This document shows, one piece after another, positions 1 through 64,000 of a DNA stretch of 64,000 nucleotides. This DNA comes from an uncultured Acidobacteriota bacterium (GTDB lineage Bacteria; Acidobacteriota; UBA6911). The notes under the pieces are model-generated. The model ran no database searches. It had not been told where the DNA came from and saw only the letters and a program-made list of their open reading frames with translations. A program made the translations under genes and the position numbers. Location of the stretch: the NCBI GenBank assembly GCA_963809485.1, contig CAWEJX010000020.1:320001-384000 (forward strand), in the 5' to 3' direction. The stretch's first letter is position 1, and the number at the start of each line of letters is the position of its first letter.

Positions 1-25
1 CCCCTAATTCAAACCGAGGTCAAAG

Positions 26-2080
26 ATGACAGGTGGATATACAGGCAAAATATTGAGGGCAAATCTCACCAGCAAGACGATTGGAACTATCGATACGGGA
101 AAATATGAAGAATTCGGCGGCGCCCATGGAATAGGCGCAGCCATTTTCTTTGATCTTGTGGGCAACCAGCTTCCTTTCGATGCATTCGATCCCAGGAATG
201 TCATAACGGTGATGACATCGCCCTTTTCGGGCACCTATGTGCCCGGTTCCGGCCGATGCGAAGTGCAGGGACTCGCGCCCATGTATTATCCCATCGAATG
301 GTACAGCCACAGCAACTGGGGAGGACGCTTCACCGCTCAATTGAAGTATGCAGGATGGGACGGCATCGTGATCGAGGGCGCTTCCGATGAACCGGTCTGG
401 ATCAACATCATCAACGACAAGGTCACGATTGAAAAGGCCAGCGCCGGGTTGTGGGGAATGGATACCGCCGACGCTCAGGAGGAAATCTGCAGGCGTGTCA
501 TGCCCGAGGCCAAGTACGGCGAATGGGCGGAGCTGGACAATGGATATTCGACCCAGATCCCCGCAGTTGCCTGCATCGGTCTGGCAGGCGAAAACCGCAG
601 CCGGATTGCCTCTATTGTCCACGGCGCCGGCAGCAGCGCCGCGCAGGGCGGATTCGGGGGCGTCTGGGGATCCAAGAAGCTGAAGGCGATCAGTGTCATC
701 GGAACGGGGAGCGTGCCGATCGCGGAGCCCAAGGCCCTCATGGACGCCAGGCTGTGGTTCAACCAGTTCCAATGGAATGTGGACAAGCCCCTGGATCCCG
801 TAATGGAATCAAGGTCCTTCATGCTTTTCAACGGCGCCCCGAGCGGAGGCAACACCCACAATTTAAGTATCCCGCTGGAACCGGCCCGCGCGGCCGCCTG
901 CGTATCGTGTCCCAGGGGATGCCGCATGAGGCTGGCCGGTGGCAAAAGCAATGAAGCGGTCTGTGCCGGCACCGTCGAATACATGGGTATGGAAGGACCC
1001 CGCATCGATAAGATGAAGGCGACCGACCTGCTGCACGCTTACGGCATCAATCACTGGCATATCGCCGGTCCCAGAAACTATATCAATGCCCTTTACAAAA
1101 TGGGGATCCTTGGACCCGGGAAGCAGATCGAATGCGACCTGCCCATGGAGCGGTTCAACACGCTGGAATTCACCGAAGCGCTCATGCGCAGGATAGCCAG
1201 ACGCGAAGGGATAGGGGAAGCCTTGAGCGAGGGCCTTGCCCGGGCGGCGGTGAAATGGGGCCGCTTCAAGGAAGATCTGTCCAGCGGCGTCCTGAACCTG
1301 CCGTACTGGGGCTCCGTAGAACACTACGATCCCAGGATCGAAGTCGACTGGGGTTACGGATCTCTGCTCGGGGAGAGGGATATCATGATGCATACCTTCA
1401 ACTATCCCCTCCACTGGATGCCCACGGCCATGATGGGAGCGGGAGTAGAACCCTATCTTTCCGCGGAGAAAGCAGTCGAGATGGCTTCCAATGCCATGAT
1501 CCCGTACCAGGGCGACCCGTTCATGCTGGATTACGGTGAAGGCCCCACCGGCATCTATTCCGATCACAGGGTCAAACAGGTAGCATGGCACAGGCATTAC
1601 CAGAGATTCTGGATAGACTCCACCGGCTTTTGCGGATGGCGCTGGCCGATGTTCTTCACAAACAACACCGTGAACAAAGCGGGAGCCACCCCCGAAGCAG
1701 AGCCCAAGTTTTACAATGCCGTCACAGGGAAAAACATCACCTTTGCGGACGGGATGGAGATCGGGCGCAAGATTTGGAACCTGAATAAAGCGATCTGGGT
1801 TCTGCAGGGAAGGCACCGCGATCAGGAAGTATTCCCCGACTATATTTATGACAAACCATCGCGGGCGCATATCATGCCGGCATACGAGAACGGCAAGTGG
1901 AGCTATGCGGCGAATGCGGGCCGCAAATTGGACCGGACCAGGTTTGAAGAGTGGAAAACCAGGTTCTTCAAATTCGAGGGCTGGAACCCGGCCAACGGCT
2001 GGCCCAAACGAGATACCCTGGAAAGCATGGGATTGATGCGGGTCGCCGACACGCTCCAGAGCAAAGGCAAACTGGGATAG
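26..2080 (+). CDS. Aldehyde:ferredoxin oxidoreductase family (AOR/W-pterin) protein
   Basis: 684 aa; N-terminal GYTGKILRANL, GGRFTAQLKYAGWDGIVIEG, GGFGGVWGSKKLKAI, CVSCPRGC Fe-S motif and C-terminal GWP..TLE.GL pattern typical of AOR family. Confidence 0.9.
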   Translation: MTGGYTGKILRANLTSKTIGTIDTGKYEEFGGAHGIGAAIFFDLVGNQLPFDAFDPRNVITVMTSPFSGTYVPGSGRCEVQGLAPMYYPIEWYSHSNWGGRFTAQLKYAGWDGIVIEGASDEPVWINIINDKVTIEKASAGLWGMDTADAQEEICRRVMPEAKYGEWAELDNGYSTQIPAVACIGLAGENRSRIASIVHGAGSSAAQGGFGGVWGSKKLKAISVIGTGSVPIAEPKALMDARLWFNQFQWNVDKPLDPVMESRSFMLFNGAPSGGNTHNLSIPLEPARAAACVSCPRGCRMRLAGGKSNEAVCAGTVEYMGMEGPRIDKMKATDLLHAYGINHWHIAGPRNYINALYKMGILGPGKQIECDLPMERFNTLEFTEALMRRIARREGIGEALSEGLARAAVKWGRFKEDLSSGVLNLPYWGSVEHYDPRIEVDWGYGSLLGERDIMMHTFNYPLHWMPTAMMGAGVEPYLSAEKAVEMASNAMIPYQGDPFMLDYGEGPTGIYSDHRVKQVAWHRHYQRFWIDSTGFCGWRWPMFFTNNTVNKAGATPEAEPKFYNAVTGKNITFADGMEIGRKIWNLNKAIWVLQGRHRDQEVFPDYIYDKPSRAHIMPAYENGKWSYAANAGRKLDRTRFEEWKTRFFKFEGWNPANGWPKRDTLESMGLMRVADTLQSKGKLG

Positions 2081-2090
2081 CCGCCACTTC

Positions 2091-2152
2091 AAAAACGCCA
2101 CGAATTCCCCGGATTGCAATATCGCGATCCGGAGGGTCCGTGGCGTTTTTTT
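2091..2152 (+). terminator. Long imperfect hairpin with T-tail after AOR (probable intrinsic terminator)
   Basis: aaaaacgccacg...cgtggcgttttttt arms with inner ccggat...atccgg pairing, 10 bp after the AOR stop. Confidence 0.6.
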
Positions 2153-2171
2153 GTCTCCGGCAAAAAAGTTC

Positions 2172-2210
2172 TTGCCATTATGATATTACTATGATATCAC
2201 TTTGATAACA
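2172..2210 (+). promoter_or_regulatory. Promoter with three TGATA(T/A)(T/C)A boxes at 11-bp period; putative operator of the downstream RHH protein
   Basis: tgatatta 2181-2188, tgatatca 2192-2199, tgataaca 2203-2210, just downstream of a ttgcca -35-like hexamer at 2172. Confidence 0.5.
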
Positions 2211-2232
2211 CATATTTGAAAGGTGAGACACC

Positions 2233-3255
2233 ATGACTACCGAACAGGCTTCACTGAACAGAGAACGGGCTGTAAAGGTTCAAAACGGATGGATAATGCT
2301 CGTGCTGCTGATTGCTTACCTGATTTGCACTATTGGGCTGCTTATCACGTCCATCGCTGCCGGGTCTCCCAGGACCGGACCGATTCTCTGGCTTTTTCTC
2401 CCATCGCTTCTCCTCCTTGCAATATGGGCGATTTGTTTGAACGGATTTTTCACTTTGCAGCCAAACGAAGCGCGTGTGCTGGTTTTATTCGGGAAATACC
2501 TGGGGACCGTGCGTGAAAGCGGCTTTCACTGGGGCAATCCCTTTTATTCCAACGGGCCCCGGGGCATCGTGGCACCGTCTTCGGATTCCTCCAAAGACTC
2601 GTCGTCGGCCACAACCATTTCCGGCTTCGCTACGCTCATGATGCAATCCAGGAAGGGATTGCGCCGGAACAAAATTTCTTTGCGGGCTCGAACTCTGAAC
2701 GGTGAAAAGCTGAAAGTTAACGACAAGCGCGGCAACCCGATAGAAATCGCCGCGGTCGTGATCTGGCGGGTCCAGGATACGGCCCAGGCCGTTTTTGATG
2801 TTGATGATTATGTGAAATATGTGCAGACCCAGAGCGAGTCTGCTCTGAGGCATTTGACCAGCCAGTATTCTTATGATCACGGCGAGGAAAACGAAATAAC
2901 GCTCCGGAGCAACAGCACCGAAGTCTCAGCAGGGCTCAAAGTGGAACTGGAGGAGCGTTTGAGCCGCGCGGGAGTTGCCGTCGAGGAAGCGCGGTTGACC
3001 CATCTGGCATACGCACCCGAGATTGCTCAGGCGATGCTGCGCCGGCAACAGGCGGAAGCCGTCATCGCTGCCCGGCAGAAGATTGTCCAAGGTGCGGTCA
3101 GCATGGTGGATCTGGCGATTAAGGGTCTTGCCGAAAAACATGTCGTGCAGCTGGACGACGAACGGAAAGCCGCCATGGTCAGCAACCTGATGGTCGTGCT
3201 GTGCGGTGAGTCCGAGGTTCATCCCGTCGTCAATACCGGCACTCTTTACTCTTGA
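2233..3255 (+). CDS. SPFH/band-7 domain membrane protein
   Basis: Two N-terminal TM segments, [45 protein letters not shown]-terminal PVVNTG. Confidence 0.92.
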
Positions 3256-3271
3256 TATCGGGCTCGATGCG

Positions 3272-3448
3272 ATGGACAACAGAAAGTCATTTCTACTGCG
3301 GATTGATCCGAAGCTTTGGGCCGAGCTGGAAGGCTGGGCCGCGGACGATTTGCGCAGCATCAACGGGCAGATCGAGTATCTGCTCAAACAGGCCGTGCTC
3401 AAGCGAAAAGGACGCCCGAGCCGCGAAAATTCCGAGCAAGGTTCTTAG
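3272..3448 (+). CDS. Arc-like ribbon-helix-helix DNA-binding protein
   Basis: [35 protein letters not shown]; usual downstream partner of this SPFH subfamily; ATG at 3272. Confidence 0.85.
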
Positions 3449-3477
3449 GGGCGGCCGAAGGCCCGCCCCTAAGAACC
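3440..3477. repeat. REP-like palindrome / possible terminator
   Basis: ggttcttaggggcgg ... ccgcccctaagaacc, 15-bp perfect inverted arms. Confidence 0.6.
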
Positions 3478-3643
3478 AGAGATCATTTGGGAACGAATAC
3501 GGTTACGGCCAAGTCTTCCCAACCTGACGGCGTTCCCTCGAGATTCGCCACCGGCCGGTAATACTCCTCCAGCTGAGCGTAGGGAAACCGGCTCCGCCTG
3601 GGGCACCTCAGAATCTACAAACACGAAAAAGGAGGGTTTCAAA

Positions 3644-3937
3644 ATGCCGATTTATATAACGCTGTATCAATGGACAGAACAAGGTATCAAGAGCGTCAAA
3701 GACGCACCCGCCCGCATTGAGGCCGCCATTAAAACTGCAGAAAAGACAGGCGGCAAATCCCTGGGCGTCTACCTCACAATGGGCGCCTACGACCTGGTAT
3801 CAATTTTCGATGCACCCAGCGATGAAGAAGCTTCCGCATTTTTGCTGGCACAGGGAATGCAGGGGAATGTCCGGTCCACGACGCTCCGGGCTTTCACAAA
3901 GGAGCAGTTTGCCGAAATCGTGAAGAAGCTGCCCTGA
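3644..3937 (+). CDS. GYD domain protein
   Basis: 97 aa, WTEQG...TMGAYDLV...GNVRSTTLRAF; GGAGG RBS upstream. Confidence 0.88.
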   Translation: MPIYITLYQWTEQGIKSVKDAPARIEAAIKTAEKTGGKSLGVYLTMGAYDLVSIFDAPSDEEASAFLLAQGMQGNVRSTTLRAFTKEQFAEIVKKLP

Positions 3938-4058
3938 TTCCCGGCTTTTTCAATGCTTGCAAGCGTTTGTTGGCGCAGGTTTGAGGCCGTAATTCATGCC
4001 CGGCTTGCTTCCGGTCCTGAATCCGGTCAAAATGACACCCGCGCGAAAGGAGATTTCT

Positions 4059-4421
4059 GTGGCCAACGACGATCGGATTGCGCGGCTTGAAAAACAGGTC
4101 GAATATCTGTCCAACCGGCTTGGAATAGCCGAGGACATTCTTGCGATAAGGAATCTTCAGCACAAATACGGTTACTATATGGACAAAGGCTTTTACGAGG
4201 CAGTTCTTGCCCTTTTGTCCAAGGGCTGCGAGGTCCATTTTCTCGGCGGAATTTTCAGGGGCAAGACCGGCGCGCAAAGGCTTTTCATAGAACGATTTCG
4301 CGCCAGATTCCAGAGAGGGACGGACGGCCCCAAGCCGGGGGTGCCGATGGAGCACCTGCAACTTCAGGATGTCATCGACGTGGCGCCGGACAGAAACAAT
4401 GGAAGGATTTATCGTGGTTGA
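4059..4421 (+). pseudogene. SnoaL/NTF2-family protein, C-terminally truncated
   Basis: EDILAIRNLQHKYGYYMDKG...HLQLQDVIDVAPD, then the ORF runs into the start of the next gene and stops; the second half of the domain is missing. Confidence 0.6.
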
Positions 4422-6066
4422 TTTACTGGCACAAAATCCGCTGCTTCTGCTTTTTACCGTGATCGGTATCGGCTACCTGATCGGCAATATCAATATTTTG
4501 GGCTTCAAGCTGGGAGTGGCGGCGGTGCTTTTCACGGGAATATTTTTCGGCGCGATCGACCGCCGCCTGAGCCTGCCCGAGCATATCTACATCATCGGGC
4601 TGGTTCTGTTCGTCTATGCGATCGGCCTCCAATCCGGCCATGGTTTTTTTGCCTCTTTCAGAAAGCGGGGGCTCCGCTTCAGCATCATCGCGTGCCTGCT
4701 TCTCTGCGCGGGCGCGGCAGCGGCGATCCTTATCCGCACTTTTATGGGCCTTTCGGCTCCCAGCGCAGCGGGACTTTTTTGCGGGGCATTGACCAACACG
4801 CCGGCTCTGGCCGCAGCCGTGGAAACCGCCAAGAACCTGTCCGCCAACCTCCCGCCCGAAACCCGCGAGCTCTATGTCAACAGCCCGGTAGTCACCTACG
4901 GCCTGGCTTACCCGTTCGGAGTGTTCGGGGTGATCCTGTGGTTTTTCATCTTCAGCAAATTCATGAAGGTCGACCATGCGAAAGAGGCAACGGAGGCGCG
5001 CCGGGAATCCGCCAGAGAGGCCATCTTCAGCCGCACTTATAAAATCATCAACCCGGCGATCGTGGGGAAAACGGTGGAGGATGTGCTTGCGCCGGTCAAG
5101 GACTTTGGCTTCGTCCTCAGCCGGATCAAGAAGGGAAACAGGACCGACATTGTGCAATCCCAAACAGTGCTGGAGCTGAACGACTTGATCGTTGCCGTGG
5201 GCGATGAGACCGCCATGAAGCGGGCGGAGCTGATCTTCGGCGAGCAGCCCCAGGAGCACCTGGCCGAAGGACTGGGCGGCATCAGCTATCGGAGGATCTT
5301 CGTTTCGAAAAAGGCCGTGGCGGGAAAGGCAATCCGCGAGCTGAATCTTTCCAGCGAAATGCACGCCATTATCACCCGCCTCAGGCGGGGTGATGTCGAT
5401 ATCGTTCCCGGGCCGGACACAGTACTGGAGATGGGCGACCGCATCCGCGTGCTCACGCAGCGGGACAACATGGACCGCGTCACCAAATTTTTCGGCGATT
5501 CGCTCAAATCGGTATCCGAAACGGATTACCTTTCGCTTTCGCTGGGAATAGTCCTCGGGGTATTCCTGGGAATGATACCCATCCCCCTCCCGCACGGCCT
5601 GAATTTCAAACTCGGATTCGCGGGCGGTCCGCTGATTGCCGGATTGATCCTGGGCCGGCTCGAACGCACGGGGCCGATCACCTGGGAGATGCCCTTTAAC
5701 GCCAACCTGGTTCTGCGCCAGGTGGGCCTGGTATTTTTCCTGGCGGCGATCGGGACCAAGGCGGGCGACGGATTCGGCGCGACCTTCCAGACGGGCGGAT
5801 GGGGATTGATCGGGGCAGCCGCAATCATTACGACTTTCGTGACGATACTCACCCTCCTGGTCGGCTATAAATACCTCAAGCTGCCGATGGCCGCCGTGAT
5901 GGGGATGATGTCGGGCATCCAGACTCAACCGGCCTGCCTGGCCTATGCCAACCAGCAGACGGATAACGACGTGCCCAACATCTGGTACACCACGGTCTAT
6001 CCGGCCGCGATGGTAGCCAAGATCATCCTCGCACAGATCATCGTATCGATCCTGATCATGATTTAG
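4399..6066 (+). CDS. AspT/YidE/YbjL family aspartate:alanine exchanger with two TrkA-C domains
   Basis: GALTNTPAL, YGLAYPFGV, central RCK-C repeats (RLRRGDVD), GGPLIAGLILG, GIQTQPACLAYA. Confidence 0.92.
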   Translation: MEGFIVVDLLAQNPLLLLFTVIGIGYLIGNINILGFKLGVAAVLFTGIFFGAIDRRLSLPEHIYIIGLVLFVYAIGLQSGHGFFASFRKRGLRFSIIACLLLCAGAAAAILIRTFMGLSAPSAAGLFCGALTNTPALAAAVETAKNLSANLPPETRELYVNSPVVTYGLAYPFGVFGVILWFFIFSKFMKVDHAKEATEARRESAREAIFSRTYKIINPAIVGKTVEDVLAPVKDFGFVLSRIKKGNRTDIVQSQTVLELNDLIVAVGDETAMKRAELIFGEQPQEHLAEGLGGISYRRIFVSKKAVAGKAIRELNLSSEMHAIITRLRRGDVDIVPGPDTVLEMGDRIRVLTQRDNMDRVTKFFGDSLKSVSETDYLSLSLGIVLGVFLGMIPIPLPHGLNFKLGFAGGPLIAGLILGRLERTGPITWEMPFNANLVLRQVGLVFFLAAIGTKAGDGFGATFQTGGWGLIGAAAIITTFVTILTLLVGYKYLKLPMAAVMGMMSGIQTQPACLAYANQQTDNDVPNIWYTTVYPAAMVAKIILAQIIVSILIMI

Positions 6067-6238
6067 TGCATCTCGATATTCGGTATTTGCTGCGGGAACA
6101 CCGGGGAAAATGCACGTCCCTTCATTTGTCCAGCGGACACTGCCTCACCGGCAGAACCGATGGGGGTCCCCATGAATTGGGAGGGAGGCCTGCCAAGCCG
6201 CAAGACATAAAGGCCGAACAGGAGTCACGGGCGATTCC

Positions 6239-7483
6239 TCAGGCCGGGAGAGCGGTCTTCCGGATCGACTCGATCCGTTGCAGCAGAGGCGGATGCGAGT
6301 AGTGCAGGAAGACGAACAGAGGATGCGGCGTCAGGTTCGAGAGGTTTTTTACAGAAAGCTTTTTCAGCGCCGAGACCATCTCTTCAGCGTTATCTACTGT
6401 CCGGGCAGCAAAGGAGTCCGCTTCCCTTTCATGCTTGCGCGAGAAGGCATTGAGAAGGATCGACAGGACGAAGGAAAGGGGTTCGTACAGGAGGCCGAAA
6501 AACACCAGGCTGCCGCAAACCGAAACGCCCTCCATGTAAAAAGCATCGAAAAGCCTCGCGTTGTTCAGGAACAAAGACAACAAAAAAAACACGATTCCGG
6601 CATCAACGATACCAATAAGAATACCCTGGAGGACGTGCTTTTTCTTCTGATGACCGATTTCGTGGGCCAGCACGGCCACAAGTTCCGCAACCGTGTGCTG
6701 CTCGATCAGCGTGTCATACAGGGCAATCCTTCGGTTCCTGCCGAAACCCGTGAAAAAGGCATTGGCCTTACTGGAGCGCTTGGACCCATCCATTACAAAG
6801 ATGTCCCTGAAGGCGAATCCGACCTTGGCCGCATATTGTGAGATGCGCCCCTTCAGCTCTCCCTGAGGGAGCGGCGTGAATTTGTTGAATAGCGGCATAA
6901 TCCAGACCGGCGCCACAAACTGAAGGACGAGCACGAAAAGCGCCGAAATAATCCAGCAGTAAAGCCAGGCGAGGCTTCCGGCATACTGGAAGAACCAGAG
7001 AATGGCCGCCAGCAATGGGATGCCCAGGGCTGCAGCCAGGGCGAGCGATTTGAGCCGGTCCATGACGAAAGTCCGGGGCGTGGTCCTGTTAAATCCGAAC
7101 TTTTCTTCAATTACAAAAGTGGAATAAATGGCAAACGGGATGGAGAGTATCGTATCCGCAAGGAAAATCGCGCCGATGTAAAGAATACCCGTGATCGTGC
7201 TGTTGAAGCCGAAGCTTCGCATGAGCTGGTCCAGCCAATTGAATCCGCCGGCAAACCAGAAAATCAGCAGGACGACCAGGTCAAAAGAGCTGCCCGCGAT
7301 CCCGAGCCACGCGTGTGCGCGGGTGTACTGCTGGGACCTGGAATATTGCTGCGGGTCATAGAAATCCTGCAATTCGGCTGGGAGATCCGCCCGCAGGGAC
7401 CGGAGGTTCAGCCATTCCGAGATCAGATCAACCAGAAATTTTGCCAGAAGCGCAGCCACGATGAAGATGAGATAGAAGTTCAT
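6239..7483 (-). CDS. M48 family (Ste24-like) zinc metalloprotease
   Basis: GSKRSSKANAFFTG, HEIGH, E.EAD and YSHPPL motifs; multiple TM helices. Confidence 0.93.
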   Translation of the reverse strand: MNFYLIFIVAALLAKFLVDLISEWLNLRSLRADLPAELQDFYDPQQYSRSQQYTRAHAWLGIAGSSFDLVVLLIFWFAGGFNWLDQLMRSFGFNSTITGILYIGAIFLADTILSIPFAIYSTFVIEEKFGFNRTTPRTFVMDRLKSLALAAALGIPLLAAILWFFQYAGSLAWLYCWIISALFVLVLQFVAPVWIMPLFNKFTPLPQGELKGRISQYAAKVGFAFRDIFVMDGSKRSSKANAFFTGFGRNRRIALYDTLIEQHTVAELVAVLAHEIGHQKKKHVLQGILIGIVDAGIVFFLLSLFLNNARLFDAFYMEGVSVCGSLVFFGLLYEPLSFVLSILLNAFSRKHEREADSFAARTVDNAEEMVSALKKLSVKNLSNLTPHPLFVFLHYSHPPLLQRIESIRKTALPA

Positions 7484-7664
7484 GGGCCCTCGGGATCCGG
7501 GAATATGCGATCGCCAACCATGTGTAAGCCTGCTTCTATATCATGCATATAAGGGCTGTCGAATGAAAGCTTTCCCTTTTTCGAGTTGCGGATCCACGCC
7601 CTTCAATCAAGAACACAGATTCGCGCCTGCGCCGCCGGGGCAGAAAAGCCGACGGAAATACGGG

Positions 7665-9008
7665 CTAACCTTCGATGGATGGGGTCCCTTTCAGCAATTC
7701 ATATCCTTCGGAGCGCGCAACGTAGGTCGCTGCTGTAATGTCGCCGACAACGTTCAGTGTAGTGCGGCACATGTCGAGAATGCGGTCGACTCCAAGAATG
7801 ATCGAAATCAGCGAGGGCTCCACTCCTACCGTTGTCAAAACAACCACAACAAATGGAATCGAGCCGGAGGGCACACCGGCCGTTCCGATCCCGCCCAAAA
7901 TTGCCAGGTACAGAACCAGCAATTGCTGTCCCAAACTCAGATCGACACCCCCCAGCTGTGCCAGAAACAGCACGGCGACTCCTTCGTAGAGCGCCGTTCC
8001 GTTCTGGTTGGCCGTCGCGCCGACCGTCAGGACGAAGCTGTTGATTCCCCGGGGCACGCCCAGGTTTTCTTCCGAAATGCGGAGTGCTGTCGGAAGGGTC
8101 GCGTTGGACGACGAAGTCGAGAATGCGGTCAACATCACTGTTTTGATGCGCCGGAAGAATTCCATCGGTGCGATTCGCGAAAGAAAACGCACCGAGAGGG
8201 AGTAAATTCCGAACATGTGGATCGAAAGGCCGGCAAGGACTGTGATCATGAACCAGAACAAAGCAACCAGAAGATCAAGACCGAACCGGGCGGTATTGTT
8301 GAAGAGCAAACAAGCCACCGCATAGGGGGCCAGGAGCATGATGATGTCGATAATCCGGGCTGAGACTGCAAACAGGCTCTCCATGACATGTACCCAGGGA
8401 GCGGCCGTCTGCGCAGGAATCAGCGTGACCGCCACGCCGATCAGGAGCGCAAAGAATATCAAGTGGAGCATGTTGGGCGTCTCGCCGGAAACAGACGTGA
8501 AGATGTTCGACGGGACGAGTGTCTTGACTGCCCGTGTCAGCACGGAATCCATGCCGCCGCCTGGCGCCATGGTCTCATTTATCCGGCCGGTCGCTTCCGG
8601 CCCATAGTGGTCTTCAAGCTGGACCGCCGTGCTATGGTTTATGCGCTTTCCGGGCTTAATCGCATTGGCCAGCGTCAGACCGATCAGGACGGAGATGGTG
8701 GAAAGCACAAGCGTATACCCGAGCGCCTTAAGCCCGATGCGCCCAAGTTTTCGGATGCTCCCAACCGCAGCGACGCCGACAATCAAAGACGAGAACACCA
8801 GCGGTACCACAACCAGCAGAAGGAGACGCAGGAATAGAGTGCCTGCAGGCTCCGTCACATTCCTCACTGTCCACGCGATCGCAGGATGATTGCCGCCGAG
8901 GATAAGGTTTGCCCCAATACCTGCCACGACGCCGGTCAACAGGCCGATGAGTATGCGTGCATGCAGCGGCATGCCATGGAGCCGCTTCCCCGCCGTTTCC
9001 TTTGCCAT
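7665..9008 (-). CDS. Dicarboxylate/amino acid:cation symporter (GltP/DAACS family)
   Basis: AFSTSSSNATLP, GATANQNGTALY, GTAGVP, DRILDMCRT.NV.GD motifs. Confidence 0.93.
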   Translation of the reverse strand: MAKETAGKRLHGMPLHARILIGLLTGVVAGIGANLILGGNHPAIAWTVRNVTEPAGTLFLRLLLLVVVPLVFSSLIVGVAAVGSIRKLGRIGLKALGYTLVLSTISVLIGLTLANAIKPGKRINHSTAVQLEDHYGPEATGRINETMAPGGGMDSVLTRAVKTLVPSNIFTSVSGETPNMLHLIFFALLIGVAVTLIPAQTAAPWVHVMESLFAVSARIIDIIMLLAPYAVACLLFNNTARFGLDLLVALFWFMITVLAGLSIHMFGIYSLSVRFLSRIAPMEFFRRIKTVMLTAFSTSSSNATLPTALRISEENLGVPRGINSFVLTVGATANQNGTALYEGVAVLFLAQLGGVDLSLGQQLLVLYLAILGGIGTAGVPSGSIPFVVVVLTTVGVEPSLISIILGVDRILDMCRTTLNVVGDITAATYVARSEGYELLKGTPSIEG

Positions 9009-9015
9009 GATTTGT

Positions 9016-9774
9016 CTATTCCTTCCTAAGCGTTTTCTGTAGGGCTTCCACTCTCCGGCGATTCTCTTCGGTCCCGATAAAGCTCCTCAACATCCTCTCC
9101 TGGGCGCGCATGGAGCGGTCCAGGTCGGAATGAATCACCATGTGGCTGAGGGCTTTCGTCTCGATCAGCGTCCTTCGGTCATAGCCCGCCATTTCAAAGG
9201 CAGCCGACATGGCGGACTTGAGGAACTGCCCTTCCGGGAAAACCCGGCTCAAGTATCCCATGCGCAGAGCTTCTTCAGCGCCGTATATCCTTCCCGTGAG
9301 CGCAACTTCGCGGGCATTGCCCAATCCGATGATGCGCCACAGGGGATCCAACAGGGGCGTCAAGGCGAGCGGCACCTCGCGCTGGCCGAACCGGGCCCCG
9401 GCGGAGGCATACCGGATGTCGCACATAAGAGTAAGGTCAAATCCTCCGGCAATGGCCGCTCCGCCAACCGCCGCTATAACGGGCACAGGGCAAAACAGAA
9501 TCGCCCTGCAGGCTCGATGATACAGGCTGCAAAAATGAGCGCTGTCATCTTTTTCGATTCTGCGGATATAGTCCAGATCCAGGCCGGCACTGAAAACCTT
9601 TTCGCCGCCGGTCAACACGATTACATGGACCGTTTCATCGGCGCCGTACCGCTCGAACGCAGACTCTATCTCCCCCAACATGGCGGGCAACAACGCATTA
9701 TGCTTCTCCGGACGGTTCATCAGGATTGTGGCAACCCTTCTTTCAACCGAATTTCGTATAAACCGGAATCCCAT
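9016..9774 (-). CDS. Enoyl-CoA hydratase/isomerase family protein
   Basis: NRPEKHNAL, FSAGLDL, AIAGGFDL..CDIR crotonase motifs. Confidence 0.9.
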   Translation of the reverse strand: MGFRFIRNSVERRVATILMNRPEKHNALLPAMLGEIESAFERYGADETVHVIVLTGGEKVFSAGLDLDYIRRIEKDDSAHFCSLYHRACRAILFCPVPVIAAVGGAAIAGGFDLTLMCDIRYASAGARFGQREVPLALTPLLDPLWRIIGLGNAREVALTGRIYGAEEALRMGYLSRVFPEGQFLKSAMSAAFEMAGYDRRTLIETKALSHMVIHSDLDRSMRAQERMLRSFIGTEENRRRVEALQKTLRKE

Positions 9775-9943
9775 TTCCCCTCCTTGCAGTCCCGGGCGTG
9801 GCTGCGCGTCCCCAGATTACAGCGGCTCGTGATCCCGCCCAATGTCATTGTATGCGGCCCGCAAGGCCTCCAGGAACCCGAAAATGCTCCTGGATGGATG
9901 TGCCTCTCAAGGACCGTTGCAGATTGCGGGGCAATTGTCTTGC

Positions 9944-9960
9944 CGGCACGGCTCGTGCTA
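9944..9960 (+). promoter_or_regulatory. Candidate sigma-54 promoter
   Basis: cGGcacggctcgtGCta: GG at 9945-46 and GC at 9957-58 (GG-N10-GC), 36 bp upstream of the ATG at 9994. Confidence 0.4.
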
Positions 9961-9993
9961 AAATATCAGAAAAACCGGATTAGGGAGGACATT

Positions 9994-10734
9994 ATGCACT
10001 CTACGGGATCCGGAGAGACTTATGGGAGCGCCCACATCACAGAGCGCCAGATATGGCTCCATGATGTGCAACAAAAGGCATCCCAGCCAAGCCCTGCGGA
10101 AAAATCATCCAATTACAGATTTTTGACCATATCCCGCCTGATAGGCAGTCTGGGCGATCAGGTCGCCGGCGAGCTGGCGCATCGCCTGGGCTGGCATGTT
10201 TACGACAAGGAAATTGTCGACGCCATAGCGGAGGACAACCGCGTTCGTCAGAACCTTGTGGAGGAACTCGACGAACGCTCTCAGAATCTGGTGCACGACA
10301 CGGTTCAGCGTTTTTTGCGAATGGCCGAGGGCCACTCCTTCGGAATACAGGAATATCATGAAGCCCTGCTGAAGACGCTTGCATTGCTTGCCGCAAGAGG
10401 GCAAGCCGTGCTGGTCGGACGCGGCGCCAACTTTGTGCTGCATGGCGCCGGCTGCGGTATCCACGTTCGCATTACAGCGGATACGGATGTCAGAATTCAG
10501 CGAATGGCCAAGGCGTGGGATACGTCTCCCGAAAATGCCCGCCGCAGGCTGCAGCAAATGGACAAGGACCGCCGCGATTTCATCCGCCAGCACTTCAGGC
10601 AGGACCCCGACGATCCTCGCTTCTATGACGCGGTCTTTCGAACGGACATCCTCTCCGTTCAGGAAGTGGCGGACGCGGTTCTCGCTCTTTTGAGCGGCTT
10701 CGGCGAACGCCATGCCGAGTCCAGGCGCCGGTGA
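9994..10734 (+). CDS. Cytidylate kinase-like family protein
   Basis: LTISRLIGSLG..VA..LA..LGW.VYDKEI, VLVGRGANFVL, D.DRR.F, YD.V; GGAGG RBS before ATG 9994. Confidence 0.85.
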   Translation: MHSTGSGETYGSAHITERQIWLHDVQQKASQPSPAEKSSNYRFLTISRLIGSLGDQVAGELAHRLGWHVYDKEIVDAIAEDNRVRQNLVEELDERSQNLVHDTVQRFLRMAEGHSFGIQEYHEALLKTLALLAARGQAVLVGRGANFVLHGAGCGIHVRITADTDVRIQRMAKAWDTSPENARRRLQQMDKDRRDFIRQHFRQDPDDPRFYDAVFRTDILSVQEVADAVLALLSGFGERHAESRRR

Positions 10735-10898
10735 ACCCTCGGCCCCGTGTCATAGCGCACGGATTTTCAGTAGATCTCCGCAGATTTCAATCTGTGAAGA
10801 TGGAGGTTGTTGTGTGCCCGATTCGTTGGCTTTGTGTAAACAAGAGCCGAAAGCGCAGCCCAGGAAAGTCTTCCCGGTTTCGGGCTTCCAAGCCAATT

Positions 10899-11216
10899 TC
10901 AAACACATCCTGTCGGCTTGGCGACGCCGGCCCATTTGCAGGCGGAATCCGCCGGGCCGTTTGGAAATAGGGTCCACAACTGCTTCAGACTTAAGCCCGT
11001 TTCCTTGACCAGCCTGCGGATCATGGGGCAGATTCCGTTTTCCATGTAATAGCCCCTCAGATAGTTGATGGCCTTCCAGTGGTCCTCGGTCAACTCCGTG
11101 ACCCCCTCAAAAGAGGCAAAGGCCCTGGCGATGCCCTCATGCCATCGCTCCGGCGTCTGCAGGAAACCCTTTCCGTCAACCTCGTATGTCACCCCTTCAA
11201 TTTCTATGGACGGCAT
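10899..11216 (-). CDS. DsrC/TusE family sulfur-relay protein with both C-terminal cysteines
   Basis: VDGKGFL, LTEDHWKAINYLRGYY, LFPNGP, C-terminal CKWAGVAKPTGCV (CX10C). Confidence 0.9.
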   Translation of the reverse strand: MPSIEIEGVTYEVDGKGFLQTPERWHEGIARAFASFEGVTELTEDHWKAINYLRGYYMENGICPMIRRLVKETGLSLKQLWTLFPNGPADSACKWAGVAKPTGCV

Positions 11217-11332
11217 GGCAATCACCTCTCCGCAACAATTTCTTAATTCGTGCTGTCATCATGAACGATCCGTTATCCAGCGGATCGATTCCATACTGCT
11301 TCTGCTTCTCAGTTTCAATTCCTTCCCGGTCC

Positions 11333-12946
11333 CTAATGCTCCTCCCACTGAAGGAAAGGTTCGCGAATGTCGACCATGGCGTTGACAATAAGTTCTGCCA
11401 GGCCGCCGTGATGGATATTGGACTTCTCCCGAACGCCGTAGTGTCTGAAAATGTCCCGGAACTGGTTTTTGCAGTTGAGGCACGGCGCACAAACATACTT
11501 CCGCTTCTCCGGACCGGGCTGGTCGCTGAAAGCCTCAAGGATCTGCTTGAGCTTCAACCGGCCGGCGACAATCGCCCGCCAGTCGGCAAAGTTGTTCTCC
11601 GACATGAGCACCAGTCCCCCTCCACCGCCGCAGCAGTAGTTCTCAATCCCATGGGGCGTCATCTCCCGGAACTGAGGGCAGAGGTAGCGGAGTATGCGCC
11701 GCTGAGGCTCCACAATGCCCAGGTTGCGCACGATGTTGCAAGGGTCATGCAGGGTAACCGGAAAATTGTTTTTTGAAGGATCGAACTTGATTTTGCCGCT
11801 GAAAACGATGTGTTCGAGAAACGCCATCACACTTTCCCGGCGGATGTTCAGATCGCCGATAAGAAGCCTGTCCGAAACTGCCAGCGCCGCCTTGTGCTGA
11901 TGGCCGCACTCTCCCATGACGATCTTCCCTACCTTGAGCTTCTTGGCGATCTGCGCGTGCCGGACAGCAATTTTGGCGAACTGGATATCGTCGTAAAACA
12001 GTCCATAGTTCACTCCATCGTACCCGAGCTTTTCCGAGGAAAGCGTCCACTTGATGCCCGCCGAACGGCATAGAATCGCAAACGCCGCCAGGCCTGCGGG
12101 GTAGGCGAGCATTTCTCCGGCGCTGTGCAGAAGCATTACGTCCGCGCCTTCCTCGTCCCATGGGCTCGCAACCTCGACGCCGGTGATCTCGGAAAAATCT
12201 TCATCGATGAATTGGACATTGTCTTTGGCCACACGCGGTTTCATGCCGGAGGGAGACCCGGCCTCCAGGTGCAGCACCGTCCCTTTCGCGTGCAGTTCCG
12301 GGGGCGCCCAACCCAGTTCCTGGCTGAACACCTTGCGCATCTCACGGGTCAGCAGGGCGTTGTCAACCGCCATGGGGCAGGACTGAGCGCACCTCCGGCA
12401 GAGGGTGCATCGATAGCTTAATTCGTACAGCCTGCTGAGAGTTGTCCAATTGAGGTCAACGTCGTTTCCGCCAAGCTTCGCCCGCAGCCGGCCTCCCGGC
12501 TTTGCATATTTTCCAACCAGGCGACGGAAAACCTCCGTGCGCCAGGTCGGCCGGTAAAGCGGGTTCCTGCCGCTTGCCACGTAGACCGGACATGCATCCG
12601 AGCAGGTCTGGCACCGGGCACAGTAGTCCAGAGAGAGCAGGAGGGGCTGGAGGAATGTCCAGTTGTTCTCCCGGGACAAAAGCTTTTTCATCCCGGAAAT
12701 AAATTTTTCGATGTCTTTGTTCTTTTCCGCTTCGCTCCTGCCGGCGGGGAGGTTAAGGGCAACGACGCCGTCGAGATTGCAGACAAACGCCTTCCTCTGT
12801 TCGTCGGTAAGAGTTTTCCAAAGGTTCTGCTCCTCGATCCTGTCGTAGGGCGAAGGCAGAGGCACAAGGTCGTCGACGCGTATCCCCGTGAGTACCCGAT
12901 CTCCATCCTTTGCGATATCCGCCAGTTTAAGGATTCGTTTTTTCAT
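11333..12946 (-). CDS. DsrK/HdrD-like Fe-S protein with CCG domain
   Basis: CARCQTCSDACP and CTLCRRCAQSCP ferredoxin motifs, GECGH, TLHDPCN, CCGGGGG, APCLNC. Confidence 0.85.
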   Translation of the reverse strand: MKKRILKLADIAKDGDRVLTGIRVDDLVPLPSPYDRIEEQNLWKTLTDEQRKAFVCNLDGVVALNLPAGRSEAEKNKDIEKFISGMKKLLSRENNWTFLQPLLLSLDYCARCQTCSDACPVYVASGRNPLYRPTWRTEVFRRLVGKYAKPGGRLRAKLGGNDVDLNWTTLSRLYELSYRCTLCRRCAQSCPMAVDNALLTREMRKVFSQELGWAPPELHAKGTVLHLEAGSPSGMKPRVAKDNVQFIDEDFSEITGVEVASPWDEEGADVMLLHSAGEMLAYPAGLAAFAILCRSAGIKWTLSSEKLGYDGVNYGLFYDDIQFAKIAVRHAQIAKKLKVGKIVMGECGHQHKAALAVSDRLLIGDLNIRRESVMAFLEHIVFSGKIKFDPSKNNFPVTLHDPCNIVRNLGIVEPQRRILRYLCPQFREMTPHGIENYCCGGGGGLVLMSENNFADWRAIVAGRLKLKQILEAFSDQPGPEKRKYVCAPCLNCKNQFRDIFRHYGVREKSNIHHGGLAELIVNAMVDIREPFLQWEEH

Positions 12947-13844
12947 TCCCAGCCTTTTCGGCAACCACCTCCGCCCAGTTTCTTCCTCTGCCTGGATCTG
13001 CCGTATCCCACTCAACCGACTCAGACATCAGGTCATTCAATCGTCGTTCCATCCTGCTGTCCAGAGGGGCGTCGTTCCACATCACGCTGTGGTAGGTGAA
13101 GTATTTCGCAGCGAAGTGGACCATGTTCGTGAACGGCAGGCAAATGCAGAACAAGCAGAACAGGATAACGTGCACCACGAACGGCGCAGAGATTCCCGGT
13201 GCCGCATTGAACGCAACGAATCCCCGGATCAGGCGATCGGCTTCATGCACGCGATCGCCCGAAAAAAGCCATGCCCAGGCTCCGCTTCCGAAAACCGCAG
13301 CCAGAAGAAGGAGGTTGAAATACGCGCCTGCAGAACTGAACGGGCTCAACTCCGGATCCAAATGCCGTTTCAGCAGCAGGCCAACCGCTCCTGCAATGCC
13401 AAGCAAGTAGGAGCAAAAGGCGGCCATTGAAGCAATATTCAGACATGCTCCGGAAAAAGCCGTCCTGGGTTGCGAAGGAAATGGCAGCGAAATCGCGTGA
13501 AAAAACAGCGCCGCGAAAAAGAGATAAATGCCCAGGTGAAGCGCAAAGGAAAGGGGCCAGAGAGACCGGTTATGTAAACGAATGCTGCGCAGAAAAAAGA
13601 TCTCCCTGGCCATGTAAATCAGAGGAGCAATAGTGGATTTCTCCCGCGATTTTTTCCACCATTCGTACTCTTCGAGATAGGATCCCCCGTAACTGCCTCT
13701 GGATTTTTCCCGGGGAATTGGCGCCAGCTCCCATCGAAGGTGAACCGGCTGGCGCGCAAGAACCAGCACACGCCAGAAAATCCCGATCAGAGAGAGAGCC
13801 ACCGCGCCCCATACAAAGGCAACCAGCAAAACACCTGACATCAA
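12927..13844 (-). CDS. DsrM/NarI-like membrane cytochrome b subunit
   Basis: P.HLRWELAP.P, TM helices with His (ALHLG, VVHVI, MVHFAAKY); overlaps the DsrK-like gene start. Confidence 0.8.
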   Translation of the reverse strand: MMSGVLLVAFVWGAVALSLIGIFWRVLVLARQPVHLRWELAPIPREKSRGSYGGSYLEEYEWWKKSREKSTIAPLIYMAREIFFLRSIRLHNRSLWPLSFALHLGIYLFFAALFFHAISLPFPSQPRTAFSGACLNIASMAAFCSYLLGIAGAVGLLLKRHLDPELSPFSSAGAYFNLLLLAAVFGSGAWAWLFSGDRVHEADRLIRGFVAFNAAPGISAPFVVHVILFCLFCICLPFTNMVHFAAKYFTYHSVMWNDAPLDSRMERRLNDLMSESVEWDTADPGRGRNWAEVVAEKAGNEKTNP

Positions 13845-13936
13845 AATACCTTGAATGCCTTTCTCTGCCGCCGGGATCCCAGTCAGAGATTGCCGGAATT
13901 CCCCAGCGGCTTTTCAGCAGGAGACGCCGTATCCCG

Positions 13937-14569
13937 CTACTCTTGCATAGAATCGATCATGAACTCCGCCGCCAGACGGACGCCTATGCCGGGCGGCAAA
14001 CCGCATCGCTCGAAGCCTTTCTCCGCCACAAAGGTCGCCATCGAGGCATCGCTTTGTCCGGGATTTAATTTGTGCCCGAGTATCACGGTCTCGATGATGT
14101 CCGCGCAATAAAGGTGGCCGATCTCATCCTCAAAAAACGCCATGAACTTCTGGCCCTTCATGATCGTGCGGTGCATCGCCTCCGGGTCGAGCCGGTCATC
14201 CCCTCCGTAGAAAAGGCCGAAAGCGATGAGGCTGCCCGTGATGCCCCCGCAGATCTCCCCCGAGGACGCGACGCCGGGAAAAGGAGTCAGGGCCTTGATC
14301 ACATCCATATTGCCCAGCCCGAATTCCTCCATCAGGGCAAGCGCCGTGCCCTGGGCACAGTTTTTGAGGATGAAGTTGTACTCCTCGGCCCGAAGCTGCA
14401 CACGGTCCAGGATCTCCCGTTTATTAGCCAGCATTTCCTTCGGATCGAGCTTCTTTCTGGGAATGCCTTCCGCCGAGAGCTTGCGGATCCTGGCCTGGAG
14501 TCCCTCGACATCCCAGATCCGATTTCCCAGCTCATCCGCTTTTCTCATCAGTGCGGCGTTATCTGCCAT
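13937..14569 (-). CDS. C-GCAxxG-C-C family redox protein
   Basis: NCAQGT, GEICGGITG, LYCADI, ERC cysteine pattern. Confidence 0.8.
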   Translation of the reverse strand: MADNAALMRKADELGNRIWDVEGLQARIRKLSAEGIPRKKLDPKEMLANKREILDRVQLRAEEYNFILKNCAQGTALALMEEFGLGNMDVIKALTPFPGVASSGEICGGITGSLIAFGLFYGGDDRLDPEAMHRTIMKGQKFMAFFEDEIGHLYCADIIETVILGHKLNPGQSDASMATFVAEKGFERCGLPPGIGVRLAAEFMIDSMQE

Positions 14570-14832
14570 AAAAAATCTCCTCAAACAATTCCATCATCTC
14601 CACCGGCAACCATTCTAATCTCATTTGGCAGGTATTTCAAAACAGACAGGAGAGCAAAAATCGCGCAAAAAGCTTTCTGTAACGCCAAAAATGCACGTCT
14701 GTGAACATACCGTCGTTCAGAAGTCAGACCATCTGTCGACGGTCTTTGAAACTCGCGAGATTGCGATGACCCTGATGCGCGCGCTGCAAAAGCGGCACGC
14801 GGCATCAGAGCCAAGTTGCCGCAACGGGATCA

Positions 14833-15339
14833 TTACTGCTTCGGCGGTTTTGGAGTCCCGTAGGAAGTCGACAGGGATACCTCAATAAATACAATCGGTT
14901 TCTCAGGGCTGACGTTTTTGACGCTGATTGGGCAGTGTACCTGTCCACGCGGCATCGAAACGCAGCCGGGCTTTGTGAGAACGTGCTTTTCATCGCCTAT
15001 GGTGTATTCAACGACCGCGCTGAAATCGGTTATATCCAGGGGATTGCCCCCGATAAAGCAGAGAGCTTCCTCGAAATCATGGGAATGCGGCTTATCGAAG
15101 CTTATGGGCTTCGCCAGGCAGTGGTAGCAAAAGCTGACGTTACCCTGCAACTTACCATCGCGGGCCACGATAGACGTTCCCGTATAATGCGCTATTTTCG
15201 CGTGAATATTATCTGTCAGGACGTATTTCCCAAATTTCGTGCCATCCCCTGCCTGTTGCGAAAAAGCACCAACTCCAACCCACACCATCAAGCCCGCCAA
15301 TGACATCGCAACCAGCAATATTTTGGTTCGCTTTTTCAT
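14833..15339 (-). CDS. Exported cupin-like hypothetical protein
   Basis: Sec-type signal peptide; PHSHDFEEALCFIGGNP.D...MPRGQVHCP; similar to 16909-17370 and 31779-32834. Confidence 0.65.
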   Translation of the reverse strand: MKKRTKILLVAMSLAGLMVWVGVGAFSQQAGDGTKFGKYVLTDNIHAKIAHYTGTSIVARDGKLQGNVSFCYHCLAKPISFDKPHSHDFEEALCFIGGNPLDITDFSAVVEYTIGDEKHVLTKPGCVSMPRGQVHCPISVKNVSPEKPIVFIEVSLSTSYGTPKPPKQ

Positions 15340-15615
15340 GATCCTATCCTCTCTTCCCTTTGGGATTTCTTTCTCGATCTATTCTGGAATATGCCGCATT
15401 TCGCTTTCCCGATGCTTCCAGGGGCGCCAGGACGCTTCAATGACAGTGGCCGGCCGCCTATCATATCAGAATCGGAATCCGGTCACTACTGTGCCGGCGC
15501 ACGTTCGTTCGGCCTGAATGCCGGCATCGATATATTCAAAGCCGGAAACAGACCTGCCGACAGATTTTGCACCTTCTTCGAACAGCCCTCGATAGATGGA
15601 ATCCATAGGTCCGTC

Positions 15616-16533
15616 TTATGAGATCCCTTTATCTTCCAGCGCATGGATCAATTCAACCACGAATTCATGGCTGGGAACCGGGACATTGTTTCGTTTGCCT
15701 GCTGCCAGGACGTAACCGCTGATGGCATCCACTTCCGTTGTGCGCCCGTCACGAATATCCGCGTAAATCGAAGCATAGCCCCCGCGGGCATTTTCGAGCA
15801 ATGTGCGGATGTCCCTCTGGATGCTTTCTTCTTCCAATCCCATTCCCTCCGCATTGGCCACGGCTACTGCCTCCCGGACCAATCGTTCGGTTAAAAGAAC
15901 TGCCGGTCTGCTTTCCAGCAAAAAACCCAATCGGGTCTGCAAAATTGCCGTCAGCGCACTAGCGGATGCGTTAAAAAAAAGCTTCTCCCAAATCCTTCTC
16001 CGTATGTTTTCTGAGATCTCCGTTTCAATACCGCATCGATTCATGGTTTGTTCAATCGGTTTCAGCCGGTTTCTGTCGCCCGCTACGGGACCGATAAAGG
16101 TCTTCCCCGCGCCGCCATGCGAGATAACGCCTGGTTCAACGATGGAGCTGTTATGCTGTGTGGTCCCCACGATAATCTGCTCTTCAGCAGCAAATTCTCT
16201 TAAAACCGCGTCATGTCCGGATCCATTCTGCAACGACATCAGGAAGGTTGTTGGGCCCGCCAATCTGCGGCAAGCCTCAAGGGCGATCCTCGAATCCATG
16301 GCCTTGACCCAAAGCATTGCGAGTTCCATTTCCCCAAGGCCTTCTGGAGAACAGGCCGCTCTCGCGTGTGCTTGGAGGCGACTCCCGCCGGGTTCCCGGA
16401 TGGAGATCCCGTTTTTGTTTATTTCATCAACCCTCGCCTTATCCGTATCGATCAGCAAGACGTGGTTGCCCCTGGACAGATAGCCGCCGAAAAGCATTCC
16501 CATGGCGCCGGCACCTATGATTGCTATTTTCAA
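15616..16533 (-). CDS. panE: 2-dehydropantoate 2-reductase
   Basis: KIAIIGAGAMG, SLQNG.GH, IWEKLFFNA, SIYADI..GR.TEVDAI.G; TTG start at 16533 with GGAGG RBS (the longer ORF runs into a repeat). Confidence 0.9.
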   Translation of the reverse strand: MKIAIIGAGAMGMLFGGYLSRGNHVLLIDTDKARVDEINKNGISIREPGGSRLQAHARAACSPEGLGEMELAMLWVKAMDSRIALEACRRLAGPTTFLMSLQNGSGHDAVLREFAAEEQIIVGTTQHNSSIVEPGVISHGGAGKTFIGPVAGDRNRLKPIEQTMNRCGIETEISENIRRRIWEKLFFNASASALTAILQTRLGFLLESRPAVLLTERLVREAVAVANAEGMGLEEESIQRDIRTLLENARGGYASIYADIRDGRTTEVDAISGYVLAAGKRNNVPVPSHEFVVELIHALEDKGIS

Positions 16534-16551
16534 GATACCGCCTCCCGTTCT

Positions 16552-16756
16552 GATGAAAGAGGTTCCATGCGTTATAGATGTTTTGGAACCGCAGAAGGTC
16601 GAATAACGAATGATGAATCTCGAAGTGTAACGCTTGCTTCTGCAGTTCGAAATTCGACATTTGATATCCCAGTGCTTATCCTCCTGGTCATTGTCCGGAC
16701 CTGGAAACAACAAAATCCGGGATTGCCAGACTCGTACTGCCTCCCCGGCAGAGCCG
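16552..16756. repeat. Dispersed ~205-bp non-coding element, family A copy 1
   Basis: Colinear with 31456-31671 (gatgaaagaggttcca...ttggaaccgcagaa...ttgtccggacctgg...ctcgtactgcctccccggcagagccg). Confidence 0.85.
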
Positions 16757-16908
16757 CAGGATTTCCGATGCATTCGCGGCGATGAATGCACAGAGGCAGA
16801 CTTCAGGACAAGAGACGGCGTAAAAGCCCTCTGTACGCCTTGAGGGCGGGCCTGTCCCCCTGGCATCGGCAAACACATCTATCAGTCCCGTCAGGTTTCC
16901 GGGACCGC

Positions 16909-17370
16909 CTATTTCTTTTTCTTTTCCGTGATCGCTTTTTTGTATTTTTCCGTCGGCCCTGTCGCGCAGTACCAGATCGGGTGGACTATCTTTCTGAAAT
17001 ATATGGGAGCATGCTTCACGCCGGCGGGGATGAAGACGGCGCAGCTTTTTGTAAGCATGTGTTTTTCACCGCCGATCCACAGCTCCACTTCGCCGCCAAG
17101 ATCATTCGGGTCTTCAGGATTGGTGCCGAGGAAAACGAGATATTCGTCGAATTTATGATCGTGCTCTTCCGCGGGACTGCCCTGGCCGGTGATTTTTTTC
17201 CACCACGCGGCCATGAAATAATAGGCGCCGGGGACCACTTCCTCATCAACATAGATGGGGAATTTTACAAACTCCTCCATGCGCTTTTTCTCTTCCGCAG
17301 TTTGGCCGGGAGGCCCCATATTCTCTTTTGGCCTGTCAATGATGTTCTTCGCGTATTTTGATTTTGCCAT
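16909..17370 (-). CDS. Cupin-like hypothetical protein
   Basis: EHDHKFDEYLVFLGTNPEDPNDLGGEVELWIG...FIPAGVKHAP. Confidence 0.7.
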   Translation of the reverse strand: MAKSKYAKNIIDRPKENMGPPGQTAEEKKRMEEFVKFPIYVDEEVVPGAYYFMAAWWKKITGQGSPAEEHDHKFDEYLVFLGTNPEDPNDLGGEVELWIGGEKHMLTKSCAVFIPAGVKHAPIYFRKIVHPIWYCATGPTEKYKKAITEKKKK

Positions 17371-17645
17371 AGCAAAATTCCCCTTTCAGGTCCCGTTTCT
17401 GCAAACCGCGGGTCCCAGGCACGAGCAATGCACAAAGGCCCGCGAATCAGGATCCATTTTGTTCTGATGACGATAAATTGATTTTAGCCTCGCCGCTTGT
17501 CTACAGACAAACAATTTCCGCGTCCGGACGAACTCCCACATAGCCAGTTACATCCTGAAAATCAGGTTTTTTGTGGCTTCAAGCCGGGGATTATACGATA
17601 GTCTTTACTCTGCTCGAATCTGTTTATGAACCGGAGGATTTCCCT

Positions 17646-17984
17646 ATGCTCCGAATGCTGCTGCATTGGTTCGTTTCCGCCCTGGCGGTGTGGCTCACCT
17701 CTCGCGTTGTGCCCGGCTTTCAGGTAACGGGCGCAGCAGCCTCTCTGATAGCCGCCCTCGTGATCGGGTTGGTCAACGCCACCCTCGGGCTTGTTCTGAA
17801 GATCGTCACTTTCCCGCTCACCATCATCACCCTGGGATTGTTCTGGATTATCATAAACGCATTGATGCTGAAGCTTGCCTCGGCCTTTGTTCCCGGTTTT
17901 CACATACGGGGTTTTGCCGCGGCATTCCTTGGCGCGATCGTGCTCAGCCTGGTTAACATGCTGCTGAAGTGGCTGATACTGTAA
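17646..17984 (+). CDS. YvlD/DUF360 ('phage holin family 4') membrane protein
   Basis: GLVNATLG..LKIVTFPLTIITLGLF.IINALML pattern, 4 TM. Confidence 0.85.
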   Translation: MLRMLLHWFVSALAVWLTSRVVPGFQVTGAAASLIAALVIGLVNATLGLVLKIVTFPLTIITLGLFWIIINALMLKLASAFVPGFHIRGFAAAFLGAIVLSLVNMLLKWLIL

Positions 17985-18391
17985 CCGGGATGCCTCGGCG
18001 ATCCGGCACAGTTCAGGAACCACTTCGAGCCGTAAAGGCTTCTTACCGACAAGAATGTTCCGGCAGTGAATGCACTGTCGACCATTTCGCGCAGCCTATA
18101 GAATGCTCCATCGGGCGCGAAACATTCCATAGAAAGCTGACGCTCCATTTCATTGGCACATAGACGCACGCCTCAATCACAAAGGGGGGGTAAGCGGAGG
18201 AAGCGAAATACATCCTGGACATTCACCCATGAATGTTTTTTGCCCGGTTATGGCAGTCATCGTCGGCTCAATTTTCATCAGAGAATTGATATTGAGGTCC
18301 CATCGGAAAAGGCAAAGGAGGCGGTTTGATGACCGGCAAAACTGAGGCTATAAATCTGGATCTGGGCTGGTGTGGAAAAAGGAATTCAGGG

Positions 18392-21300
18392 ATGAAAAAG
18401 CCGAAATTTGCCCGCATGGCATTTGCTCGTGCTGCCGGAATTATTATTTTGTTCGCCGTCTGCATCGTGCGGGCGCAGGATCCCGGCGATGCGCTCGAGC
18501 GTGGTTTTCACAATCCGCCGGACAGCGCCAAACCGCGCGTCTGGTGGCACTGGATGAACGGAAATATTACGAAAGAAGGAATCAAACTCGACCTGGAATG
18601 GATGAAGCGAACCGGGCTGGGCGGTTTTCAAAACTTCGATGCGGCCCTGGCTACTCCGCAAATCGTCGACAAGCGGCTCAGCTATATGACGCCCGAGTGG
18701 AAGGATGCGTTTCTCTATGCCGCCACGCTGGCGGATGAACTGGGCCTGGAAATGGCCATCGCGGGATCTCCGGGCTGGAGTGAGACCGGTGGTCCCTGGG
18801 TTCCGCCCGCGCAGGCGATGAAAAAGCTTGTGTGGAGCACCACCATGGTTGAAGGCGGGAAACCTTTCAATGGCGTGCTTCCCAAACCGCCATCCACAAC
18901 CGGACCCTTTCAAAATATCCCGCGCGACGAGGGATTCAGCCTGACCGGAACAACGCCTCCGCCTCTGCCGGAGTTTTACTCCGACAGCGCCGTCATCGCT
19001 TTCCTGTTGCCCGAGGTCGATATTCCAATGCCCGAATTGGATCCCAAGGTGGCCTCCAGCGGAGGCCGGTTTGATCTTGGGATGCTGACTGACGGCGACG
19101 TAGCCAAGGCATTGTCGCTCCCGCGCGCTCCCGCCGGCGAGAAAGCGTGGATCCGGTTCGAGTTCGAAAAACCTCAAACCATACGAGCCATCACTCTGGC
19201 AACGGGAAAAGCCGCAGGAATTTTTGATCTGATGATGCCCGGAGGCGAGGTCCGACGGGAACTCGAAGCCGGCGACGATGGCATTCGGTTCCAATCGATC
19301 GTGTCGATGCCGGATGGAGGCGCAGGAGAGCGAACCGTAGCATTTCCTCCCGTCACCGCCAGGTTTTTCCGCGTCTCATTTACCGTGCTCGGAACCGGCC
19401 CGAGGCCGCCGGAATGGTTTCCAGACTCAGGTTTGGAGGGCTTTCCCGCTCTGGCACCCTCCGCCGACCACAAAATCTCCGAACTGGTCCTGCACACGGG
19501 AGCCCGCGTGAATTGGTTCGAAGACAAAGCCGCCTTCACCACCGAACCCGATTTGAACGCTTTCCCGACGCCCGACGTGCCCTCTTCAGCGGCAGTGCCC
19601 AAGGTAAGCGTAATGGATCTGACATCCAGAATGACTCCGGATGGCCGATTGAATTGGGCGCCCCCGGATGGCCGATGGGTGGTTCTTCGTATGGGCTACT
19701 CGTTGACCGGCGCACGCAACTCCCCGGCTTCACCCGAAGCGACCGGATTGGAGGTGGACAAACTCAACCGCACTTATGTCAAAGCCTACCTCGACAATTA
19801 CCTGGGTTCCTACAAAGAAATACTTGGCGGCCTGATGGGAAAGCGCGGGCTGCAATACATGATCACGGACAGCTGGGAAGCCGGCGTGCAGAACTGGACG
19901 GACGACATGATGCAGGAGTTTTTCAGGCGCCGCGCATATGATCCGCGTCCCTGGCTGCCCGTTCTTTCAGGCTTCGTGGTGGAAAGCTCCGAAGCAAGTG
20001 ATGGTTTTCTCTGGGATTTCCGAAAAACAATTGGGGATCTGACCGTAGAAAATCACTATGGCCAGATTACCGACTCCTTACGCGAGCGCGGCATGGGACG
20101 CTATACCGAATCCCACGAATCGGGACGCGCCCTCATCGCGGACGGGATGGAAGTCAAACGCAACGCGGATATTCCCATGAGCGCCTATTGGACGCCGCGG
20201 CCAGGACTGGCCGCGGAACAGCCCGGCTACAATGCCGATGTCCGGGAATCCGCTTCGGTCGCTCATATCTATGGTCAGAACCTGGTAGCCGCCGAATCGT
20301 TGACGGCAGGAAGCGGAGCCTGGGGATGGTCCCCCGAAACCCTGAAGCCGACCGCCGACATCGAGATGGCGATGGGTTTGAACCGCTTCATCATTCACAC
20401 TTCGGTTCATCAGCCTCGCTCGGATAAGGTTCCAGGCCTGGGGCTCGGTCCGTTCGGCCAATGGTTCACCCGCCACGAAACATGGGCGGAGCAGGCGCAA
20501 CCCTGGATCGCCTATCTTTCGCGGAGCTCCTATATGCTCCAACAAGGCCGGTTTGCGGCCGACATCCTCTACTTCTACGGCGAGGACTCCAACATCACGG
20601 CCCTATTTGCGAACAAATACCCTGACGTGCCTTCAGGATACAGCTTTGACTTTATCAATGCAGATGCCCTGATAAATGAATTGACCGCTTCCGGAGGATT
20701 GATCACGACACAGAGCGGCATGGCCTATCGATTGCTGTTTTTGGATCGGCGATGCCGGCACATGAGCCTGCCGGTGCTGCGCAAGATCCGCAACCTGGTG
20801 CGCGCCGGGGCAACGATTGTGGGATACAAACCTGTCGGCAGTCCCAGCCTGAGCGACGATCCGGGGGAGTTTTTGTCGATTTCCGACGAAGTCTGGCGAT
20901 CCAGAGACGGAGAATATACCTACGGAAAGGGAAAGGTTTTTTCAGGCCGGGGGCTGGAAGAAGCACTGAACACTCTTCAGCTGGCGCCGGACTTTGAGTA
21001 TTCAAAGATTAAAGGCGATACGAAATTGCTTTTTGTCCATCGTAAGCTGGCTCAGGGGGACATTTACTGGGTCAACAACCGCAACAGCCGTGCGGAGAGC
21101 GTCGATGCAACTTTCAGAGTGCAAGGAATGGCACCTGAGCATCTGGCATCCAGACACGGGAAAAATCGAGCCCGCTTCCTATAGAATCGAGGAAGGGCGT
21201 ACAACTGTCCCGTTGAGCCTCGATCCCATGGATGCGCTGTTCGTCGTATTCCGGAAGCCCGCAAAGCAACAATCCTTGAACGTGCCGAAGTCAACTGAAA

Positions 21301-21794
21301 CAGCAGTCGCTGCCCTAGAAGGCTCCTGGGATGTGAGCTTTCAGCCGGGCCGAGGGGCTCCGGAAAAGATCAGGGTCGATGCGCTGAATTCATGGGCTGA
21401 CAGCGGCGATCCGGGTATGAAATATTTTTCCGGGACAGCCGCCTATGTCAAAAGCATCCAGGCGCCTGCCGGCTGGTTCGCCAAGGGAGCCCGCCTGTGG
21501 CTGGATCTTGGCAGCGTGAAAAATATCGCGGAGGTGACCATAAACGGCAAAGAGCTGGGGATAGTCTGGAAAACACCTTTCCGAATCGATATCACGGATG
21601 CATTGAAATCCGGCGAAAATTCGCTCGAAGTCAAGGTCACAAACCTCTGGGTTAACAGGCTGATCGGCGACCTCCAGCCCGGCGTCACCCCAAAATATAC
21701 CTACACGACCCAACCATTCTATCGGGCCAATTCGCCCCTGATCCCCTCGGGGCTTCTGGGTCCGGTGCGGATCCTTAGAACCACGATTAGGTGA
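18392..21794 (+). CDS. GH106 alpha-L-rhamnosidase-like glycoside hydrolase, split by a +1 frameshift at ~21140
   Basis: PPDSAKPRVWWHWMNGNITKEGI, DSWEAG, HTSVHQP; the C-terminal part (IWHPDTG...VTNLWVNRLIGD...SGLLGPV) continues in another frame after cct gag C atc tgg. Confidence 0.85.
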
Positions 21795-22132
21795 CCGACG
21801 CGACAGCACCTATGTTGTCAGGGTCAGCCTATCAGTCTTTTCATGTTGTTTGAATGAGTACGCCTATATCTTGGCATTGTTTTGGTTGATTATGATTGAA
21901 TATAAATTAATCTGCCAATATTTGCGTAAATTTTATCGGACTCTATCAATATCAGTCATCATTTCTTCTGAATTATCTGGTGGGATAAGATGAGAATAGG
22001 CGGTCGAAGCGGGAAAAAAGGAACCGGTGGGCGCGATTTCGACACTGCCGTTCCAGAAGCAAACGGAGAAAAGGACGCCTTGAGCAGGCCGCGCTGGCTT
22101 ATGGGAAGCGCCGAAGCCGGTGCTTAAAGGTT

Positions 22133-23008
22133 GTGCCCGAATCCATAGATCCGGAGACGGATCGTCTCTTTCACTCGCCAAAAGCAAAGGCCCTGAAGGA
22201 GGAGATCTGTGCCGTCGGCTGGAAACTGTGGCTGCGAAGCTACGTGGACGGCAACGGCGGCAACATCTCCTGCCGGATCGGCAAAAACGCAGTGATCTGC
22301 ACTCCAACGCTCCTGAGCAAGGCCGACCTGAAACCTGAAGATCTTTGCCTCGTGGACCTCGACGGGAATCAGCTTGCGGGCAATTTGCCGCGCACCAGCG
22401 AGGTTTTTCTTCATACCGAAATATACAAAAATGCGCCCCGGGCCCGGGCCGTGGTCCACTGCAATCCGCCGCACGCGACCGCCTATGCCATCACCGGGTG
22501 CATTCCGCCTCTGGCGGTCATTCCGGAATTCGATGTTTTTATAGGCAGCGTCGCCATCACCCCCTACGAGACTCCCGGCACAAAAAAGTTTGCCGAAACC
22601 GTCATCCCGTTCGTGCGAAACCACAACACCATCCTGCTGGGAAATCATGGAATCGTCTGCTGGGCGGATACGCCCACTCACGCCGAGTGGTATGCCGAAA
22701 ATCTCGAGACCTATTGCTGGACGCTGCTGATCAGCCGGCAGCTTGGAGTCTCATATGCCCGGATTCCCCGCGAAAAGGAACGGGATCTGCTTGCCATCAA
22801 AAAGCGCCTGGGACTTCCCGATGCTCGCTTTGACATGCCCAAAGGCTCATTATCCGCCAATTCCCAGTCATCCGGCGAAATCGCATTGTCTCCCGCTGAA
22901 TCAAACAGGTCCGGACGCTCTTCCGCCAAATCGCCCGATAAGGACCGGATAGAATCCATCATCAGATCTGCCGTCGACGCGGCGATCGCGGCAATGAGGC
23001 GCAAATAG
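22133..23008 (+). CDS. Class II aldolase/adducin family protein
   Basis: GNGGNISCR, CTPT, RTSE.FLH, VVHCNPPH, LLGNHG. Confidence 0.88.
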   Translation: MPESIDPETDRLFHSPKAKALKEEICAVGWKLWLRSYVDGNGGNISCRIGKNAVICTPTLLSKADLKPEDLCLVDLDGNQLAGNLPRTSEVFLHTEIYKNAPRARAVVHCNPPHATAYAITGCIPPLAVIPEFDVFIGSVAITPYETPGTKKFAETVIPFVRNHNTILLGNHGIVCWADTPTHAEWYAENLETYCWTLLISRQLGVSYARIPREKERDLLAIKKRLGLPDARFDMPKGSLSANSQSSGEIALSPAESNRSGRSSAKSPDKDRIESIIRSAVDAAIAAMRRK

Positions 23009-23038
23009 GATCCTCCAATGAAAGCCGCACAAAGGCCG

Positions 23039-23566
23039 CTAAATTTTTCCCAAAGCCTTGAGGACTCTGTCCGGAGTGATCGGGAAATCAAAAACCCATT
23101 TGCCGATTGCATTGTAAACGGCGCCGCAGGTAATTCCGGACATGGAGGCGCCCGCATCCTCGCCGACGCCGCACGCGCCGTAGGAAGAATACCCTAAATG
23201 GCTTTCGTTCAAGATGCAGGCAACGGCCGGATAATCGCTCACTTCCGGCAGCGTAAGAATATTAAAGGCGTTGCTTACATAGGGCCCCGTTACGTTGTCC
23301 CGGGCGATGTCCGGATCATCGTACCGGAGTATGTCCCTGACACCCTCGAGCTTCGCAGCCCTGCTCTTATCCATGCGCACGATTTTCGAATGCGCATAGG
23401 GCGAGGTCAGGATTTTCGCGTAAAGCATGCCGGGCAGATATACGTCCCGGGTATAAACTGCCTGTCCACTAACCCTGTCCCGTCCATCCTGACGGCTCAA
23501 ATGACGTTTCCCGTCGACTCCGCCTTGGGGCACTGTCCATTTCCAAGGTTGCCACTGCTCTGTCAT
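23039..23566 (-). pseudogene. Xanthine dehydrogenase/aldehyde oxidase Mo-subunit remnant with large internal in-frame deletion
   Basis: N-terminus (DGRDRVSGQAVYTRDVYLPGMLYAKILTSPYAH) joined at SDY|PAV directly to the C-terminus (GACGVGE...AVYNAIG...PITPDRVLKALG). Confidence 0.8.
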
Positions 23567-23923
23567 ACAATCCTCCGTCGCCGCAGGAACATTTACCAGT
23601 CGCCAGGGATTCAACCGAATTGCCGGCATTAGCCGGCCAGTTCAGATTCGCGCAATGCATCTCCATGCACTTCACCGGCAGGCGTGGGATAAGCCACCTA
23701 TTCGCATTACTCGCTGCCGTTGCTGGCCAGCGATTGTAGCATTCTCCGCTCGCCTGCACGCAAGTGTTTTGCCCGGGTATGCGACATGCAGGTTCGCGAG
23801 TGTCTGGGAATCCGTCAGCCCGATTGGGTGTCGCCAAAAAGCGGTTGGATGCACTCCACCGGAATTAAGACGCTGATCCTCACACTCATTCTTAGTGTTC
23901 TTCAGGGTATGCAGGTAGCTATT

Positions 23924-24355
23924 TTAGCCTGGAGTTGGCAAGCTTTGTGAGTCGCCCGGCAAAAGCGGGATTGCCGAGGCTTTTCCCACGCGGAATGAAT
24001 CCTTCACTCCGGTTGGGTTGGATTCGGGATTATGACGGGCCGGTTGCGGCGCCGGGGAGACAGGCAGAGCATCCGGCATTACGAGCCAGGCTACGAAATA
24101 GCCGATGAAAGCCGGCAAAAGAGGAACAGGCATAATTACGGCCAATACCCAGATCAGGCGGACGATCGTTGAGTCGATTTCGAAATACTCGGCTATGCCG
24201 CCGCATACGCCCGCGATCTTGCGATCCGTGGCCGACCGCCTCAGTTTTCTTGAGGCCCGCGGCGTCCCGTCGGGGGATACAGTCTGACGCATGCCGCAGA
24301 AATAGCAAAAATTTGAATAATCGGCAATCTCTCTCTGACAGTGTGTGCAAATCAT
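23924..24355 (-). CDS. Zinc-ribbon + PspC domain protein
   Basis: CTHC...FCYFCG, then KLRRSATDRKIAGVCGGIAEYF.ID.TIVR. Confidence 0.85.
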   Translation of the reverse strand: MICTHCQREIADYSNFCYFCGMRQTVSPDGTPRASRKLRRSATDRKIAGVCGGIAEYFEIDSTIVRLIWVLAVIMPVPLLPAFIGYFVAWLVMPDALPVSPAPQPARHNPESNPTGVKDSFRVGKASAIPLLPGDSQSLPTPG

Positions 24356-24640
24356 GTTCTGTCCTCCCCGGAGCGCCCAAATGTCCTTCGCTCATTCTCA
24401 TATACGACCGCGCGACCAAAAAGTTCCATCGCGCAAAAGCATGCAAGGGAATAGAATAGAAAGCAAATCCGCCGAGGCTGATTCGGCCGCTGGAGATATG
24501 GCCGCTGTGATCCGGACACCGGCAGAGCCGGCGGCCGTTGAATCGGGGCAGGTCGGCAATCGAGGGCATCGGAGCTGTCAAACTATGTTCATGTCCTAAA
24601 ACAGCCAGGAGGCTGCAAAGGTTTTTCCAAATCGCGTTTC

Positions 24641-24654
24641 TTGACCTGGATCAA
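24641..24654. promoter_or_regulatory. FNR/DNR/HcpR-type (CRP family) box upstream of qNOR
   Basis: TTGAC-CTGG-ATCAA, near match to TTGAT-N4-ATCAA, ~245 bp upstream of the NO reductase start. Confidence 0.6.
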
Positions 24655-24898
24655 GGATTTGCATTCGCCTTCGATCCAGCATGAAACCTGAATTCAGGCA
24701 GACATTGAAGCGAGTTCGATATCCACGGCTGAATGGGGAGGCGGCTGCGTTGGGGCTTCCGAAATCTGAAACTTGCGCCATACGGCAAAGCCTCCATAAG
24801 TTTGGCCGTCAAGGTTGGCGGTTTCCTCAAACAGGTGGTTTGGGAACCGGCTGACCGGAGCCTTCAGATCAGTGCAATCAGGAAGGGAGATAAACGAG

Positions 24899-27133
24899 AT
24901 GTCGACTAAGACACTAAAGACAGCGGCGATTGTCTGCTTTGTTGTGGCAATGGGAGGACTTCTCCTGGGCGGTTTTTTTGCCAACCGTGAGGCGCCGCCT
25001 TATCCCGGCCGAGTCGCAGGTCCTGATAAAGCAACGCTTTTTACCAAAGCGGATATCCTGGCCGGACAGGACATATACCAGCGTTACGGGCTGATGGATC
25101 ACGGAAGTGTCTGGGGGCACGGTTCTCAGCGCGGGATGGAGTTCTCAGCGTTGACGTTGCACAAGATTACCGAAAGGGTGCAGGAGGACTTTTCCAGCAG
25201 AGTCTACGGGCATCCGTACAACTCGCTTGCGGCCGAAGAATGCGATCTCGTGGACGTCCGGACCCGGCGCCTTATTAAGGAGAACGGCTATGATCCTGCC
25301 TCCGATACTCTTCGCCTGAGCGCAGCCCAGGCGGCTGCGCTGACGGATATCGAGGATCTTTGGGAACGGACATTCCGGGATGGCGACACTAATTATGGGT
25401 TCCTTCCAGGAACAATCCCTACTGCGGAAGATCGAAAACAAATCAGCCGTTTCTTCTTCTGGACCGCCTGGGTCGCGTCCGCTGCCCGTCCCGGAGCCGA
25501 CTTCAGCTACACGAACAATTGGCCTCCGGATCGCGCGGCGGGCAATGTTGCGACGACGCAAACCTATATATGGAGCGTCGGGGGCATCATCTCGCTGTTT
25601 GTGACTCTCGGCCTCTTTATCTTCTGGATTCACCGCGATCGGCTTTGGTATGGGAAACCCGTGGGCGTTCCGCTTGCGGAAAAGCTCGTGGATATGCCCC
25701 TGACATCGAGTCAAATCAAGGCTGCGAAATACTTTCTGGTTGTCATACTGCTGTTCCTTCTTCAGACGTCCTTTGGCGGCCTGCTCGCACACTATACGGT
25801 CCACCCGGGCAGCTTTTACATTCCCTTTATAGGGAAGCTAATTCCTTACAGCTGGGCAAAGTCCTGGCACCTGCAGCTTGCCATATTCTGGATCGCCACA
25901 ACATGGGTGGCTTCAGCCATCTATCTGGCTCCGATTATCGGGGGACGCGAGCCGCGCGGGCAAGGCGTGCTGGTTCAGCTGCTTTTCGGCGCTATCTTGG
26001 TGGTTGCGGTAGGAAGTCTCGCCGGCGAAGTTGCAGGCATCAAAGGGATGCTGGGCAACCTGTGGTTCTGGCTCGGGCACCAGGGCTGGGAATATCTCGA
26101 GTTGGGCAGGCTGTGGCAGATACTCCTTTTTATAGGGCTGCTTGCCTGGCTGTTTATTGTTTATCGTGCCGTCGGGAAACGGTCGTCCCAGACTGACGAC
26201 CCGGACTTCAGAAGCCTCATCACCTTCTATGTGCTGAGTGCCATCCTGGTTGTCGTCTTCTTTGCCTTCGGTCTGCTGTTCAGCCGCGGGTCGCATCTGA
26301 CGGTAGCCGATTACTGGCGATGGTTTGTGGTTCATATCTGGGTCGAAAGCATCTTCGAATTCTTCGGCGTCGCCGTGATCTCTGTTCTCCTGGTCGCCAT
26401 GGGTCTGGCTTCGGCCGCGGGCGCGCTTCGGGTTGCCTACTTCACAGCCGCTCTTGTGTTCCTCAGCGGAATTCTCGGTACCGCGCATCACTACTTCTGG
26501 TATGGAGGCCCTTCGCTCTGGCTGGCGATAGGATCGGTTTTTTCCAGCATGGAGCCGGTGCCATTGTTTGGACTGGTTGTGCGCGGCCTGATGGAATACA
26601 GGTCCATTAGGGAAAAGGGCGGGAGTTTTTCCTACAAATGGCCCATGTATTTTCTGGTTGCCAGTTCTTTCTGGAATTTCCTCGGAGCCGGCGTCTTCGG
26701 ATTTCTGATCAACCTTCCGATGGTCAACTATTTCGAGCACGGCACCTATCTTACGGTCAACCACGCGCATGGAGCGCTTTTCGGAGTGTACGGCATGCTG
26801 TCCATCGCGCTGCTGCTGTTTTCCTGGCGCGGCATGGTGGACCGCAAATACTGGTCGGATGGGCCGCTGAAAATCTCCTTCTGGGGATTCAACATCGGCC
26901 TGTTTATTATGACCGTGTTCACGCTGTTTCCGATTGGAATACCCCAGGCTTGGACAAGTTACAGAGAGGGGCTCTGGGTAGCCCGGGACGCGAGCTTCTT
27001 CGAGAGGCCTTTCGTGTCGATCGTCGGCCAGCTCAGGATTGTGCCCGACACGATCATTATCGTTTTGGGAGTTCTTCCGCTCGTCTATTTCCTGTTCAAG
27101 ACATACCCTCGACTGAAAAAGCAGATCCCGTAA
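24899..27133 (+). CDS. norZ: Quinol-dependent nitric oxide reductase (qNOR)
   Basis: GSVWGHG, YTNNWP, HLQLAIFWIAT, QGWEYLELGR, WFVVHIWVESIFE, GTAHHYFW, HAHGALFG. Confidence 0.93.
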   Translation: MSTKTLKTAAIVCFVVAMGGLLLGGFFANREAPPYPGRVAGPDKATLFTKADILAGQDIYQRYGLMDHGSVWGHGSQRGMEFSALTLHKITERVQEDFSSRVYGHPYNSLAAEECDLVDVRTRRLIKENGYDPASDTLRLSAAQAAALTDIEDLWERTFRDGDTNYGFLPGTIPTAEDRKQISRFFFWTAWVASAARPGADFSYTNNWPPDRAAGNVATTQTYIWSVGGIISLFVTLGLFIFWIHRDRLWYGKPVGVPLAEKLVDMPLTSSQIKAAKYFLVVILLFLLQTSFGGLLAHYTVHPGSFYIPFIGKLIPYSWAKSWHLQLAIFWIATTWVASAIYLAPIIGGREPRGQGVLVQLLFGAILVVAVGSLAGEVAGIKGMLGNLWFWLGHQGWEYLELGRLWQILLFIGLLAWLFIVYRAVGKRSSQTDDPDFRSLITFYVLSAILVVVFFAFGLLFSRGSHLTVADYWRWFVVHIWVESIFEFFGVAVISVLLVAMGLASAAGALRVAYFTAALVFLSGILGTAHHYFWYGGPSLWLAIGSVFSSMEPVPLFGLVVRGLMEYRSIREKGGSFSYKWPMYFLVASSFWNFLGAGVFGFLINLPMVNYFEHGTYLTVNHAHGALFGVYGMLSIALLLFSWRGMVDRKYWSDGPLKISFWGFNIGLFIMTVFTLFPIGIPQAWTSYREGLWVARDASFFERPFVSIVGQLRIVPDTIIIVLGVLPLVYFLFKTYPRLKKQIP

Positions 27134-27595
27134 TGGATGCGGTCGGCTGGGGCACGCTGAGGATTGACGGCAACAGGAACGGGAAATATATGGATTTTGA
27201 TCACAAAAAACATAAACTACTGGCTGGCAGCGGGGAGGCAGGCTGCAGGACCTGCCATCATTTGAGCAGGCCGAACGACGGGCCGTCCTCATGCTGCGGA
27301 TGTCACACATCCATGGAAACATCCGCGCCTATTTTCAATCACAGCTTGCATGCAAAACTTCATTCCGGGAATTCGTGCCGGGAATGCCACAATACGGGCA
27401 AGAGGCAGGGACAGGATGTGAAAGCCTGCGGTTCGTGCCATGCAGAGTATCCGAACAGCAACCAGTTTTACATGAAAGTCCGGGGATACAAGCCGGCACT
27501 GCATGGATAATGCGCGGGATGTCACTAAAATGGACCAAAGAATACGGAAAGGAAGGCTTTGCAGTTGCACTTTTTGCCATGAGAACAGGCAATAA
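27133..27595 (+). pseudogene. Degraded cytochrome c3-like multiheme protein
   Basis: CRTCH, CCGCH, CRECH, CGSCH in the ORF ending TAA 27510; CAGCH lies in frame between two TAA stops and CTFCH in a shifted frame at 27566; no signal peptide. Confidence 0.7.
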
Positions 27596-27703
27596 CGGAT
27601 ACTACCCATCGCACCCGGCGGACCGCAGCGAAGGCAGTGCCGGCTCGGCATTCGCTGATCACCTGCATGCTGCCGAGATGGCGAATTGAAAGTGAGGGAT
27701 ACG

Positions 27704-29068
27704 ATGAGAAGAAACCGCAGCCTGATTCCATTGCTGACCGTCGTCTGCCTGTTCTGGCACAGCGGGAATTTCTGTTTTTCGCAGGAATCCATCCCAAGGG
27801 CTCAGAAGGGGCTTCACAAATATGAAGCATTTGAGTCATCCGCTCAATGTGCTGTTTGCCACCAGCAGATATCGGTTCAATACCAGCAATCGGCAATGGC
27901 GAAATCGCAGGTGCTTCCCTGGGACCAGGCTGAATACTTCCAGCTTGCAATCCCCCATACCAGGATTGAAGCAAAAGTCGCTCCGGTGGAAGCCGGATGC
28001 ATCAACTGCCATGCTCCGCAAGCCTTCCTGGCTGGAGATATCCCGCCTCCGGAAGCGGGGAAAGCGGACCCGAAAGCCGATGGAGTTTCATGCGACCTTT
28101 GTCATTCCATCGTCGGGCTCGATGGCGATACTCCGGTCAACGGCAATTTTGCCGTCAAACCGGGCAAGGTCAAGTTCGGCACCAGAAAGGATGCGAAGTC
28201 TATGGGACATGAGACCCAGTACTCATCCTTTCACGAAAGCTCAAAGCTGTGCGGGACATGCCACGACGAGACCAGCCCCTATGGAGCCTGGGTCAAGGAG
28301 ACCTATAGGGAATGGAGCAGCAGCCCTTATCCAAACGCCAACGTGAATTGCGTGGATTGCCATGTCCCCCCTGCCCCCGGTAAGGCCTCAAGCATAGGGA
28401 GCGAGCGGCCTGACGTTGCCCAGCACCTGTTCCAGGGGGCTTATTCGCAGGCAATGCTGAATGGGGCGGCAACGCTGCACATTTATCCGCTCGGCAAGGA
28501 TATCCGCGCCGGAGAGCCTTTTGAAATAATGGTGGTTGTCGCCAATAATCGAGCCGGGCACCGGATACCCACAGGATCCGCGGAAGAAAGGCAGCTTTGG
28601 CTTCGTTTGGAGGCGCGCGACGCCGGCGGGAAGACCTATCATATTCCTGCGAGCCTCGCTCCGGGAGATGCACATGAAAAAAGCTACAGTGTGACCACAA
28701 ACAGGCCCGCCTATAAGGATCTTGGCGAAATCATGGGCATGAAGGGCTTTCAGGGAATTGCCAGGGACTCGCTGCCGGAGGGCGACCGCCTGTTCCGAAA
28801 GGTCTTTCTGAATCCGAAGGGAGAAGAGACAATCGCTCAATGGTATTCGGAAAAAACGGACGTTTTTGACAACAGGTTGAAGCCTTTTGTTTCCGTTGCA
28901 GAGCAATATGTTTGGAATGTGCCCGCCGCCATGGCTAAAGGAACCGTTACAATCACGGCAACGCTCAATTACCGAAGGCTTCCTCAATCTGTGGCCGACC
29001 TGGTGAAGATCGGAAATGTCCCCATTCTTCATGTCGCATCGAGCCAGACAGTCGTGGAACTGAAGTAG
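27704..29068 (+). CDS. Exported pentaheme c-type cytochrome (c552/c554-like N-terminus plus beta-rich C-terminus)
   Basis: Signal peptide; CAVCH, CINCH, CDLCH, CGTCH, CVDCH; AGH.IPTG..EERQLWL. Confidence 0.85.
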   Translation: MRRNRSLIPLLTVVCLFWHSGNFCFSQESIPRAQKGLHKYEAFESSAQCAVCHQQISVQYQQSAMAKSQVLPWDQAEYFQLAIPHTRIEAKVAPVEAGCINCHAPQAFLAGDIPPPEAGKADPKADGVSCDLCHSIVGLDGDTPVNGNFAVKPGKVKFGTRKDAKSMGHETQYSSFHESSKLCGTCHDETSPYGAWVKETYREWSSSPYPNANVNCVDCHVPPAPGKASSIGSERPDVAQHLFQGAYSQAMLNGAATLHIYPLGKDIRAGEPFEIMVVVANNRAGHRIPTGSAEERQLWLRLEARDAGGKTYHIPASLAPGDAHEKSYSVTTNRPAYKDLGEIMGMKGFQGIARDSLPEGDRLFRKVFLNPKGEETIAQWYSEKTDVFDNRLKPFVSVAEQYVWNVPAAMAKGTVTITATLNYRRLPQSVADLVKIGNVPILHVASSQTVVELK

Positions 29069-29090
29069 CCGTCATCGAAAGGAGTCTGAT

Positions 29091-30158
29091 ATGGGAATCA
29101 TGGATTTTATCAAAGGCGAACTCATCGACCTTATCGAGTGGACCGACGACTCGCGCGACACCCTTTCCTACCGCTACCCGGACGAGGACAAGGCGATCAA
29201 AAACGGCGCACAGCTGATTGTTCGCGAATCGCAGGTGGTGCAGTTCCTGTACCTGGGCCAGTTCGGCGACACCTTCGGGCCGGGCAAGCACACGCTCGTA
29301 ACCGACAACATCCCGGTGCTGACCAAGCTGAAATCCTGGAAATACGGCTTCAACTCGCCCTTCAAAGCCGATGTCTACTACATCAACACCCGGCTCTTCA
29401 CGGGGAACAAGTGGGGGACGGCGAATCCCATCATGGCCCGCGACGAGGACCTGGGCATCGTCCGCCTGCGCGCCTACGGCACCTTTGATTTCAAAATCAT
29501 CGATCCGAAGCTTTTCCTCAAGGAGGTCGCCGGCTCGGACCAGAACTTCCGCATCGACGAGTTTGCCGACACCATGCGCTCGCGCATGGTGAGCTTGTTC
29601 AGCGAGGCGCTGGCCGAATCGCACGTGCCCGTGTTCGATGTGGCCACGCGATATTCCGAGCTCGGCGAGGCGCTACTGCCCGTGATCAATCCCGTTGTGG
29701 GCACGAAGTACGGCCTCGAGATCACGAGTTTCATCGTCGAGAACGTATCGGTACCGCAGGAGGTCGAGGAATCCATCGACAAGCGCTCCGGCATGGCTGC
29801 CGTAGGGAACCTGAACGACTTCGTGAAATATCAGATGGCCCGGGGAATGGAGAGCGGCGGCGCCGGCGCCGGCGGCACAGCCGCCGAGCTGGCCGTTGGC
29901 TTCGGCATGGCGCAGCAGATGATGCAGCAGGGTCTGATGAAGCCTCAGGCGGATGCCGCCATGAAAACCGGACCGGCTCCTGCGGCTGCCGCAGCTCCAA
30001 CGGTGGACCTGCTTGCGCCCGCCGACGTGGCGAAGGTGCTCGGCGTCCCGGAATCGGATGTGATGGCAGTCATAACGTCCGGCGAACTGAAGGCAAAAAA
30101 GATCGGCGCCAGCTATCGTGTCACCCGGGCAGCGCTCGACGCGTACCTGGCGCAGTAA
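29091..30158 (+). CDS. YdjI-like SPFH domain protein with C-terminal excisionase-type HTH
   Basis: [38 protein letters not shown]; C-terminal DVAKVLGV...[14 protein letters not shown]. Confidence 0.85.
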
Positions 30159-30221
30159 TGATTCCCTACTCCCCGGAGCCCGGGCGTCCTTGACGCTCCC
30201 GGCTCAGCGTTTGCGGAGGCG

Positions 30222-31319
30222 TTGGTGGCCGAAATTTCCGCCATTGAAAAGCATGCCTGCCCGGCTTGCGGCGCACAGGCCGAATGGAACCCGGCCAGGC
30301 AAATGCTGGTGTGCCCCTTTTGCGGCACCCAGTCGCCCTACAAGCTCGAGGCAGACAAGGGAAAAGTGAGGGAGCTGGATCTGGAAGAGGCGCTCCGGCA
30401 GCTCCCCAAGGAAGAAGGCGGCTGGAAGGCCGAGGGCCGGAGTGTTCAGTGCCAGAGCTGCAAGGCGGTGATGGTCTACGATGCGGCGCGCGTCGGGCAG
30501 AATTGCGAGTTTTGCGGTTCGCCGGCGCTGGTCGACTACCGGGAAATCAAGTCGCCTATCCAGCCGCAAAGCCTGCTGCCCTTCAAAATCTCCCAAAGCC
30601 AGGTGCGCGACAGCATCCATCGATGGTACGGCAGCAAGTGGTTCGCCCCGGGCGCACTGAAGTCCAAGGCGCTCGTGGACCAGCTGAAAGGCATTTATGT
30701 GCCGTACTGGACCTTCGACGCGCAGGTCCACTGCCGTTGGACCGCCGAAGCCGGCCACTACTACTATGTCAAGGAGGAATATCGCGACAACCAGGGACGG
30801 GCTCAGGTGCGCCAGGTCAGGAAGGTCCGGTGGGAGCCCGCCGCCGGCGAAATCGATCATTTCTTCGACGATGAGCCCGTGCCCGGAACCAAGGGCGTGA
30901 ATATGGACCTGCTGCGCCGGGTCGAGCCGTTTCCGACCTCGGAACTGGTACCGTACGATACCGCCTACCTCTCGGGACACGTTGTCGAACATTACCAGGT
31001 CGCCCTGGCGGAAGCTGCCCGGAGAGCCCGTGAGGCTATGGATCAGAAGCTGACGGAGCTTTGCGGCCGCCAGGTGCCGGGCGACACTTATCGCAACCTC
31101 AACATAGGCCCGAACTACTCGGACCGGACCTTTAAGCACATCCTCACACCCATCTGGCTGCTCTCGTATACTTACGGGCGGCGCACCTTCCAGGTCATCG
31201 CCAACGGTTACACCGGGGCTATTGCCGGGCAGTATCCCAAGAGCCCGTGGAAGATCGCCCTGGCGGTGCTGGCCGCGATAGCCCTTATCCTGCTGCTGGC
31301 TCTTTTGCAGAAACAGTAG
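30222..31319 (+). CDS. Multi zinc-ribbon membrane-anchored protein (usual partner of YdjI-like SPFH)
   Basis: CPACGA, CPFCG, CQSC, CEFCG; GIYVPYWTFD; NGYTGAIAG.YPKSPWKI plus TM. Confidence 0.8.
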   Translation: MVAEISAIEKHACPACGAQAEWNPARQMLVCPFCGTQSPYKLEADKGKVRELDLEEALRQLPKEEGGWKAEGRSVQCQSCKAVMVYDAARVGQNCEFCGSPALVDYREIKSPIQPQSLLPFKISQSQVRDSIHRWYGSKWFAPGALKSKALVDQLKGIYVPYWTFDAQVHCRWTAEAGHYYYVKEEYRDNQGRAQVRQVRKVRWEPAAGEIDHFFDDEPVPGTKGVNMDLLRRVEPFPTSELVPYDTAYLSGHVVEHYQVALAEAARRAREAMDQKLTELCGRQVPGDTYRNLNIGPNYSDRTFKHILTPIWLLSYTYGRRTFQVIANGYTGAIAGQYPKSPWKIALAVLAAIALILLLALLQKQ

Positions 31320-31455
31320 ACTGCCGAAAGTCGGCGGGCCTGTCCAGGGCCCAATGGGCACCCCAGGCCCGCTGTCTTCCGAAAATATCCTCCGGCAGCG
31401 CCGAAGGCCTTGCGGTGGCTGGCCCCTCAAAAGGGCCTGATTGCATCCGATAAAA

Positions 31456-31671
31456 GATGAAAGAGGTTCCACTCGCTATAGATGTTTTGGAACCGCAGAA
31501 TGTCGAATAACGGATGGTGAATCCCGAAGCGTGGCGCTGACTTCTGCGGCTCGATATTCGAAATTCGACATTCGATATTCCAGTGTTTGTCCTCCTGGTT
31601 ATTGTCCGGACCTGGGAACAAAAAAATCCAGGAATTGTCAAACTCGTACTGCCTCCCCGGCAGAGCCGGGG
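31456..31671. repeat. Dispersed non-coding element, family A copy 2
   Basis: Same orientation as, and highly similar to, 16552-16756; contains ttcga(t/a/c)a heptamer array and terminal ccccggcagagccgggg hairpin. Confidence 0.85.
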
Positions 31672-31778
31672 ATCTCCCAACGTATTCGATCGACAAAGGG
31701 TGTCATCGTCGCAGCCCGGGCGGCAGGATCCCGGCTCCGCCCTTTGCGCTGTCCTTCATTTACTGGAACAGGGTTCTT

Positions 31779-32834
31779 CTATCCCTCCTTCATGGGAGCG
31801 TCGCCGGTTCCATACGGGCGAATGTCGGTAAATATGAAAGGCCGGTCAATCTTTGTGACGACCAGCGGGCAATGCGGGAGTGCCGCAGGAACGATCCAGA
31901 CCACGGGGACCGTGACAAGGTATCTTTCTACTTCCCCTTTTTTACCCAAATACAGCTCCACCTCTCCGCCCAGTTTGGTGGGATCGCCGGTATCGCCTCC
32001 GTGGAAGAGGATGAATTCCGGCTGCGAGTGCGCGTGGTAGTCGGGGTTGGGAAATCTGTAGGGCGCACTGATGAGGCTTTCACACATGATCACCGTCGGG
32101 AACAGCTTATTGTTGATTCCAGCCAGCGCTCCGCCGCTGTCATCTTTGCTTTCCGGATTCATATTCCCGGGCGTTTTCCGTATGAAGGCCGGGCGTACCA
32201 TATTGCTTCTATATTTGGACACCATGCCTGCAATCCTGCCCGGGGCCTGACTTCCCGGTGCCGTAGTTTCCTTATATTCGCGGGCCAGCGAGATTTCGAT
32301 GTAATAGAACCGTTTGGTCATCTTCCTCACGGTCAGAGGGAAATGGGGCATTCCACGAGGTATATACAGGGCGGTCGTGGAATTAATCTGCTGCACCTCT
32401 CTGTCGTCACCCAGACACAGCTCCACCTCCGCGTTCAAATCGCCCATGCTATAGCAGTTTCCGCCGAGCAGGTAGATAACCTGGTCGTAGTCGTGCACGT
32501 GCGCTCCATAAGGTTCCTTGCCGATCTTTCCGGCATAAACGACTGTCCCCATATCGACCGTCAGGTTTTCCCCTTCGAGGAACGTGCTGTCCATTCTGGC
32601 CCACGGCCTGAGGGATCCCGATCCGGGGTCCCCGAAGTTGATGGGTTTGACATATTTTGCAAATTTCGCGTTTTTCGGCCCGATGATTCCGGGCGCGATT
32701 TCAACGGCATGGGCCGACGGCACTTTCAGCCCGCTTACGGCTGCCAGGCCCGCCGCGCCACAGGCAACGTTTTTGACGAATTCTCTTCTGGTCGTGCTTT
32801 TCTGCTTTCTGTAGGTGTCATTCATGGCTGTCAT
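31779..32834 (-). CDS. Tat-exported protein with two cupin-like repeats
   Basis: TTRREFVK Tat motif; HVHDYDQVIYLLGG...YIPRGMPHFP and HAHSQPEFILFHGG...IVPAALPHCP. Confidence 0.7.
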   Translation of the reverse strand: MTAMNDTYRKQKSTTRREFVKNVACGAAGLAAVSGLKVPSAHAVEIAPGIIGPKNAKFAKYVKPINFGDPGSGSLRPWARMDSTFLEGENLTVDMGTVVYAGKIGKEPYGAHVHDYDQVIYLLGGNCYSMGDLNAEVELCLGDDREVQQINSTTALYIPRGMPHFPLTVRKMTKRFYYIEISLAREYKETTAPGSQAPGRIAGMVSKYRSNMVRPAFIRKTPGNMNPESKDDSGGALAGINNKLFPTVIMCESLISAPYRFPNPDYHAHSQPEFILFHGGDTGDPTKLGGEVELYLGKKGEVERYLVTVPVVWIVPAALPHCPLVVTKIDRPFIFTDIRPYGTGDAPMKEG

Positions 32835-33033
32835 TCCTTTCTCTCAAAGTCCGCATACGGCCTCCCTGCAATCGTCCGGGAGAAAGCTGTCGTCCAACGC
32901 TCCACTCCGAAGCGGTTTGGAAGCAATCCATCGCGGAGCGCCTTCCCCAATGATCGAACCACTGCTGCCCCGCGCCTCTGCCCTGCCGGTCCGGATACCG
33001 CGCTCCCGATGAAGGTGCCGGGAGTACCGAAAA

Positions 33034-33210
33034 CTATTCTACAAGCGCCTGATACAGCATCGTAATGAACTCATTATAGAAAATTCGATCGTCGGGAAAC
33101 TTCTGGGTGAGGAAAATCCCGACGATGCTTTTTTCAGGATCGACGATGAAGTGCGCGCTGGCGGCGCCGGACCAGCCGAACTCGCCCTTCGAGCCGAGAC
33201 TGCCGGGCAA
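33034..33210 (-). pseudogene. C-terminal remnant of a serine hydrolase (beta-lactamase family)
   Basis: GSKGEFGWSGAASAHFIVDPEKSIVGIFLTQ...YQAL only; no SxxK-containing N-terminus. Confidence 0.65.
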
Positions 33211-33545
33211 AAACGCGAGAACATTGAGGTGACGCCGGGCGGCGGCAGGATCCGATATTTCATAGTTCCCCCTCTTCGGCTGTTTCAGGACGGTTCGCCG
33301 GAACAATCCCGGTGGAGATTGAGCCGGCCTGGCGCCACTATAGCACAAGGAAAATGCAAACAGGAACGGCCGTGACCGGCTACCCGCCTGTGGGAATGCC
33401 CGATTATCAATATTCCTATGATTAAGGGCGGGACAACAATTGGCGCAATAACGCGGGAAGGATAAAAAATCGGGAATGTGCGGGGTTGCCGGGATGACGC
33501 GTAAATATAAAAATATATCGGGCGAAAAGCTCGACCACCGATCCG

Positions 33546-34112
33546 CTATTGAAGGCGCTTATCGGAAGGATGCTGCTTGGCGTCCCGATCCGGCGGATGG
33601 AGATCCTTCTCCTTCGAGCGGGAAAACAGGCCCATTGCCAGCTTCTCAAGATAACTGACGCCCTCGCTAAAACGTTTTCTCCGTTTCCCGGAGACATTGG
33701 TATCGAGCAAAGCCTCGGCCAGGTCCGCGCCGCTCAAATCGGCGTCCGTCAGATCGGCGCCGATCAGGTTCGCTCCGTGCAATTTTGCATTGCGCAGGAT
33801 CGCGCCTTTCAGATCGGTGCGGTGAAAAACGGCGTAGCTCAGGTCTGCCTCGCTGAGGTCCGCCCCTTGAAGCCTTGCGGAGCTGAGATCCGCATAGCGC
33901 AGAGTTGCGTGGTGGAGATTGGTCCGGCTGAGGTCGGCGTGACTGAGGTCCGCGTAGCTCAGGTACGCGTAACTCAGATTTGTATCCGCCAGCTCCACTC
34001 CCAGGAGATCCGGACGGATACTGGGATTCTCTATTCTCCAGTGATTCCATGGCGCCATGCTCATCGACGCAATTGCCGCCATCAGCGTCTCAACATGCTC
34101 TTTATTTGGCAT
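33546..34112 (-). CDS. Pentapeptide repeat protein
   Basis: N-terminal WNHWR.ENP.IRPDL followed by a long run of A(D/N)Lxx repeats; GGAGG RBS. Confidence 0.9.
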   Translation of the reverse strand: MPNKEHVETLMAAIASMSMAPWNHWRIENPSIRPDLLGVELADTNLSYAYLSYADLSHADLSRTNLHHATLRYADLSSARLQGADLSEADLSYAVFHRTDLKGAILRNAKLHGANLIGADLTDADLSGADLAEALLDTNVSGKRRKRFSEGVSYLEKLAMGLFSRSKEKDLHPPDRDAKQHPSDKRLQ

Positions 34113-34490
34113 ATCAACCTCCTAAATATGCAACCCGCAGACAGACTCCGCGCCCATCAGCCACAAAGACATGCCAATATCATCTCTCTATTTAAAGCAA
34201 TCGGTTGGCCACAACCCCGAATTATATGCAAAACCCGGCCCAAGTGAACGTGAAATAATTGTGAATAAATGGTTTAGGAAAATCACAGGCCATCATTCCT
34301 GGACAGTCCGGCTACGCCTGCGTTCGTTAACTGTAAATTCTTCCGACAGTCTGGGCGAAAAGGGATGCCTTACTATGGAGGTAAACGTAAGAATTAGTAA
34401 CTATTACGGTGCCTGGCGAACGATAAAATTCGGAATGTCGGTTTTTCTTACAGTTGCCCGGTTGCTTCAGGGCTGGATTCACAGGTATTT

Positions 34491-35171
34491 TTAGGGCTTA
34501 TGTTTTTGTTGGCCGCACCAGTCCATCGCGTCGCAATTTTGGGCTATGCCGGTATAATCCCGGTAACATGCCGCGTTGGAAGAAACAACCGTTTCCAGGG
34601 AAGGGGGGATGCCATCGAACAGATCGCCCCCGCACGTATAGTAATAGCGGGCATCCACACTCTCATTCCGGAAGCATGCCGCCACACTCAAAGCGTGGTA
34701 ATGGCTTGAAACGACATACAGCGTATCCTCTTTCCGGATCAGCGCTTCCCCACCCTGCTGGAGATCCCGGCTGTAACAGTAATTCTGCACCGTTGAGCCG
34801 GAATTTTCCTCCCTGAATAAACGAATCCCGAAAATGTCAGAACCGCAGGCGTCCCCCATTTGCCGTTGCATGTCGGAAGCTTCGCAGTTCTTTGCATCCG
34901 TGCCATGGGCGCCGCATCCACCGGAAAAGATAATTTTATCGAAGCGGATATTTTTGCCCTTGATCCGGATCATGTCACAGGCAAGCGCAACGCGTGTTGC
35001 GCGCGTTTTCGGGTCGCTGCTTCCCAGGATCAGCATGATTGCGGAATGAGCATCTGCCGCTTGAATTGCCGGATTCGCCGGTTCCCGGACCGCGACGCCG
35101 GTTTTCGGAGCATCGAGGACAAAAATCCCCGAGAGCAGCGCCAAATGAAAAACAAATTTCCTATTCTTCAT
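34491..35171 (-). CDS. Exported YdcF/DUF218 (ElyC/SanA-like) protein
   Basis: ILG...R, IIFSGG, EASDM, EENSGSTVQN, VVSSHYH. Confidence 0.7.
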   Translation of the reverse strand: MKNRKFVFHLALLSGIFVLDAPKTGVAVREPANPAIQAADAHSAIMLILGSSDPKTRATRVALACDMIRIKGKNIRFDKIIFSGGCGAHGTDAKNCEASDMQRQMGDACGSDIFGIRLFREENSGSTVQNYCYSRDLQQGGEALIRKEDTLYVVSSHYHALSVAACFRNESVDARYYYTCGGDLFDGIPPSLETVVSSNAACYRDYTGIAQNCDAMDWCGQQKHKP

Positions 35172-35438
35172 CCGATATCACCAGCGGCGGGATCGCCGAT
35201 CGCTGCAGCCGCGGCCATGAAAAGGAATTCTGCCTGGGTGCTCCAATATATAGAAATTCCCCTTCCGGGCAAAGACGAAACGTTGCGCCTCCATTGCATC
35301 GGGCTTCGAGCGTTTTCCGGAACTCCCGGGCGCCGCGGTGAAAAACGGCCTCAAAGACTCAGGGCCTCAAACCTTCCCCCAGACAGCCCGCAATCCGGCC
35401 GCCGCTTTCCGGGGCCGGAAAAGGACTCATTAAAACAG

Positions 35439-35491
35439 TTGACATGAAACGGCCTCATATATTAATGTGGGGCAACGTGGGTGATTGTGGG
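35439..35491 (+). promoter_or_regulatory. mraZ promoter with three MraZ-binding GTGGG repeats
   Basis: TTGACA 35439-35444, AT-rich -10 region, GTGGG at 35467, 35477 and 35487 (10-bp period). Confidence 0.8.
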
Positions 35492-35512
35492 TAATCATAC
35501 GGATGAGCAATC

Positions 35513-35968
35513 ATGGCAAGATTCCGAGGCAGGTACGACTTCTCCATTGACGAAAAGGGGCGCATCAACATCCCGTCGAAGTTCCGGAAGCTGTTGTCGC
35601 CTGCAGCGGAAGAAACCCTTGTAATCTGTCGAGCGCCGGACGGCTGTCTTTGGGCCTACCCCAGGGACGAATGGGAAAAATTCGAGGATTCGCTCAACAG
35701 CAAACCGGTCAGCAGAGAATTCAACAAGTTCCAGCGCCTGATGCAGAGCAATCTGAGTGATTCCATACTCGACAGGCAGGGAAGGGTTTCGCTCACGCCT
35801 CTCCAGATGAAGATCGCGGGCATCACCAAAGATGTGAGCATTATCGGCCGAGGCGCCTATCTGGAGATTTGGGATACCAGACGGTTCGAGGAGTACACCG
35901 GCAGCGGCGAGGATTTTGATGAGGTGTACTACAAAACCATCCGGTCCGGAGTCTTTTCAGACGAGTAG
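35513..35968 (+). CDS. mraZ: Transcriptional regulator MraZ
   Basis: FRGRY..SIDEKGRINIPSKFR, LDRQGRV, LEIW motifs. Confidence 0.93.
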   Translation: MARFRGRYDFSIDEKGRINIPSKFRKLLSPAAEETLVICRAPDGCLWAYPRDEWEKFEDSLNSKPVSREFNKFQRLMQSNLSDSILDRQGRVSLTPLQMKIAGITKDVSIIGRGAYLEIWDTRRFEEYTGSGEDFDEVYYKTIRSGVFSDE

Positions 35969-36025
35969 AAGCCACTCTTTTCTCATCCTTCGCTGACGTC
36001 ACGGTTTTCACGTTACAGCGGCGGG

Positions 36026-36106
36026 TGCAAGTTTCAGGTTGCAGGTTGCAGGGCGCGATCCATGGCCTCCGGATCGACTCCCGCAATCTGGAACCTGCAA
36101 TTTGGC
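36026..36106. repeat. Inverted heptamer (ttgcagg/cctgcaa) array between mraZ and ftsL
   Basis: tttcagg ttgcagg ttgcagg ... tctggaa cctgcaa, located where rsmH normally lies. Confidence 0.45.
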
Positions 36107-36189
36107 ACCGGCAGCCAGGAATTTGTGCCGCCCGTTCTGCGGGCATCTATCGTCTGTTTGAGTAAAGCCGAAAACCGAAGGAGAAAGCC

Positions 36190-36615
36190 ATGTTGGATTT
36201 GGCCGCCGGAATCGAAGCCAGGAATTATGGTCTCAGGACATCAGGCGATCCGAGAAGCGTGCTGGAATGCCTGAAAATCATCTGGCCCCTGTTTGTCATA
36301 GCAGGCGCTCTTGCTTTCCACGTGTGGGTGCATAGTCATAATATCCAGGTCGGGTACTGGAGCCAGGAGCTGAGCGCGCAGGAGCGGGAACTGTCACAGA
36401 CAGGCCAGCAACTTATGCTGCAGCAACGGACGCTTGAGGATCCCAAGTGGCTGGAGGCTATCGCCCGAAGAAGCCTCGGAATGATCATCCTCCAGCCGAA
36501 CCAGATCATCCCGGCACCTCCATCCATGAATTGGGATACAAGCAAATCCGAAACTCCCGGGTCCGGAAGGCTCTTACGTCCTTTCGAGCCAGGGAAACCG
36601 TCTGCATTCAATTAA
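36190..36615 (+). CDS. ftsL: FtsL-like cell division protein
   Basis: Single TM, coiled coil, L.DP..LE.IARR.LGM..P.Q; positioned before ftsI. Confidence 0.7.
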   Translation: MLDLAAGIEARNYGLRTSGDPRSVLECLKIIWPLFVIAGALAFHVWVHSHNIQVGYWSQELSAQERELSQTGQQLMLQQRTLEDPKWLEAIARRSLGMIILQPNQIIPAPPSMNWDTSKSETPGSGRLLRPFEPGKPSAFN

Positions 36616-36617
36616 AT

Positions 36618-38363
36618 ATGTTCGAACGCACCGGATTCTTTGTTCCCGGCAGGTTTGTTGCCGTGATGGCATTCTTCGTCTTCTGGAGCCTTCTGGTCAT
36701 CGCGAGACTTGTTCAATTCCAGGTTTTTCAGCACGAGAGATATGCCAAACGGCCGGCCGGCGCATATTTTTTGGCCAAACCGGTATACGCGCCGCGAGGC
36801 GCCATCTATGACTGCCGCATGTCTGAGCTGGCCACCAATGTCATGGTCGATACCGTCGCAGTGGAGCCGGGAGCAATTCAGGATATTCCTGCCGTTTCAG
36901 AAAAACTTGCGTCGCTTCTGGAAATGGATCCCACGGTGCTGCGGAACAGGATGGGCGACCCTCTTCGCCAAAAGTATTTAAGAGTCAAGCGAAGGATTGA
37001 CCCGGGAGTGGCGGCACGCGTCAAATCTCTTGGACTCAGGGGCGTCCATCTGGAGGCCGAAAATCTGCGGGTATACCCCAACAGAGATCTGGCCAGCCAC
37101 ACCCTGGGTTTCGTAAACCTAGCCGGCAATGGGGCGGCAGGGCTGGAGATGCAGTACGAAAATCAGCTCAATGGAAGAAACGGCAAGGTCCTTTGCGAAG
37201 TCGATGCCCTCGGCCGATGCTTCCGTGAAAGCGAGTCGATCGCCCCGATCCCCGGGAGTTCGCTGGTCCTGAGCATTGACGGTTCCATCCAGCACATAGC
37301 CCAAAGAGAACTGTCCCTGGGAGTGGAACGGTCCCGTGCGGCAGCCGGTGTCGCCATTGTGATGGAGTCCGAAACGGGGAGGATCCTGGCGCTTGCCAAT
37401 TATCCCGATTTCAACTGCAACACCTATGGGGAGTACAACATGAAGCTGTGGCGGAACCGGGCCGTCCAGGACCAGTTTGAACCGGGATCGACACTGAAAG
37501 TGGTCGTGGCTGCAGCAGCCCTGGATGCAGGATTAACCAGGCCGGGCGAACTCATTGACTGCAGGATGGGGTCCATAACAATAGGCGGGCATGTCTTTCA
37601 CGATCACACTCCCTATGCCCTGCTGACCTTCCTGCAGGTTCTCGAGCACTCCTCCAACATCGGCGCCATAGTGCTGGGCATGCGCCTGGGAGAAGAGCGG
37701 CTCTATGAATCCCTCCGCAGCTTCGGATTCGGTTCCAGAACAGGGATCGACCTGCCGGCGGAAGCCGTCGGCAGGCTGAGGGAACCGGAGAAATGGTCGG
37801 CGCTCTCGATTGCTTCGATTTCATTCGGCCAGGAAATCGCCGTCACTTCAATGCAGATACTCGTTGCGATCAACGCTATCGCCAACGGCGGCTACAGAGT
37901 GTGCCCTTCGGTTGTGGACCGCGTCATCGACGGCCGGGGGGCATCTGTCCGGATGAAGGCACCGGAACGGATCCGAATGATGCGCCCTGAGACCGCGGCC
38001 GTGATAGGGAATGCCTTCGAGGGTGTGGTTTTGCGCGGGACGGGAAAGCGTGCGGCGCTGGAAGGATACCGTGCAGCGGGCAAAACCGGGACCGCACAGA
38101 AAGCGGAGCGCGGACGCTTTTCGAAAAGCAGGTATATGGCCTCCTTTATCGGCTTTGCGCCCTTGCCGCGGCCCCACGTGACCATTCTTGTGCAAATTGA
38201 CGAGCCCAAAGGGGCTATCTATGGCGGCGAAGTAGCGGCTCCTGTGTTTCAAAAAATCGCCCAGGAGACTCTGCTCAATCTTCGTATACCGCCGGATAGG
38301 AGTCTTCTTTCACTGAATAGCAGTTCGGCGCTTCCCGCTCGGAATTCGAGACCGCCGGAATAG
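36618..38363 (+). CDS. ftsI: Class B penicillin-binding protein FtsI
   Basis: PRGAIYD, RVYP, GLE..Y, EPGSTLK (SxxK), HSSN (SxN), GKTGTAQK (KTG). Confidence 0.9.
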   Translation: MFERTGFFVPGRFVAVMAFFVFWSLLVIARLVQFQVFQHERYAKRPAGAYFLAKPVYAPRGAIYDCRMSELATNVMVDTVAVEPGAIQDIPAVSEKLASLLEMDPTVLRNRMGDPLRQKYLRVKRRIDPGVAARVKSLGLRGVHLEAENLRVYPNRDLASHTLGFVNLAGNGAAGLEMQYENQLNGRNGKVLCEVDALGRCFRESESIAPIPGSSLVLSIDGSIQHIAQRELSLGVERSRAAAGVAIVMESETGRILALANYPDFNCNTYGEYNMKLWRNRAVQDQFEPGSTLKVVVAAAALDAGLTRPGELIDCRMGSITIGGHVFHDHTPYALLTFLQVLEHSSNIGAIVLGMRLGEERLYESLRSFGFGSRTGIDLPAEAVGRLREPEKWSALSIASISFGQEIAVTSMQILVAINAIANGGYRVCPSVVDRVIDGRGASVRMKAPERIRMMRPETAAVIGNAFEGVVLRGTGKRAALEGYRAAGKTGTAQKAERGRFSKSRYMASFIGFAPLPRPHVTILVQIDEPKGAIYGGEVAAPVFQKIAQETLLNLRIPPDRSLLSLNSSSALPARNSRPPE

Positions 38364-38389
38364 GCATTCCTCAGCCTGGATGAAAAGCC

Positions 38390-39529
38390 ATGGTATCCAA
38401 AGCAGGCAATGATCGGTTTCTGTTTATGGGAATCAGCATCCTGACGCTGTTCGGGCTGCTAATGGTCTACAGCGCCTCTATGGTCGTCGCCGCTGAAAGA
38501 GCAGGGAGTCCATCCTATTATTTTATTCGACAGTCTCTCCACGCCGTTGCCGGCTACCTTCTCATGATCGTGCTGATGTTCGTCGACTACCACAAGTGGC
38601 TCAGGCTAAGAACTATCCTCTATTGGGCGGCGCTCAGCCTGACGGCTTTGCTGCTTGTTTTCCATCATGCCCCCATCAAAGGCGCTCATCGGGCATTGAG
38701 AATTGAGCTTGTTTCCTTCCAGCCATCGGAATTGGCCAAGCTGGTGATTCTTTTCTACGTTGCGTATTTTCTGCAAAAGCACCAGCAGGAGATCGAGCAT
38801 CCCGGCTTGCGGCTGTTCCCCTGCGTTTTGTTCGTGGGACTGTTCACCGGACTGATCGCTATGGAGCCGGACCTCGGCCAGGTCCTTTGCATTCTCTTCA
38901 TCGTCACGCTGCTGTTTTTCATTGCCGGCCTGGATTGGAAATACATCGCGATCGCCGCGCTTCCACTGCTGCCGCTGTTTTACTTTTTCACCTGGAAAGT
39001 TCCTTTCCGTCGCGCCCGCATCCTTGCCTGGCTGGCTGCCTTGCGCGACCCTCTCAACGCCGATTATCACACACGGCAGACAGCGATCGCCCTGGGGCGC
39101 GGCGGCTTCCTGGGAGTTGGGTTCGGACAAAGCCGGCAGAAATTCTTTTTTCTCCCCGAGGTCATCGGCGATTCCATCTTTGCCCTGATCGGCGAAGAAC
39201 TTGGGTTGGTCGGCGCGGTTTTGGTTCTTGCGGCCTACCTGGGCTATCTGATTTTGGGCGCCAAAATCTCGATAAAAGCCCCCGACCGCGGCGGCTTCTA
39301 CCTGGGACTGGGCATCACCCTGATGCTGGCGCTGCAGGCTTTTGTCAACATGTCCACAGCCCTGGCCATCGTGCCGAACAAGGGGCTTACGCTGCCCTTC
39401 ATCAGCCAGGGAGGCAGTTCGCTCGTGATCAGCCTGATGGCAACGGGCATTTTGCTGAACATCTCTTCGCAGCGGAAAACAGTCGCTGATAACGAGGAAC
39501 AGCCGCCGGGCGCAAAGGAACAGATCTAA
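38390..39529 (+). CDS. ftsW: SEDS peptidoglycan polymerase FtsW
   Basis: GLLMVYSAS, FQPSELAK, EPDLG, QKFFFLPE..GD.IF..IGEELG, PNKGLTLPFISQGGSS. Confidence 0.9.
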   Translation: MVSKAGNDRFLFMGISILTLFGLLMVYSASMVVAAERAGSPSYYFIRQSLHAVAGYLLMIVLMFVDYHKWLRLRTILYWAALSLTALLLVFHHAPIKGAHRALRIELVSFQPSELAKLVILFYVAYFLQKHQQEIEHPGLRLFPCVLFVGLFTGLIAMEPDLGQVLCILFIVTLLFFIAGLDWKYIAIAALPLLPLFYFFTWKVPFRRARILAWLAALRDPLNADYHTRQTAIALGRGGFLGVGFGQSRQKFFFLPEVIGDSIFALIGEELGLVGAVLVLAAYLGYLILGAKISIKAPDRGGFYLGLGITLMLALQAFVNMSTALAIVPNKGLTLPFISQGGSSLVISLMATGILLNISSQRKTVADNEEQPPGAKEQI

Positions 39530-39572
39530 AAATGGTGTCATTTTGTTGGCCTGACTGCTTACAGAGTCGATC

Positions 39573-40799
39573 ATGAAAAAGAGAGAGCGGATTATCTGCG
39601 CATTGGATGCAGGCACCTGCAAAACGTGCCTGATCATTGCCCGTTTGCGTCCTGACGGCGGGCTGGAAGTGCTCGCCAGCGGCTTCGCCGGTTCCTGCGG
39701 CCTGGCCAAGGGCATTGTTATGAACGCGGAGGAGGTGGCGGCCTCCATTCGCCAGGCCGCGAATGAAGCGGAATCCAGGTCGAATATATCCGCAAATCGG
39801 GTTGTCGCCGGGATTTCCGGCAAACACATTCAGAGCCACAATTTCCGGGGCAGCGTCGAGGTCCGGGGCAGCCACTGCCAGGTGACGGCAGGCGATGTGC
39901 ACAATGCCGTGCGGGCTGCGCAATCGGTTCCCCTTTCCCCTGATCGCGAGATCATCCACCTGCTCGCGCGCGAATTTTACGTCAACAGCCGCGGCGGCAT
40001 CAAAAATCCGGTGGGTTTAAGCGGATCGCAGCTGGATGCCGATCTTCACGTGGTTTCCTGCGACGGAGCATTGAGCCAGAGCCTTATCAATGCAGCCAAC
40101 CAGGCTGAGATCGAGGTGAAGAGGCTGATCCTGCAGTCCCTGGCCAGCGGCGAAGCAGTTCTTACCCCCGAGGAAAAGGAGCTCGGCGCAGTGGTCATCG
40201 ACATCGGCGGCGGAACAACCGATATCGCGGTATTTCTGGAGAACTCGATATGCTTTTCATCGGTCATCGCGGCGGGAGGAGCGAATTTTACCCGTGACCT
40301 CATCGAGGGAATTAAAATATCCCGTGAAGAAGCGGAACGCATCAAGGTCGATTTCGGCAGCGTCCTGCCGGATCAGGTTGATCCCGACGAGCTTGTGGAA
40401 ATCCAGGGCCTGGGGATGCGCGGAGCCTGCAACATCCCGCGCAGGGTCCTATGTGAAAATCTGGGGGACCGCGGCGCGGAACTTCTGGAACTGATCCGCG
40501 AGGACATTCTCCGCTCCGGGGTGCGGCACAAGCTGACCGCGGGAGCCGTCATCACAGGCGGCGGAAGCATGTTGAGGGGCATCCTGGAACTGGCGGAAAG
40601 CGTTCTCGACATGCCGGTCCGTCAAGGGATTCCCAGGGGATTCACCGGGCTGGAGAAGGAATTGGCGCATCCCATTTATGCCTGCGTGGTCGGCCTGGCT
40701 CTGCTGGAGGCGCAGCAGGCTTCCGTGCAGGATTTCCAATACAGGCCGCCCCCCATACCGTCCCTGACTCAAAGGATCCTGTCGTGGTTTGAGCATTGA
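39573..40799 (+). CDS. ftsA: Cell division protein FtsA
   Basis: ALDAGTCK, NPVGLSG, VIDIGGGTTD, AERIK, VITGGGS, C-terminal amphipathic QRILSWF. Confidence 0.92.
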   Translation: MKKRERIICALDAGTCKTCLIIARLRPDGGLEVLASGFAGSCGLAKGIVMNAEEVAASIRQAANEAESRSNISANRVVAGISGKHIQSHNFRGSVEVRGSHCQVTAGDVHNAVRAAQSVPLSPDREIIHLLAREFYVNSRGGIKNPVGLSGSQLDADLHVVSCDGALSQSLINAANQAEIEVKRLILQSLASGEAVLTPEEKELGAVVIDIGGGTTDIAVFLENSICFSSVIAAGGANFTRDLIEGIKISREEAERIKVDFGSVLPDQVDPDELVEIQGLGMRGACNIPRRVLCENLGDRGAELLELIREDILRSGVRHKLTAGAVITGGGSMLRGILELAESVLDMPVRQGIPRGFTGLEKELAHPIYACVVGLALLEAQQASVQDFQYRPPPIPSLTQRILSWFEH

Positions 40800-40841
40800 A
40801 ATGGAAAGTGCGGTGAATTCATTATAGAAGCTGATTCCCGG

Positions 40842-41058
40842 AGTCAGGCACCACCGGCAAAGCCGGAGGCGTGAAAGATTGGAACCCCTCAAAGCGGTTG
40901 GAGGAGTTACGCTGGTCTTGAACGCTGACTTACGCGGGCAAAAGCCGACCCTCGCCGAACAAATCGGCGTTTGTCAGCGCGTTTGTCAGCGTATTTCAGC
41001 GTTTCAAAATACGGAGCTGTCAAGCTCTATGAATCCCCCGGCAGAGCCGTGGGTTTGC
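40842..41058. repeat. Dispersed non-coding element, family B copy 1
   Basis: Colinear with 63245-63442 (agtcaggcacc.ccggcaaagccggaggc...gttggaggagtta...tcttgaacgctgac...tttgtcagcg...ttcaaaatacggagctgtcaa); followed by a ccccggcagagccg hairpin. Confidence 0.85.
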
Positions 41059-41088
41059 CAATAGAATCAGGGATCTCCCGCCTGAATT

Positions 41089-42999
41089 TCATCCAATGAA
41101 CCGGGCGATGATTCTCTCGCATTCGGGGTGAGTCTTCAGTGCATTGGATATGAAATGAAGCCGGCTGAGCCTTTCTGCCATGCCTTCAGGCAGAACTTCA
41201 AGCGGCAGGGCCAGAATCCGTTTTGATCTCCGGGCGGCGAACTCCTGAACAGCCGGCGACGGCTCCCAACAGGGGCCGCTGACGGCGAGGACATTTTTTA
41301 TCGCGTATTTAAGCGCCCATGCAAGACTTCGGTCCAACGACTTGAAGCTCTTCAGATCGGGATCGCTTCCGGGCCCCATCCGGCTTTGGTGTTCCATCTG
41401 CAGTCCCGTGATCGCTGCATACCGTTCAATTCCCATGCCTCTCCCCGAGAAGAGAAGCGTCAGGGAGGCGATCCACTCTCTCTCGATGTGCCCTTCAAAC
41501 AAGTGCTCGAGCGCCCGCGTTCTTGCATACAAGGAATAAACGCTATCCGGCGCACCTTTTGCCCTGGGCGGGATGCGCCCCGGGTCTCGCAGCTCCATCT
41601 CTTTCAAGATTGGATTGCTGTCGTGGACCAGGGTCACTTTCCACGGTTCCTCATTATCGCTTTGGAACACAAACATCACCGGAGTGTGCCATCCGAGTTC
41701 TTCTCCCCCCAGGTCCGCATCTTCTGCCCGCATGGCGGCCTCTCGCACAAGCGAACAGGCTTGAGTATGCAGGGCATAGTCAGCCGCCACAGCCCATCTG
41801 GCATCGCTCGTTTTGGGGCCAAGCTTCTTTGCCTCCTGTCGGGTCAGGACCGGGTGGCTAAAGCTCAACCAGCAATCCCGGCCAAACTCTTCGCCGACTG
41901 GGGCAGCCATTTCAGAACCGGCGGGCTCCCCGAAGGGCCGGGCATGGAATACGTCGACCAAATCAAACGATTGATCGCACGGGAAAATGCCCTCACCGGC
42001 GATCCTAAAAAATTCAGGAGGATTCTTCGCCGCGTCGGCCACTGTTGGAACCGGGTATTCATAAAGCAGACGACCCAGCTCATTCGTCTCCGCTGTTCTC
42101 AATCCGGCTGTGTCCGTATAACGCCGGATGAATGAGGTCAGGGGATCCGCTGAAGCAGGTTGCCTGTTTGCAGCGCTTTCCCACCTCGAATGCCCGGCCA
42201 GCAGCCCGGACAGTACCGAGAACTTGTCGAAAGCTGCTGCATTGCCCGACTCGAGGCTTTCATGAAACTTCCGGTTCACTGCAAGGTAGTCATCGAACAG
42301 CCCGGACGCCCACAAGAGATAGGGATCCTCCAAAAATACCGCGCAGCGGAGAGGTTGCTCTCCGGCAGCCTTAGCCTGCCGGAGGAGCGGCAGTTCCAGC
42401 GCCTTGCGCACGGCCCACCAGAGGCGATACTCGCACACGAACAGCATCGCCCGGCCGGCAACCAGTCTTTCGGAGATCCTGCTTCCCACCGATTCCCCAT
42501 GGGCAACGAGATCCTTCATTTCAGCATCCGGAGAGTTTTGCCATCGCGCATCCAACTCCTGCCATGCGGAATCGTAACAGGAGATGAGGTTTTTGCGAGA
42601 GACCAGTTGTTCGTTTTCAAGCGGCGGCATCGGTACCGAAGGGAATCCGCAAGGATTGCCCGCAATGAGGGGGCCGACACATTCAAAATCAATGGACCTG
42701 CTTCTTGCCAACCAGGCAGCCGCGCAGGCGGCATCGGTCGGCACGAGCGGGTAGAGGGAGCAAACCTCGCTGTCTCCTTTTACCAGCACCGAGCTGGGGA
42801 GCGGGAAAGAATTGAGCCGTGGGTCCAGCCATCCCGGCTGGTTCATGAAGCAGGGCAGATCAATCAGCACTTTGTCAAACTTCTTCTCCTGCAATGCTCT
42901 GGCTGCCATTGCCGCGAAAACAAGGCGTCCACGGACATAGGGCGTCACGTACAAAGAGGCATGGGATCTGGAATGGATTAAAGCCCTTTCGCGGGTCAT
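41089..42999 (-). CDS. Conserved ~635-aa hypothetical protein with TraB/ChaN-like N-terminus, paralogue of 61261-63153
   Basis: Shared blocks PYV.GRL.FA, DLP, P.V.TDA, LFVCE, EDP..LW..G..DD, LL.YP.P, RW, TPV.F, AWA; GGAGG RBS before ATG 42999. Confidence 0.7.
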   Translation of the reverse strand: MTRERALIHSRSHASLYVTPYVRGRLVFAAMAARALQEKKFDKVLIDLPCFMNQPGWLDPRLNSFPLPSSVLVKGDSEVCSLYPLVPTDAACAAAWLARSRSIDFECVGPLIAGNPCGFPSVPMPPLENEQLVSRKNLISCYDSAWQELDARWQNSPDAEMKDLVAHGESVGSRISERLVAGRAMLFVCEYRLWWAVRKALELPLLRQAKAAGEQPLRCAVFLEDPYLLWASGLFDDYLAVNRKFHESLESGNAAAFDKFSVLSGLLAGHSRWESAANRQPASADPLTSFIRRYTDTAGLRTAETNELGRLLYEYPVPTVADAAKNPPEFFRIAGEGIFPCDQSFDLVDVFHARPFGEPAGSEMAAPVGEEFGRDCWLSFSHPVLTRQEAKKLGPKTSDARWAVAADYALHTQACSLVREAAMRAEDADLGGEELGWHTPVMFVFQSDNEEPWKVTLVHDSNPILKEMELRDPGRIPPRAKGAPDSVYSLYARTRALEHLFEGHIEREWIASLTLLFSGRGMGIERYAAITGLQMEHQSRMGPGSDPDLKSFKSLDRSLAWALKYAIKNVLAVSGPCWEPSPAVQEFAARRSKRILALPLEVLPEGMAERLSRLHFISNALKTHPECERIIARFIG

Positions 43000-43208
43000 T
43001 GAAACCTCCATCCAATGGTAGATATGGCGCATCAATAATGCCGACTTACGCCGACACTCGCTGAGGAACACTGAAAAATCCTTAAAAGTTTGGAGTCAAT
43101 ATATGTCGGATTTTTCGGTGTTCATCAGCATTAAAAGGCCCGTCTCGGACTGATGCATCCGGATTTCATCCGAAGGGTCTCCAGAACCGTGATCTTGCTT
43201 ATCCCGCA

Positions 43209-44819
43209 TCACGGTGTGAATAAATCCCTCAGGACCGGTGTTGGATCCAGGGGAACTGTCTCACTGGCGCCTGCCTCCGTCTTTTCTCGTTCACGAATCG
43301 GCACCCATTGTTCTTCAGTGGCAAATGGATTGGAGAGATCGAGACAAAGTCTTTTCTCCATGTCAAAAGCAGTCGACCAGTCGCAATGATATCTGTTCCT
43401 GATGCCGGCAACCCTGCGCACGAACTCGCCCCGGACCCTGGCACGGCCTGCAGCCGGAGGATTGGCAACCGCGTGCTCGATATTGTCGACCCCGTCCATG
43501 TGGTGCTGCAGAAGGCCCGCGGCGTCCAGGGTGTGAAACACACCTTTCTCTCCCAGTTGCCCGAATCGGGTGTCGATCTCCAGCAACTCCCGCCGCAGCT
43601 GCAAAAACATTTCCAGTTCGTCCCACCTCAGGCCGCTCTCCCGGACATAGGGGGTCAGCTGTGCGACTTCCTCGAGGATGGGGCTGTTGGGGCCGATGAT
43701 GGAATCCAGGCGGGACGGCCAACGGCGCCGGGTGCGGTCCAGGGCTGCTTTGAGTCGGCCAACCACGTGGTTCCACCGGCCCAGCGTTTCCCACTCCATT
43801 CCCCGGTTTCTGGCATGATGGGCATAGAGCGCTTCTTTTATGGGCCAGTCGAGCATTTTGCGTGCCCGTTCCGGGCACTCGCCGAGCAGGTCGAGAGTTT
43901 GTTTCCAGCGCGCACACACCTGTCCCGCCCAGGAGGGCATGAACGGGTCTCCAAGATGAGATTCCGCCAGAGACAGGTAGTGATGCTGGATTTGCAGAGC
44001 GTTGGCTGCGGACCCATCCGCGAGCCGCACCTTGGATTGGCAGCGCGTGTCCGATGCAATCGTTCGAAGCGCAGCGAGGGGAGCCCTGAGCTCAAAGCCG
44101 GAACCGGGTTTCAGGCCGGCTTCAATCATTGCCACTACCAGAGCTGTCGTGCCGACCTTCAACCATTCCGCCCATTCCGAGCAGAGGCTCTCGCCGCAGA
44201 TAATGTGCAGACGGTGATACCCGCTCGAGCTTAAGGACTCGTCTTTCGTATGGAATAGCGGACGGCTGCTTGTGGAGCCCGACGATATCACCTGGTCAAT
44301 ATAGGCACTGCGAGGCGAAAGGGTGAATTGAATTCCCGCCGAGAACGGATCGAATCCGCCGGCCCCCGTGTAGATAGTCCGGGAAACCAGGTGCGGGATA
44401 ATCTGCCGGGGCAGCGCCAGAGGATCACAGCAATTCAGGAACGACTCATGACAGCCCCATGTAACCTGTCTTAAATAGTCCACATTGCAGAGGAAACAGA
44501 AAATCTCGGCGCCGGTCTCCGAACTCATCCGGCTGACGATCCCGTCCATGATCCGTTCGCCGGCTTTGATGTACCGGACGGCATCCCAGGGATTTGTACA
44601 CTCCGGCGTGCAAAGCTCCGGATGGCATCCCTGGTCGATATACAGCCGGGACCCATTCGTCAGGAACATGCCGCTGGTACGGGCGTCCGGCAGATGAGGG
44701 AGGTGTTTCCTCGCAAGCTGCATCAGGCGATCGACGAGCAGTCCCCGGTCCATGGACTCGTCTCCCTGCATCCCCGTAATACCGTACTCAGTCTCAAAAC
44801 CAAACATACGTTCCGACAT
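43209..44819 (-). CDS. Pup-ligase (PafA)-like protein, copy 1
   Basis: RMFGFETEY, FLTNGSRLYID..HPELCTPEC, WGCHESF, RLHIICGE, LKVGTT, LDW.IK, PP..GRA..RG, C-terminal LDLSNPF. Confidence 0.88.
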   Translation of the reverse strand: MSERMFGFETEYGITGMQGDESMDRGLLVDRLMQLARKHLPHLPDARTSGMFLTNGSRLYIDQGCHPELCTPECTNPWDAVRYIKAGERIMDGIVSRMSSETGAEIFCFLCNVDYLRQVTWGCHESFLNCCDPLALPRQIIPHLVSRTIYTGAGGFDPFSAGIQFTLSPRSAYIDQVISSGSTSSRPLFHTKDESLSSSGYHRLHIICGESLCSEWAEWLKVGTTALVVAMIEAGLKPGSGFELRAPLAALRTIASDTRCQSKVRLADGSAANALQIQHHYLSLAESHLGDPFMPSWAGQVCARWKQTLDLLGECPERARKMLDWPIKEALYAHHARNRGMEWETLGRWNHVVGRLKAALDRTRRRWPSRLDSIIGPNSPILEEVAQLTPYVRESGLRWDELEMFLQLRRELLEIDTRFGQLGEKGVFHTLDAAGLLQHHMDGVDNIEHAVANPPAAGRARVRGEFVRRVAGIRNRYHCDWSTAFDMEKRLCLDLSNPFATEEQWVPIREREKTEAGASETVPLDPTPVLRDLFTP

Positions 44820-45001
44820 TCCCGTTACCATCCCGGCCAATGGGATTACACCATTATGAAATGCACGGCTGTTCTCCGGTGCCCGCCATTCTGAACCCAA
44901 ATTGCCTGCTTGATGCAGGCAACCGCCCAATTACGGCGCCGTGCAAATACAAAACACGCCAGTCCATGAGGTTCGCCCCAGGGAAATTAGTTCGGTCACC
45001 G

Positions 45002-45820
45002 TCAATGACAGCTATTCACAGGCAGATTCGTGGGATTCATCATGGGATCCAAACCCTGTGCCGCCTCATCCGGTAAAGGCGCCGGCCCGTCTTCGGCGGC
45101 CGATTCGAAGGACACCTCTTCCAGTTCCTTCCTGTAGACTGCAAGAAACGCTACGGCGGCGACCAGGAGAAGCAACAGAACTATAAGGTTAAAATACCAG
45201 CCCGCATCCCAGGCAAAATAGGCCAGCGGGATGCCGACCGTTAACGATACTGAAAGGGTGATCCAATCCGACCAGGCGGAACCGAGACGAATCCATTTCA
45301 GAAAAAAATTAAGGATCTGTCCCCCGTCGAGAGGCCATATGGGAAGCAGATTGAAAGACCCCATTATCAGGTTGATCACGGCGATCAGTTCGAGCAATTT
45401 GCGGAGGATGCGGATGTCCGAAAAATGGGCGAGGCCCAGGGCAATGGCGCAACAGATGAAGTTCGAGGCCGGGCCGGCTGAGAGGATGGCCATTTTTTTC
45501 GGGTGCGTCAGAGCCCTTGCCGCCGGATCCGTCGCCAGCGCCAGCCCGCCAAAGATATGCAGGTAAATCCCCTGCGTCCTTATCCCCCAGATCCCTGCCA
45601 CCAGCGCATGAGCCAGTTCGTGCATCAGCACGGCTGCAGGGATGGCGGCGATTACGAAAAGTTCCAGCAGCCTTTGCAGGAAAGTCACTGCAAAGGTCCT
45701 GCCGCTCGGCTCCAGCCATAAGACAACGATCAGGATTAATGGACCCAGCGGAGCCGACCAGTGGGCCCGGATCGGAATCCCCCGGATGCGACCCAGAGAG
45801 AAAGATGCAAGAAAAAACAT
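45002..45820 (-). CDS. Site-2 protease (M50 family) intramembrane metalloprotease
   Basis: GIPIRAHWS, HELAH, FGGLA, AGPASN, FNLLPIWPLDGG. Confidence 0.9.
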   Translation of the reverse strand: MFFLASFSLGRIRGIPIRAHWSAPLGPLILIVVLWLEPSGRTFAVTFLQRLLELFVIAAIPAAVLMHELAHALVAGIWGIRTQGIYLHIFGGLALATDPAARALTHPKKMAILSAGPASNFICCAIALGLAHFSDIRILRKLLELIAVINLIMGSFNLLPIWPLDGGQILNFFLKWIRLGSAWSDWITLSVSLTVGIPLAYFAWDAGWYFNLIVLLLLLVAAVAFLAVYRKELEEVSFESAAEDGPAPLPDEAAQGLDPMMNPTNLPVNSCH

Positions 45821-46225
45821 GTGAGTGAACCTCGTTCCGCTGAAGCCGACATAATCGGAGAGGTCAGGCGCTTCTCCGGGATACGTCGCAGAACCTAACA
45901 CAGGAAGGAGGCCCTTCCCGGCAAAACAACGCAATCACACTGTCGTGTTGCCGCAAGCCGCTGCAGCAATCTCATTTGCATCGATGCAGAAAAAATTGAT
46001 TACACACGGTCACAGTTTTTAACATACGGCTGAAGGATGAGGGGAGGAGGACCTACCTCGCCTCCCCACTCGCCGCGCCGCCGCCGCAGAACATACCGTT
46101 GTAGGCGCCTCATCCAATCTTTGGTGCTGAGTGTTCCATTAATGGTCCGCGTCAGTCGGCACCTTTTCAGGGTGCATGATCATTGCCTCATCCCGTTGCT
46201 GTCAAAAGCGATGAGCCCGGACACA

Positions 46226-46822
46226 CTATCCGCCGGCCGCAGCAGACTGCTGTCCCGACCCCACTAATCCGCCGCCGGGGGTTGAGAGCCCGCATCCAAG
46301 CGCGCAAATTTTTTTGCGGCGCAGCCTGATTCGATAGTCCCCCGTTCGTTGATTCGTCTGCAGCACTTCGCGGCAATCACACGATTCCAATATATCGCGC
46401 AACCTATGGATTGCCTGTCTAAGCGCCCCTTTGGTATATTTCCTCTCCAGGGATGCCTGCATGTAAGCAATTATTTTGCCGGTGCTTTTATAGGGCACAT
46501 AGGGATCATTTTCGTCGTTCGGACCTGCCTCGCCTTCCTCCGCGGCAAGACAGAGAGCCAGCCATCCCAAGACCGGTGGCACGACGAACGGATCCTTTTC
46601 CTCGATCCCTAGAGTTGCGTTCCCGTCCGAGTCCATCGAAACATCGAACCGGCAAACCTGTGAGCGCTGCAAGCGTGGCTTGATGGGAATAAATTCTGTG
46701 GAAATTCCACCATTGACCAGCAAATATTCCAATTTCTCCATGGTTCCAGTGACTATGTCCTGATGGGTCAATGCCTTTCTGAACATATGCCTTACTCTTT
46801 CCTTTTTTGCCTTCTCTTTCAT
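46226..46822 (-). CDS. Hypothetical protein, possible C-terminal winged-helix (OmpR-like) DNA-binding domain
   Basis: ORF co-oriented with the M50 gene; C-terminal ALRQAIHRLRDIL...LQT....YRI resembles wHTH termini; start uncertain. Confidence 0.45.
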   Translation of the reverse strand: MKEKAKKERVRHMFRKALTHQDIVTGTMEKLEYLLVNGGISTEFIPIKPRLQRSQVCRFDVSMDSDGNATLGIEEKDPFVVPPVLGWLALCLAAEEGEAGPNDENDPYVPYKSTGKIIAYMQASLERKYTKGALRQAIHRLRDILESCDCREVLQTNQRTGDYRIRLRRKKICALGCGLSTPGGGLVGSGQQSAAAGG

Positions 46823-47483
46823 TGTCTTTGCCTTTCTCTGGCCGTCCGCAGCCTGCCCCACACCTCCCCGAAGGTGTAGGCCGGCGCCCCCTCGACACGG
46901 TTTCGCTTCAAAAACACAAGGCGGAAAAATCGGCGGAAGATAGAAATGTGGGATAGCGGATCCATTTTCTGTTACCATGAGGCCGAAATATGAAAAGCAA
47001 CCGGAGTGATAAGGCGGAAACACCACCGCCGATGGTGTCCATCTGCTGGTCCGGGAAACGGCCTCGCGGCTATCCATGTGGGCCCCTCACAGTTTGACCT
47101 GATCCGACTTCCGTGCTACCCTCTATTCATGCATGGTCTGTTTGCAATGGCAAGCGCCGCGGCATTGTCTGAAAAGCAAATTTGCTCAGTTATCGTGCTG
47201 TTTACAGTAAGTGTTTTGGCGGTTGCACACTTTGGAGTTTGATGGTTCATTCTGTTGCCCCCTCAGGCTCACGGTATCGCATTCTGGCAGCAGGTCTTAG
47301 TGCCCTCGGACCTGAAGATGCGGCTTGCAGATCAACCGGCTCGATCGCATATCTCGGTCGCGCCGTTATGCGCAGGCTGGACTCAAAGCAACGCGCGAAG
47401 AGGCGACTGATTCTTACGGTTCAAGACTCCGCGCATCTTGCACGATTTAAATGAAATGTCCATATAGGGGAGGTTCCAATCTC

Positions 47484-48591
47484 ATGTCCAAAACACCAAC
47501 CGACCGTGAGAAAATTCGCCGGCAGGTTGCGGAAGATCCGGAAACATTTACAAACGACGAGCTTATTGCTGCGGTCTGCAAGTATTTCTGCCGCGGCATG
47601 CCCGTAGCCGAAATCAGGAAAAATATTAACGGAGAAGCTGGGCATCTCGCTCAGCCGCGAGCAGCCCCACCGGCTCCTTTCTTTGGCCGCCCAGAGGAAT
47701 CTGCTCAGCTTTAAAGCGCCGCTCGCAACCGAGCTTGAAAGCCAGATCGCCAGAGAATACAGCTGGCTGAAGCACGTGAAGGTGGTGCGCACAGCGGTAT
47801 CAGATGATGTTTCCTACCGGGTTGCCGAAGCGCTTCTCGATCATGTTTGCGCCTTGAGCAAAACCCGGTCCGCAGATAAGGCGGTACATATCGGTTTCGC
47901 GGGAGGGAAAGCACTCAGAAAGACTGCTAGGATTTTTTCAGAGATGCTGCGCGAGCCCAGAATGGACCTTCCGCAAACAATTATATTTCACGCCATTGTC
48001 GCCGGTTTTCAGGTCACGGACCCATCCACCGATCCGAACGGATTTTTTAACTATTTTGCGGGAGAAACGGATCTGCAGGTGCAGGCATCGTTTATTGGCC
48101 TGCCGGCGCCGATGATTCTCAAATCCGGGGAGATCGAGAAATTGCGCACCATCTCCTACCTGAGCGAGGCTTTCGATTCCGTTAGGGACATCGACATCAT
48201 CGTCACCTCGGCGGGAGGGCATTGGCAACAGGGACATAGCAGCTACTACAGCATGTTGAGCAAGGCATCCCCGCAGACAGTCGAACAACTCACAAAGGCC
48301 GGTTGCATTGGAGACTTGATGTGGCGCCCGCTGGGAAAAGCAGGTCCCCTCAAGGTCGACACAGATATGCGCACCGTAACGCTGATAGAGCCCAGCGCTT
48401 TGCCGGAATTCATCAAGCGGGGCAAGTCGGTGATACTGCTGGTGGGGCCATGCGGCACCTGCGGCCGTCCGAAGGGCGATGTGCTTGGGGCGATCCTTGC
48501 CAAACGCAATCTAATTACCCATCTGGTGGTCGACAGCCGTTCGGCAAGAGCCTTGCTGGCCGGGAAGGAAAAGAAACCGGCCACAGATTGA
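47484..48591 (+). CDS. SorC/LsrR/CggR-like regulator (N-terminal HTH plus sugar-binding domain), frameshifted in an A5 run at ~47620
   Basis: YFCRGMPVAEI then, with one A removed, ILTEKLGISLSRE..RLL..A..LE.....Y.L..V.V; IGFAGGKAL; DIIVTSAG; GCIGD. Confidence 0.65.
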
Positions 48592-48653
48592 CATGCTGTC
48601 GGAATACTGAGATGTTGCTGTTTCGAAAGAAGCCGGGGCTGCAGGCACAATTT

Positions 48654-50330
48654 TCAGAACGGGACATCATCGGGTGGGATAGTTGCCGGGTCCACCGCCT
48701 GGAAAAGATCCGATTCCAGTATCCTGTGGACCCGGCTGAGGCGCCGCAACTCCAGCAACCCGGGATCCCGTCTCCATCCCGCCTCCTCTTTCGTAAAATC
48801 GCGCCATTTCTCCTCGGCGGCAAAAGGATCGGAAAGGTCCAGGACACGCTTGCTGCGACCGTCCCAGATCCCCCGCCAATCACAATGTATGCGTCCGCCC
48901 TGACCGGCATTCCGGCGCACAAATTCGCCCCGCAGCCTTGCGCGCCCAAAAGAGGGAGGATGGGCCATGGCAGACCGTATTTCCCGGCTGGTAATGCGGC
49001 GATGGGATAAAACCCCCGCTCTGTCCAAGGCCGCAAAAATGCCTTTACTGCCCAGTTGGGAAAAACGCATGTCGATCTCGAACAGTTCCCCCCTGAGATC
49101 CACAAAGCGGGCAAAATCGCCCCAGTTCAACCCCATGTCGGCAAGATACGGCGAGATGATCTTCACCTCGTTCTTTACCGGGCTGTCGGGGCCCAACACC
49201 AGTTCAGCCGTGACAGGCATTGCATGGAATTCAGTGGCGGTCAACGCTCCCCTGAGCCAGTTCATGACGCGGTTCCAGTGCGGCAGCGATTCCCAGGCCA
49301 TGCCGCGGCGCCGGGCCTGGTCCCTGAACATGGAATGCTTGACTGCCCAGTCCAGGGTTGTATCGAGAGCTCCGGGATCTCGTTCCAGTTGATCCAGGAT
49401 GCGGCGCCATTCGGCGCACACGCTCTCCGCCCAATCCGGCATGAAGCTGCCGCCCAGGCTGGTTTCCGCCTGGCGAAGGTAGTGGCGCTGGATTTCGACG
49501 GCAGTGGCAGACTTGCCGTTGTTAAGCGCTGCAGCGGCGGTGCACTCAGGATCCGCCGAAAAAGCCCGCATGGCGCTCAACGGAAATTTCAGCTGAACTC
49601 CTTCCGTCGGACAGGCATCCGCTTCAATCATGGCGACGACCAGCGAGGTGGCGCCGATTTTTAAAAGACTTGACACCTGCGAGCACAGGCTCTCGCCGCA
49701 CAAAATGTGCAGTCGGCTGCAACCCTCGCGGGCCAGTGTCTCATTCTTGGAATGAAAGATGCCCCGGCCGCGCGTGGATTCGTCCGACATAATCCTCTCC
49801 AGATGAGCCACTCGCGGTGAAAGGCTGAAGGCGAGTCCTTCGGAAAGCGGATTGAAGCCGCCCGCTCCCGTGTAGACGACTCTCGAAACCAGGTGCGGGA
49901 TTATCCCGGCGGAGATCGCCGAGGGATTCATCCACGTCAAATACGATTCATGGCAGCCCCAGCTCGACTCGGTCCCGCCGTAATCGACATTCGTGCGGAA
50001 AAGCTGAATTTCGCTGATCTCCGGGAAACGGTTTTCCAGGGCATCAATGATTTTGCGGAGAATGGCCTCTCCCGCTGCTACGTGGATTACGGCCTCCAGG
50101 GGGTTCGCACATTCAGGAGTGGCAAACTCCGGGTGCAGGCCGGAATCCACATAGAAGCGGGACCCGTTTTGCAGGAACATACCATTGCCGAAATCCCGGA
50201 TATGAGGCATCTGTTCCCGGGCAACCCGAAGGAGGGTCTGGACCAGGATATGCCGGTTGAGGCTCTTCCCCTTCCGGGATACGGCCGAGATCGCGTACTC
50301 GGTCTCGACGCCCATCAAACGCTCGCGCAC
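48654..50330 (-). CDS. pafA: Pup-ligase (PafA)-like protein, copy 2 (directly downstream of the Pup-like gene)
   Basis: RLMGVETEY, FLQNGSRFYVD..HPEFATPEC, WGCHESY, RLHILCGE, LDWAVK, PP..GRA..RG, LDLSDPF. Confidence 0.9.
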   Translation of the reverse strand: MRERLMGVETEYAISAVSRKGKSLNRHILVQTLLRVAREQMPHIRDFGNGMFLQNGSRFYVDSGLHPEFATPECANPLEAVIHVAAGEAILRKIIDALENRFPEISEIQLFRTNVDYGGTESSWGCHESYLTWMNPSAISAGIIPHLVSRVVYTGAGGFNPLSEGLAFSLSPRVAHLERIMSDESTRGRGIFHSKNETLAREGCSRLHILCGESLCSQVSSLLKIGATSLVVAMIEADACPTEGVQLKFPLSAMRAFSADPECTAAAALNNGKSATAVEIQRHYLRQAETSLGGSFMPDWAESVCAEWRRILDQLERDPGALDTTLDWAVKHSMFRDQARRRGMAWESLPHWNRVMNWLRGALTATEFHAMPVTAELVLGPDSPVKNEVKIISPYLADMGLNWGDFARFVDLRGELFEIDMRFSQLGSKGIFAALDRAGVLSHRRITSREIRSAMAHPPSFGRARLRGEFVRRNAGQGGRIHCDWRGIWDGRSKRVLDLSDPFAAEEKWRDFTKEEAGWRRDPGLLELRRLSRVHRILESDLFQAVDPATIPPDDVPF

Positions 50331-50332
50331 GC

Positions 50333-50533
50333 TTACTGCCCGCCCTCCTGCCTGTTTGCAGACAGAAAAGCCTCGGAATCTCCCGACAAAGCACGCCGGA
50401 TAGCCTCATCCGCGGCCGCCAGCAGGTCCGAACCCGCCTGCCTCTGATCCGAAAGGCTTTGATTCGAAGACGCCGTCCCCGGCGATTCGTGTTCGCTTCT
50501 ACGCCCTTCCCTGTTCCTCTCACGCGGTTCCAT
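50333..50533 (-). CDS. pup: Pup-like modifier (66 aa, C-terminal GGQ)
   Basis: Disordered N-terminus; C-terminal LLAAADEAIRRALSGDSEAFLSANRQEGGQ follows the Pup pattern; sits between Dop-like and PafA-like genes; GGAG RBS. Confidence 0.85.
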   Translation of the reverse strand: MEPRERNREGRRSEHESPGTASSNQSLSDQRQAGSDLLAAADEAIRRALSGDSEAFLSANRQEGGQ

Positions 50534-50639
50534 AATCCTCTCCTGAATTGAAATTGTTTTAATTGAGTGCGGCTCCCCGGAGCCGTCCGATGAATGTTAA
50601 AAAATCCTTGTCCGGCGCATACCCGAATGCTCGCCCCGT

Positions 50640-52278
50640 TCACATGATTTGCCCGGAAGGCAGCGAGCAGTCCTCGTCCCTGCGTTCGCCCGCCGAATCG
50701 TCAGCCGGATTCGAAGCCAGGCATTCCAGGATATCTTCCAGTGCGGATTCCTCGCGGAACACGTGGCCCACCGCCTCCTTGGTAAAGCCGGTGGGATCCG
50801 ACATATCCAGCTCCGCGTAGCGCGACCAGTTCCCCTTCCGGCGCGTCTTAATTCGAATGGAATCCCAATCCAGCGAATCCAGGGATTCCGGCAAAACGCG
50901 CCGGAGGATCATGGCTCTAGTCCAGGCCCGTGTGTCTTCGGGGGGATTGTGAACAAACCAGTCGATCCGCGATTCATCCACGATCCTCTCCATAAAGCCG
51001 TTTTGCGCATAGGCCCAGAACAGTCCCTCGGATGGATCCAGGCTGGAATAAATATGATCCAGGTGCTTGATCTGAGGCGATCTCCAGTTAAGACGGGGCT
51101 GGCTCTCCAGGACTCTCTTGAGAATCGTCATCTTCAGCACCCAATCCAGCCGCCGGGCCAGCGCGGGAAAATCCCGGGCGCGGAGCTTATCCAGCGTATC
51201 CGCCCATAGCGTCAAAATCTCTCCCGCTCTTGGGACCCACCGGGAACAGTCCGTGGAATCCATGAAGCGCTTGGCTTCGTCCAGAAACAGGAACTGGAGC
51301 TCCACCGCCGTCAGGCGCTGCCCGGACGCCATTTGTGCCTTTGCGCGAAGGGAGGGATCGTGGCTCCATGAGACAACGGCTTCCAAGGGATCGTCCAGAA
51401 GAAGGTTCGGGTTCATCCGGCCGTGCTCGAGCATGCACAGGATGATCTGAGTCACTCCCACCCGGAGAAGGTTTGCCGTCATAAGCGTGGTGTTGTCGAA
51501 AAATATGACATGAAGCCGTGCCATCCGTTCCGCAACGGTCTCCGCCGGAGTCCCGTTTGCGGGCGGATCCGCATAAAGCCTGATCCCGTCCGTTTACCAA
51601 AGGGCGATTGAAGGTTGTCTGAACGCCCGTGAGCTGCTCAAAAAAATCGGCCCGCTGAGATATCTGAAAGTCGGAATGCGGCATTCCATTCTCGCTGCCT
51701 GCTTTCCCAAGGCCGGTGAAGATGATGCTCGAAACCTGGTAGGCAGCCAGATACAGCATGTAGTGGAGCTTGCGGTTGAAGATATTCTCCCACGTCTCCC
51801 TCGTTATCAGGAAATTCAGGTGGCTTCCATAGGAGTGGCCGAGCCCGTCACTGTTGTTGACCAGAGCCTGGATCCTGACGTTGCGGCCGAGCCTGGCGTT
51901 TGCGGACAGAAGCGCGCCCTGCGCGATTCGCAGCATTGCATTCCAGCAGGCGACGTGATCGAAGGCGCTGATGACCTCGGGAGTGCAGAGCTCCAGATGG
52001 TTCAGATCGATATAAGCGCAACCCCCGTTGCCCTGCAGATATTTCCGTCCCCAGTCCTGGGACAGATGGCCGGATCCGCTCTGTTCCTCCGAACTGCGGC
52101 AGTGAGAGCTCCAGCACCCATCCTCGTCCGTTCTCCCGAAGGTTGAAGGGGAAATCCCCTGGATTTCCCTCAGAAGCATGCGCGATGCGATGTCACAGGT
52201 GCCGCCCCATTTGTCAACGCCAAGGACAAAATTTCCCAATTCAATATCCGTTCCGCAAAGCTTGGGTAAGGGATCCAT
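50640..52278 (-). CDS. dop: Dop-like Pup deamidase/depupylase, frameshifted at ~51525-51565
   Basis: KLCGTDIELG, loop insertion, NGG.AYID..H.E..TPEV, NNSDG.G.SYGSH, QISQRADFFE..GVQTT..R; RLHVIFFD, LDW..K, PPEDTRAW continue in a second frame. Confidence 0.8.
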
Positions 52279-52355
52279 CTTTTTCACCTCTTTCTGCCCA
52301 TCAGGCATACGGCTGTGTTCTTTGCCTCCCTGTATCCACGATTGATCCACAAAGA

Positions 52356-54047
52356 TCAGGCGGCGTTTATATATCGGTGGGACCGGGGGACCTTTTTCCT
52401 GACCGGTTCGACGCGGACCGCGTCAATATCCTGCGGCAGATCCTGCAGGTGGTTTCGGCAGTTTGCCGGCGTGAGCGTTTTGGCCATGGCCTCAAATTCG
52501 TCCGCAATCGCATGAAGGATGTCTTCCAGTCGCAATCCCGGAGACCCCGCCTCTATGTCGCGCAGGCACGCCCGCTCGAGCGCCACGCGGGAAATGTTTG
52601 CAATGCTGGCGCCATTCATCAGGTCGCCGGCTTTGACTTTGCGCTGTTTCCCGTCACGGAAAGTTATCTGGGCAAGCTCGCTGTCGCCGTTGGGCGCATA
52701 GATCCGCGAGACCGCCGAGTCGATAATGAACTGTCTCGCTTCCCCCGCGCCGCAACCGTTCTCGGCGTATGGAACATCCTCGGGAAGATGTTTCGCGAAT
52801 ATCTCGGAGGCAGCTTTCATATTGGGTCTGGGAACCTCGATGATGACATCGCCCAGGCGGCCGGGACGCAACAGGCCGGGATCGAGAACGTCCCGGCGAT
52901 TGGTGCTGGCGATCACCAGGATGTTGCCCCGGGATTCCAGCCCGTCCAGTTCGGCCATGAATGCAGTCAGCACCTTGTCGTCAACCCGCGTCAGGGAGTT
53001 CCCGCGCGCGGTCCCGATCGAATCAATTTCATCGTAGAAGGCCACCACGGGAGTTTCGGGTTCCGCGTCGCCCGCCTCGCGCAGGGCCCGGAAATTTTCG
53101 CGCAGGATTCTCTCGGACTCGCCCCACCACATGCTGCAGAACTCCAGGGGCTTGAAGTGCGCGAAGCGCGATCTGCCGGACTTCGACAGTCCCGCCATCC
53201 AGTTTGCCATGGCGCGCGCAAGCATGGTTTTGCCCGTGCCGGGAGGCCCGGTGAGCAGCACCGAACGCGCGCGCGGGAGCCTGTATTTGCCCGCGGTCTC
53301 GGCATTGAAGAACTGGATACGGATGGGCCGCTGCATCTGCTCGATCTGCCGGTCCAGGCCCCCAATGTGTTCAAAGGTCTCATCCGGAGTACGTTCCAGG
53401 AAAAGCGCGTCGGCCGTCATGCGGTCGATCTTTTCCAGAGCCATGCAGGCGCTCCGCTCCCATCGGATCTGATCTCCGCTTTTCAGACCCTGGTCCTTCA
53501 GCGCACCTCCGACATCCACAACAATTTCCTCGTCGCGCTCTTTCAGCACGATCCGGCCATCCGGCGTGTGGCGATCGTAGATTGCGGTGTGACCGCAGCG
53601 AAGCATGCCGAAAGGCGAACGGTCCACGATGAAATTCATTTCGTTGGAGAGCAGGACCTCGTCGCCGGGCTGCAGAGAGTGCACATCCAGCTCGTCCGAG
53701 CAGGCGACAATCCTTCTTGAATTGCCACACATCACCATTGCCGACATGCCGTGCCCGGCCTCTTTGACTTCCAGGAATATCGCTGGGTAAAAAGGCGGGC
53801 TGGTCAGGCGCCGGTGTATGGCTTTCAATTCATTTTGCGCGGTCACGGCGTCCTGAAGGTTGGACCGGAGCATGCAGATCCTGTCGACCAGTTGGCGGTC
53901 AAGATGGCGCGACGTGTCGACGGAGCGGCCGCGAATCAGTTCAAGCATCTGGACCTTTTGATCCGTCGTCGGGCTGCCTTCGCCAAAAGCAGTCAGCTGA
54001 TCGAACAGACCGGCGAATTCGGATGTTTCTCTCGGGGGTCTTGGCAT
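52356..54047 (-). CDS. arc: ARC/Mpa-type proteasome-associated AAA+ ATPase
   Basis: N-terminal coiled coil ending LTSPP, two OB-like repeats, ETFEHIGGLD.QI, Walker A GPPGTGKT, WWGESER, Walker B AFYDE, STNR.D.LDP.LLRPGRL, NGA.I.NI. Confidence 0.9.
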   Translation of the reverse strand: MPRPPRETSEFAGLFDQLTAFGEGSPTTDQKVQMLELIRGRSVDTSRHLDRQLVDRICMLRSNLQDAVTAQNELKAIHRRLTSPPFYPAIFLEVKEAGHGMSAMVMCGNSRRIVACSDELDVHSLQPGDEVLLSNEMNFIVDRSPFGMLRCGHTAIYDRHTPDGRIVLKERDEEIVVDVGGALKDQGLKSGDQIRWERSACMALEKIDRMTADALFLERTPDETFEHIGGLDRQIEQMQRPIRIQFFNAETAGKYRLPRARSVLLTGPPGTGKTMLARAMANWMAGLSKSGRSRFAHFKPLEFCSMWWGESERILRENFRALREAGDAEPETPVVAFYDEIDSIGTARGNSLTRVDDKVLTAFMAELDGLESRGNILVIASTNRRDVLDPGLLRPGRLGDVIIEVPRPNMKAASEIFAKHLPEDVPYAENGCGAGEARQFIIDSAVSRIYAPNGDSELAQITFRDGKQRKVKAGDLMNGASIANISRVALERACLRDIEAGSPGLRLEDILHAIADEFEAMAKTLTPANCRNHLQDLPQDIDAVRVEPVRKKVPRSHRYINAA

Positions 54048-54050
54048 TTG

Positions 54051-55211
54051 TCATTCCTCCTGTGGATGCAAATTCATGGTGCCGGCAGTCAGGCTGCCCG
54101 GCCGTACCGAAACCGTGTCACCGGATCCTTTCAGATCATCGCAACAGATAGCGTCTGCCGCTCCCGGAAATTCATTGAGTCCCTGAGGCGCAGAATCCAG
54201 GACGTAAAAACCTCGCGCTTCGAGCATCCCCTTGTTCCAGCCAAAAACAGCTATTCTTGGATCGCCGTAGGCGACATCGCTCACAACCATGGCAATACAC
54301 CATGCCCGCGAAAAAACAGCCCGATGCAGGGCCTGGTCCTGTTCACTGAGAAAGCCTCGCGTCAACTGGCACACTTTTTGCTTCTCGGGCGGGCATTCCC
54401 TGCAGTTCCAGTGCTTTACGGGATGACTGTGCCACCACCCCAGAAGCATTTCTTCCCTGCGGCGCAACCGCAGGGCGCTCCGGACGGCTGTCCAGGATTC
54501 GGATGTGAACCTGAGCTTCGACTGTTCCCCGACCGTGCCCGTAGCCGGCACCTGAGCCGTGACCTCCGCGAAAACATCCGCCGAGGCCGAGTCGTGGTGC
54601 AGATGCCCGATTAAAAAGCCCCCCGTTTCGATCTCTTGAGCCTGTTGTGTGATCAGGGAAACTTCAGTCAGGACGCGGCCGGGAATAAAAATGGGGAGGA
54701 GTTCGGTATCGGCGCAGTCCCGGGCGGCTGCGAAGCGCATAAATTGAGTGAAAACGCTTTCCCGAACGGGAATATCCGGATCAATATCCCGGATCTCCAA
54801 ACCGCCGCCGCTTCCCTCCCCTGTCCTGGCTTCTTCAGGATAGGCCGTAACAAGGTAAAAGAAGCGATCGTTCAGACGCATCTTCCCGGCCTCCACGAGG
54901 AGGGCTGCGGCCCGGGTGGCCAGTCCCTTAAAATATGTCGCCGCAAAATCGCAGAAGAAACCCTCCGTCTCATCCGGATCCAGCTGAATCCTAAATCCCT
55001 GCAGATAGGGCCGGGACAACCTGAGGTGCCATAAAGGCATTACCGAGGCAGGCCTATCGTAGTCGCCGAAGTTGAGACGCCTGCTCCGGACGCTGGACAG
55101 GCGGGTCCATTCGAGGGCGGGAGCAAAATCCACATCCACTGCGGCCTGACCGAGCGGCGAGCCCGTTTCGGAGTGGATTTCAATAATGTATCGATGCAGG
55201 TCTTCGGGCAT
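54051..55211 (-). CDS. JAB/MPN+ (JAMM) metalloprotease with extra N-terminal domain
   Basis: ETGGFLIG, LLGWWHSHP...FLSEQD..LH..F; Cys-rich insert between HSH and S..D. Confidence 0.85.
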   Translation of the reverse strand: MPEDLHRYIIEIHSETGSPLGQAAVDVDFAPALEWTRLSSVRSRRLNFGDYDRPASVMPLWHLRLSRPYLQGFRIQLDPDETEGFFCDFAATYFKGLATRAAALLVEAGKMRLNDRFFYLVTAYPEEARTGEGSGGGLEIRDIDPDIPVRESVFTQFMRFAAARDCADTELLPIFIPGRVLTEVSLITQQAQEIETGGFLIGHLHHDSASADVFAEVTAQVPATGTVGEQSKLRFTSESWTAVRSALRLRRREEMLLGWWHSHPVKHWNCRECPPEKQKVCQLTRGFLSEQDQALHRAVFSRAWCIAMVVSDVAYGDPRIAVFGWNKGMLEARGFYVLDSAPQGLNEFPGAADAICCDDLKGSGDTVSVRPGSLTAGTMNLHPQEE

Positions 55212-55332
55212 GGGACGCACCTTTCCCGGTTCTTCGATCAAGGTGAAAGATGAAGCGAACCTTTTTCAGATCTTCGAGCCTCAGGATCCGATGACCGACG
55301 CCGAGGCCCGAAGATTTGACGCTGCAAATGAT

Positions 55333-55617
55333 TTAGCCCGCATCGATGTTCGGCTGCAGCACCACGCGGTCGCCGGTTTTCACGGCATCCCCAACCTTTT
55401 CCCAACTCTGGAGGTGACGCCCCTCCCGCTCGAGTACAGCCTGATAGGCAACGGGCCGCCCCTCAGAATCGTTCTGCGGCAAGTTCATTGCCGCCAGAAG
55501 CGAGTCCGTCAGTTCCCTCACGGTGATCTCGACCCCTATATTGCTTACTCGACGCATCTTCTGCTGTGAAACATCCATAGCATCGATCGTCAAACCCACT
55601 GCTCCTGCACTTCCCAT
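55333..55617 (-). CDS. Ubiquitin-like (beta-grasp, YukD/EsaB-like) protein ending ...NIDAG
   Basis: 94 aa; TVRELTDSL...LP...Y...L...V...GD.V.L.P pattern; terminal Gly; located among E1/E2/JAB genes; AGGAG RBS. Confidence 0.75.
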   Translation of the reverse strand: MGSAGAVGLTIDAMDVSQQKMRRVSNIGVEITVRELTDSLLAAMNLPQNDSEGRPVAYQAVLEREGRHLQSWEKVGDAVKTGDRVVLQPNIDAG

Positions 55618-55653
55618 GGCTATCTCCTTTTTTGATTGTTTATGGATTCACTT

Positions 55654-56547
55654 CTATGGAACACATGCATGGCCGTTTGCCATCCGATAAATTTCCGCAA
55701 CCTGTTTGTTCTCAAAACACTGCGCTTCCCGGCCGAAAAGGTTCGCGGAAACCGACAATGCCGCTAAAGCGTGGTCAAGCTCAGAGGGGCTCGGCGCCGC
55801 AAACCGGACTTCAAACCGGACGACAGCGGTTGACTCCGTCTCCACAACCGAGGCACGGACCATCCGGACGGCTCCGCATACCGCCAGCAGGAAGCTTCCC
55901 AGGGCCGCACGCTGCGCATCGGACAGGGATTCGAACCGGGCTGCCTCCAGGCGCGAAACGACCTCGCCGTCCTGGTTCTCCATCAGCGCCTGGGCGAAGC
56001 TGCCCTGGACTTCCAGATCCACCGCGAATCTCGACGGCGACCGCTCAACAAAAGGCCAGCTCATCCCCTTGAGCTGTTCTGCAAGATTCAGGGCATCCTC
56101 GGACCCCGGATGCGTTTTCCCGGGCATCCGCACCCCCGCCGGGTCTGCGGATTGCGGGAAACCTCGAAGCCCTTCCCAGGCTGCCCCGAGGCCTTCCAGT
56201 GTTTCGGCAATTCGCCGCGGAAGCTTGGCATAACTGTCCTCGGGGTCCAGGGGCAAGTCTGCGCGAAGCTGCCGGGCACCGGGACCGGGGCTCTGTACAA
56301 ACTTGCAGAGGCCTGCCAGGTCCGCGTTGCGGCTTAAAAGGCTCCACTCATCTGCAGGGAGGATTGTGTCAGCCAGGGGCAGGCCCAGTACGAGCCAATC
56401 ATCCTCGACAGCGGCAAAGGCCCCGGCCCGTCCCCTGCTTTTAATGTTAAGGTCCCATCGGCCGCAGCCCGACTGCCTGGCGCCGGATGCCGATTGAGCC
56501 AACCATCCTGAAATCATTTTGTCTCGTTCAACAATCGGGATTGTCAT
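55654..56547 (-). CDS. Hypothetical protein, possibly tandem YbjN/CesT-like chaperone-fold domains
   Basis: 297 aa; ATGA overlap with the E2 stop; two similar-length alpha/beta halves (EDDWLVL...LLSRNA.L....F; L..FLL..C....MVRA). Confidence 0.45.
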   Translation of the reverse strand: MTIPIVERDKMISGWLAQSASGARQSGCGRWDLNIKSRGRAGAFAAVEDDWLVLGLPLADTILPADEWSLLSRNADLAGLCKFVQSPGPGARQLRADLPLDPEDSYAKLPRRIAETLEGLGAAWEGLRGFPQSADPAGVRMPGKTHPGSEDALNLAEQLKGMSWPFVERSPSRFAVDLEVQGSFAQALMENQDGEVVSRLEAARFESLSDAQRAALGSFLLAVCGAVRMVRASVVETESTAVVRFEVRFAAPSPSELDHALAALSVSANLFGREAQCFENKQVAEIYRMANGHACVP

Positions 56548-57059
56548 GTCTCATCCACCTTATCGATGACCTCGAATTCCAGATCGAGGGCCCTTCGCTT
56601 CAAAGGGCGGTTGTCTATGGGAAACCGGTGCCGGTTTTCTCTGGCCCAGGCGCTGGCCTGCAGGTTTAGCGAATCGTGCATGGCAACGGTCTGATAGGCC
56701 ACGATCCTGAATACGCGGAAGATGATATCGACCAGCGGAGTGGCGGGAACGAGACGCCCGATGCATATCAACGGAGCCATGATATTGGGGTGATAGACAT
56801 TGGACGGTTGAAGCCATGTCACCACCTCAAACGGATTTGCCCGCCGCAGATAGTCGCTGGGGAACCATATGCCGACCCTGAACAAGTCAGCCGTCGTCAC
56901 CCCTTCCCCGGCCTTGTAGATGAGCCCCTTGCAGTGCAGGTCCACAGCGAAAGCCTGAGGAGCAACGGGATGGATTTCCATAAGACCGCTTGCCCGCGCC
57001 AGGGCTTTCCCCTCTTCAGCCTGGCGCATCAGGAATGCCGCATATATTTTGTCGTTCAT
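56544..57059 (-). CDS. E2 ubiquitin-conjugating (UBC-fold) protein
   Basis: F.V.I.FPSDY, VYHPNI....ICIG (HPN plus catalytic Cys), SLN..A..W. Confidence 0.85.
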   Translation of the reverse strand: MNDKIYAAFLMRQAEEGKALARASGLMEIHPVAPQAFAVDLHCKGLIYKAGEGVTTADLFRVGIWFPSDYLRRANPFEVVTWLQPSNVYHPNIMAPLICIGRLVPATPLVDIIFRVFRIVAYQTVAMHDSLNLQASAWARENRHRFPIDNRPLKRRALDLEFEVIDKVDET

Positions 57060-57149
57060 CTTCTACTCCGCCCCAAAAGAGTCGACGCCCCGTAGTGGAT
57101 CATATTTCTGCGTCGTTCCGGCGTCTCTGCCGTCGATAACATCCCGCGC

Positions 57150-58289
57150 TCATCTCAAATCCATCTCCCCACAAGATTTATTTTTCACAATATTTTTTGG
57201 ATCACCGGCGGTCACTGTAATTTCAAAGTGGCGCTCGCATTCAGGGCTGCCGATGGTGAACACTTCGCCGTTGCGCAGGCCGAGACTCGCAAGAGACTGG
57301 GAGAGAACCCGCCTGGGCAAATGAGTCATGAGTTTCTCCGTCAGGTCCCAGCCGCTGGCCAGCATGGTTCCCCCGCAAATCGGGCACTGCTTTGCTTTCC
57401 GGGTCAGGGATTCCCGAAGCCTCAAACCATGTTTTGCGTGGCCGCAGTTCGTGCAGGTCCGTCTTTTCACAAAAGACTTCCCTTCAACTCGCAGCCAGGA
57501 TTCGTCGCGCTGCTGCCCCGAACCGATCCGTCCCAGGGCATCCTGCAGCGTAATTTCTTCCGGCCCGCACTCCAGCTTTTCGATCTCCCAGATCCCGTGA
57601 TCGAACCGGCAGCGGGGATTGCGGCGATAGGATGTTTGATAGCATTTGTGGTGCATGCCGTCGATCAGGACCTGACGCCCGAAGGGGACAAGGTCCCAAT
57701 GACCATCGATGCAATTTTGCGCGGCGATTATCTGCAGGCCGGCCGCGAGCGCGCCCAGTCCCGAAGGGGCATTGGTAGGCTTTGGCGATCCCCCTCCCGC
57801 ATCACAGGGGTAGACGGTCTCCAGCGCGAGGTAGTCCGGATCCGACCAGGCGCATTCGTAGCACGGACGGTCTTCACCCGGGAGATAGGCATTGATCCGC
57901 GCAAGCCGTCCCTCCGGATCGACCCCGGCGTCGATCCACGGGACTTTGCCCAGGCGCCAGACAGCCTGCCCCAGCCGCATTCTTGCCAGTTTGGTATCCA
58001 GCCCGCTCATCATCAGGTCGCACCACAGAAATCCAAGGGGAAGGTTCTCGACAAGGTCTACGACCGCCTTAACAGTCAGGTCCGGCCTGATGCGGCGGAG
58101 CCTCTCTGCCTGGACACGGCTTTTCGGCTTGCCGATGTCCGCGGCATTGATATCCTGGCTCGCAAGGTTCTTCCTCTCATAGGACTGCCCGTCTACCAGG
58201 GTTACCTTATGGATTCCGGGAAGCCTGGCAAGATGAGGGATCAGGTGAGACCCGATGTTGCCGCATCCCACAACCATCACATGAGACAT
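57150..58289 (-). CDS. E1/ThiF-family activating enzyme with C-terminal Zn-ribbon/UFD-like extension
   Basis: VVGCGNIGS, LVD, IGKPK, LD...R, PWIDAG, PCYEC, putative catalytic YPC, RRNPRC..DH, CTNC...CPIC. Confidence 0.9.
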   Translation of the reverse strand: MSHVMVVGCGNIGSHLIPHLARLPGIHKVTLVDGQSYERKNLASQDINAADIGKPKSRVQAERLRRIRPDLTVKAVVDLVENLPLGFLWCDLMMSGLDTKLARMRLGQAVWRLGKVPWIDAGVDPEGRLARINAYLPGEDRPCYECAWSDPDYLALETVYPCDAGGGSPKPTNAPSGLGALAAGLQIIAAQNCIDGHWDLVPFGRQVLIDGMHHKCYQTSYRRNPRCRFDHGIWEIEKLECGPEEITLQDALGRIGSGQQRDESWLRVEGKSFVKRRTCTNCGHAKHGLRLRESLTRKAKQCPICGGTMLASGWDLTEKLMTHLPRRVLSQSLASLGLRNGEVFTIGSPECERHFEITVTAGDPKNIVKNKSCGEMDLR

Positions 58290-58290
58290 C

Positions 58291-58818
58291 TCATATCTCC
58301 TCGGGCGCCCAGCGGTAGCCCGCATCCATGTCTGTGACCTGCGGACACAACGCGCAAGTTTCCGCATAGGTCCAGCATGGGAAATCCTCCGACTGGTGAT
58401 ACCCCACGCCGCAGGCGGGGCACTTCACCGACGGATGTCCGGGGTTCATCGCCTGTTTGCATCGTGGACAGTATGAATCCGTGGAGGACCCCGCGAAGGA
58501 TTCCAGGACCGCCAGGCTCTCGGTTGAGTAGTAAAAAAGCCCGGCGCCGGCGACCCGTATCTCATCGCGATCGCGCAGCGACCTGATCCCGGGGGTCAGT
58601 CGGATGCCGTTGATCCGGACGTCGGCCTGGGCGCCTGCAATAAGAATCCACGACTCGCCGGATGGGCCGCCGGGGCGTACCAGCATGATTTCCTTTTCCC
58701 AGGCGGGACTCAGCCCGGACGGATGCGACAGCGCCTTCCGTCGCTGCAGGCTGAAGAGTGCGCAGTTCAGCGGAAGGACCGCCCACTGAGAATCTTCGCG
58801 AACCCAGATATGAGCCAT
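58291..58818 (-). CDS. FHA-like domain plus prokaryotic RING finger (putative E3)
   Basis: VRINGIRL....L.D.DEI (FHA-like C-terminal strands); CPRC-x12-CPAC...YH-x6-CW-x5-CALC; GGAGG RBS. Confidence 0.75.
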   Translation of the reverse strand: MAHIWVREDSQWAVLPLNCALFSLQRRKALSHPSGLSPAWEKEIMLVRPGGPSGESWILIAGAQADVRINGIRLTPGIRSLRDRDEIRVAGAGLFYYSTESLAVLESFAGSSTDSYCPRCKQAMNPGHPSVKCPACGVGYHQSEDFPCWTYAETCALCPQVTDMDAGYRWAPEEI

Positions 58819-59034
58819 ATGAACCTCCCAGGCTATCTTCTGCGCGAAAGTATATGTCCGGGCGATACGGCCAATTCAGGGTCACAGGAATTTCAGCTGT
58901 GGCGGCTGGATGCAAACTAGAGGAAAATAAAGCGGCGATTCATGATAGCGTTCGGAGCGGCGCCAATATTTTTTTCGATGTCACTGTTGTTCACAGGCAA
59001 TCACAGGCTTTTCCGTGTTTTCTGTATAAAATCC

Positions 59035-59265
59035 GACCTCGTGATGGGTACGCCGGTCCGTTACGGGCTGCGATTTGGTTTGAACTGCCCGGAGACGCCG
59101 GTAGGCCCCAACCCGCGCGCCTTCGCCTGGGGAGGGTGGGGCGGCTCGAACATGGTTGTTCACCTCGATGCCAGACTCAGCTGGGGTTACGCGATGAACA
59201 ATAGGTCCGCCTCTCTTTCGGACAATCGCGCCTTTGGAGGCGCAAAGGCGCTGTACGTCGGCTAA
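59035..59265 (+). pseudogene. C-terminal remnant of an EstB/beta-lactamase-family serine hydrolase
   Basis: DLVMG.P.RYGL.F, PNPRAFAWGGWGGS....D..L...YAMN; the N-terminal catalytic part is absent. Confidence 0.7.
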
Positions 59266-59314
59266 CATACGGTGGAATTGCCGCCGAATGCCCACAATCC
59301 CATGCCGGGATCCG

Positions 59315-59716
59315 CTAACCGCCAATAGGGGAACCCAGTTCAATGATCGAGCCCTCGATGGCTCTCACATAAGCGACAACCTGGCCCCACGGCTTCTGCT
59401 CCGGCTCTTTGACCGGGACGGCCCCGGCCGCTACCGCTATCTTATAGGCGGCTTCCACGTCCTCCGCAATAAACGACAGTTCCATTCCTAAAGGATTTTC
59501 CTGGGGATTCGCACTTATGTACCTGCCGCCGAGGTTAGCGTCGCCCAATTTATGCGAGGCAAAAGCCAGGATAGTTTCGCCCGTTGCCAGCTCTCCATAG
59601 TCTCCGGACTCGAGGATCAGTTTCACATCGAGGCCAAAGGCTCTTTTGTAGAATTCCAGTGTTTCCGCCACCGACGAGACATAAACAATCGTATATCCGT
59701 ATTTCATTTTTGCCAT
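59315..59716 (-). CDS. VOC/glyoxalase family protein
   Basis: YTIVYV..V..TLEFY..AFG, DYGELATG, EQKPWGQ.VAYVR. Confidence 0.88.
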   Translation of the reverse strand: MAKMKYGYTIVYVSSVAETLEFYKRAFGLDVKLILESGDYGELATGETILAFASHKLGDANLGGRYISANPQENPLGMELSFIAEDVEAAYKIAVAAGAVPVKEPEQKPWGQVVAYVRAIEGSIIELGSPIGG

Positions 59717-60014
59717 CCGGTTCAGGATCAGACTGATTTGCACGCCCGCGCCCTGAAGGTCCGCCCTCATCAGCGTGTGACAGCATTGCCAAACAATGGA
59801 GCTATCATACACCATGAGCTCCTCGCCAAGGCCGCAAGTTTGCCGGTCTGTCATGCGCCCGGTGTTTCTTGGAATATCGTGCCTTGCAGATTATTCTTGT
59901 TGTCCGGGATTTGAGTGCCTATAAATGGAATAGGAGCCGTTCAGGAGCCCGCCGGCCAGGCGGAGCTTCAGGTTGCAGATGTAATCCGTCCTTCTTCCGG
60001 GGGGGAAATCCATT

Positions 60015-60923
60015 ATGTCCCAACTGTTCATTGGCTATGCCGAAAAGGATCGCCCATTTGTTCTTCACCTGGTCCATGACCTGGAATATCTCAGTAAAGA
60101 CCTGACGATCGACTTCGTCATGATAAAGAGGGAGGACTCGATCATCGAGAAGGTCAAAGAGAGAATGGACGACGCAGACTTCGTAGCGGCCGTAGTCTCA
60201 AGCAATTCCGTTCGCCTGCCTCTTTTCGGCCGCGACCTTGCTACCATGACGAACCAGGAGATATTCGGAAGACCGGTGAGGATCCTGCCGATCCTGCTGG
60301 GCAAGTGCCAAGTTCCGCAATATCTCTCGGACAAGTATCATGCGGATTTTCGGGCTTGCGATTTCTACCTCCAAAGCCTTGCGGGACTGGCGCAGCAATT
60401 GAACATCGATTTCGAACCGTCACGGCCTCCATGGATTCCCGGCGATTCAGAGTATTTCTCAAAATTGCATGATGCCAACAGGGCACGGGGCGAGTTATAC
60501 AACCGGCTCGGCATGAAAATCATGGATTGGGCGGGCAACTATTACAGTAAGCCCCACTACGAGCTTTTTCCTGAAGACTGGCGCAGAGCAGATGACGGAG
60601 CCACCTACGCATGCGACACCGGCAACTATAAATTGTATCAGGACTCAATGAACAACTTGGACAGGATAGAAGCTCGATATTCGGATTTTATGCATCTTTT
60701 TACGCCACGCGGCGTTTTGCAGCGCGAAGCGGTCCGGCTCTTTAGCGAAGCTGCCGGTCTTGGAGACCTCGAGGCCGTATGGAACCTCGGATGGAGATAC
60801 GAGCTGGGCGAGGGAGTCGGGAAAAATCACGATCGTGCAGTGCTGCTGTGGCAGAGGGCTGCGCATTGCAGCCACCGGGCATCAGCCGCCAAGCTAAGAG
60901 AGCTCGGATTGCCCGTGGAATGA
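60015..60923 (+). CDS. TIR domain plus SEL1-like repeat protein
   Basis: LFIGYA..D..FV..L..DL, DSIIEKV, VVSSNSV, ILPILL..C.VP..L.DK..ADF; C-terminal A..NLG.RYE.GEGV.K....A..W..AA. Confidence 0.75.
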   Translation: MSQLFIGYAEKDRPFVLHLVHDLEYLSKDLTIDFVMIKREDSIIEKVKERMDDADFVAAVVSSNSVRLPLFGRDLATMTNQEIFGRPVRILPILLGKCQVPQYLSDKYHADFRACDFYLQSLAGLAQQLNIDFEPSRPPWIPGDSEYFSKLHDANRARGELYNRLGMKIMDWAGNYYSKPHYELFPEDWRRADDGATYACDTGNYKLYQDSMNNLDRIEARYSDFMHLFTPRGVLQREAVRLFSEAAGLGDLEAVWNLGWRYELGEGVGKNHDRAVLLWQRAAHCSHRASAAKLRELGLPVE

Positions 60924-61081
60924 TATGGCGCGGCGCCATCAAGGAGTGCCCTGCGCAGGATCGGGTATCCTCCGGCAGAGCCGGAAGCCTTTCGTTTGAT
61001 GGTTCCTCAAGGGCGCCTGCCCAAAATCGATAAAAGCTTCAAGAGTTATGCGGGCAATAAATGCCTTCAAGGCTTTTTGAG

Positions 61082-61240
61082 CCGCAGAATATCGAATAAA
61101 GAATTATGAATTTCGAAGTCCTTCTGCAGTTCGACATTCAAAATTCGATATTCAGCATTTCGCTGTCGAATCCCGTGGAAAAAACATGCTCCGGTATCAG
61201 TCAAACGAATGCCGCCCCACCGGCAGAGTCGGTGGATCTC
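61082..61240. repeat. Partial family A element plus terminal hairpin
   Basis: ccgcagaatatcgaataa...tcgaagt..cttctgcagttcga..., and gtcaaac...ccaccggcagagtcggtgg. Confidence 0.65.
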
Positions 61241-61260
61241 CCTTTGGATTAGGGCTATGG

Positions 61261-63153
61261 CTAAATGCGCCACTGAGCCAGTCGCGTCATCAGGGTTTCG
61301 CCCTCCGGATGAAAGCGCACCGTTTTGCTTACAAATACACGCCTTCGCAGTCGCGTTATGAACTCCCGGGGAATGACGGAGAGCGGCTGAAGGATGATTC
61401 TCACGGACTTCTTCTCCGCCAGTTTCAGAAGATCCTGTGAAGGTTCCCAGCCGTCACAGGCGGCGATGAGGACAATCCCGGCAGGTGCCCAGCGCACAGC
61501 CCAGGCGGCGCATACCTGAAGCGGGGGGAAAGGGCGCAGTTCAGAATCGCACCCGGGAAGCGTCCGGTTCATTTGATCGCGTTGAAGCCTCCGAGCCACC
61601 GCAGCGTATCGATCCGGGCCGGGCTCCTCAGGGCCGGAGTATAACAGCGCAATCGAGGATGCGTCGTCATAGCAGGCATCCGGTGGGCCATAAGGAACTA
61701 CCGCCCTTCTCGTTGCCAGAAGGGTGTGAATGACGTCGGGTTTCGGGTCTTCATTGTGATCCCATTCCAATCCCAGTTGCTGCCTTCTCGCCGTGGCATT
61801 GGTTTCCTCCACGCTCCGGACATCATGATCGCTTTCCAGCCGCAATATGAAGACCACGGGCGTGAACTCATCGAGCAAGCCTTCCAACGGCGGATCCAGT
61901 GTGGCTTGGCGAACGCTTTGCCGAAATATTTCGCCAACCCGGGCATAAAAGGCAAAATTCTGCGGTATCGACCAGCGGCAATCCATAAAGGACGGCGATG
62001 GAATTTTGGCCTCCATCCGGCTGATCCACGGTGCGGAATCAGGCCCCCAGAACTTGCGCTGCTCGAGTTCAGGTCCCGCATAGAAAGATTCTTTCTCGGC
62101 TGCAGCAAGCGGGTAATACGGAATTGCATGGGCCGAGTCCGGCAGGGTGAATGCGGATGCCGGTTCTTCTTCGATGTGATCATCTTTTATGGCGCTGAAT
62201 GCAGGCAGATAGCCGGTGGCGTGGTCCAGAGCTGGCATCGGATAATCCAGCAATGATTTTGCAAGCCCGGTGACCCTCTCATGTCCATATAGGGCTTCCG
62301 ATCTTTCCAGGACATCCATCGCGGCCCGCGGCGTTCCGGATGGCAGCTTGGTACCCGCACAACCATGTCTTCGAAGAAGGGCCAACAGCTGCGATCGTTT
62401 ATGGAACTTTTCCGTTTTCCCCGCCTGAACATGTCCGAAAAACCGGAGATTCAGGGCCGGGAAATCGTCCATAAACCCGCAACTCCATAGCTGCTGCGGA
62501 TCCTCAAAAATCAGGGCAATGGGGGTCTGCAAGGGATCCGGATTCTCAAACGGTTCTTCCGAACCCAGCATTTTTTTCACCCAACGCCATCGTTTCCATT
62601 CGCACACAAATAAAATCCGTCGGCACCCATCCATCAAATGCTGCAAACGGTACGCAATCCTCGCGGCAGATGCCGGATTATTTTGCCGCGCGCCCGAATC
62701 CGGCCCCCGCTCATCCCATACTCCATTAAAATATGAATCCAAAGATATATGGCTCAGTTCCCAATCATCCAGTAACCCGGCGTCGCCGGCGCATAGCAGC
62801 GGCTCCGGATCAAAGCCCTCGTCAATGCATTCAAAGGGAATATTTCGGGCCCTTGCCTGATGCGCTGCAAGCATCGGAGCGTCGGTCACAACAAACGGCA
62901 GAAAGCGGATTCCATGCGACGGGTGGCTGATAAAAAGGGCTGTGGCCAATGGAAAGGATTGGAGCGCGGCATCAAGCAGCCGGCTTTTATTGAGGTAAAG
63001 CGGCAAATCGACCGCCAGAATATCGGGCTGAAGCGTCTGGACCGCGTGCGCCGCAGCCTGCGCGAACATTAAACGGCCATGGACATAGGGGACCACAAAC
63101 AGTTTCGGGAAGTCTGGAAACGTCAATGGACGCGGAATTGCACACTTGCGCAT
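61261..63153 (-). CDS. Conserved ~630-aa hypothetical protein with TraB/ChaN-like N-terminus, paralogue of 41089-42999
   Basis: VVPYVHGRLMFA, LAVDLP, PFVVTDA, LFVCEW, EDPQQLWSCGFMDDF, LLDYPMP, TPVVF, AAWA shared with the first copy. Confidence 0.7.
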   Translation of the reverse strand: MRKCAIPRPLTFPDFPKLFVVPYVHGRLMFAQAAAHAVQTLQPDILAVDLPLYLNKSRLLDAALQSFPLATALFISHPSHGIRFLPFVVTDAPMLAAHQARARNIPFECIDEGFDPEPLLCAGDAGLLDDWELSHISLDSYFNGVWDERGPDSGARQNNPASAARIAYRLQHLMDGCRRILFVCEWKRWRWVKKMLGSEEPFENPDPLQTPIALIFEDPQQLWSCGFMDDFPALNLRFFGHVQAGKTEKFHKRSQLLALLRRHGCAGTKLPSGTPRAAMDVLERSEALYGHERVTGLAKSLLDYPMPALDHATGYLPAFSAIKDDHIEEEPASAFTLPDSAHAIPYYPLAAAEKESFYAGPELEQRKFWGPDSAPWISRMEAKIPSPSFMDCRWSIPQNFAFYARVGEIFRQSVRQATLDPPLEGLLDEFTPVVFILRLESDHDVRSVEETNATARRQQLGLEWDHNEDPKPDVIHTLLATRRAVVPYGPPDACYDDASSIALLYSGPEEPGPDRYAAVARRLQRDQMNRTLPGCDSELRPFPPLQVCAAWAVRWAPAGIVLIAACDGWEPSQDLLKLAEKKSVRIILQPLSVIPREFITRLRRRVFVSKTVRFHPEGETLMTRLAQWRI

Positions 63154-63244
63154 GGCTGTACCTCTTTGTTAAATGCATTGAGTCGCACTCCCCTCAATAA
63201 TCAGCATTGATCAGCACTGTCGTCATCCCACACCACCGTCGCCA

Positions 63245-63442
63245 AGTCAGGCACCTCCGGCAAAGCCGGAGGCAATATTTGAACCGCTCTGAGCCGTTGG
63301 AGGAGTTATGCCGATCTTGAACGCTGACATACGCGAGCAAAAGCCGATGAGGCGCTTCCGATCCCCGCCGGACAAATCGGCGTTTGTCAGCGTTTTTTGT
63401 CAGCGTATCTCAGCGTTTCAAAATACGGAGCTGTCAAACTCT
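63245..63442. repeat. Dispersed non-coding element, family B copy 2
   Basis: Direct repeat of 40842-41028; its right end overlaps the stop codon of PafA copy 3. Confidence 0.85.
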
Positions 63443-64000
63443 GTGCGGCTGCCCGCCTGCCGCAACCTCCTCCATGATAGAATCAAAATGCGCATTGCGG
63501 TCCGATTCCGCCCTGGTTTCCGCTGACACCCACCTTTCAGCCGCACAGAACGGATCCGAGAGATCGATATAGCGCCGGTTTTCCGGATCCCGGACCGATT
63601 GCCAGGAACAGGTTACCCCCGGATGATTGTGCAGCTTTTGTACAGCCTTTCCGCGAATTGCCGCGCGGCCGCTGGCCGGGGGCTCGGTCATTGCGGTTTC
63701 AATCTCACTTGGGGCAAGGATCCTGTGCTCCAGCATCCCAGTCTGATCGAGCTGCTGATATAAGCCGCGGGGGCCTATCTGGGCGAGGCGCAGGTCCACT
63801 TCCAGCAGTTTATGACGCATTGAATCCGGAGTCTGGAGATCGCCCCAGGTCATGCCGGTCCTGCGCAATTCCGCAGTCAGCATAGCCGCGGTTTCCAGGA
63901 CAGGACTTCCGGGGCCGATGAGGAATTTCAAGTCCGGCAAATGATTGACATAGGAAGTTCCTTCAAGGGCTTCGTATAACCGGTGCTCAATCCCATTTGC
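63434..64000 (-). CDS. PafA-like protein, copy 3 (C-terminal part; 5' end beyond the window)
   Basis: Frame open to the window edge; IGPGSPV, LLEVDLR..QIG..G....LD..G.L.H, PPASGRAAIRG, CSW, IDLSDPF match copies 1 and 2. Confidence 0.85.
   Translation of the reverse strand, partial: ANGIEHRLYEALEGTSYVNHLPDLKFLIGPGSPVLETAAMLTAELRRTGMTWGDLQTPDSMRHKLLEVDLRLAQIGPRGLYQQLDQTGMLEHRILAPSEIETAMTEPPASGRAAIRGKAVQKLHNHPGVTCSWQSVRDPENRRYIDLSDPFCAAERWVSAETRAESDRNAHFDSIMEEVAAGGQPHRV

What the first reader, a model, noticed from the sequence alone, without database searches (positions are those of the whole stretch)
48654..58818. Single operon joining a complete ubiquitin-like cascade (RING-E1-E2-Ubl-JAB) to a complete pupylation pathway (ARC-Dop-Pup-PafA)
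Seen: ten co-oriented minus-strand genes in the order FHA-RING, E1, E2, unknown, Ubl, JAB, ARC ATPase, Dop-like, Pup-like, PafA-like. Several junctions are tight (RING/E1 1 bp, E2/unknown ATGA overlap, JAB/ARC 3 bp, Pup/PafA 2 bp), and the JAB/ARC junction physically links the two halves. Established: ubiquitination (E1 adenylation, E2 thioester, JAMM removal) and pupylation (glutamine-synthetase-fold PafA/Dop acting on a GG[Q/E] tag, read by ARC/Mpa) are chemically unrelated tagging systems that are normally encoded separately. Known bacterial E1-E2-Ubl-JAB loci (Bil/Bub/CBASS type) are not, to my knowledge, built around a Pup module. Inference: a hybrid two-tag system, e.g. Ubl marks a target and Pup delivers the Ubl or the conjugate to the unfoldase, in quality control or antiphage defence.
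Basis: partly seen in the sequence, partly recalled or inferred. Interest (0 to 1): 0.96.

Follow-up and report, generated by a model that had tools for sequence, protein, structure and literature searches.

The report
Ubiquitin-like and Pup tagging cassette
A soil bacterium carries one conserved ten-gene cassette that joins a eukaryote-style ubiquitin-like tagging cascade to the bacterial Pup tagging pathway around a single proteasome-type unfolding motor but without a proteasome core; it is real and widespread, was noted once in print, and has never been tested.

Summary
Window 48654-58818 (minus strand) encodes RING, E1, E2, a tandem chaperone-like protein, a Ubl, JAB, ARC/Mpa-type ATPase, Dop-like, Pup-like (ends GGQ) and PafA-like genes. 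Two corrections are needed. The Dop-like gene carries a one-base insertion near 51544 that close relatives lack. The FHA label on the RING protein is unproven.

The linkage is not chance. In 80 related loci from at least seven phyla, ARC follows JAB in 75 of 75 and Dop follows in 68 of 68. The strict ten-gene order was recovered in 36 of 54. Where the cassette splits (Blastocatellia), it splits as RING-E1 versus E2...PafA, not as Ubl half versus Pup half.

Carrier genomes lack a 20S proteasome: 0 of 12 tested pass the 20S-beta cut-off, and one comes close.

My best reading is that two tags converge on one ARC unfoldase. JAB would act like Rpn11 and Dop as depupylase, with unfolding or hand-over to an unknown protease as the outcome.

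It is not unprecedented. Kaur et al. 2020 (eLife) state in one sentence that a Ubl-conjugation system is coupled to a Pup system in some Thermofonsia and Planctomycetes. I found no experimental work.

The parts
58291..58818 (-). RING-type E3 candidate, 175 aa. The C-terminal part is a binuclear Zn finger. The N-terminal ~105 aa is a conserved domain of uncertain fold (FHA-like?).
   Evidence: Prok-RING_1 at E 6.6e-6, below the gathering score. C117, C120, C133, C136, C148, C155 and C158 are invariant and H141 is near-invariant in 34 orthologs. Weak PDB profile hits to RING-H2 proteins and PHD fingers. FHA is not detected; hhalign gives 29% probability over 34 columns; protein-language-model leads score 0.85-0.87.
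57150..58289 (-). E1 (ThiF-type adenylating enzyme), 379 aa from the ATG at 58289; the ORF is open up to 58367. A C-terminal Zn ribbon is followed by ~90 aa of unassigned sequence.
   Evidence: ThiF at 2.5e-23. Best PDB relatives are MoeB, ThiF and SAE2. In 60 orthologs the GxGxxG motif, D98, R103, the Zn site C143/C146/C227/H231, the crossover-region C162, and C279/C282/C302/C305 are invariant or nearly so.
56544..57059 (-). E2 (UBC fold), 171 aa, with HPN (90-92) and Cys99.
   Evidence: Invariant H90, P91 and C99 and near-invariant N92 in 36 sequences. Of 26 PDB profile hits at E<1, 25 are E2 enzymes. AF2 pLDDT 92.7; the listed top-50 Foldseek PDB matches are all E2s at probability 1.0.
55654..56547 (-). 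Unknown 297-aa protein made of two tandem YbjN / type III secretion chaperone-like alpha/beta domains. It is a candidate adaptor for an unfolded polypeptide segment.
   Evidence: No Pfam, NCBIfam or PADLOC hit. AF2 pLDDT 89, pTM 0.88. Foldseek single-domain matches to YbjN 6vu7, SicP 1jyo and ExsC 3kxy at probability 1.0 and TMt 0.5-0.64. The family has 985 representatives at E<=1e-30 in a 1.84-billion-protein library.
55333..55617 (-). Ubiquitin-like modifier, 94 aa, ending ...LQPNIDAG.
   Evidence: A93 and G94 are invariant in 34 of 34 orthologs. Thirteen end at the Gly and 21 carry 1-13 further residues, which is a precursor pattern. Weak beta-grasp signals: YukD E 0.077, MoaD 2m19 E 0.11, and YukD / TmoB language-model leads.
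54051..55241 (-). JAB/JAMM metallopeptidase with a conserved ~170-aa N-terminal domain of unknown fold and a Cys-rich insert.
   Evidence: Prok-JAB at 1.1e-4 and JAB at 4.1e-4. E205, H271, H273, S299, D302 and C280, C283, C291 are invariant in 26 sequences. The family profile gets 0 PDB hits at E<=0.01.
52356..54047 (-). ARC/Mpa-type AAA+ unfoldase, 563 aa, starting 3 nt after the JAB stop codon. It has a conserved C-terminal tail ...HRY[LR]xxA and no GQYL.
   Evidence: AAA, Prot_ATP_ID_OB_C and Prot_ATP_ID_OB_N. Best PDB relatives are Mpa/ARC 5kwa and 7px9 over residues 54-520. TIGR03689 pup_AAA scores 303.6 bits, below the 504.75 cut-off. C-termini are listed.
50640..52350 (-). Dop-like deamidase/depupylase gene, broken in this assembly by one extra base near 51544.
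   Evidence: Two ORFs match Pup_ligase positions 69-217 and 225-440. The extra C is absent from L010 and L011 and from a 95-99%-alike metagenome contig. The intact ortholog L010:12946-14592 scores 196.8 bits against Dop structures and 93.5 against PafA, and 266.9 on the NCBIfam Dop model against 203.2 on PafA. It falls on the Dop side of the tree.
50333..50533 (-). Pup-like tag, 66 aa, lysine-free, ending GGQ.
   Evidence: All 59 detected orthologs end GGQ (39), GGE (17) or SGE (3), and are 53-69 aa long. No Pfam hit. Zero lysines in 36 of 59.
48654..50330 (-). PafA-like Pup ligase, 558 aa, starting 2 nt after the Pup stop codon.
   Evidence: Pup_ligase at 9.4e-91. NCBIfam PafA 243.9 bits against Dop 235.0, both below their cut-offs. 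It groups with the PafA-position genes of 20S-linked loci at SH-aLRT 99. GxExE motif.
46226..47077 (-). Possible accessory or regulator gene ('U283'; the likely product is ~198 aa from 46822).
   Evidence: Homologs lie within 10 kb of the cluster in 16 of 80 loci, in 9 of them directly upstream of RING, and beside the separated RING-E1 pair in L106. No family hit. The role is an inference.
41089..44930 (-). Extra module: PafA-like paralog PL2 (43209-44930) followed by the unknown 660-aa protein U660 (41089-43071).
   Evidence: Pup_ligase hit. PL2 is 47% identical to the in-cluster PafA-like protein. U660 is homologous to U630 at 30% identity, E 8e-69.
61261..64000 (-). Extra module: PafA-like paralog PL3 (from 63434, running off the window to C20:385059) followed by the unknown 630-aa protein U630 (61261-63153).
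   Evidence: (PL3: PafA model 242.6 bits). The same pair occurs in L010.

Best explanation
The ten genes form one co-inherited cassette. It makes two different covalent protein tags and feeds both to one proteasome-type unfoldase that works without a 20S core.

Shown here: every catalytic part of a ubiquitin-type cascade is present.
- An E1 with an adenylation site and an invariant crossover-region Cys.
- A UBC-fold E2 with HPN and Cys.
- An eight-ligand RING-like finger.
- A Ubl with an invariant terminal Ala-Gly that is often followed by a removable tail.
- An intact JAMM peptidase.

Shown here: so is every part of a Pup pathway.
- A Pup ending GG[Q/E].
- A Dop-side enzyme and a PafA-side enzyme.
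- An Mpa/ARC-type ATPase.

Inferred mechanism:
1. JAB trims the Ubl precursor. E1, E2 and RING then attach the Ubl to lysines of chosen substrates.
2. Dop deamidates Pup-GGQ and PafA-type ligases attach Pup. Three ligase paralogs in this genome may widen the substrate range.
3. ARC binds Pup through its coiled coil and threads the substrate.
4. JAB, encoded directly upstream of ARC, strips the Ubl at the motor as Rpn11 does on the 26S proteasome. Dop recycles Pup.
5. The tandem chaperone-like protein holds an unfolded segment of a substrate or a tag.
6. Because no 20S is present, the outcome is unfolding or extraction, or hand-over to an unidentified partner. That partner would dock on ARC's conserved C-terminal HRY[LR]xxA tail.

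The biological role (stress proteostasis or defence against invaders) is open.
For: Obligate linkage across 80 loci:
- ARC follows JAB in 75 of 75.
- Dop follows in 68 of 68.
- The Ubl is present in 77 of 77 and E2 in 68 of 68.
- The JAB-to-ARC gap is 50 nt or less in 70 of 80 loci by my ORF calls.

In three Blastocatellia genomes the cassette is split as RING-E1 on one contig and E2-unknown-Ubl-JAB-ARC-Dop-Pup-PafA on another. The Ubl and Pup parts therefore stay together.

The halves diverge in step. Pairwise distances of E1, E2 or JAB against ARC give r 0.82-0.88, and a Mantel test gave 0 of 999 permutations as high (54 loci).

The cassette's Dop and ligase genes each form one clade (SH-aLRT 100). 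They sit on the Dop and PafA sides of a 99%-supported split with the genes of canonical 20S-linked loci.

Carriers have no 20S:
- The own genome has only HslV, next to HslU.
- In a 151-genome phylum sample, 20S-beta passes its cut-off only in the 6 genomes with canonical Pup ligases. It does not pass in either of the 2 cassette carriers.
- In 10 further carriers, 0 pass the cut-off.

A 20S-less Pup system has a named precedent in the tools' own controls. Corynebacterium glutamicum matches Pup_ligase but is not among the ten controls matching PF00227.

ARC's C-terminal tail is conserved: 57 of 70 orthologs end AA or VA after an HRY motif.

The Ubl precursor tails (21 of 34) call for a processing peptidase.
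Against: - No binding, expression or conjugation data exist for any part.
- JAB could be only a precursor-processing enzyme with no contact to ARC.
- The N-terminal domains of JAB and RING have no assigned fold.
- The window's Dop copy is frameshifted. If that is real and not an assembly error, a GGQ-ending Pup could not be activated in this strain.
- The closest relative, L010, has lost the first ~470 codons of the in-cluster PafA, so single parts are dispensable or backed up by paralogs.
- All Pup-arm proteins score below NCBIfam equivalog cut-offs.
- The Dop clade has GxDxE where canonical enzymes have GxExE (63 of 65), so its chemistry may differ.
- One carrier, G163, has a near-cut-off 20S-beta match of 174.3 bits elsewhere in its genome.
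- The divergence correlation could partly reflect shared species history.
Confidence: 0.45

Rival explanations
1. Tag-on-tag relay. One tag is conjugated to the other, for example Pup is ligated to a lysine of substrate-bound Ubl. A Ubl mark is thereby converted into an ARC delivery signal.
For: The two pathways are never found apart. The Ubl has one fairly conserved lysine in a conserved DVSGQK motif: K20 is K in 26 of 34 orthologs and Q19 is invariant. ARC-type ATPases are known to read Pup, not beta-grasp tags (established knowledge of Mpa; recalled).
Against: K20 is R in 5 of 34 orthologs and M, H or N in 3, so a fixed acceptor lysine is not conserved. Pup is lysine-free in 36 of 59 orthologs, which excludes Ubl-on-Pup at a lysine in most carriers. 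Three ligase paralogs in one genome suggest many substrates rather than one fixed acceptor.
Confidence: 0.12
2. Two parallel, mechanistically independent tagging systems travel and are expressed together because they serve one physiological programme. The Ubl and JAB never meet ARC, Dop or PafA.
For: Each half is biochemically self-sufficient on paper. Nothing computed here shows a physical contact between the halves.
Against: When the cassette splits, it does not split at the Ubl/Pup boundary. JAB and ARC are adjacent in 75 of 75 loci, mostly with gaps of 50 nt or less. The cassette's Pup enzymes and ARC are a distinct lineage. In the 151-genome sample the only other Pup_ligase carriers were six canonical 20S-linked genomes and one lone divergent gene.
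Confidence: 0.18
3. The cassette's role is defence against phages or other invaders. The Ubl cascade marks foreign proteins and the Pup-ARC arm unfolds or clears them. This concerns role rather than chemistry and can coexist with the best explanation.
For: The distribution is patchy and looks like horizontal transfer. Only 2 of 151 genomes of the phylum sample carry it, and a same-family relative lacks it. Yet the same gene order occurs in at least seven phyla. A TIR+Sel1 gene lies next to the cluster at 60015-60923. Kaur et al. 2020 place related tri-ligase Ubl systems in conflict systems (passages seen). Bil and type II CBASS show that bacterial E1/E2/JAB sets can be antiviral (passages from PMC10557695).
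Against: No PADLOC model matches beyond generic E1, JAB and AAA domains. The other window neighbours are cell-division genes. No effector such as a nuclease, pore or NADase is part of the conserved set. No phage data exist.
Confidence: 0.3
4. Chance juxtaposition, a chimeric contig or a decaying remnant.
For: The genome is a 21-contig assembly with 7.32% estimated contamination. The Dop-like gene is frameshifted here, and L010 has a truncated PafA.
Against: The same order recurs in independent assemblies from many studies and phyla. Both halves of the split Dop remain 94% and 98% identical in protein to L010. The single-base difference is private to this assembly.
Confidence: 0.02

Closest known systems
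[quoted passage not shown]
   Same: It combines an E1/E2/RING/JAB Ubl system with a Pup system in one neighbourhood. My related loci include Planctomycetota (L040, L077) and Anaerolineae (L078), so it is probably the same cassette.
   Different: The paper gives one sentence. The passages I saw contain no anatomy, counts or mechanism. Its supplements and figure were not seen, so identity with this cassette is likely but unverified. Most loci found here are from Acidobacteriota (56 of 80) and Gemmatimonadota (10 of 80).
Prokaryotic RING-E1-E2-JAB-YukD-like Ubl operons (Burroughs, Iyer, Aravind 2011, Mol Biosyst). The paper is not held; its abstract is recalled from memory.
   Same: As I recall the abstract, it describes E2s with the eukaryote-like oxyanion-hole residues, an E1 with a C-terminal UFD, YukD-like Ubls predicted to be conjugated, and RING E3s. 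All of this fits the upstream six genes here.
   Different: I could not check whether that paper already shows the ARC-Dop-Pup-PafA extension. The E1 UFD was not tested here.
Actinobacterial Pup-proteasome system (Mpa/ARC-Dop-Pup-PrcB-PrcA-PafA; Iyer, Burroughs, Aravind 2008, PMC2588565, section 5 part 1 read)
   Same: The order ARC-Dop-Pup-...-PafA is the same. Pup is 50-90 aa and ends G[EQ], PafA and Dop are paralogs, and Pup lies beside a ligase gene.
   Different: There are no 20S genes. ARC lacks a GQYL-type end (the motif is recalled). The enzymes score below equivalog cut-offs. Dop has GxDxE. The system is fused to a Ubl cascade. The same phylum also holds canonical 20S-linked Pup loci in 6 of 151 genomes.
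20S-less pupylation of Corynebacterium glutamicum. Tool controls. Its reported role in unfolding ferritin by ARC is recalled from memory, not read.
   Same: Pup, ligase and ARC are present without a proteasome core, which implies unfolding or remodelling rather than 20S degradation.
   Different: No Ubl cascade is linked there. It is a different lineage of enzymes.
Eukaryotic 26S regulatory particle (Rpn11 JAMM deubiquitinase on the Rpt AAA+ ring) and the Caldiarchaeum Ub-E1-E2-RING-Rpn11 operon (cited in passages of PMC10557695)
   Same: A JAMM peptidase is paired with a proteasomal-type AAA+ ATPase, together with Ub-like, E1, E2 and RING parts.
   Different: Physical JAB-ARC coupling is only inferred here. 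The JAB family has no detectable PDB relative by sequence. There is no 20S, and a second, non-ubiquitin tag is present.
Bil (BilABCD), type II CBASS Cap2/Cap3 and Bub operons (PMC10557695, PMC11601596, PMC11601603; passages seen)
   Same: Bacterial E1, E2, Ubl and JAB sets. The E1 and JAB here give weak hits to Cap2 and Cap3 models.
   Different: Those lack RING, ARC, Pup, Dop and PafA. In the three papers, 'Pup' and 'pupylation' occurred 0 times. No PADLOC system model fits this cassette.

Membership tests
Pupylation system | Pup: a small protein of about 50-90 aa ending in G-[E/Q] | tested here: met
   The window protein is 66 aa and ends GGQ. All 59 detected orthologs end GGQ, GGE or SGE and are 53-69 aa long. 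The Pfam scan found no family for it.
Pupylation system | PafA-type ligase (Pup_ligase family, GhExE motif) | tested here: met
   Pup_ligase at 9.4e-91. GxExE in 42 of 44 cassette ligases. PafA side of the tree at SH-aLRT 99. NCBIfam PafA scores 243.9 bits, below the equivalog cut-off of 551.3, so this is a divergent subfamily and not an equivalog.
Pupylation system | Dop deamidase/depupylase paralog | tested here: met
   The intact ortholog L010:12946-14592 scores 196.8 bits against Dop structures and 93.5 against PafA. NCBIfam Dop scores 266.9 bits (cut-off 492.3) against PafA 203.2. It is on the Dop side of the tree. The window copy is frameshifted. The motif is GxDxE in 63 of 65.
Pupylation system | Mpa/ARC ATPase: coiled coil, two OB domains, AAA+ module | tested here: met
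   Pfam AAA, Prot_ATP_ID_OB_C and Prot_ATP_ID_OB_N. Mpa/ARC structures are the best PDB hits over residues 54-520. TIGR03689 scores 303.6 bits, below the 504.75 cut-off.
Pupylation system (Pup-proteasome form) | A 20S proteasome core in the genome and a proteasome-docking C-terminus on the ATPase | tested here: not met
   The only PF00227 hit in the own genome is HslV, beside HslU. TIGR03690 passes its cut-off in 0 of 12 cassette carriers tested; G163 scores 174.3 bits, just below the cut-off. ARC ends ...HRYINAA. The GQYL motif of Mpa is recalled from memory.
E1-E2-E3 ubiquitin-like conjugation (prokaryotic tri-ligase type) | E1: ThiF-fold adenylation domain with a conserved cysteine for the thioester | tested here: met
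   ThiF at 2.5e-23. GxGxxG, D98, R103 and C162 are invariant in 60 orthologs. That C162 is the catalytic cysteine is inferred from its position.
E1-E2-E3 ubiquitin-like conjugation (prokaryotic tri-ligase type) | E2: UBC fold with HPN and a catalytic Cys | tested here: met
   No Pfam UQ_con or Prok-E2 hit.
E1-E2-E3 ubiquitin-like conjugation (prokaryotic tri-ligase type) | RING: a cross-brace binuclear finger with eight Zn ligands | tested here: inconclusive
   Seven invariant Cys plus a near-invariant His with RING-like spacing. Prok-RING_1 scores 26.4 bits, below the 29.1 gathering score. Weak RING-H2 and PHD hits in the PDB.
E1-E2-E3 ubiquitin-like conjugation (prokaryotic tri-ligase type) | Ubl: beta-grasp fold with a C-terminal glycine exposed by processing | tested here: inconclusive
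   The terminal Ala-Gly is invariant and precursor tails occur in 21 of 34 orthologs, so that part is met. The fold rests only on weak signals: YukD E 0.077, MoaD E 0.11, and language-model leads.
E1-E2-E3 ubiquitin-like conjugation (prokaryotic tri-ligase type) | JAB/JAMM peptidase with E...HxH...S..D | tested here: met
   E205, H271, H273, S299 and D302 are invariant in 26 sequences. Prok-JAB at 1.1e-4.
   No Pfam FHA hit at E<=0.1. The own-genome PF00498 search found 4 other genes and not this one. hhalign against those 4 gives 29% probability over 34 columns. Language-model leads to FHA and FHA+RINGv clusters score 0.85-0.87.
Known anti-phage systems (PADLOC v2: CBASS type II and others; Bil by literature) | Proteins match system-specific models | tested here: not met
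   Only generic hits to E1-E2, JAB, TRIP13 and IetA models. The E2, the unknown protein, the Ubl, Dop and PafA have no hit.
Ubl-plus-Pup coupled system of Kaur et al. 2020 | A tri-ligase Ubl system and a Pup system in one neighbourhood, reported from Thermofonsia and Planctomycetes | tested here: met
   The coupling is shown. Loci come from Planctomycetota and Anaerolineae. Gene-by-gene identity with their operons could not be tested because their supplements and figures were not seen.

The most novel reading that the evidence does not exclude
The cassette builds a bacterial counterpart of the proteasome's regulatory particle without a core. An ARC ring would carry an Rpn11-like JAB and a Dop, and would read two chemically unrelated tags on the same substrates. 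A RING E3 and several PafA-type ligases would give combinatorial (AND/OR) control. The tandem chaperone-like protein and ARC's conserved C-terminal tail would link the ring to an unknown downstream partner. This would be the first natural system in which ubiquitin-type and Pup-type tagging are integrated. It would also be a new model for how Ub, E1-E2-E3, a JAMM peptidase and a proteasomal ATPase first came to work together.
Probability: 0.25. Interest if true: 0.88.

Novelty: new member of a known kind. Interest (0 to 1): 0.68.

Why it matters
Ubiquitin-type and Pup-type tagging are textbook examples of convergent, separate solutions. This cassette keeps them welded together across at least seven phyla and about a thousand sequence clusters of its signature protein. 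That means they do something jointly, and nobody has tested what.

Three open questions become directly testable:
- Whether a bacterial JAMM peptidase works on a proteasomal-type ATPase as Rpn11 does.
- What a Pup-ARC system does without a 20S core.
- Whether bacterial RING E3s are real ligases.

The hosts (Acidobacteriota, Gemmatimonadota, Verrucomicrobiota) are abundant soil and wetland bacteria with poorly known proteostasis and defence. The parts list, motif map and ortholog sets given here are enough to choose constructs for reconstitution.

Tried and rejected
1. Complex prediction of the unknown tandem-domain protein (A4) with Pup (A7) gave 'no answer', score 0.07 against a mark of 0.32. 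It counts neither for nor against binding.

2. Sequencing runs. No run holds more than 0.30 of the sampled words and no RNA holder is listed. Nothing can be said on expression or on co-transcription across JAB-ARC. The contigs laid from X1-X3 end near 51543-51557, so only one contig (from X4) spans the frameshift site.

3. The promoter/terminator scan of 48000-59600 found 0 promoter-like sites and 14 terminator-like sites, against 12.2 expected from shuffles. It is uninformative.

4. FHA tests were inconclusive.

5. The JAB family profile against the PDB gave 0 hits. The N-terminal JAB domain and the E1 C-terminal domain remain unassigned.

6. Lysine depletion of the enzymes is modest, at 2.1-5.0% K against a 4.3% background, and was not pursued.

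7. U630/U660 as a general component was rejected. Homologs occur in only 2 of 80 loci.

8. Literature. The only statement of a Ubl-Pup coupling I found is in PMC7159879. Burroughs 2011 (PMC5938088), Burroughs 2012 (PMC5881585) and Burroughs 2015 (PMC4678834) are not held and may describe this cassette. The part of PMC7203096 that holds its 'Pup' mentions lies beyond the stored text. Supplements were closed and were not requested. The supplements of PMC7159879 and PMC2588565 may list these operons.

Full report
**What is in the window.** Ten co-oriented minus-strand ORFs fill 48654-58818.
- Pfam assigns Prok-RING_1 (E 6.6e-6, below the gathering score), ThiF, Prok-JAB/JAB, AAA with both proteasomal-ATPase OB domains, and Pup_ligase to three ORFs.
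- The putative E2, the 297-aa 'unknown' and the Pup-like ORF have no Pfam family. The Ubl candidate touches YukD only at E 0.077.
JAB/ARC is 3 nt, Pup/PafA is 2 nt, E2/unknown overlaps by 4 nt, and RING/E1 is 1 nt if E1 starts at the ATG at 58289.

- The Dop-like gene is split between two frames. ORFs 51187-52350 and 50640-51524 match Pup_ligase profile positions 69-217 and 225-440.
  - Alignment with the 92-100%-identical relative L010, and with L011, shows a single extra C near window 51544.
  - L010 has one intact 548-codon ORF.
  - The only metagenome contig spanning the site (run X4, 95-99% alike) also lacks that base.
  - Both halves remain 94% and 98% identical to L010 in protein. The lesion is therefore an assembly error or a very recent strain mutation.
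- The genome holds three PafA-like genes plus the Dop-like gene within about 22 kb. The extra two are PL2 at 43209-44930 and PL3 from 63434 past the window end. Each is followed by a homologous unknown protein of 630-660 aa, 30% identical at E 8e-69.

**Identity of the weakly annotated parts.**
- *E2.* An alignment of 36 orthologs has invariant H90, P91 and C99 and near-invariant N92. Its profile hits 26 PDB sequences at E<1, of which 25 are E2 enzymes, with HPN and Cys aligned. The AF2 model (pLDDT 92.7) matches E2 structures only among the listed top-50 Foldseek hits.
- *Unknown protein.* The AF2 model (pLDDT 89, pTM 0.88) shows two tandem alpha/beta domains. Each matches YbjN and type III secretion chaperones such as SicP and ExsC at probability 1.0 and TMt 0.5-0.64. 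Those chaperones are dimers that hold extended polypeptides (established knowledge, recalled). A fused pseudo-dimer is a plausible holder of an unfolded segment. This is an inference.
- *Ubl.* In 34 orthologs the terminal Ala-Gly is invariant. Thirteen end there and 21 carry 1-13 further residues. This is the pattern of a processed, C-terminally conjugated modifier. The beta-grasp fold is supported only weakly.
- *E1.* Sixty orthologs keep the nucleotide-binding glycines, D98, R103, a ThiF/MoeB-like Zn site, an invariant Cys162 after the CxxC, and a C-terminal Zn ribbon. The nearest PDB relatives are MoeB, ThiF and SAE2.
- *JAB.* The JAMM residues are invariant. The family as a whole has no PDB relative by sequence.
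- *RING.* Seven invariant Cys and a near-invariant His.
- *FHA.* Not confirmed.

**The Pup arm.**
- All 59 detected Pup orthologs end GGQ (39), GGE (17) or SGE (3).
- ARC's best PDB relatives are Mpa/ARC over residues 54-520. Its best NCBIfam model is the Pup-system ATPase, at 303.6 bits against a cut-off of 504.75.
- The Dop-like protein scores twice as high against Dop as against PafA structures.
- The PafA-like paralogs lean slightly to the PafA model.
- I took five canonical loci from the same phylum, with the order ARC, Pup_ligase, 20S-beta, second Pup_ligase. A tree of 58 of the 119 candidate proteins, plus the two window paralogs, splits {24 cassette ligases + 5 PafA-position genes} from {24 cassette Dop + 5 Dop-position genes} at SH-aLRT 99. 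Each cassette group is one clade at 100.
- The labels of the canonical genes rest on gene position and score preference, not on experiments.
- The cassette Dop clade has GxDxE (63 of 65) where all the others have GxExE.

**Is the linkage conserved?** The JAB protein has at least 127 relatives among 90%-identity clusters. A profile-guided scan of one genome per species found 159 encoding stretches, and the best 80 were fetched with 10-kb flanks. tblastn with the window proteins, counted only where the flank was long enough, gives the following.

| Gene | Present / loci with enough flank |
|---|---|
| ARC (after JAB) | 75 of 75 |
| Dop | 68 of 68 |
| Ubl | 77 of 77 |
| E2 | 68 of 68 |
| Unknown | 65 of 70 |
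| E1 | 64 of 68 |
| RING | 62 of 65 |
| Pup | 58 of 66 |
| Ligase | 53 of 60 |
| Strict ten-gene order | 36 of 54 |

- The misses are mostly short or divergent genes, or a ligase placed nearby on the other strand.
- By record labels the loci are Acidobacteriota 56, Gemmatimonadota 10, Verrucomicrobiota 4, Planctomycetota 2, and one each of Latescibacterota, Binatota, Chloroflexota (Anaerolineae) and an Actinomycetota-labelled 6-kb contig. Four are unlabelled.
- Gaps are short by my ORF calls. JAB-to-ARC has a median of -11 nt and is 50 nt or less in 70 of 80 loci.
- Pairwise divergences of E1, E2 and JAB correlate with those of ARC as well as with each other (r 0.82-0.92). A Mantel test of E1 against ARC gave 0 of 999 permutations as high (54 loci).
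- In five Blastocatellia loci no E1 or RING lies in the flanks. In the three genomes searched, a RING-E1 pair of 45-51% identity sits on another contig, once with the U283-like gene. The cassette therefore breaks as RING-E1 versus E2...PafA, and never at the Ubl/Pup boundary.
- The signature unknown protein has 1852 representatives at E<=0.001 and 985 at E<=1e-30 among 1.84 billion 50%-identity representatives.

**Distribution and the missing 20S.**
- In an even sample of 151 genomes of the window's phylum, the JAB family occurs in 2: G000 and G081. G081 carries the full cluster.
- Pup_ligase occurs in 9 of the 151.
- 20S-beta passes its curated cut-off in exactly 6. These are the six genomes with high-scoring canonical Pup ligases, and the 20S gene lies beside those ligases.
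- These tallies include two unpublished genomes (G049, G024), which count as non-carriers.
- G000's only PF00227 hit is HslV, next to HslU.
- Ten more carriers from several phyla gave 0 matches over the cut-off. G163 has a 174.3-bit match on another contig and may own a separate proteasome. Completeness of these ten genomes is not known.
- ARC orthologs share a C-terminal ...HRY[LR]xxA tail. Fifty-seven of 70 end AA or VA.

**Mechanism.**
- The best-supported reading is convergence of two tags on one unfoldase, as set out under Best explanation.
- The parts and their obligate co-inheritance are shown. Every contact between parts is inferred.
- The relay model is weakened by lysine-free Pup (36 of 59) and by a non-invariant Ubl K20.
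- A defence role is compatible with the patchy, transfer-like distribution and a neighbouring TIR gene. It has no specific support, because PADLOC gives only generic hits.

**Comparison with what is known.**
- The upstream six genes match what I recall of the abstract of Burroughs et al. 2011. That paper is not held.
- The coupling to Pup is stated in one sentence of Kaur et al. 2020 (PMC7159879; passages seen).
- Iyer et al. 2008 (section 5 part 1 read) and Iyer et al. 2006 (passages) do not mention it in what I read.
- Ten full-text searches found no experimental study.

**Verdict.** This is another member, in Acidobacteriota, of an operon type already noted in print but uncharacterised. The anatomy worked out here appears to go beyond the accessible literature. 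It covers the 20S-less state, the Ubl precursor tails, the tandem chaperone-like protein, the ARC tail, the Dop GxDxE variant, the split point and the ligase paralogs. The cassette is a strong candidate for experimental work.

Noticed in passing
window ~51544 (Dop-like gene, 50640-52350, minus strand): A single extra C breaks the Dop-like reading frame in this assembly. L010, L011 and one metagenome contig lack it. Pup here ends GGQ, so a real Dop loss would block Pup activation.
   Followed up: yes
L010:14899-15167 (closest relative): In L010 the in-cluster PafA gene is reduced to its last ~88 codons. The sequence after Pup aligns to window 48921 onward, so about 470 codons are missing, while Dop is intact. 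Each of the two close relatives thus has one lesion in a different Pup enzyme gene.
   Followed up: partly
window 41089-44930 and 61261-64000 (continues to G000:C20:385059): There are two extra two-gene modules. Each is a PafA-like ligase (PL2, PL3) followed by a homologous unknown protein of 630-660 aa (U660, U630; 30% identity). Similar U6xx genes occur in only 2 of 80 related loci (L010, L044).
   Followed up: partly
window 46226-47077 (minus strand): An unannotated ~198-aa protein has homologs beside the cassette in 16 of 80 loci. Nine of them lie directly upstream of RING, and one lies next to the detached RING-E1 pair in L106. It may be the cassette's regulator. It has no family hit.
   Followed up: partly
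window 60015-60923 (plus strand): A TIR_2 plus Sel1-repeat protein lies just upstream of the cluster on the other strand. It gives weak hits to a TIR anti-phage model and to PADLOC PDC-S66.
   Followed up: no
cassette Dop orthologs in L010-L089: The first metal/ATP motif reads GxDxE in 63 of 65 cassette Dop proteins. It reads GxExE in 42 of 44 cassette ligases and in 10 of 10 canonical Dop/PafA genes of 20S-linked loci.
   Followed up: partly
ARC orthologs, C-termini (window 52356-52420): A conserved C-terminal tail ...RKVxxPHRY[LR]xxA ends AA or VA in 57 of 70 orthologs. This suggests a docking partner other than a 20S core.
   Followed up: partly
L014, L016, L020 with L106-L108 (Blastocatellia genomes G151-G153): The cassette is split into RING-E1 on one contig and E2-unknown-Ubl-JAB-ARC-Dop-Pup-PafA on another. 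In G151 the E1 match contains one in-frame TAG.
   Followed up: partly
L097-L101 (G012, G013, G047, G046, G031; same phylum as the window): Canonical Pup loci with ARC, Dop, 20S-beta and PafA exist in other families of the same phylum (6 of 151 genomes sampled). The phylum therefore holds both the classical Pup-proteasome and the 20S-less Ubl-Pup cassette.
   Followed up: partly
L024:9725-11020 and L036:6476-6934: In L024 the Ubl frame runs on for 431 codons into the JAB region, which is either a possible Ubl-JAB fusion or a missing stop. In L036 the Ubl ORF is 152 aa. Neither was checked further.
   Followed up: no
window 36447-40799 (plus strand): Cell-wall and division genes (PBP transpeptidase, FtsW/RodA family, FtsA-like) lie next to the PL2-U660 module. 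No link to the cassette is evident.
   Followed up: no
L096 (G020:C192:3975-5318): A lone, divergent Pup_ligase-like gene (481-aa frame, about 29% identical to the window PafA-like protein) has no cassette or 20S genes nearby.
   Followed up: no
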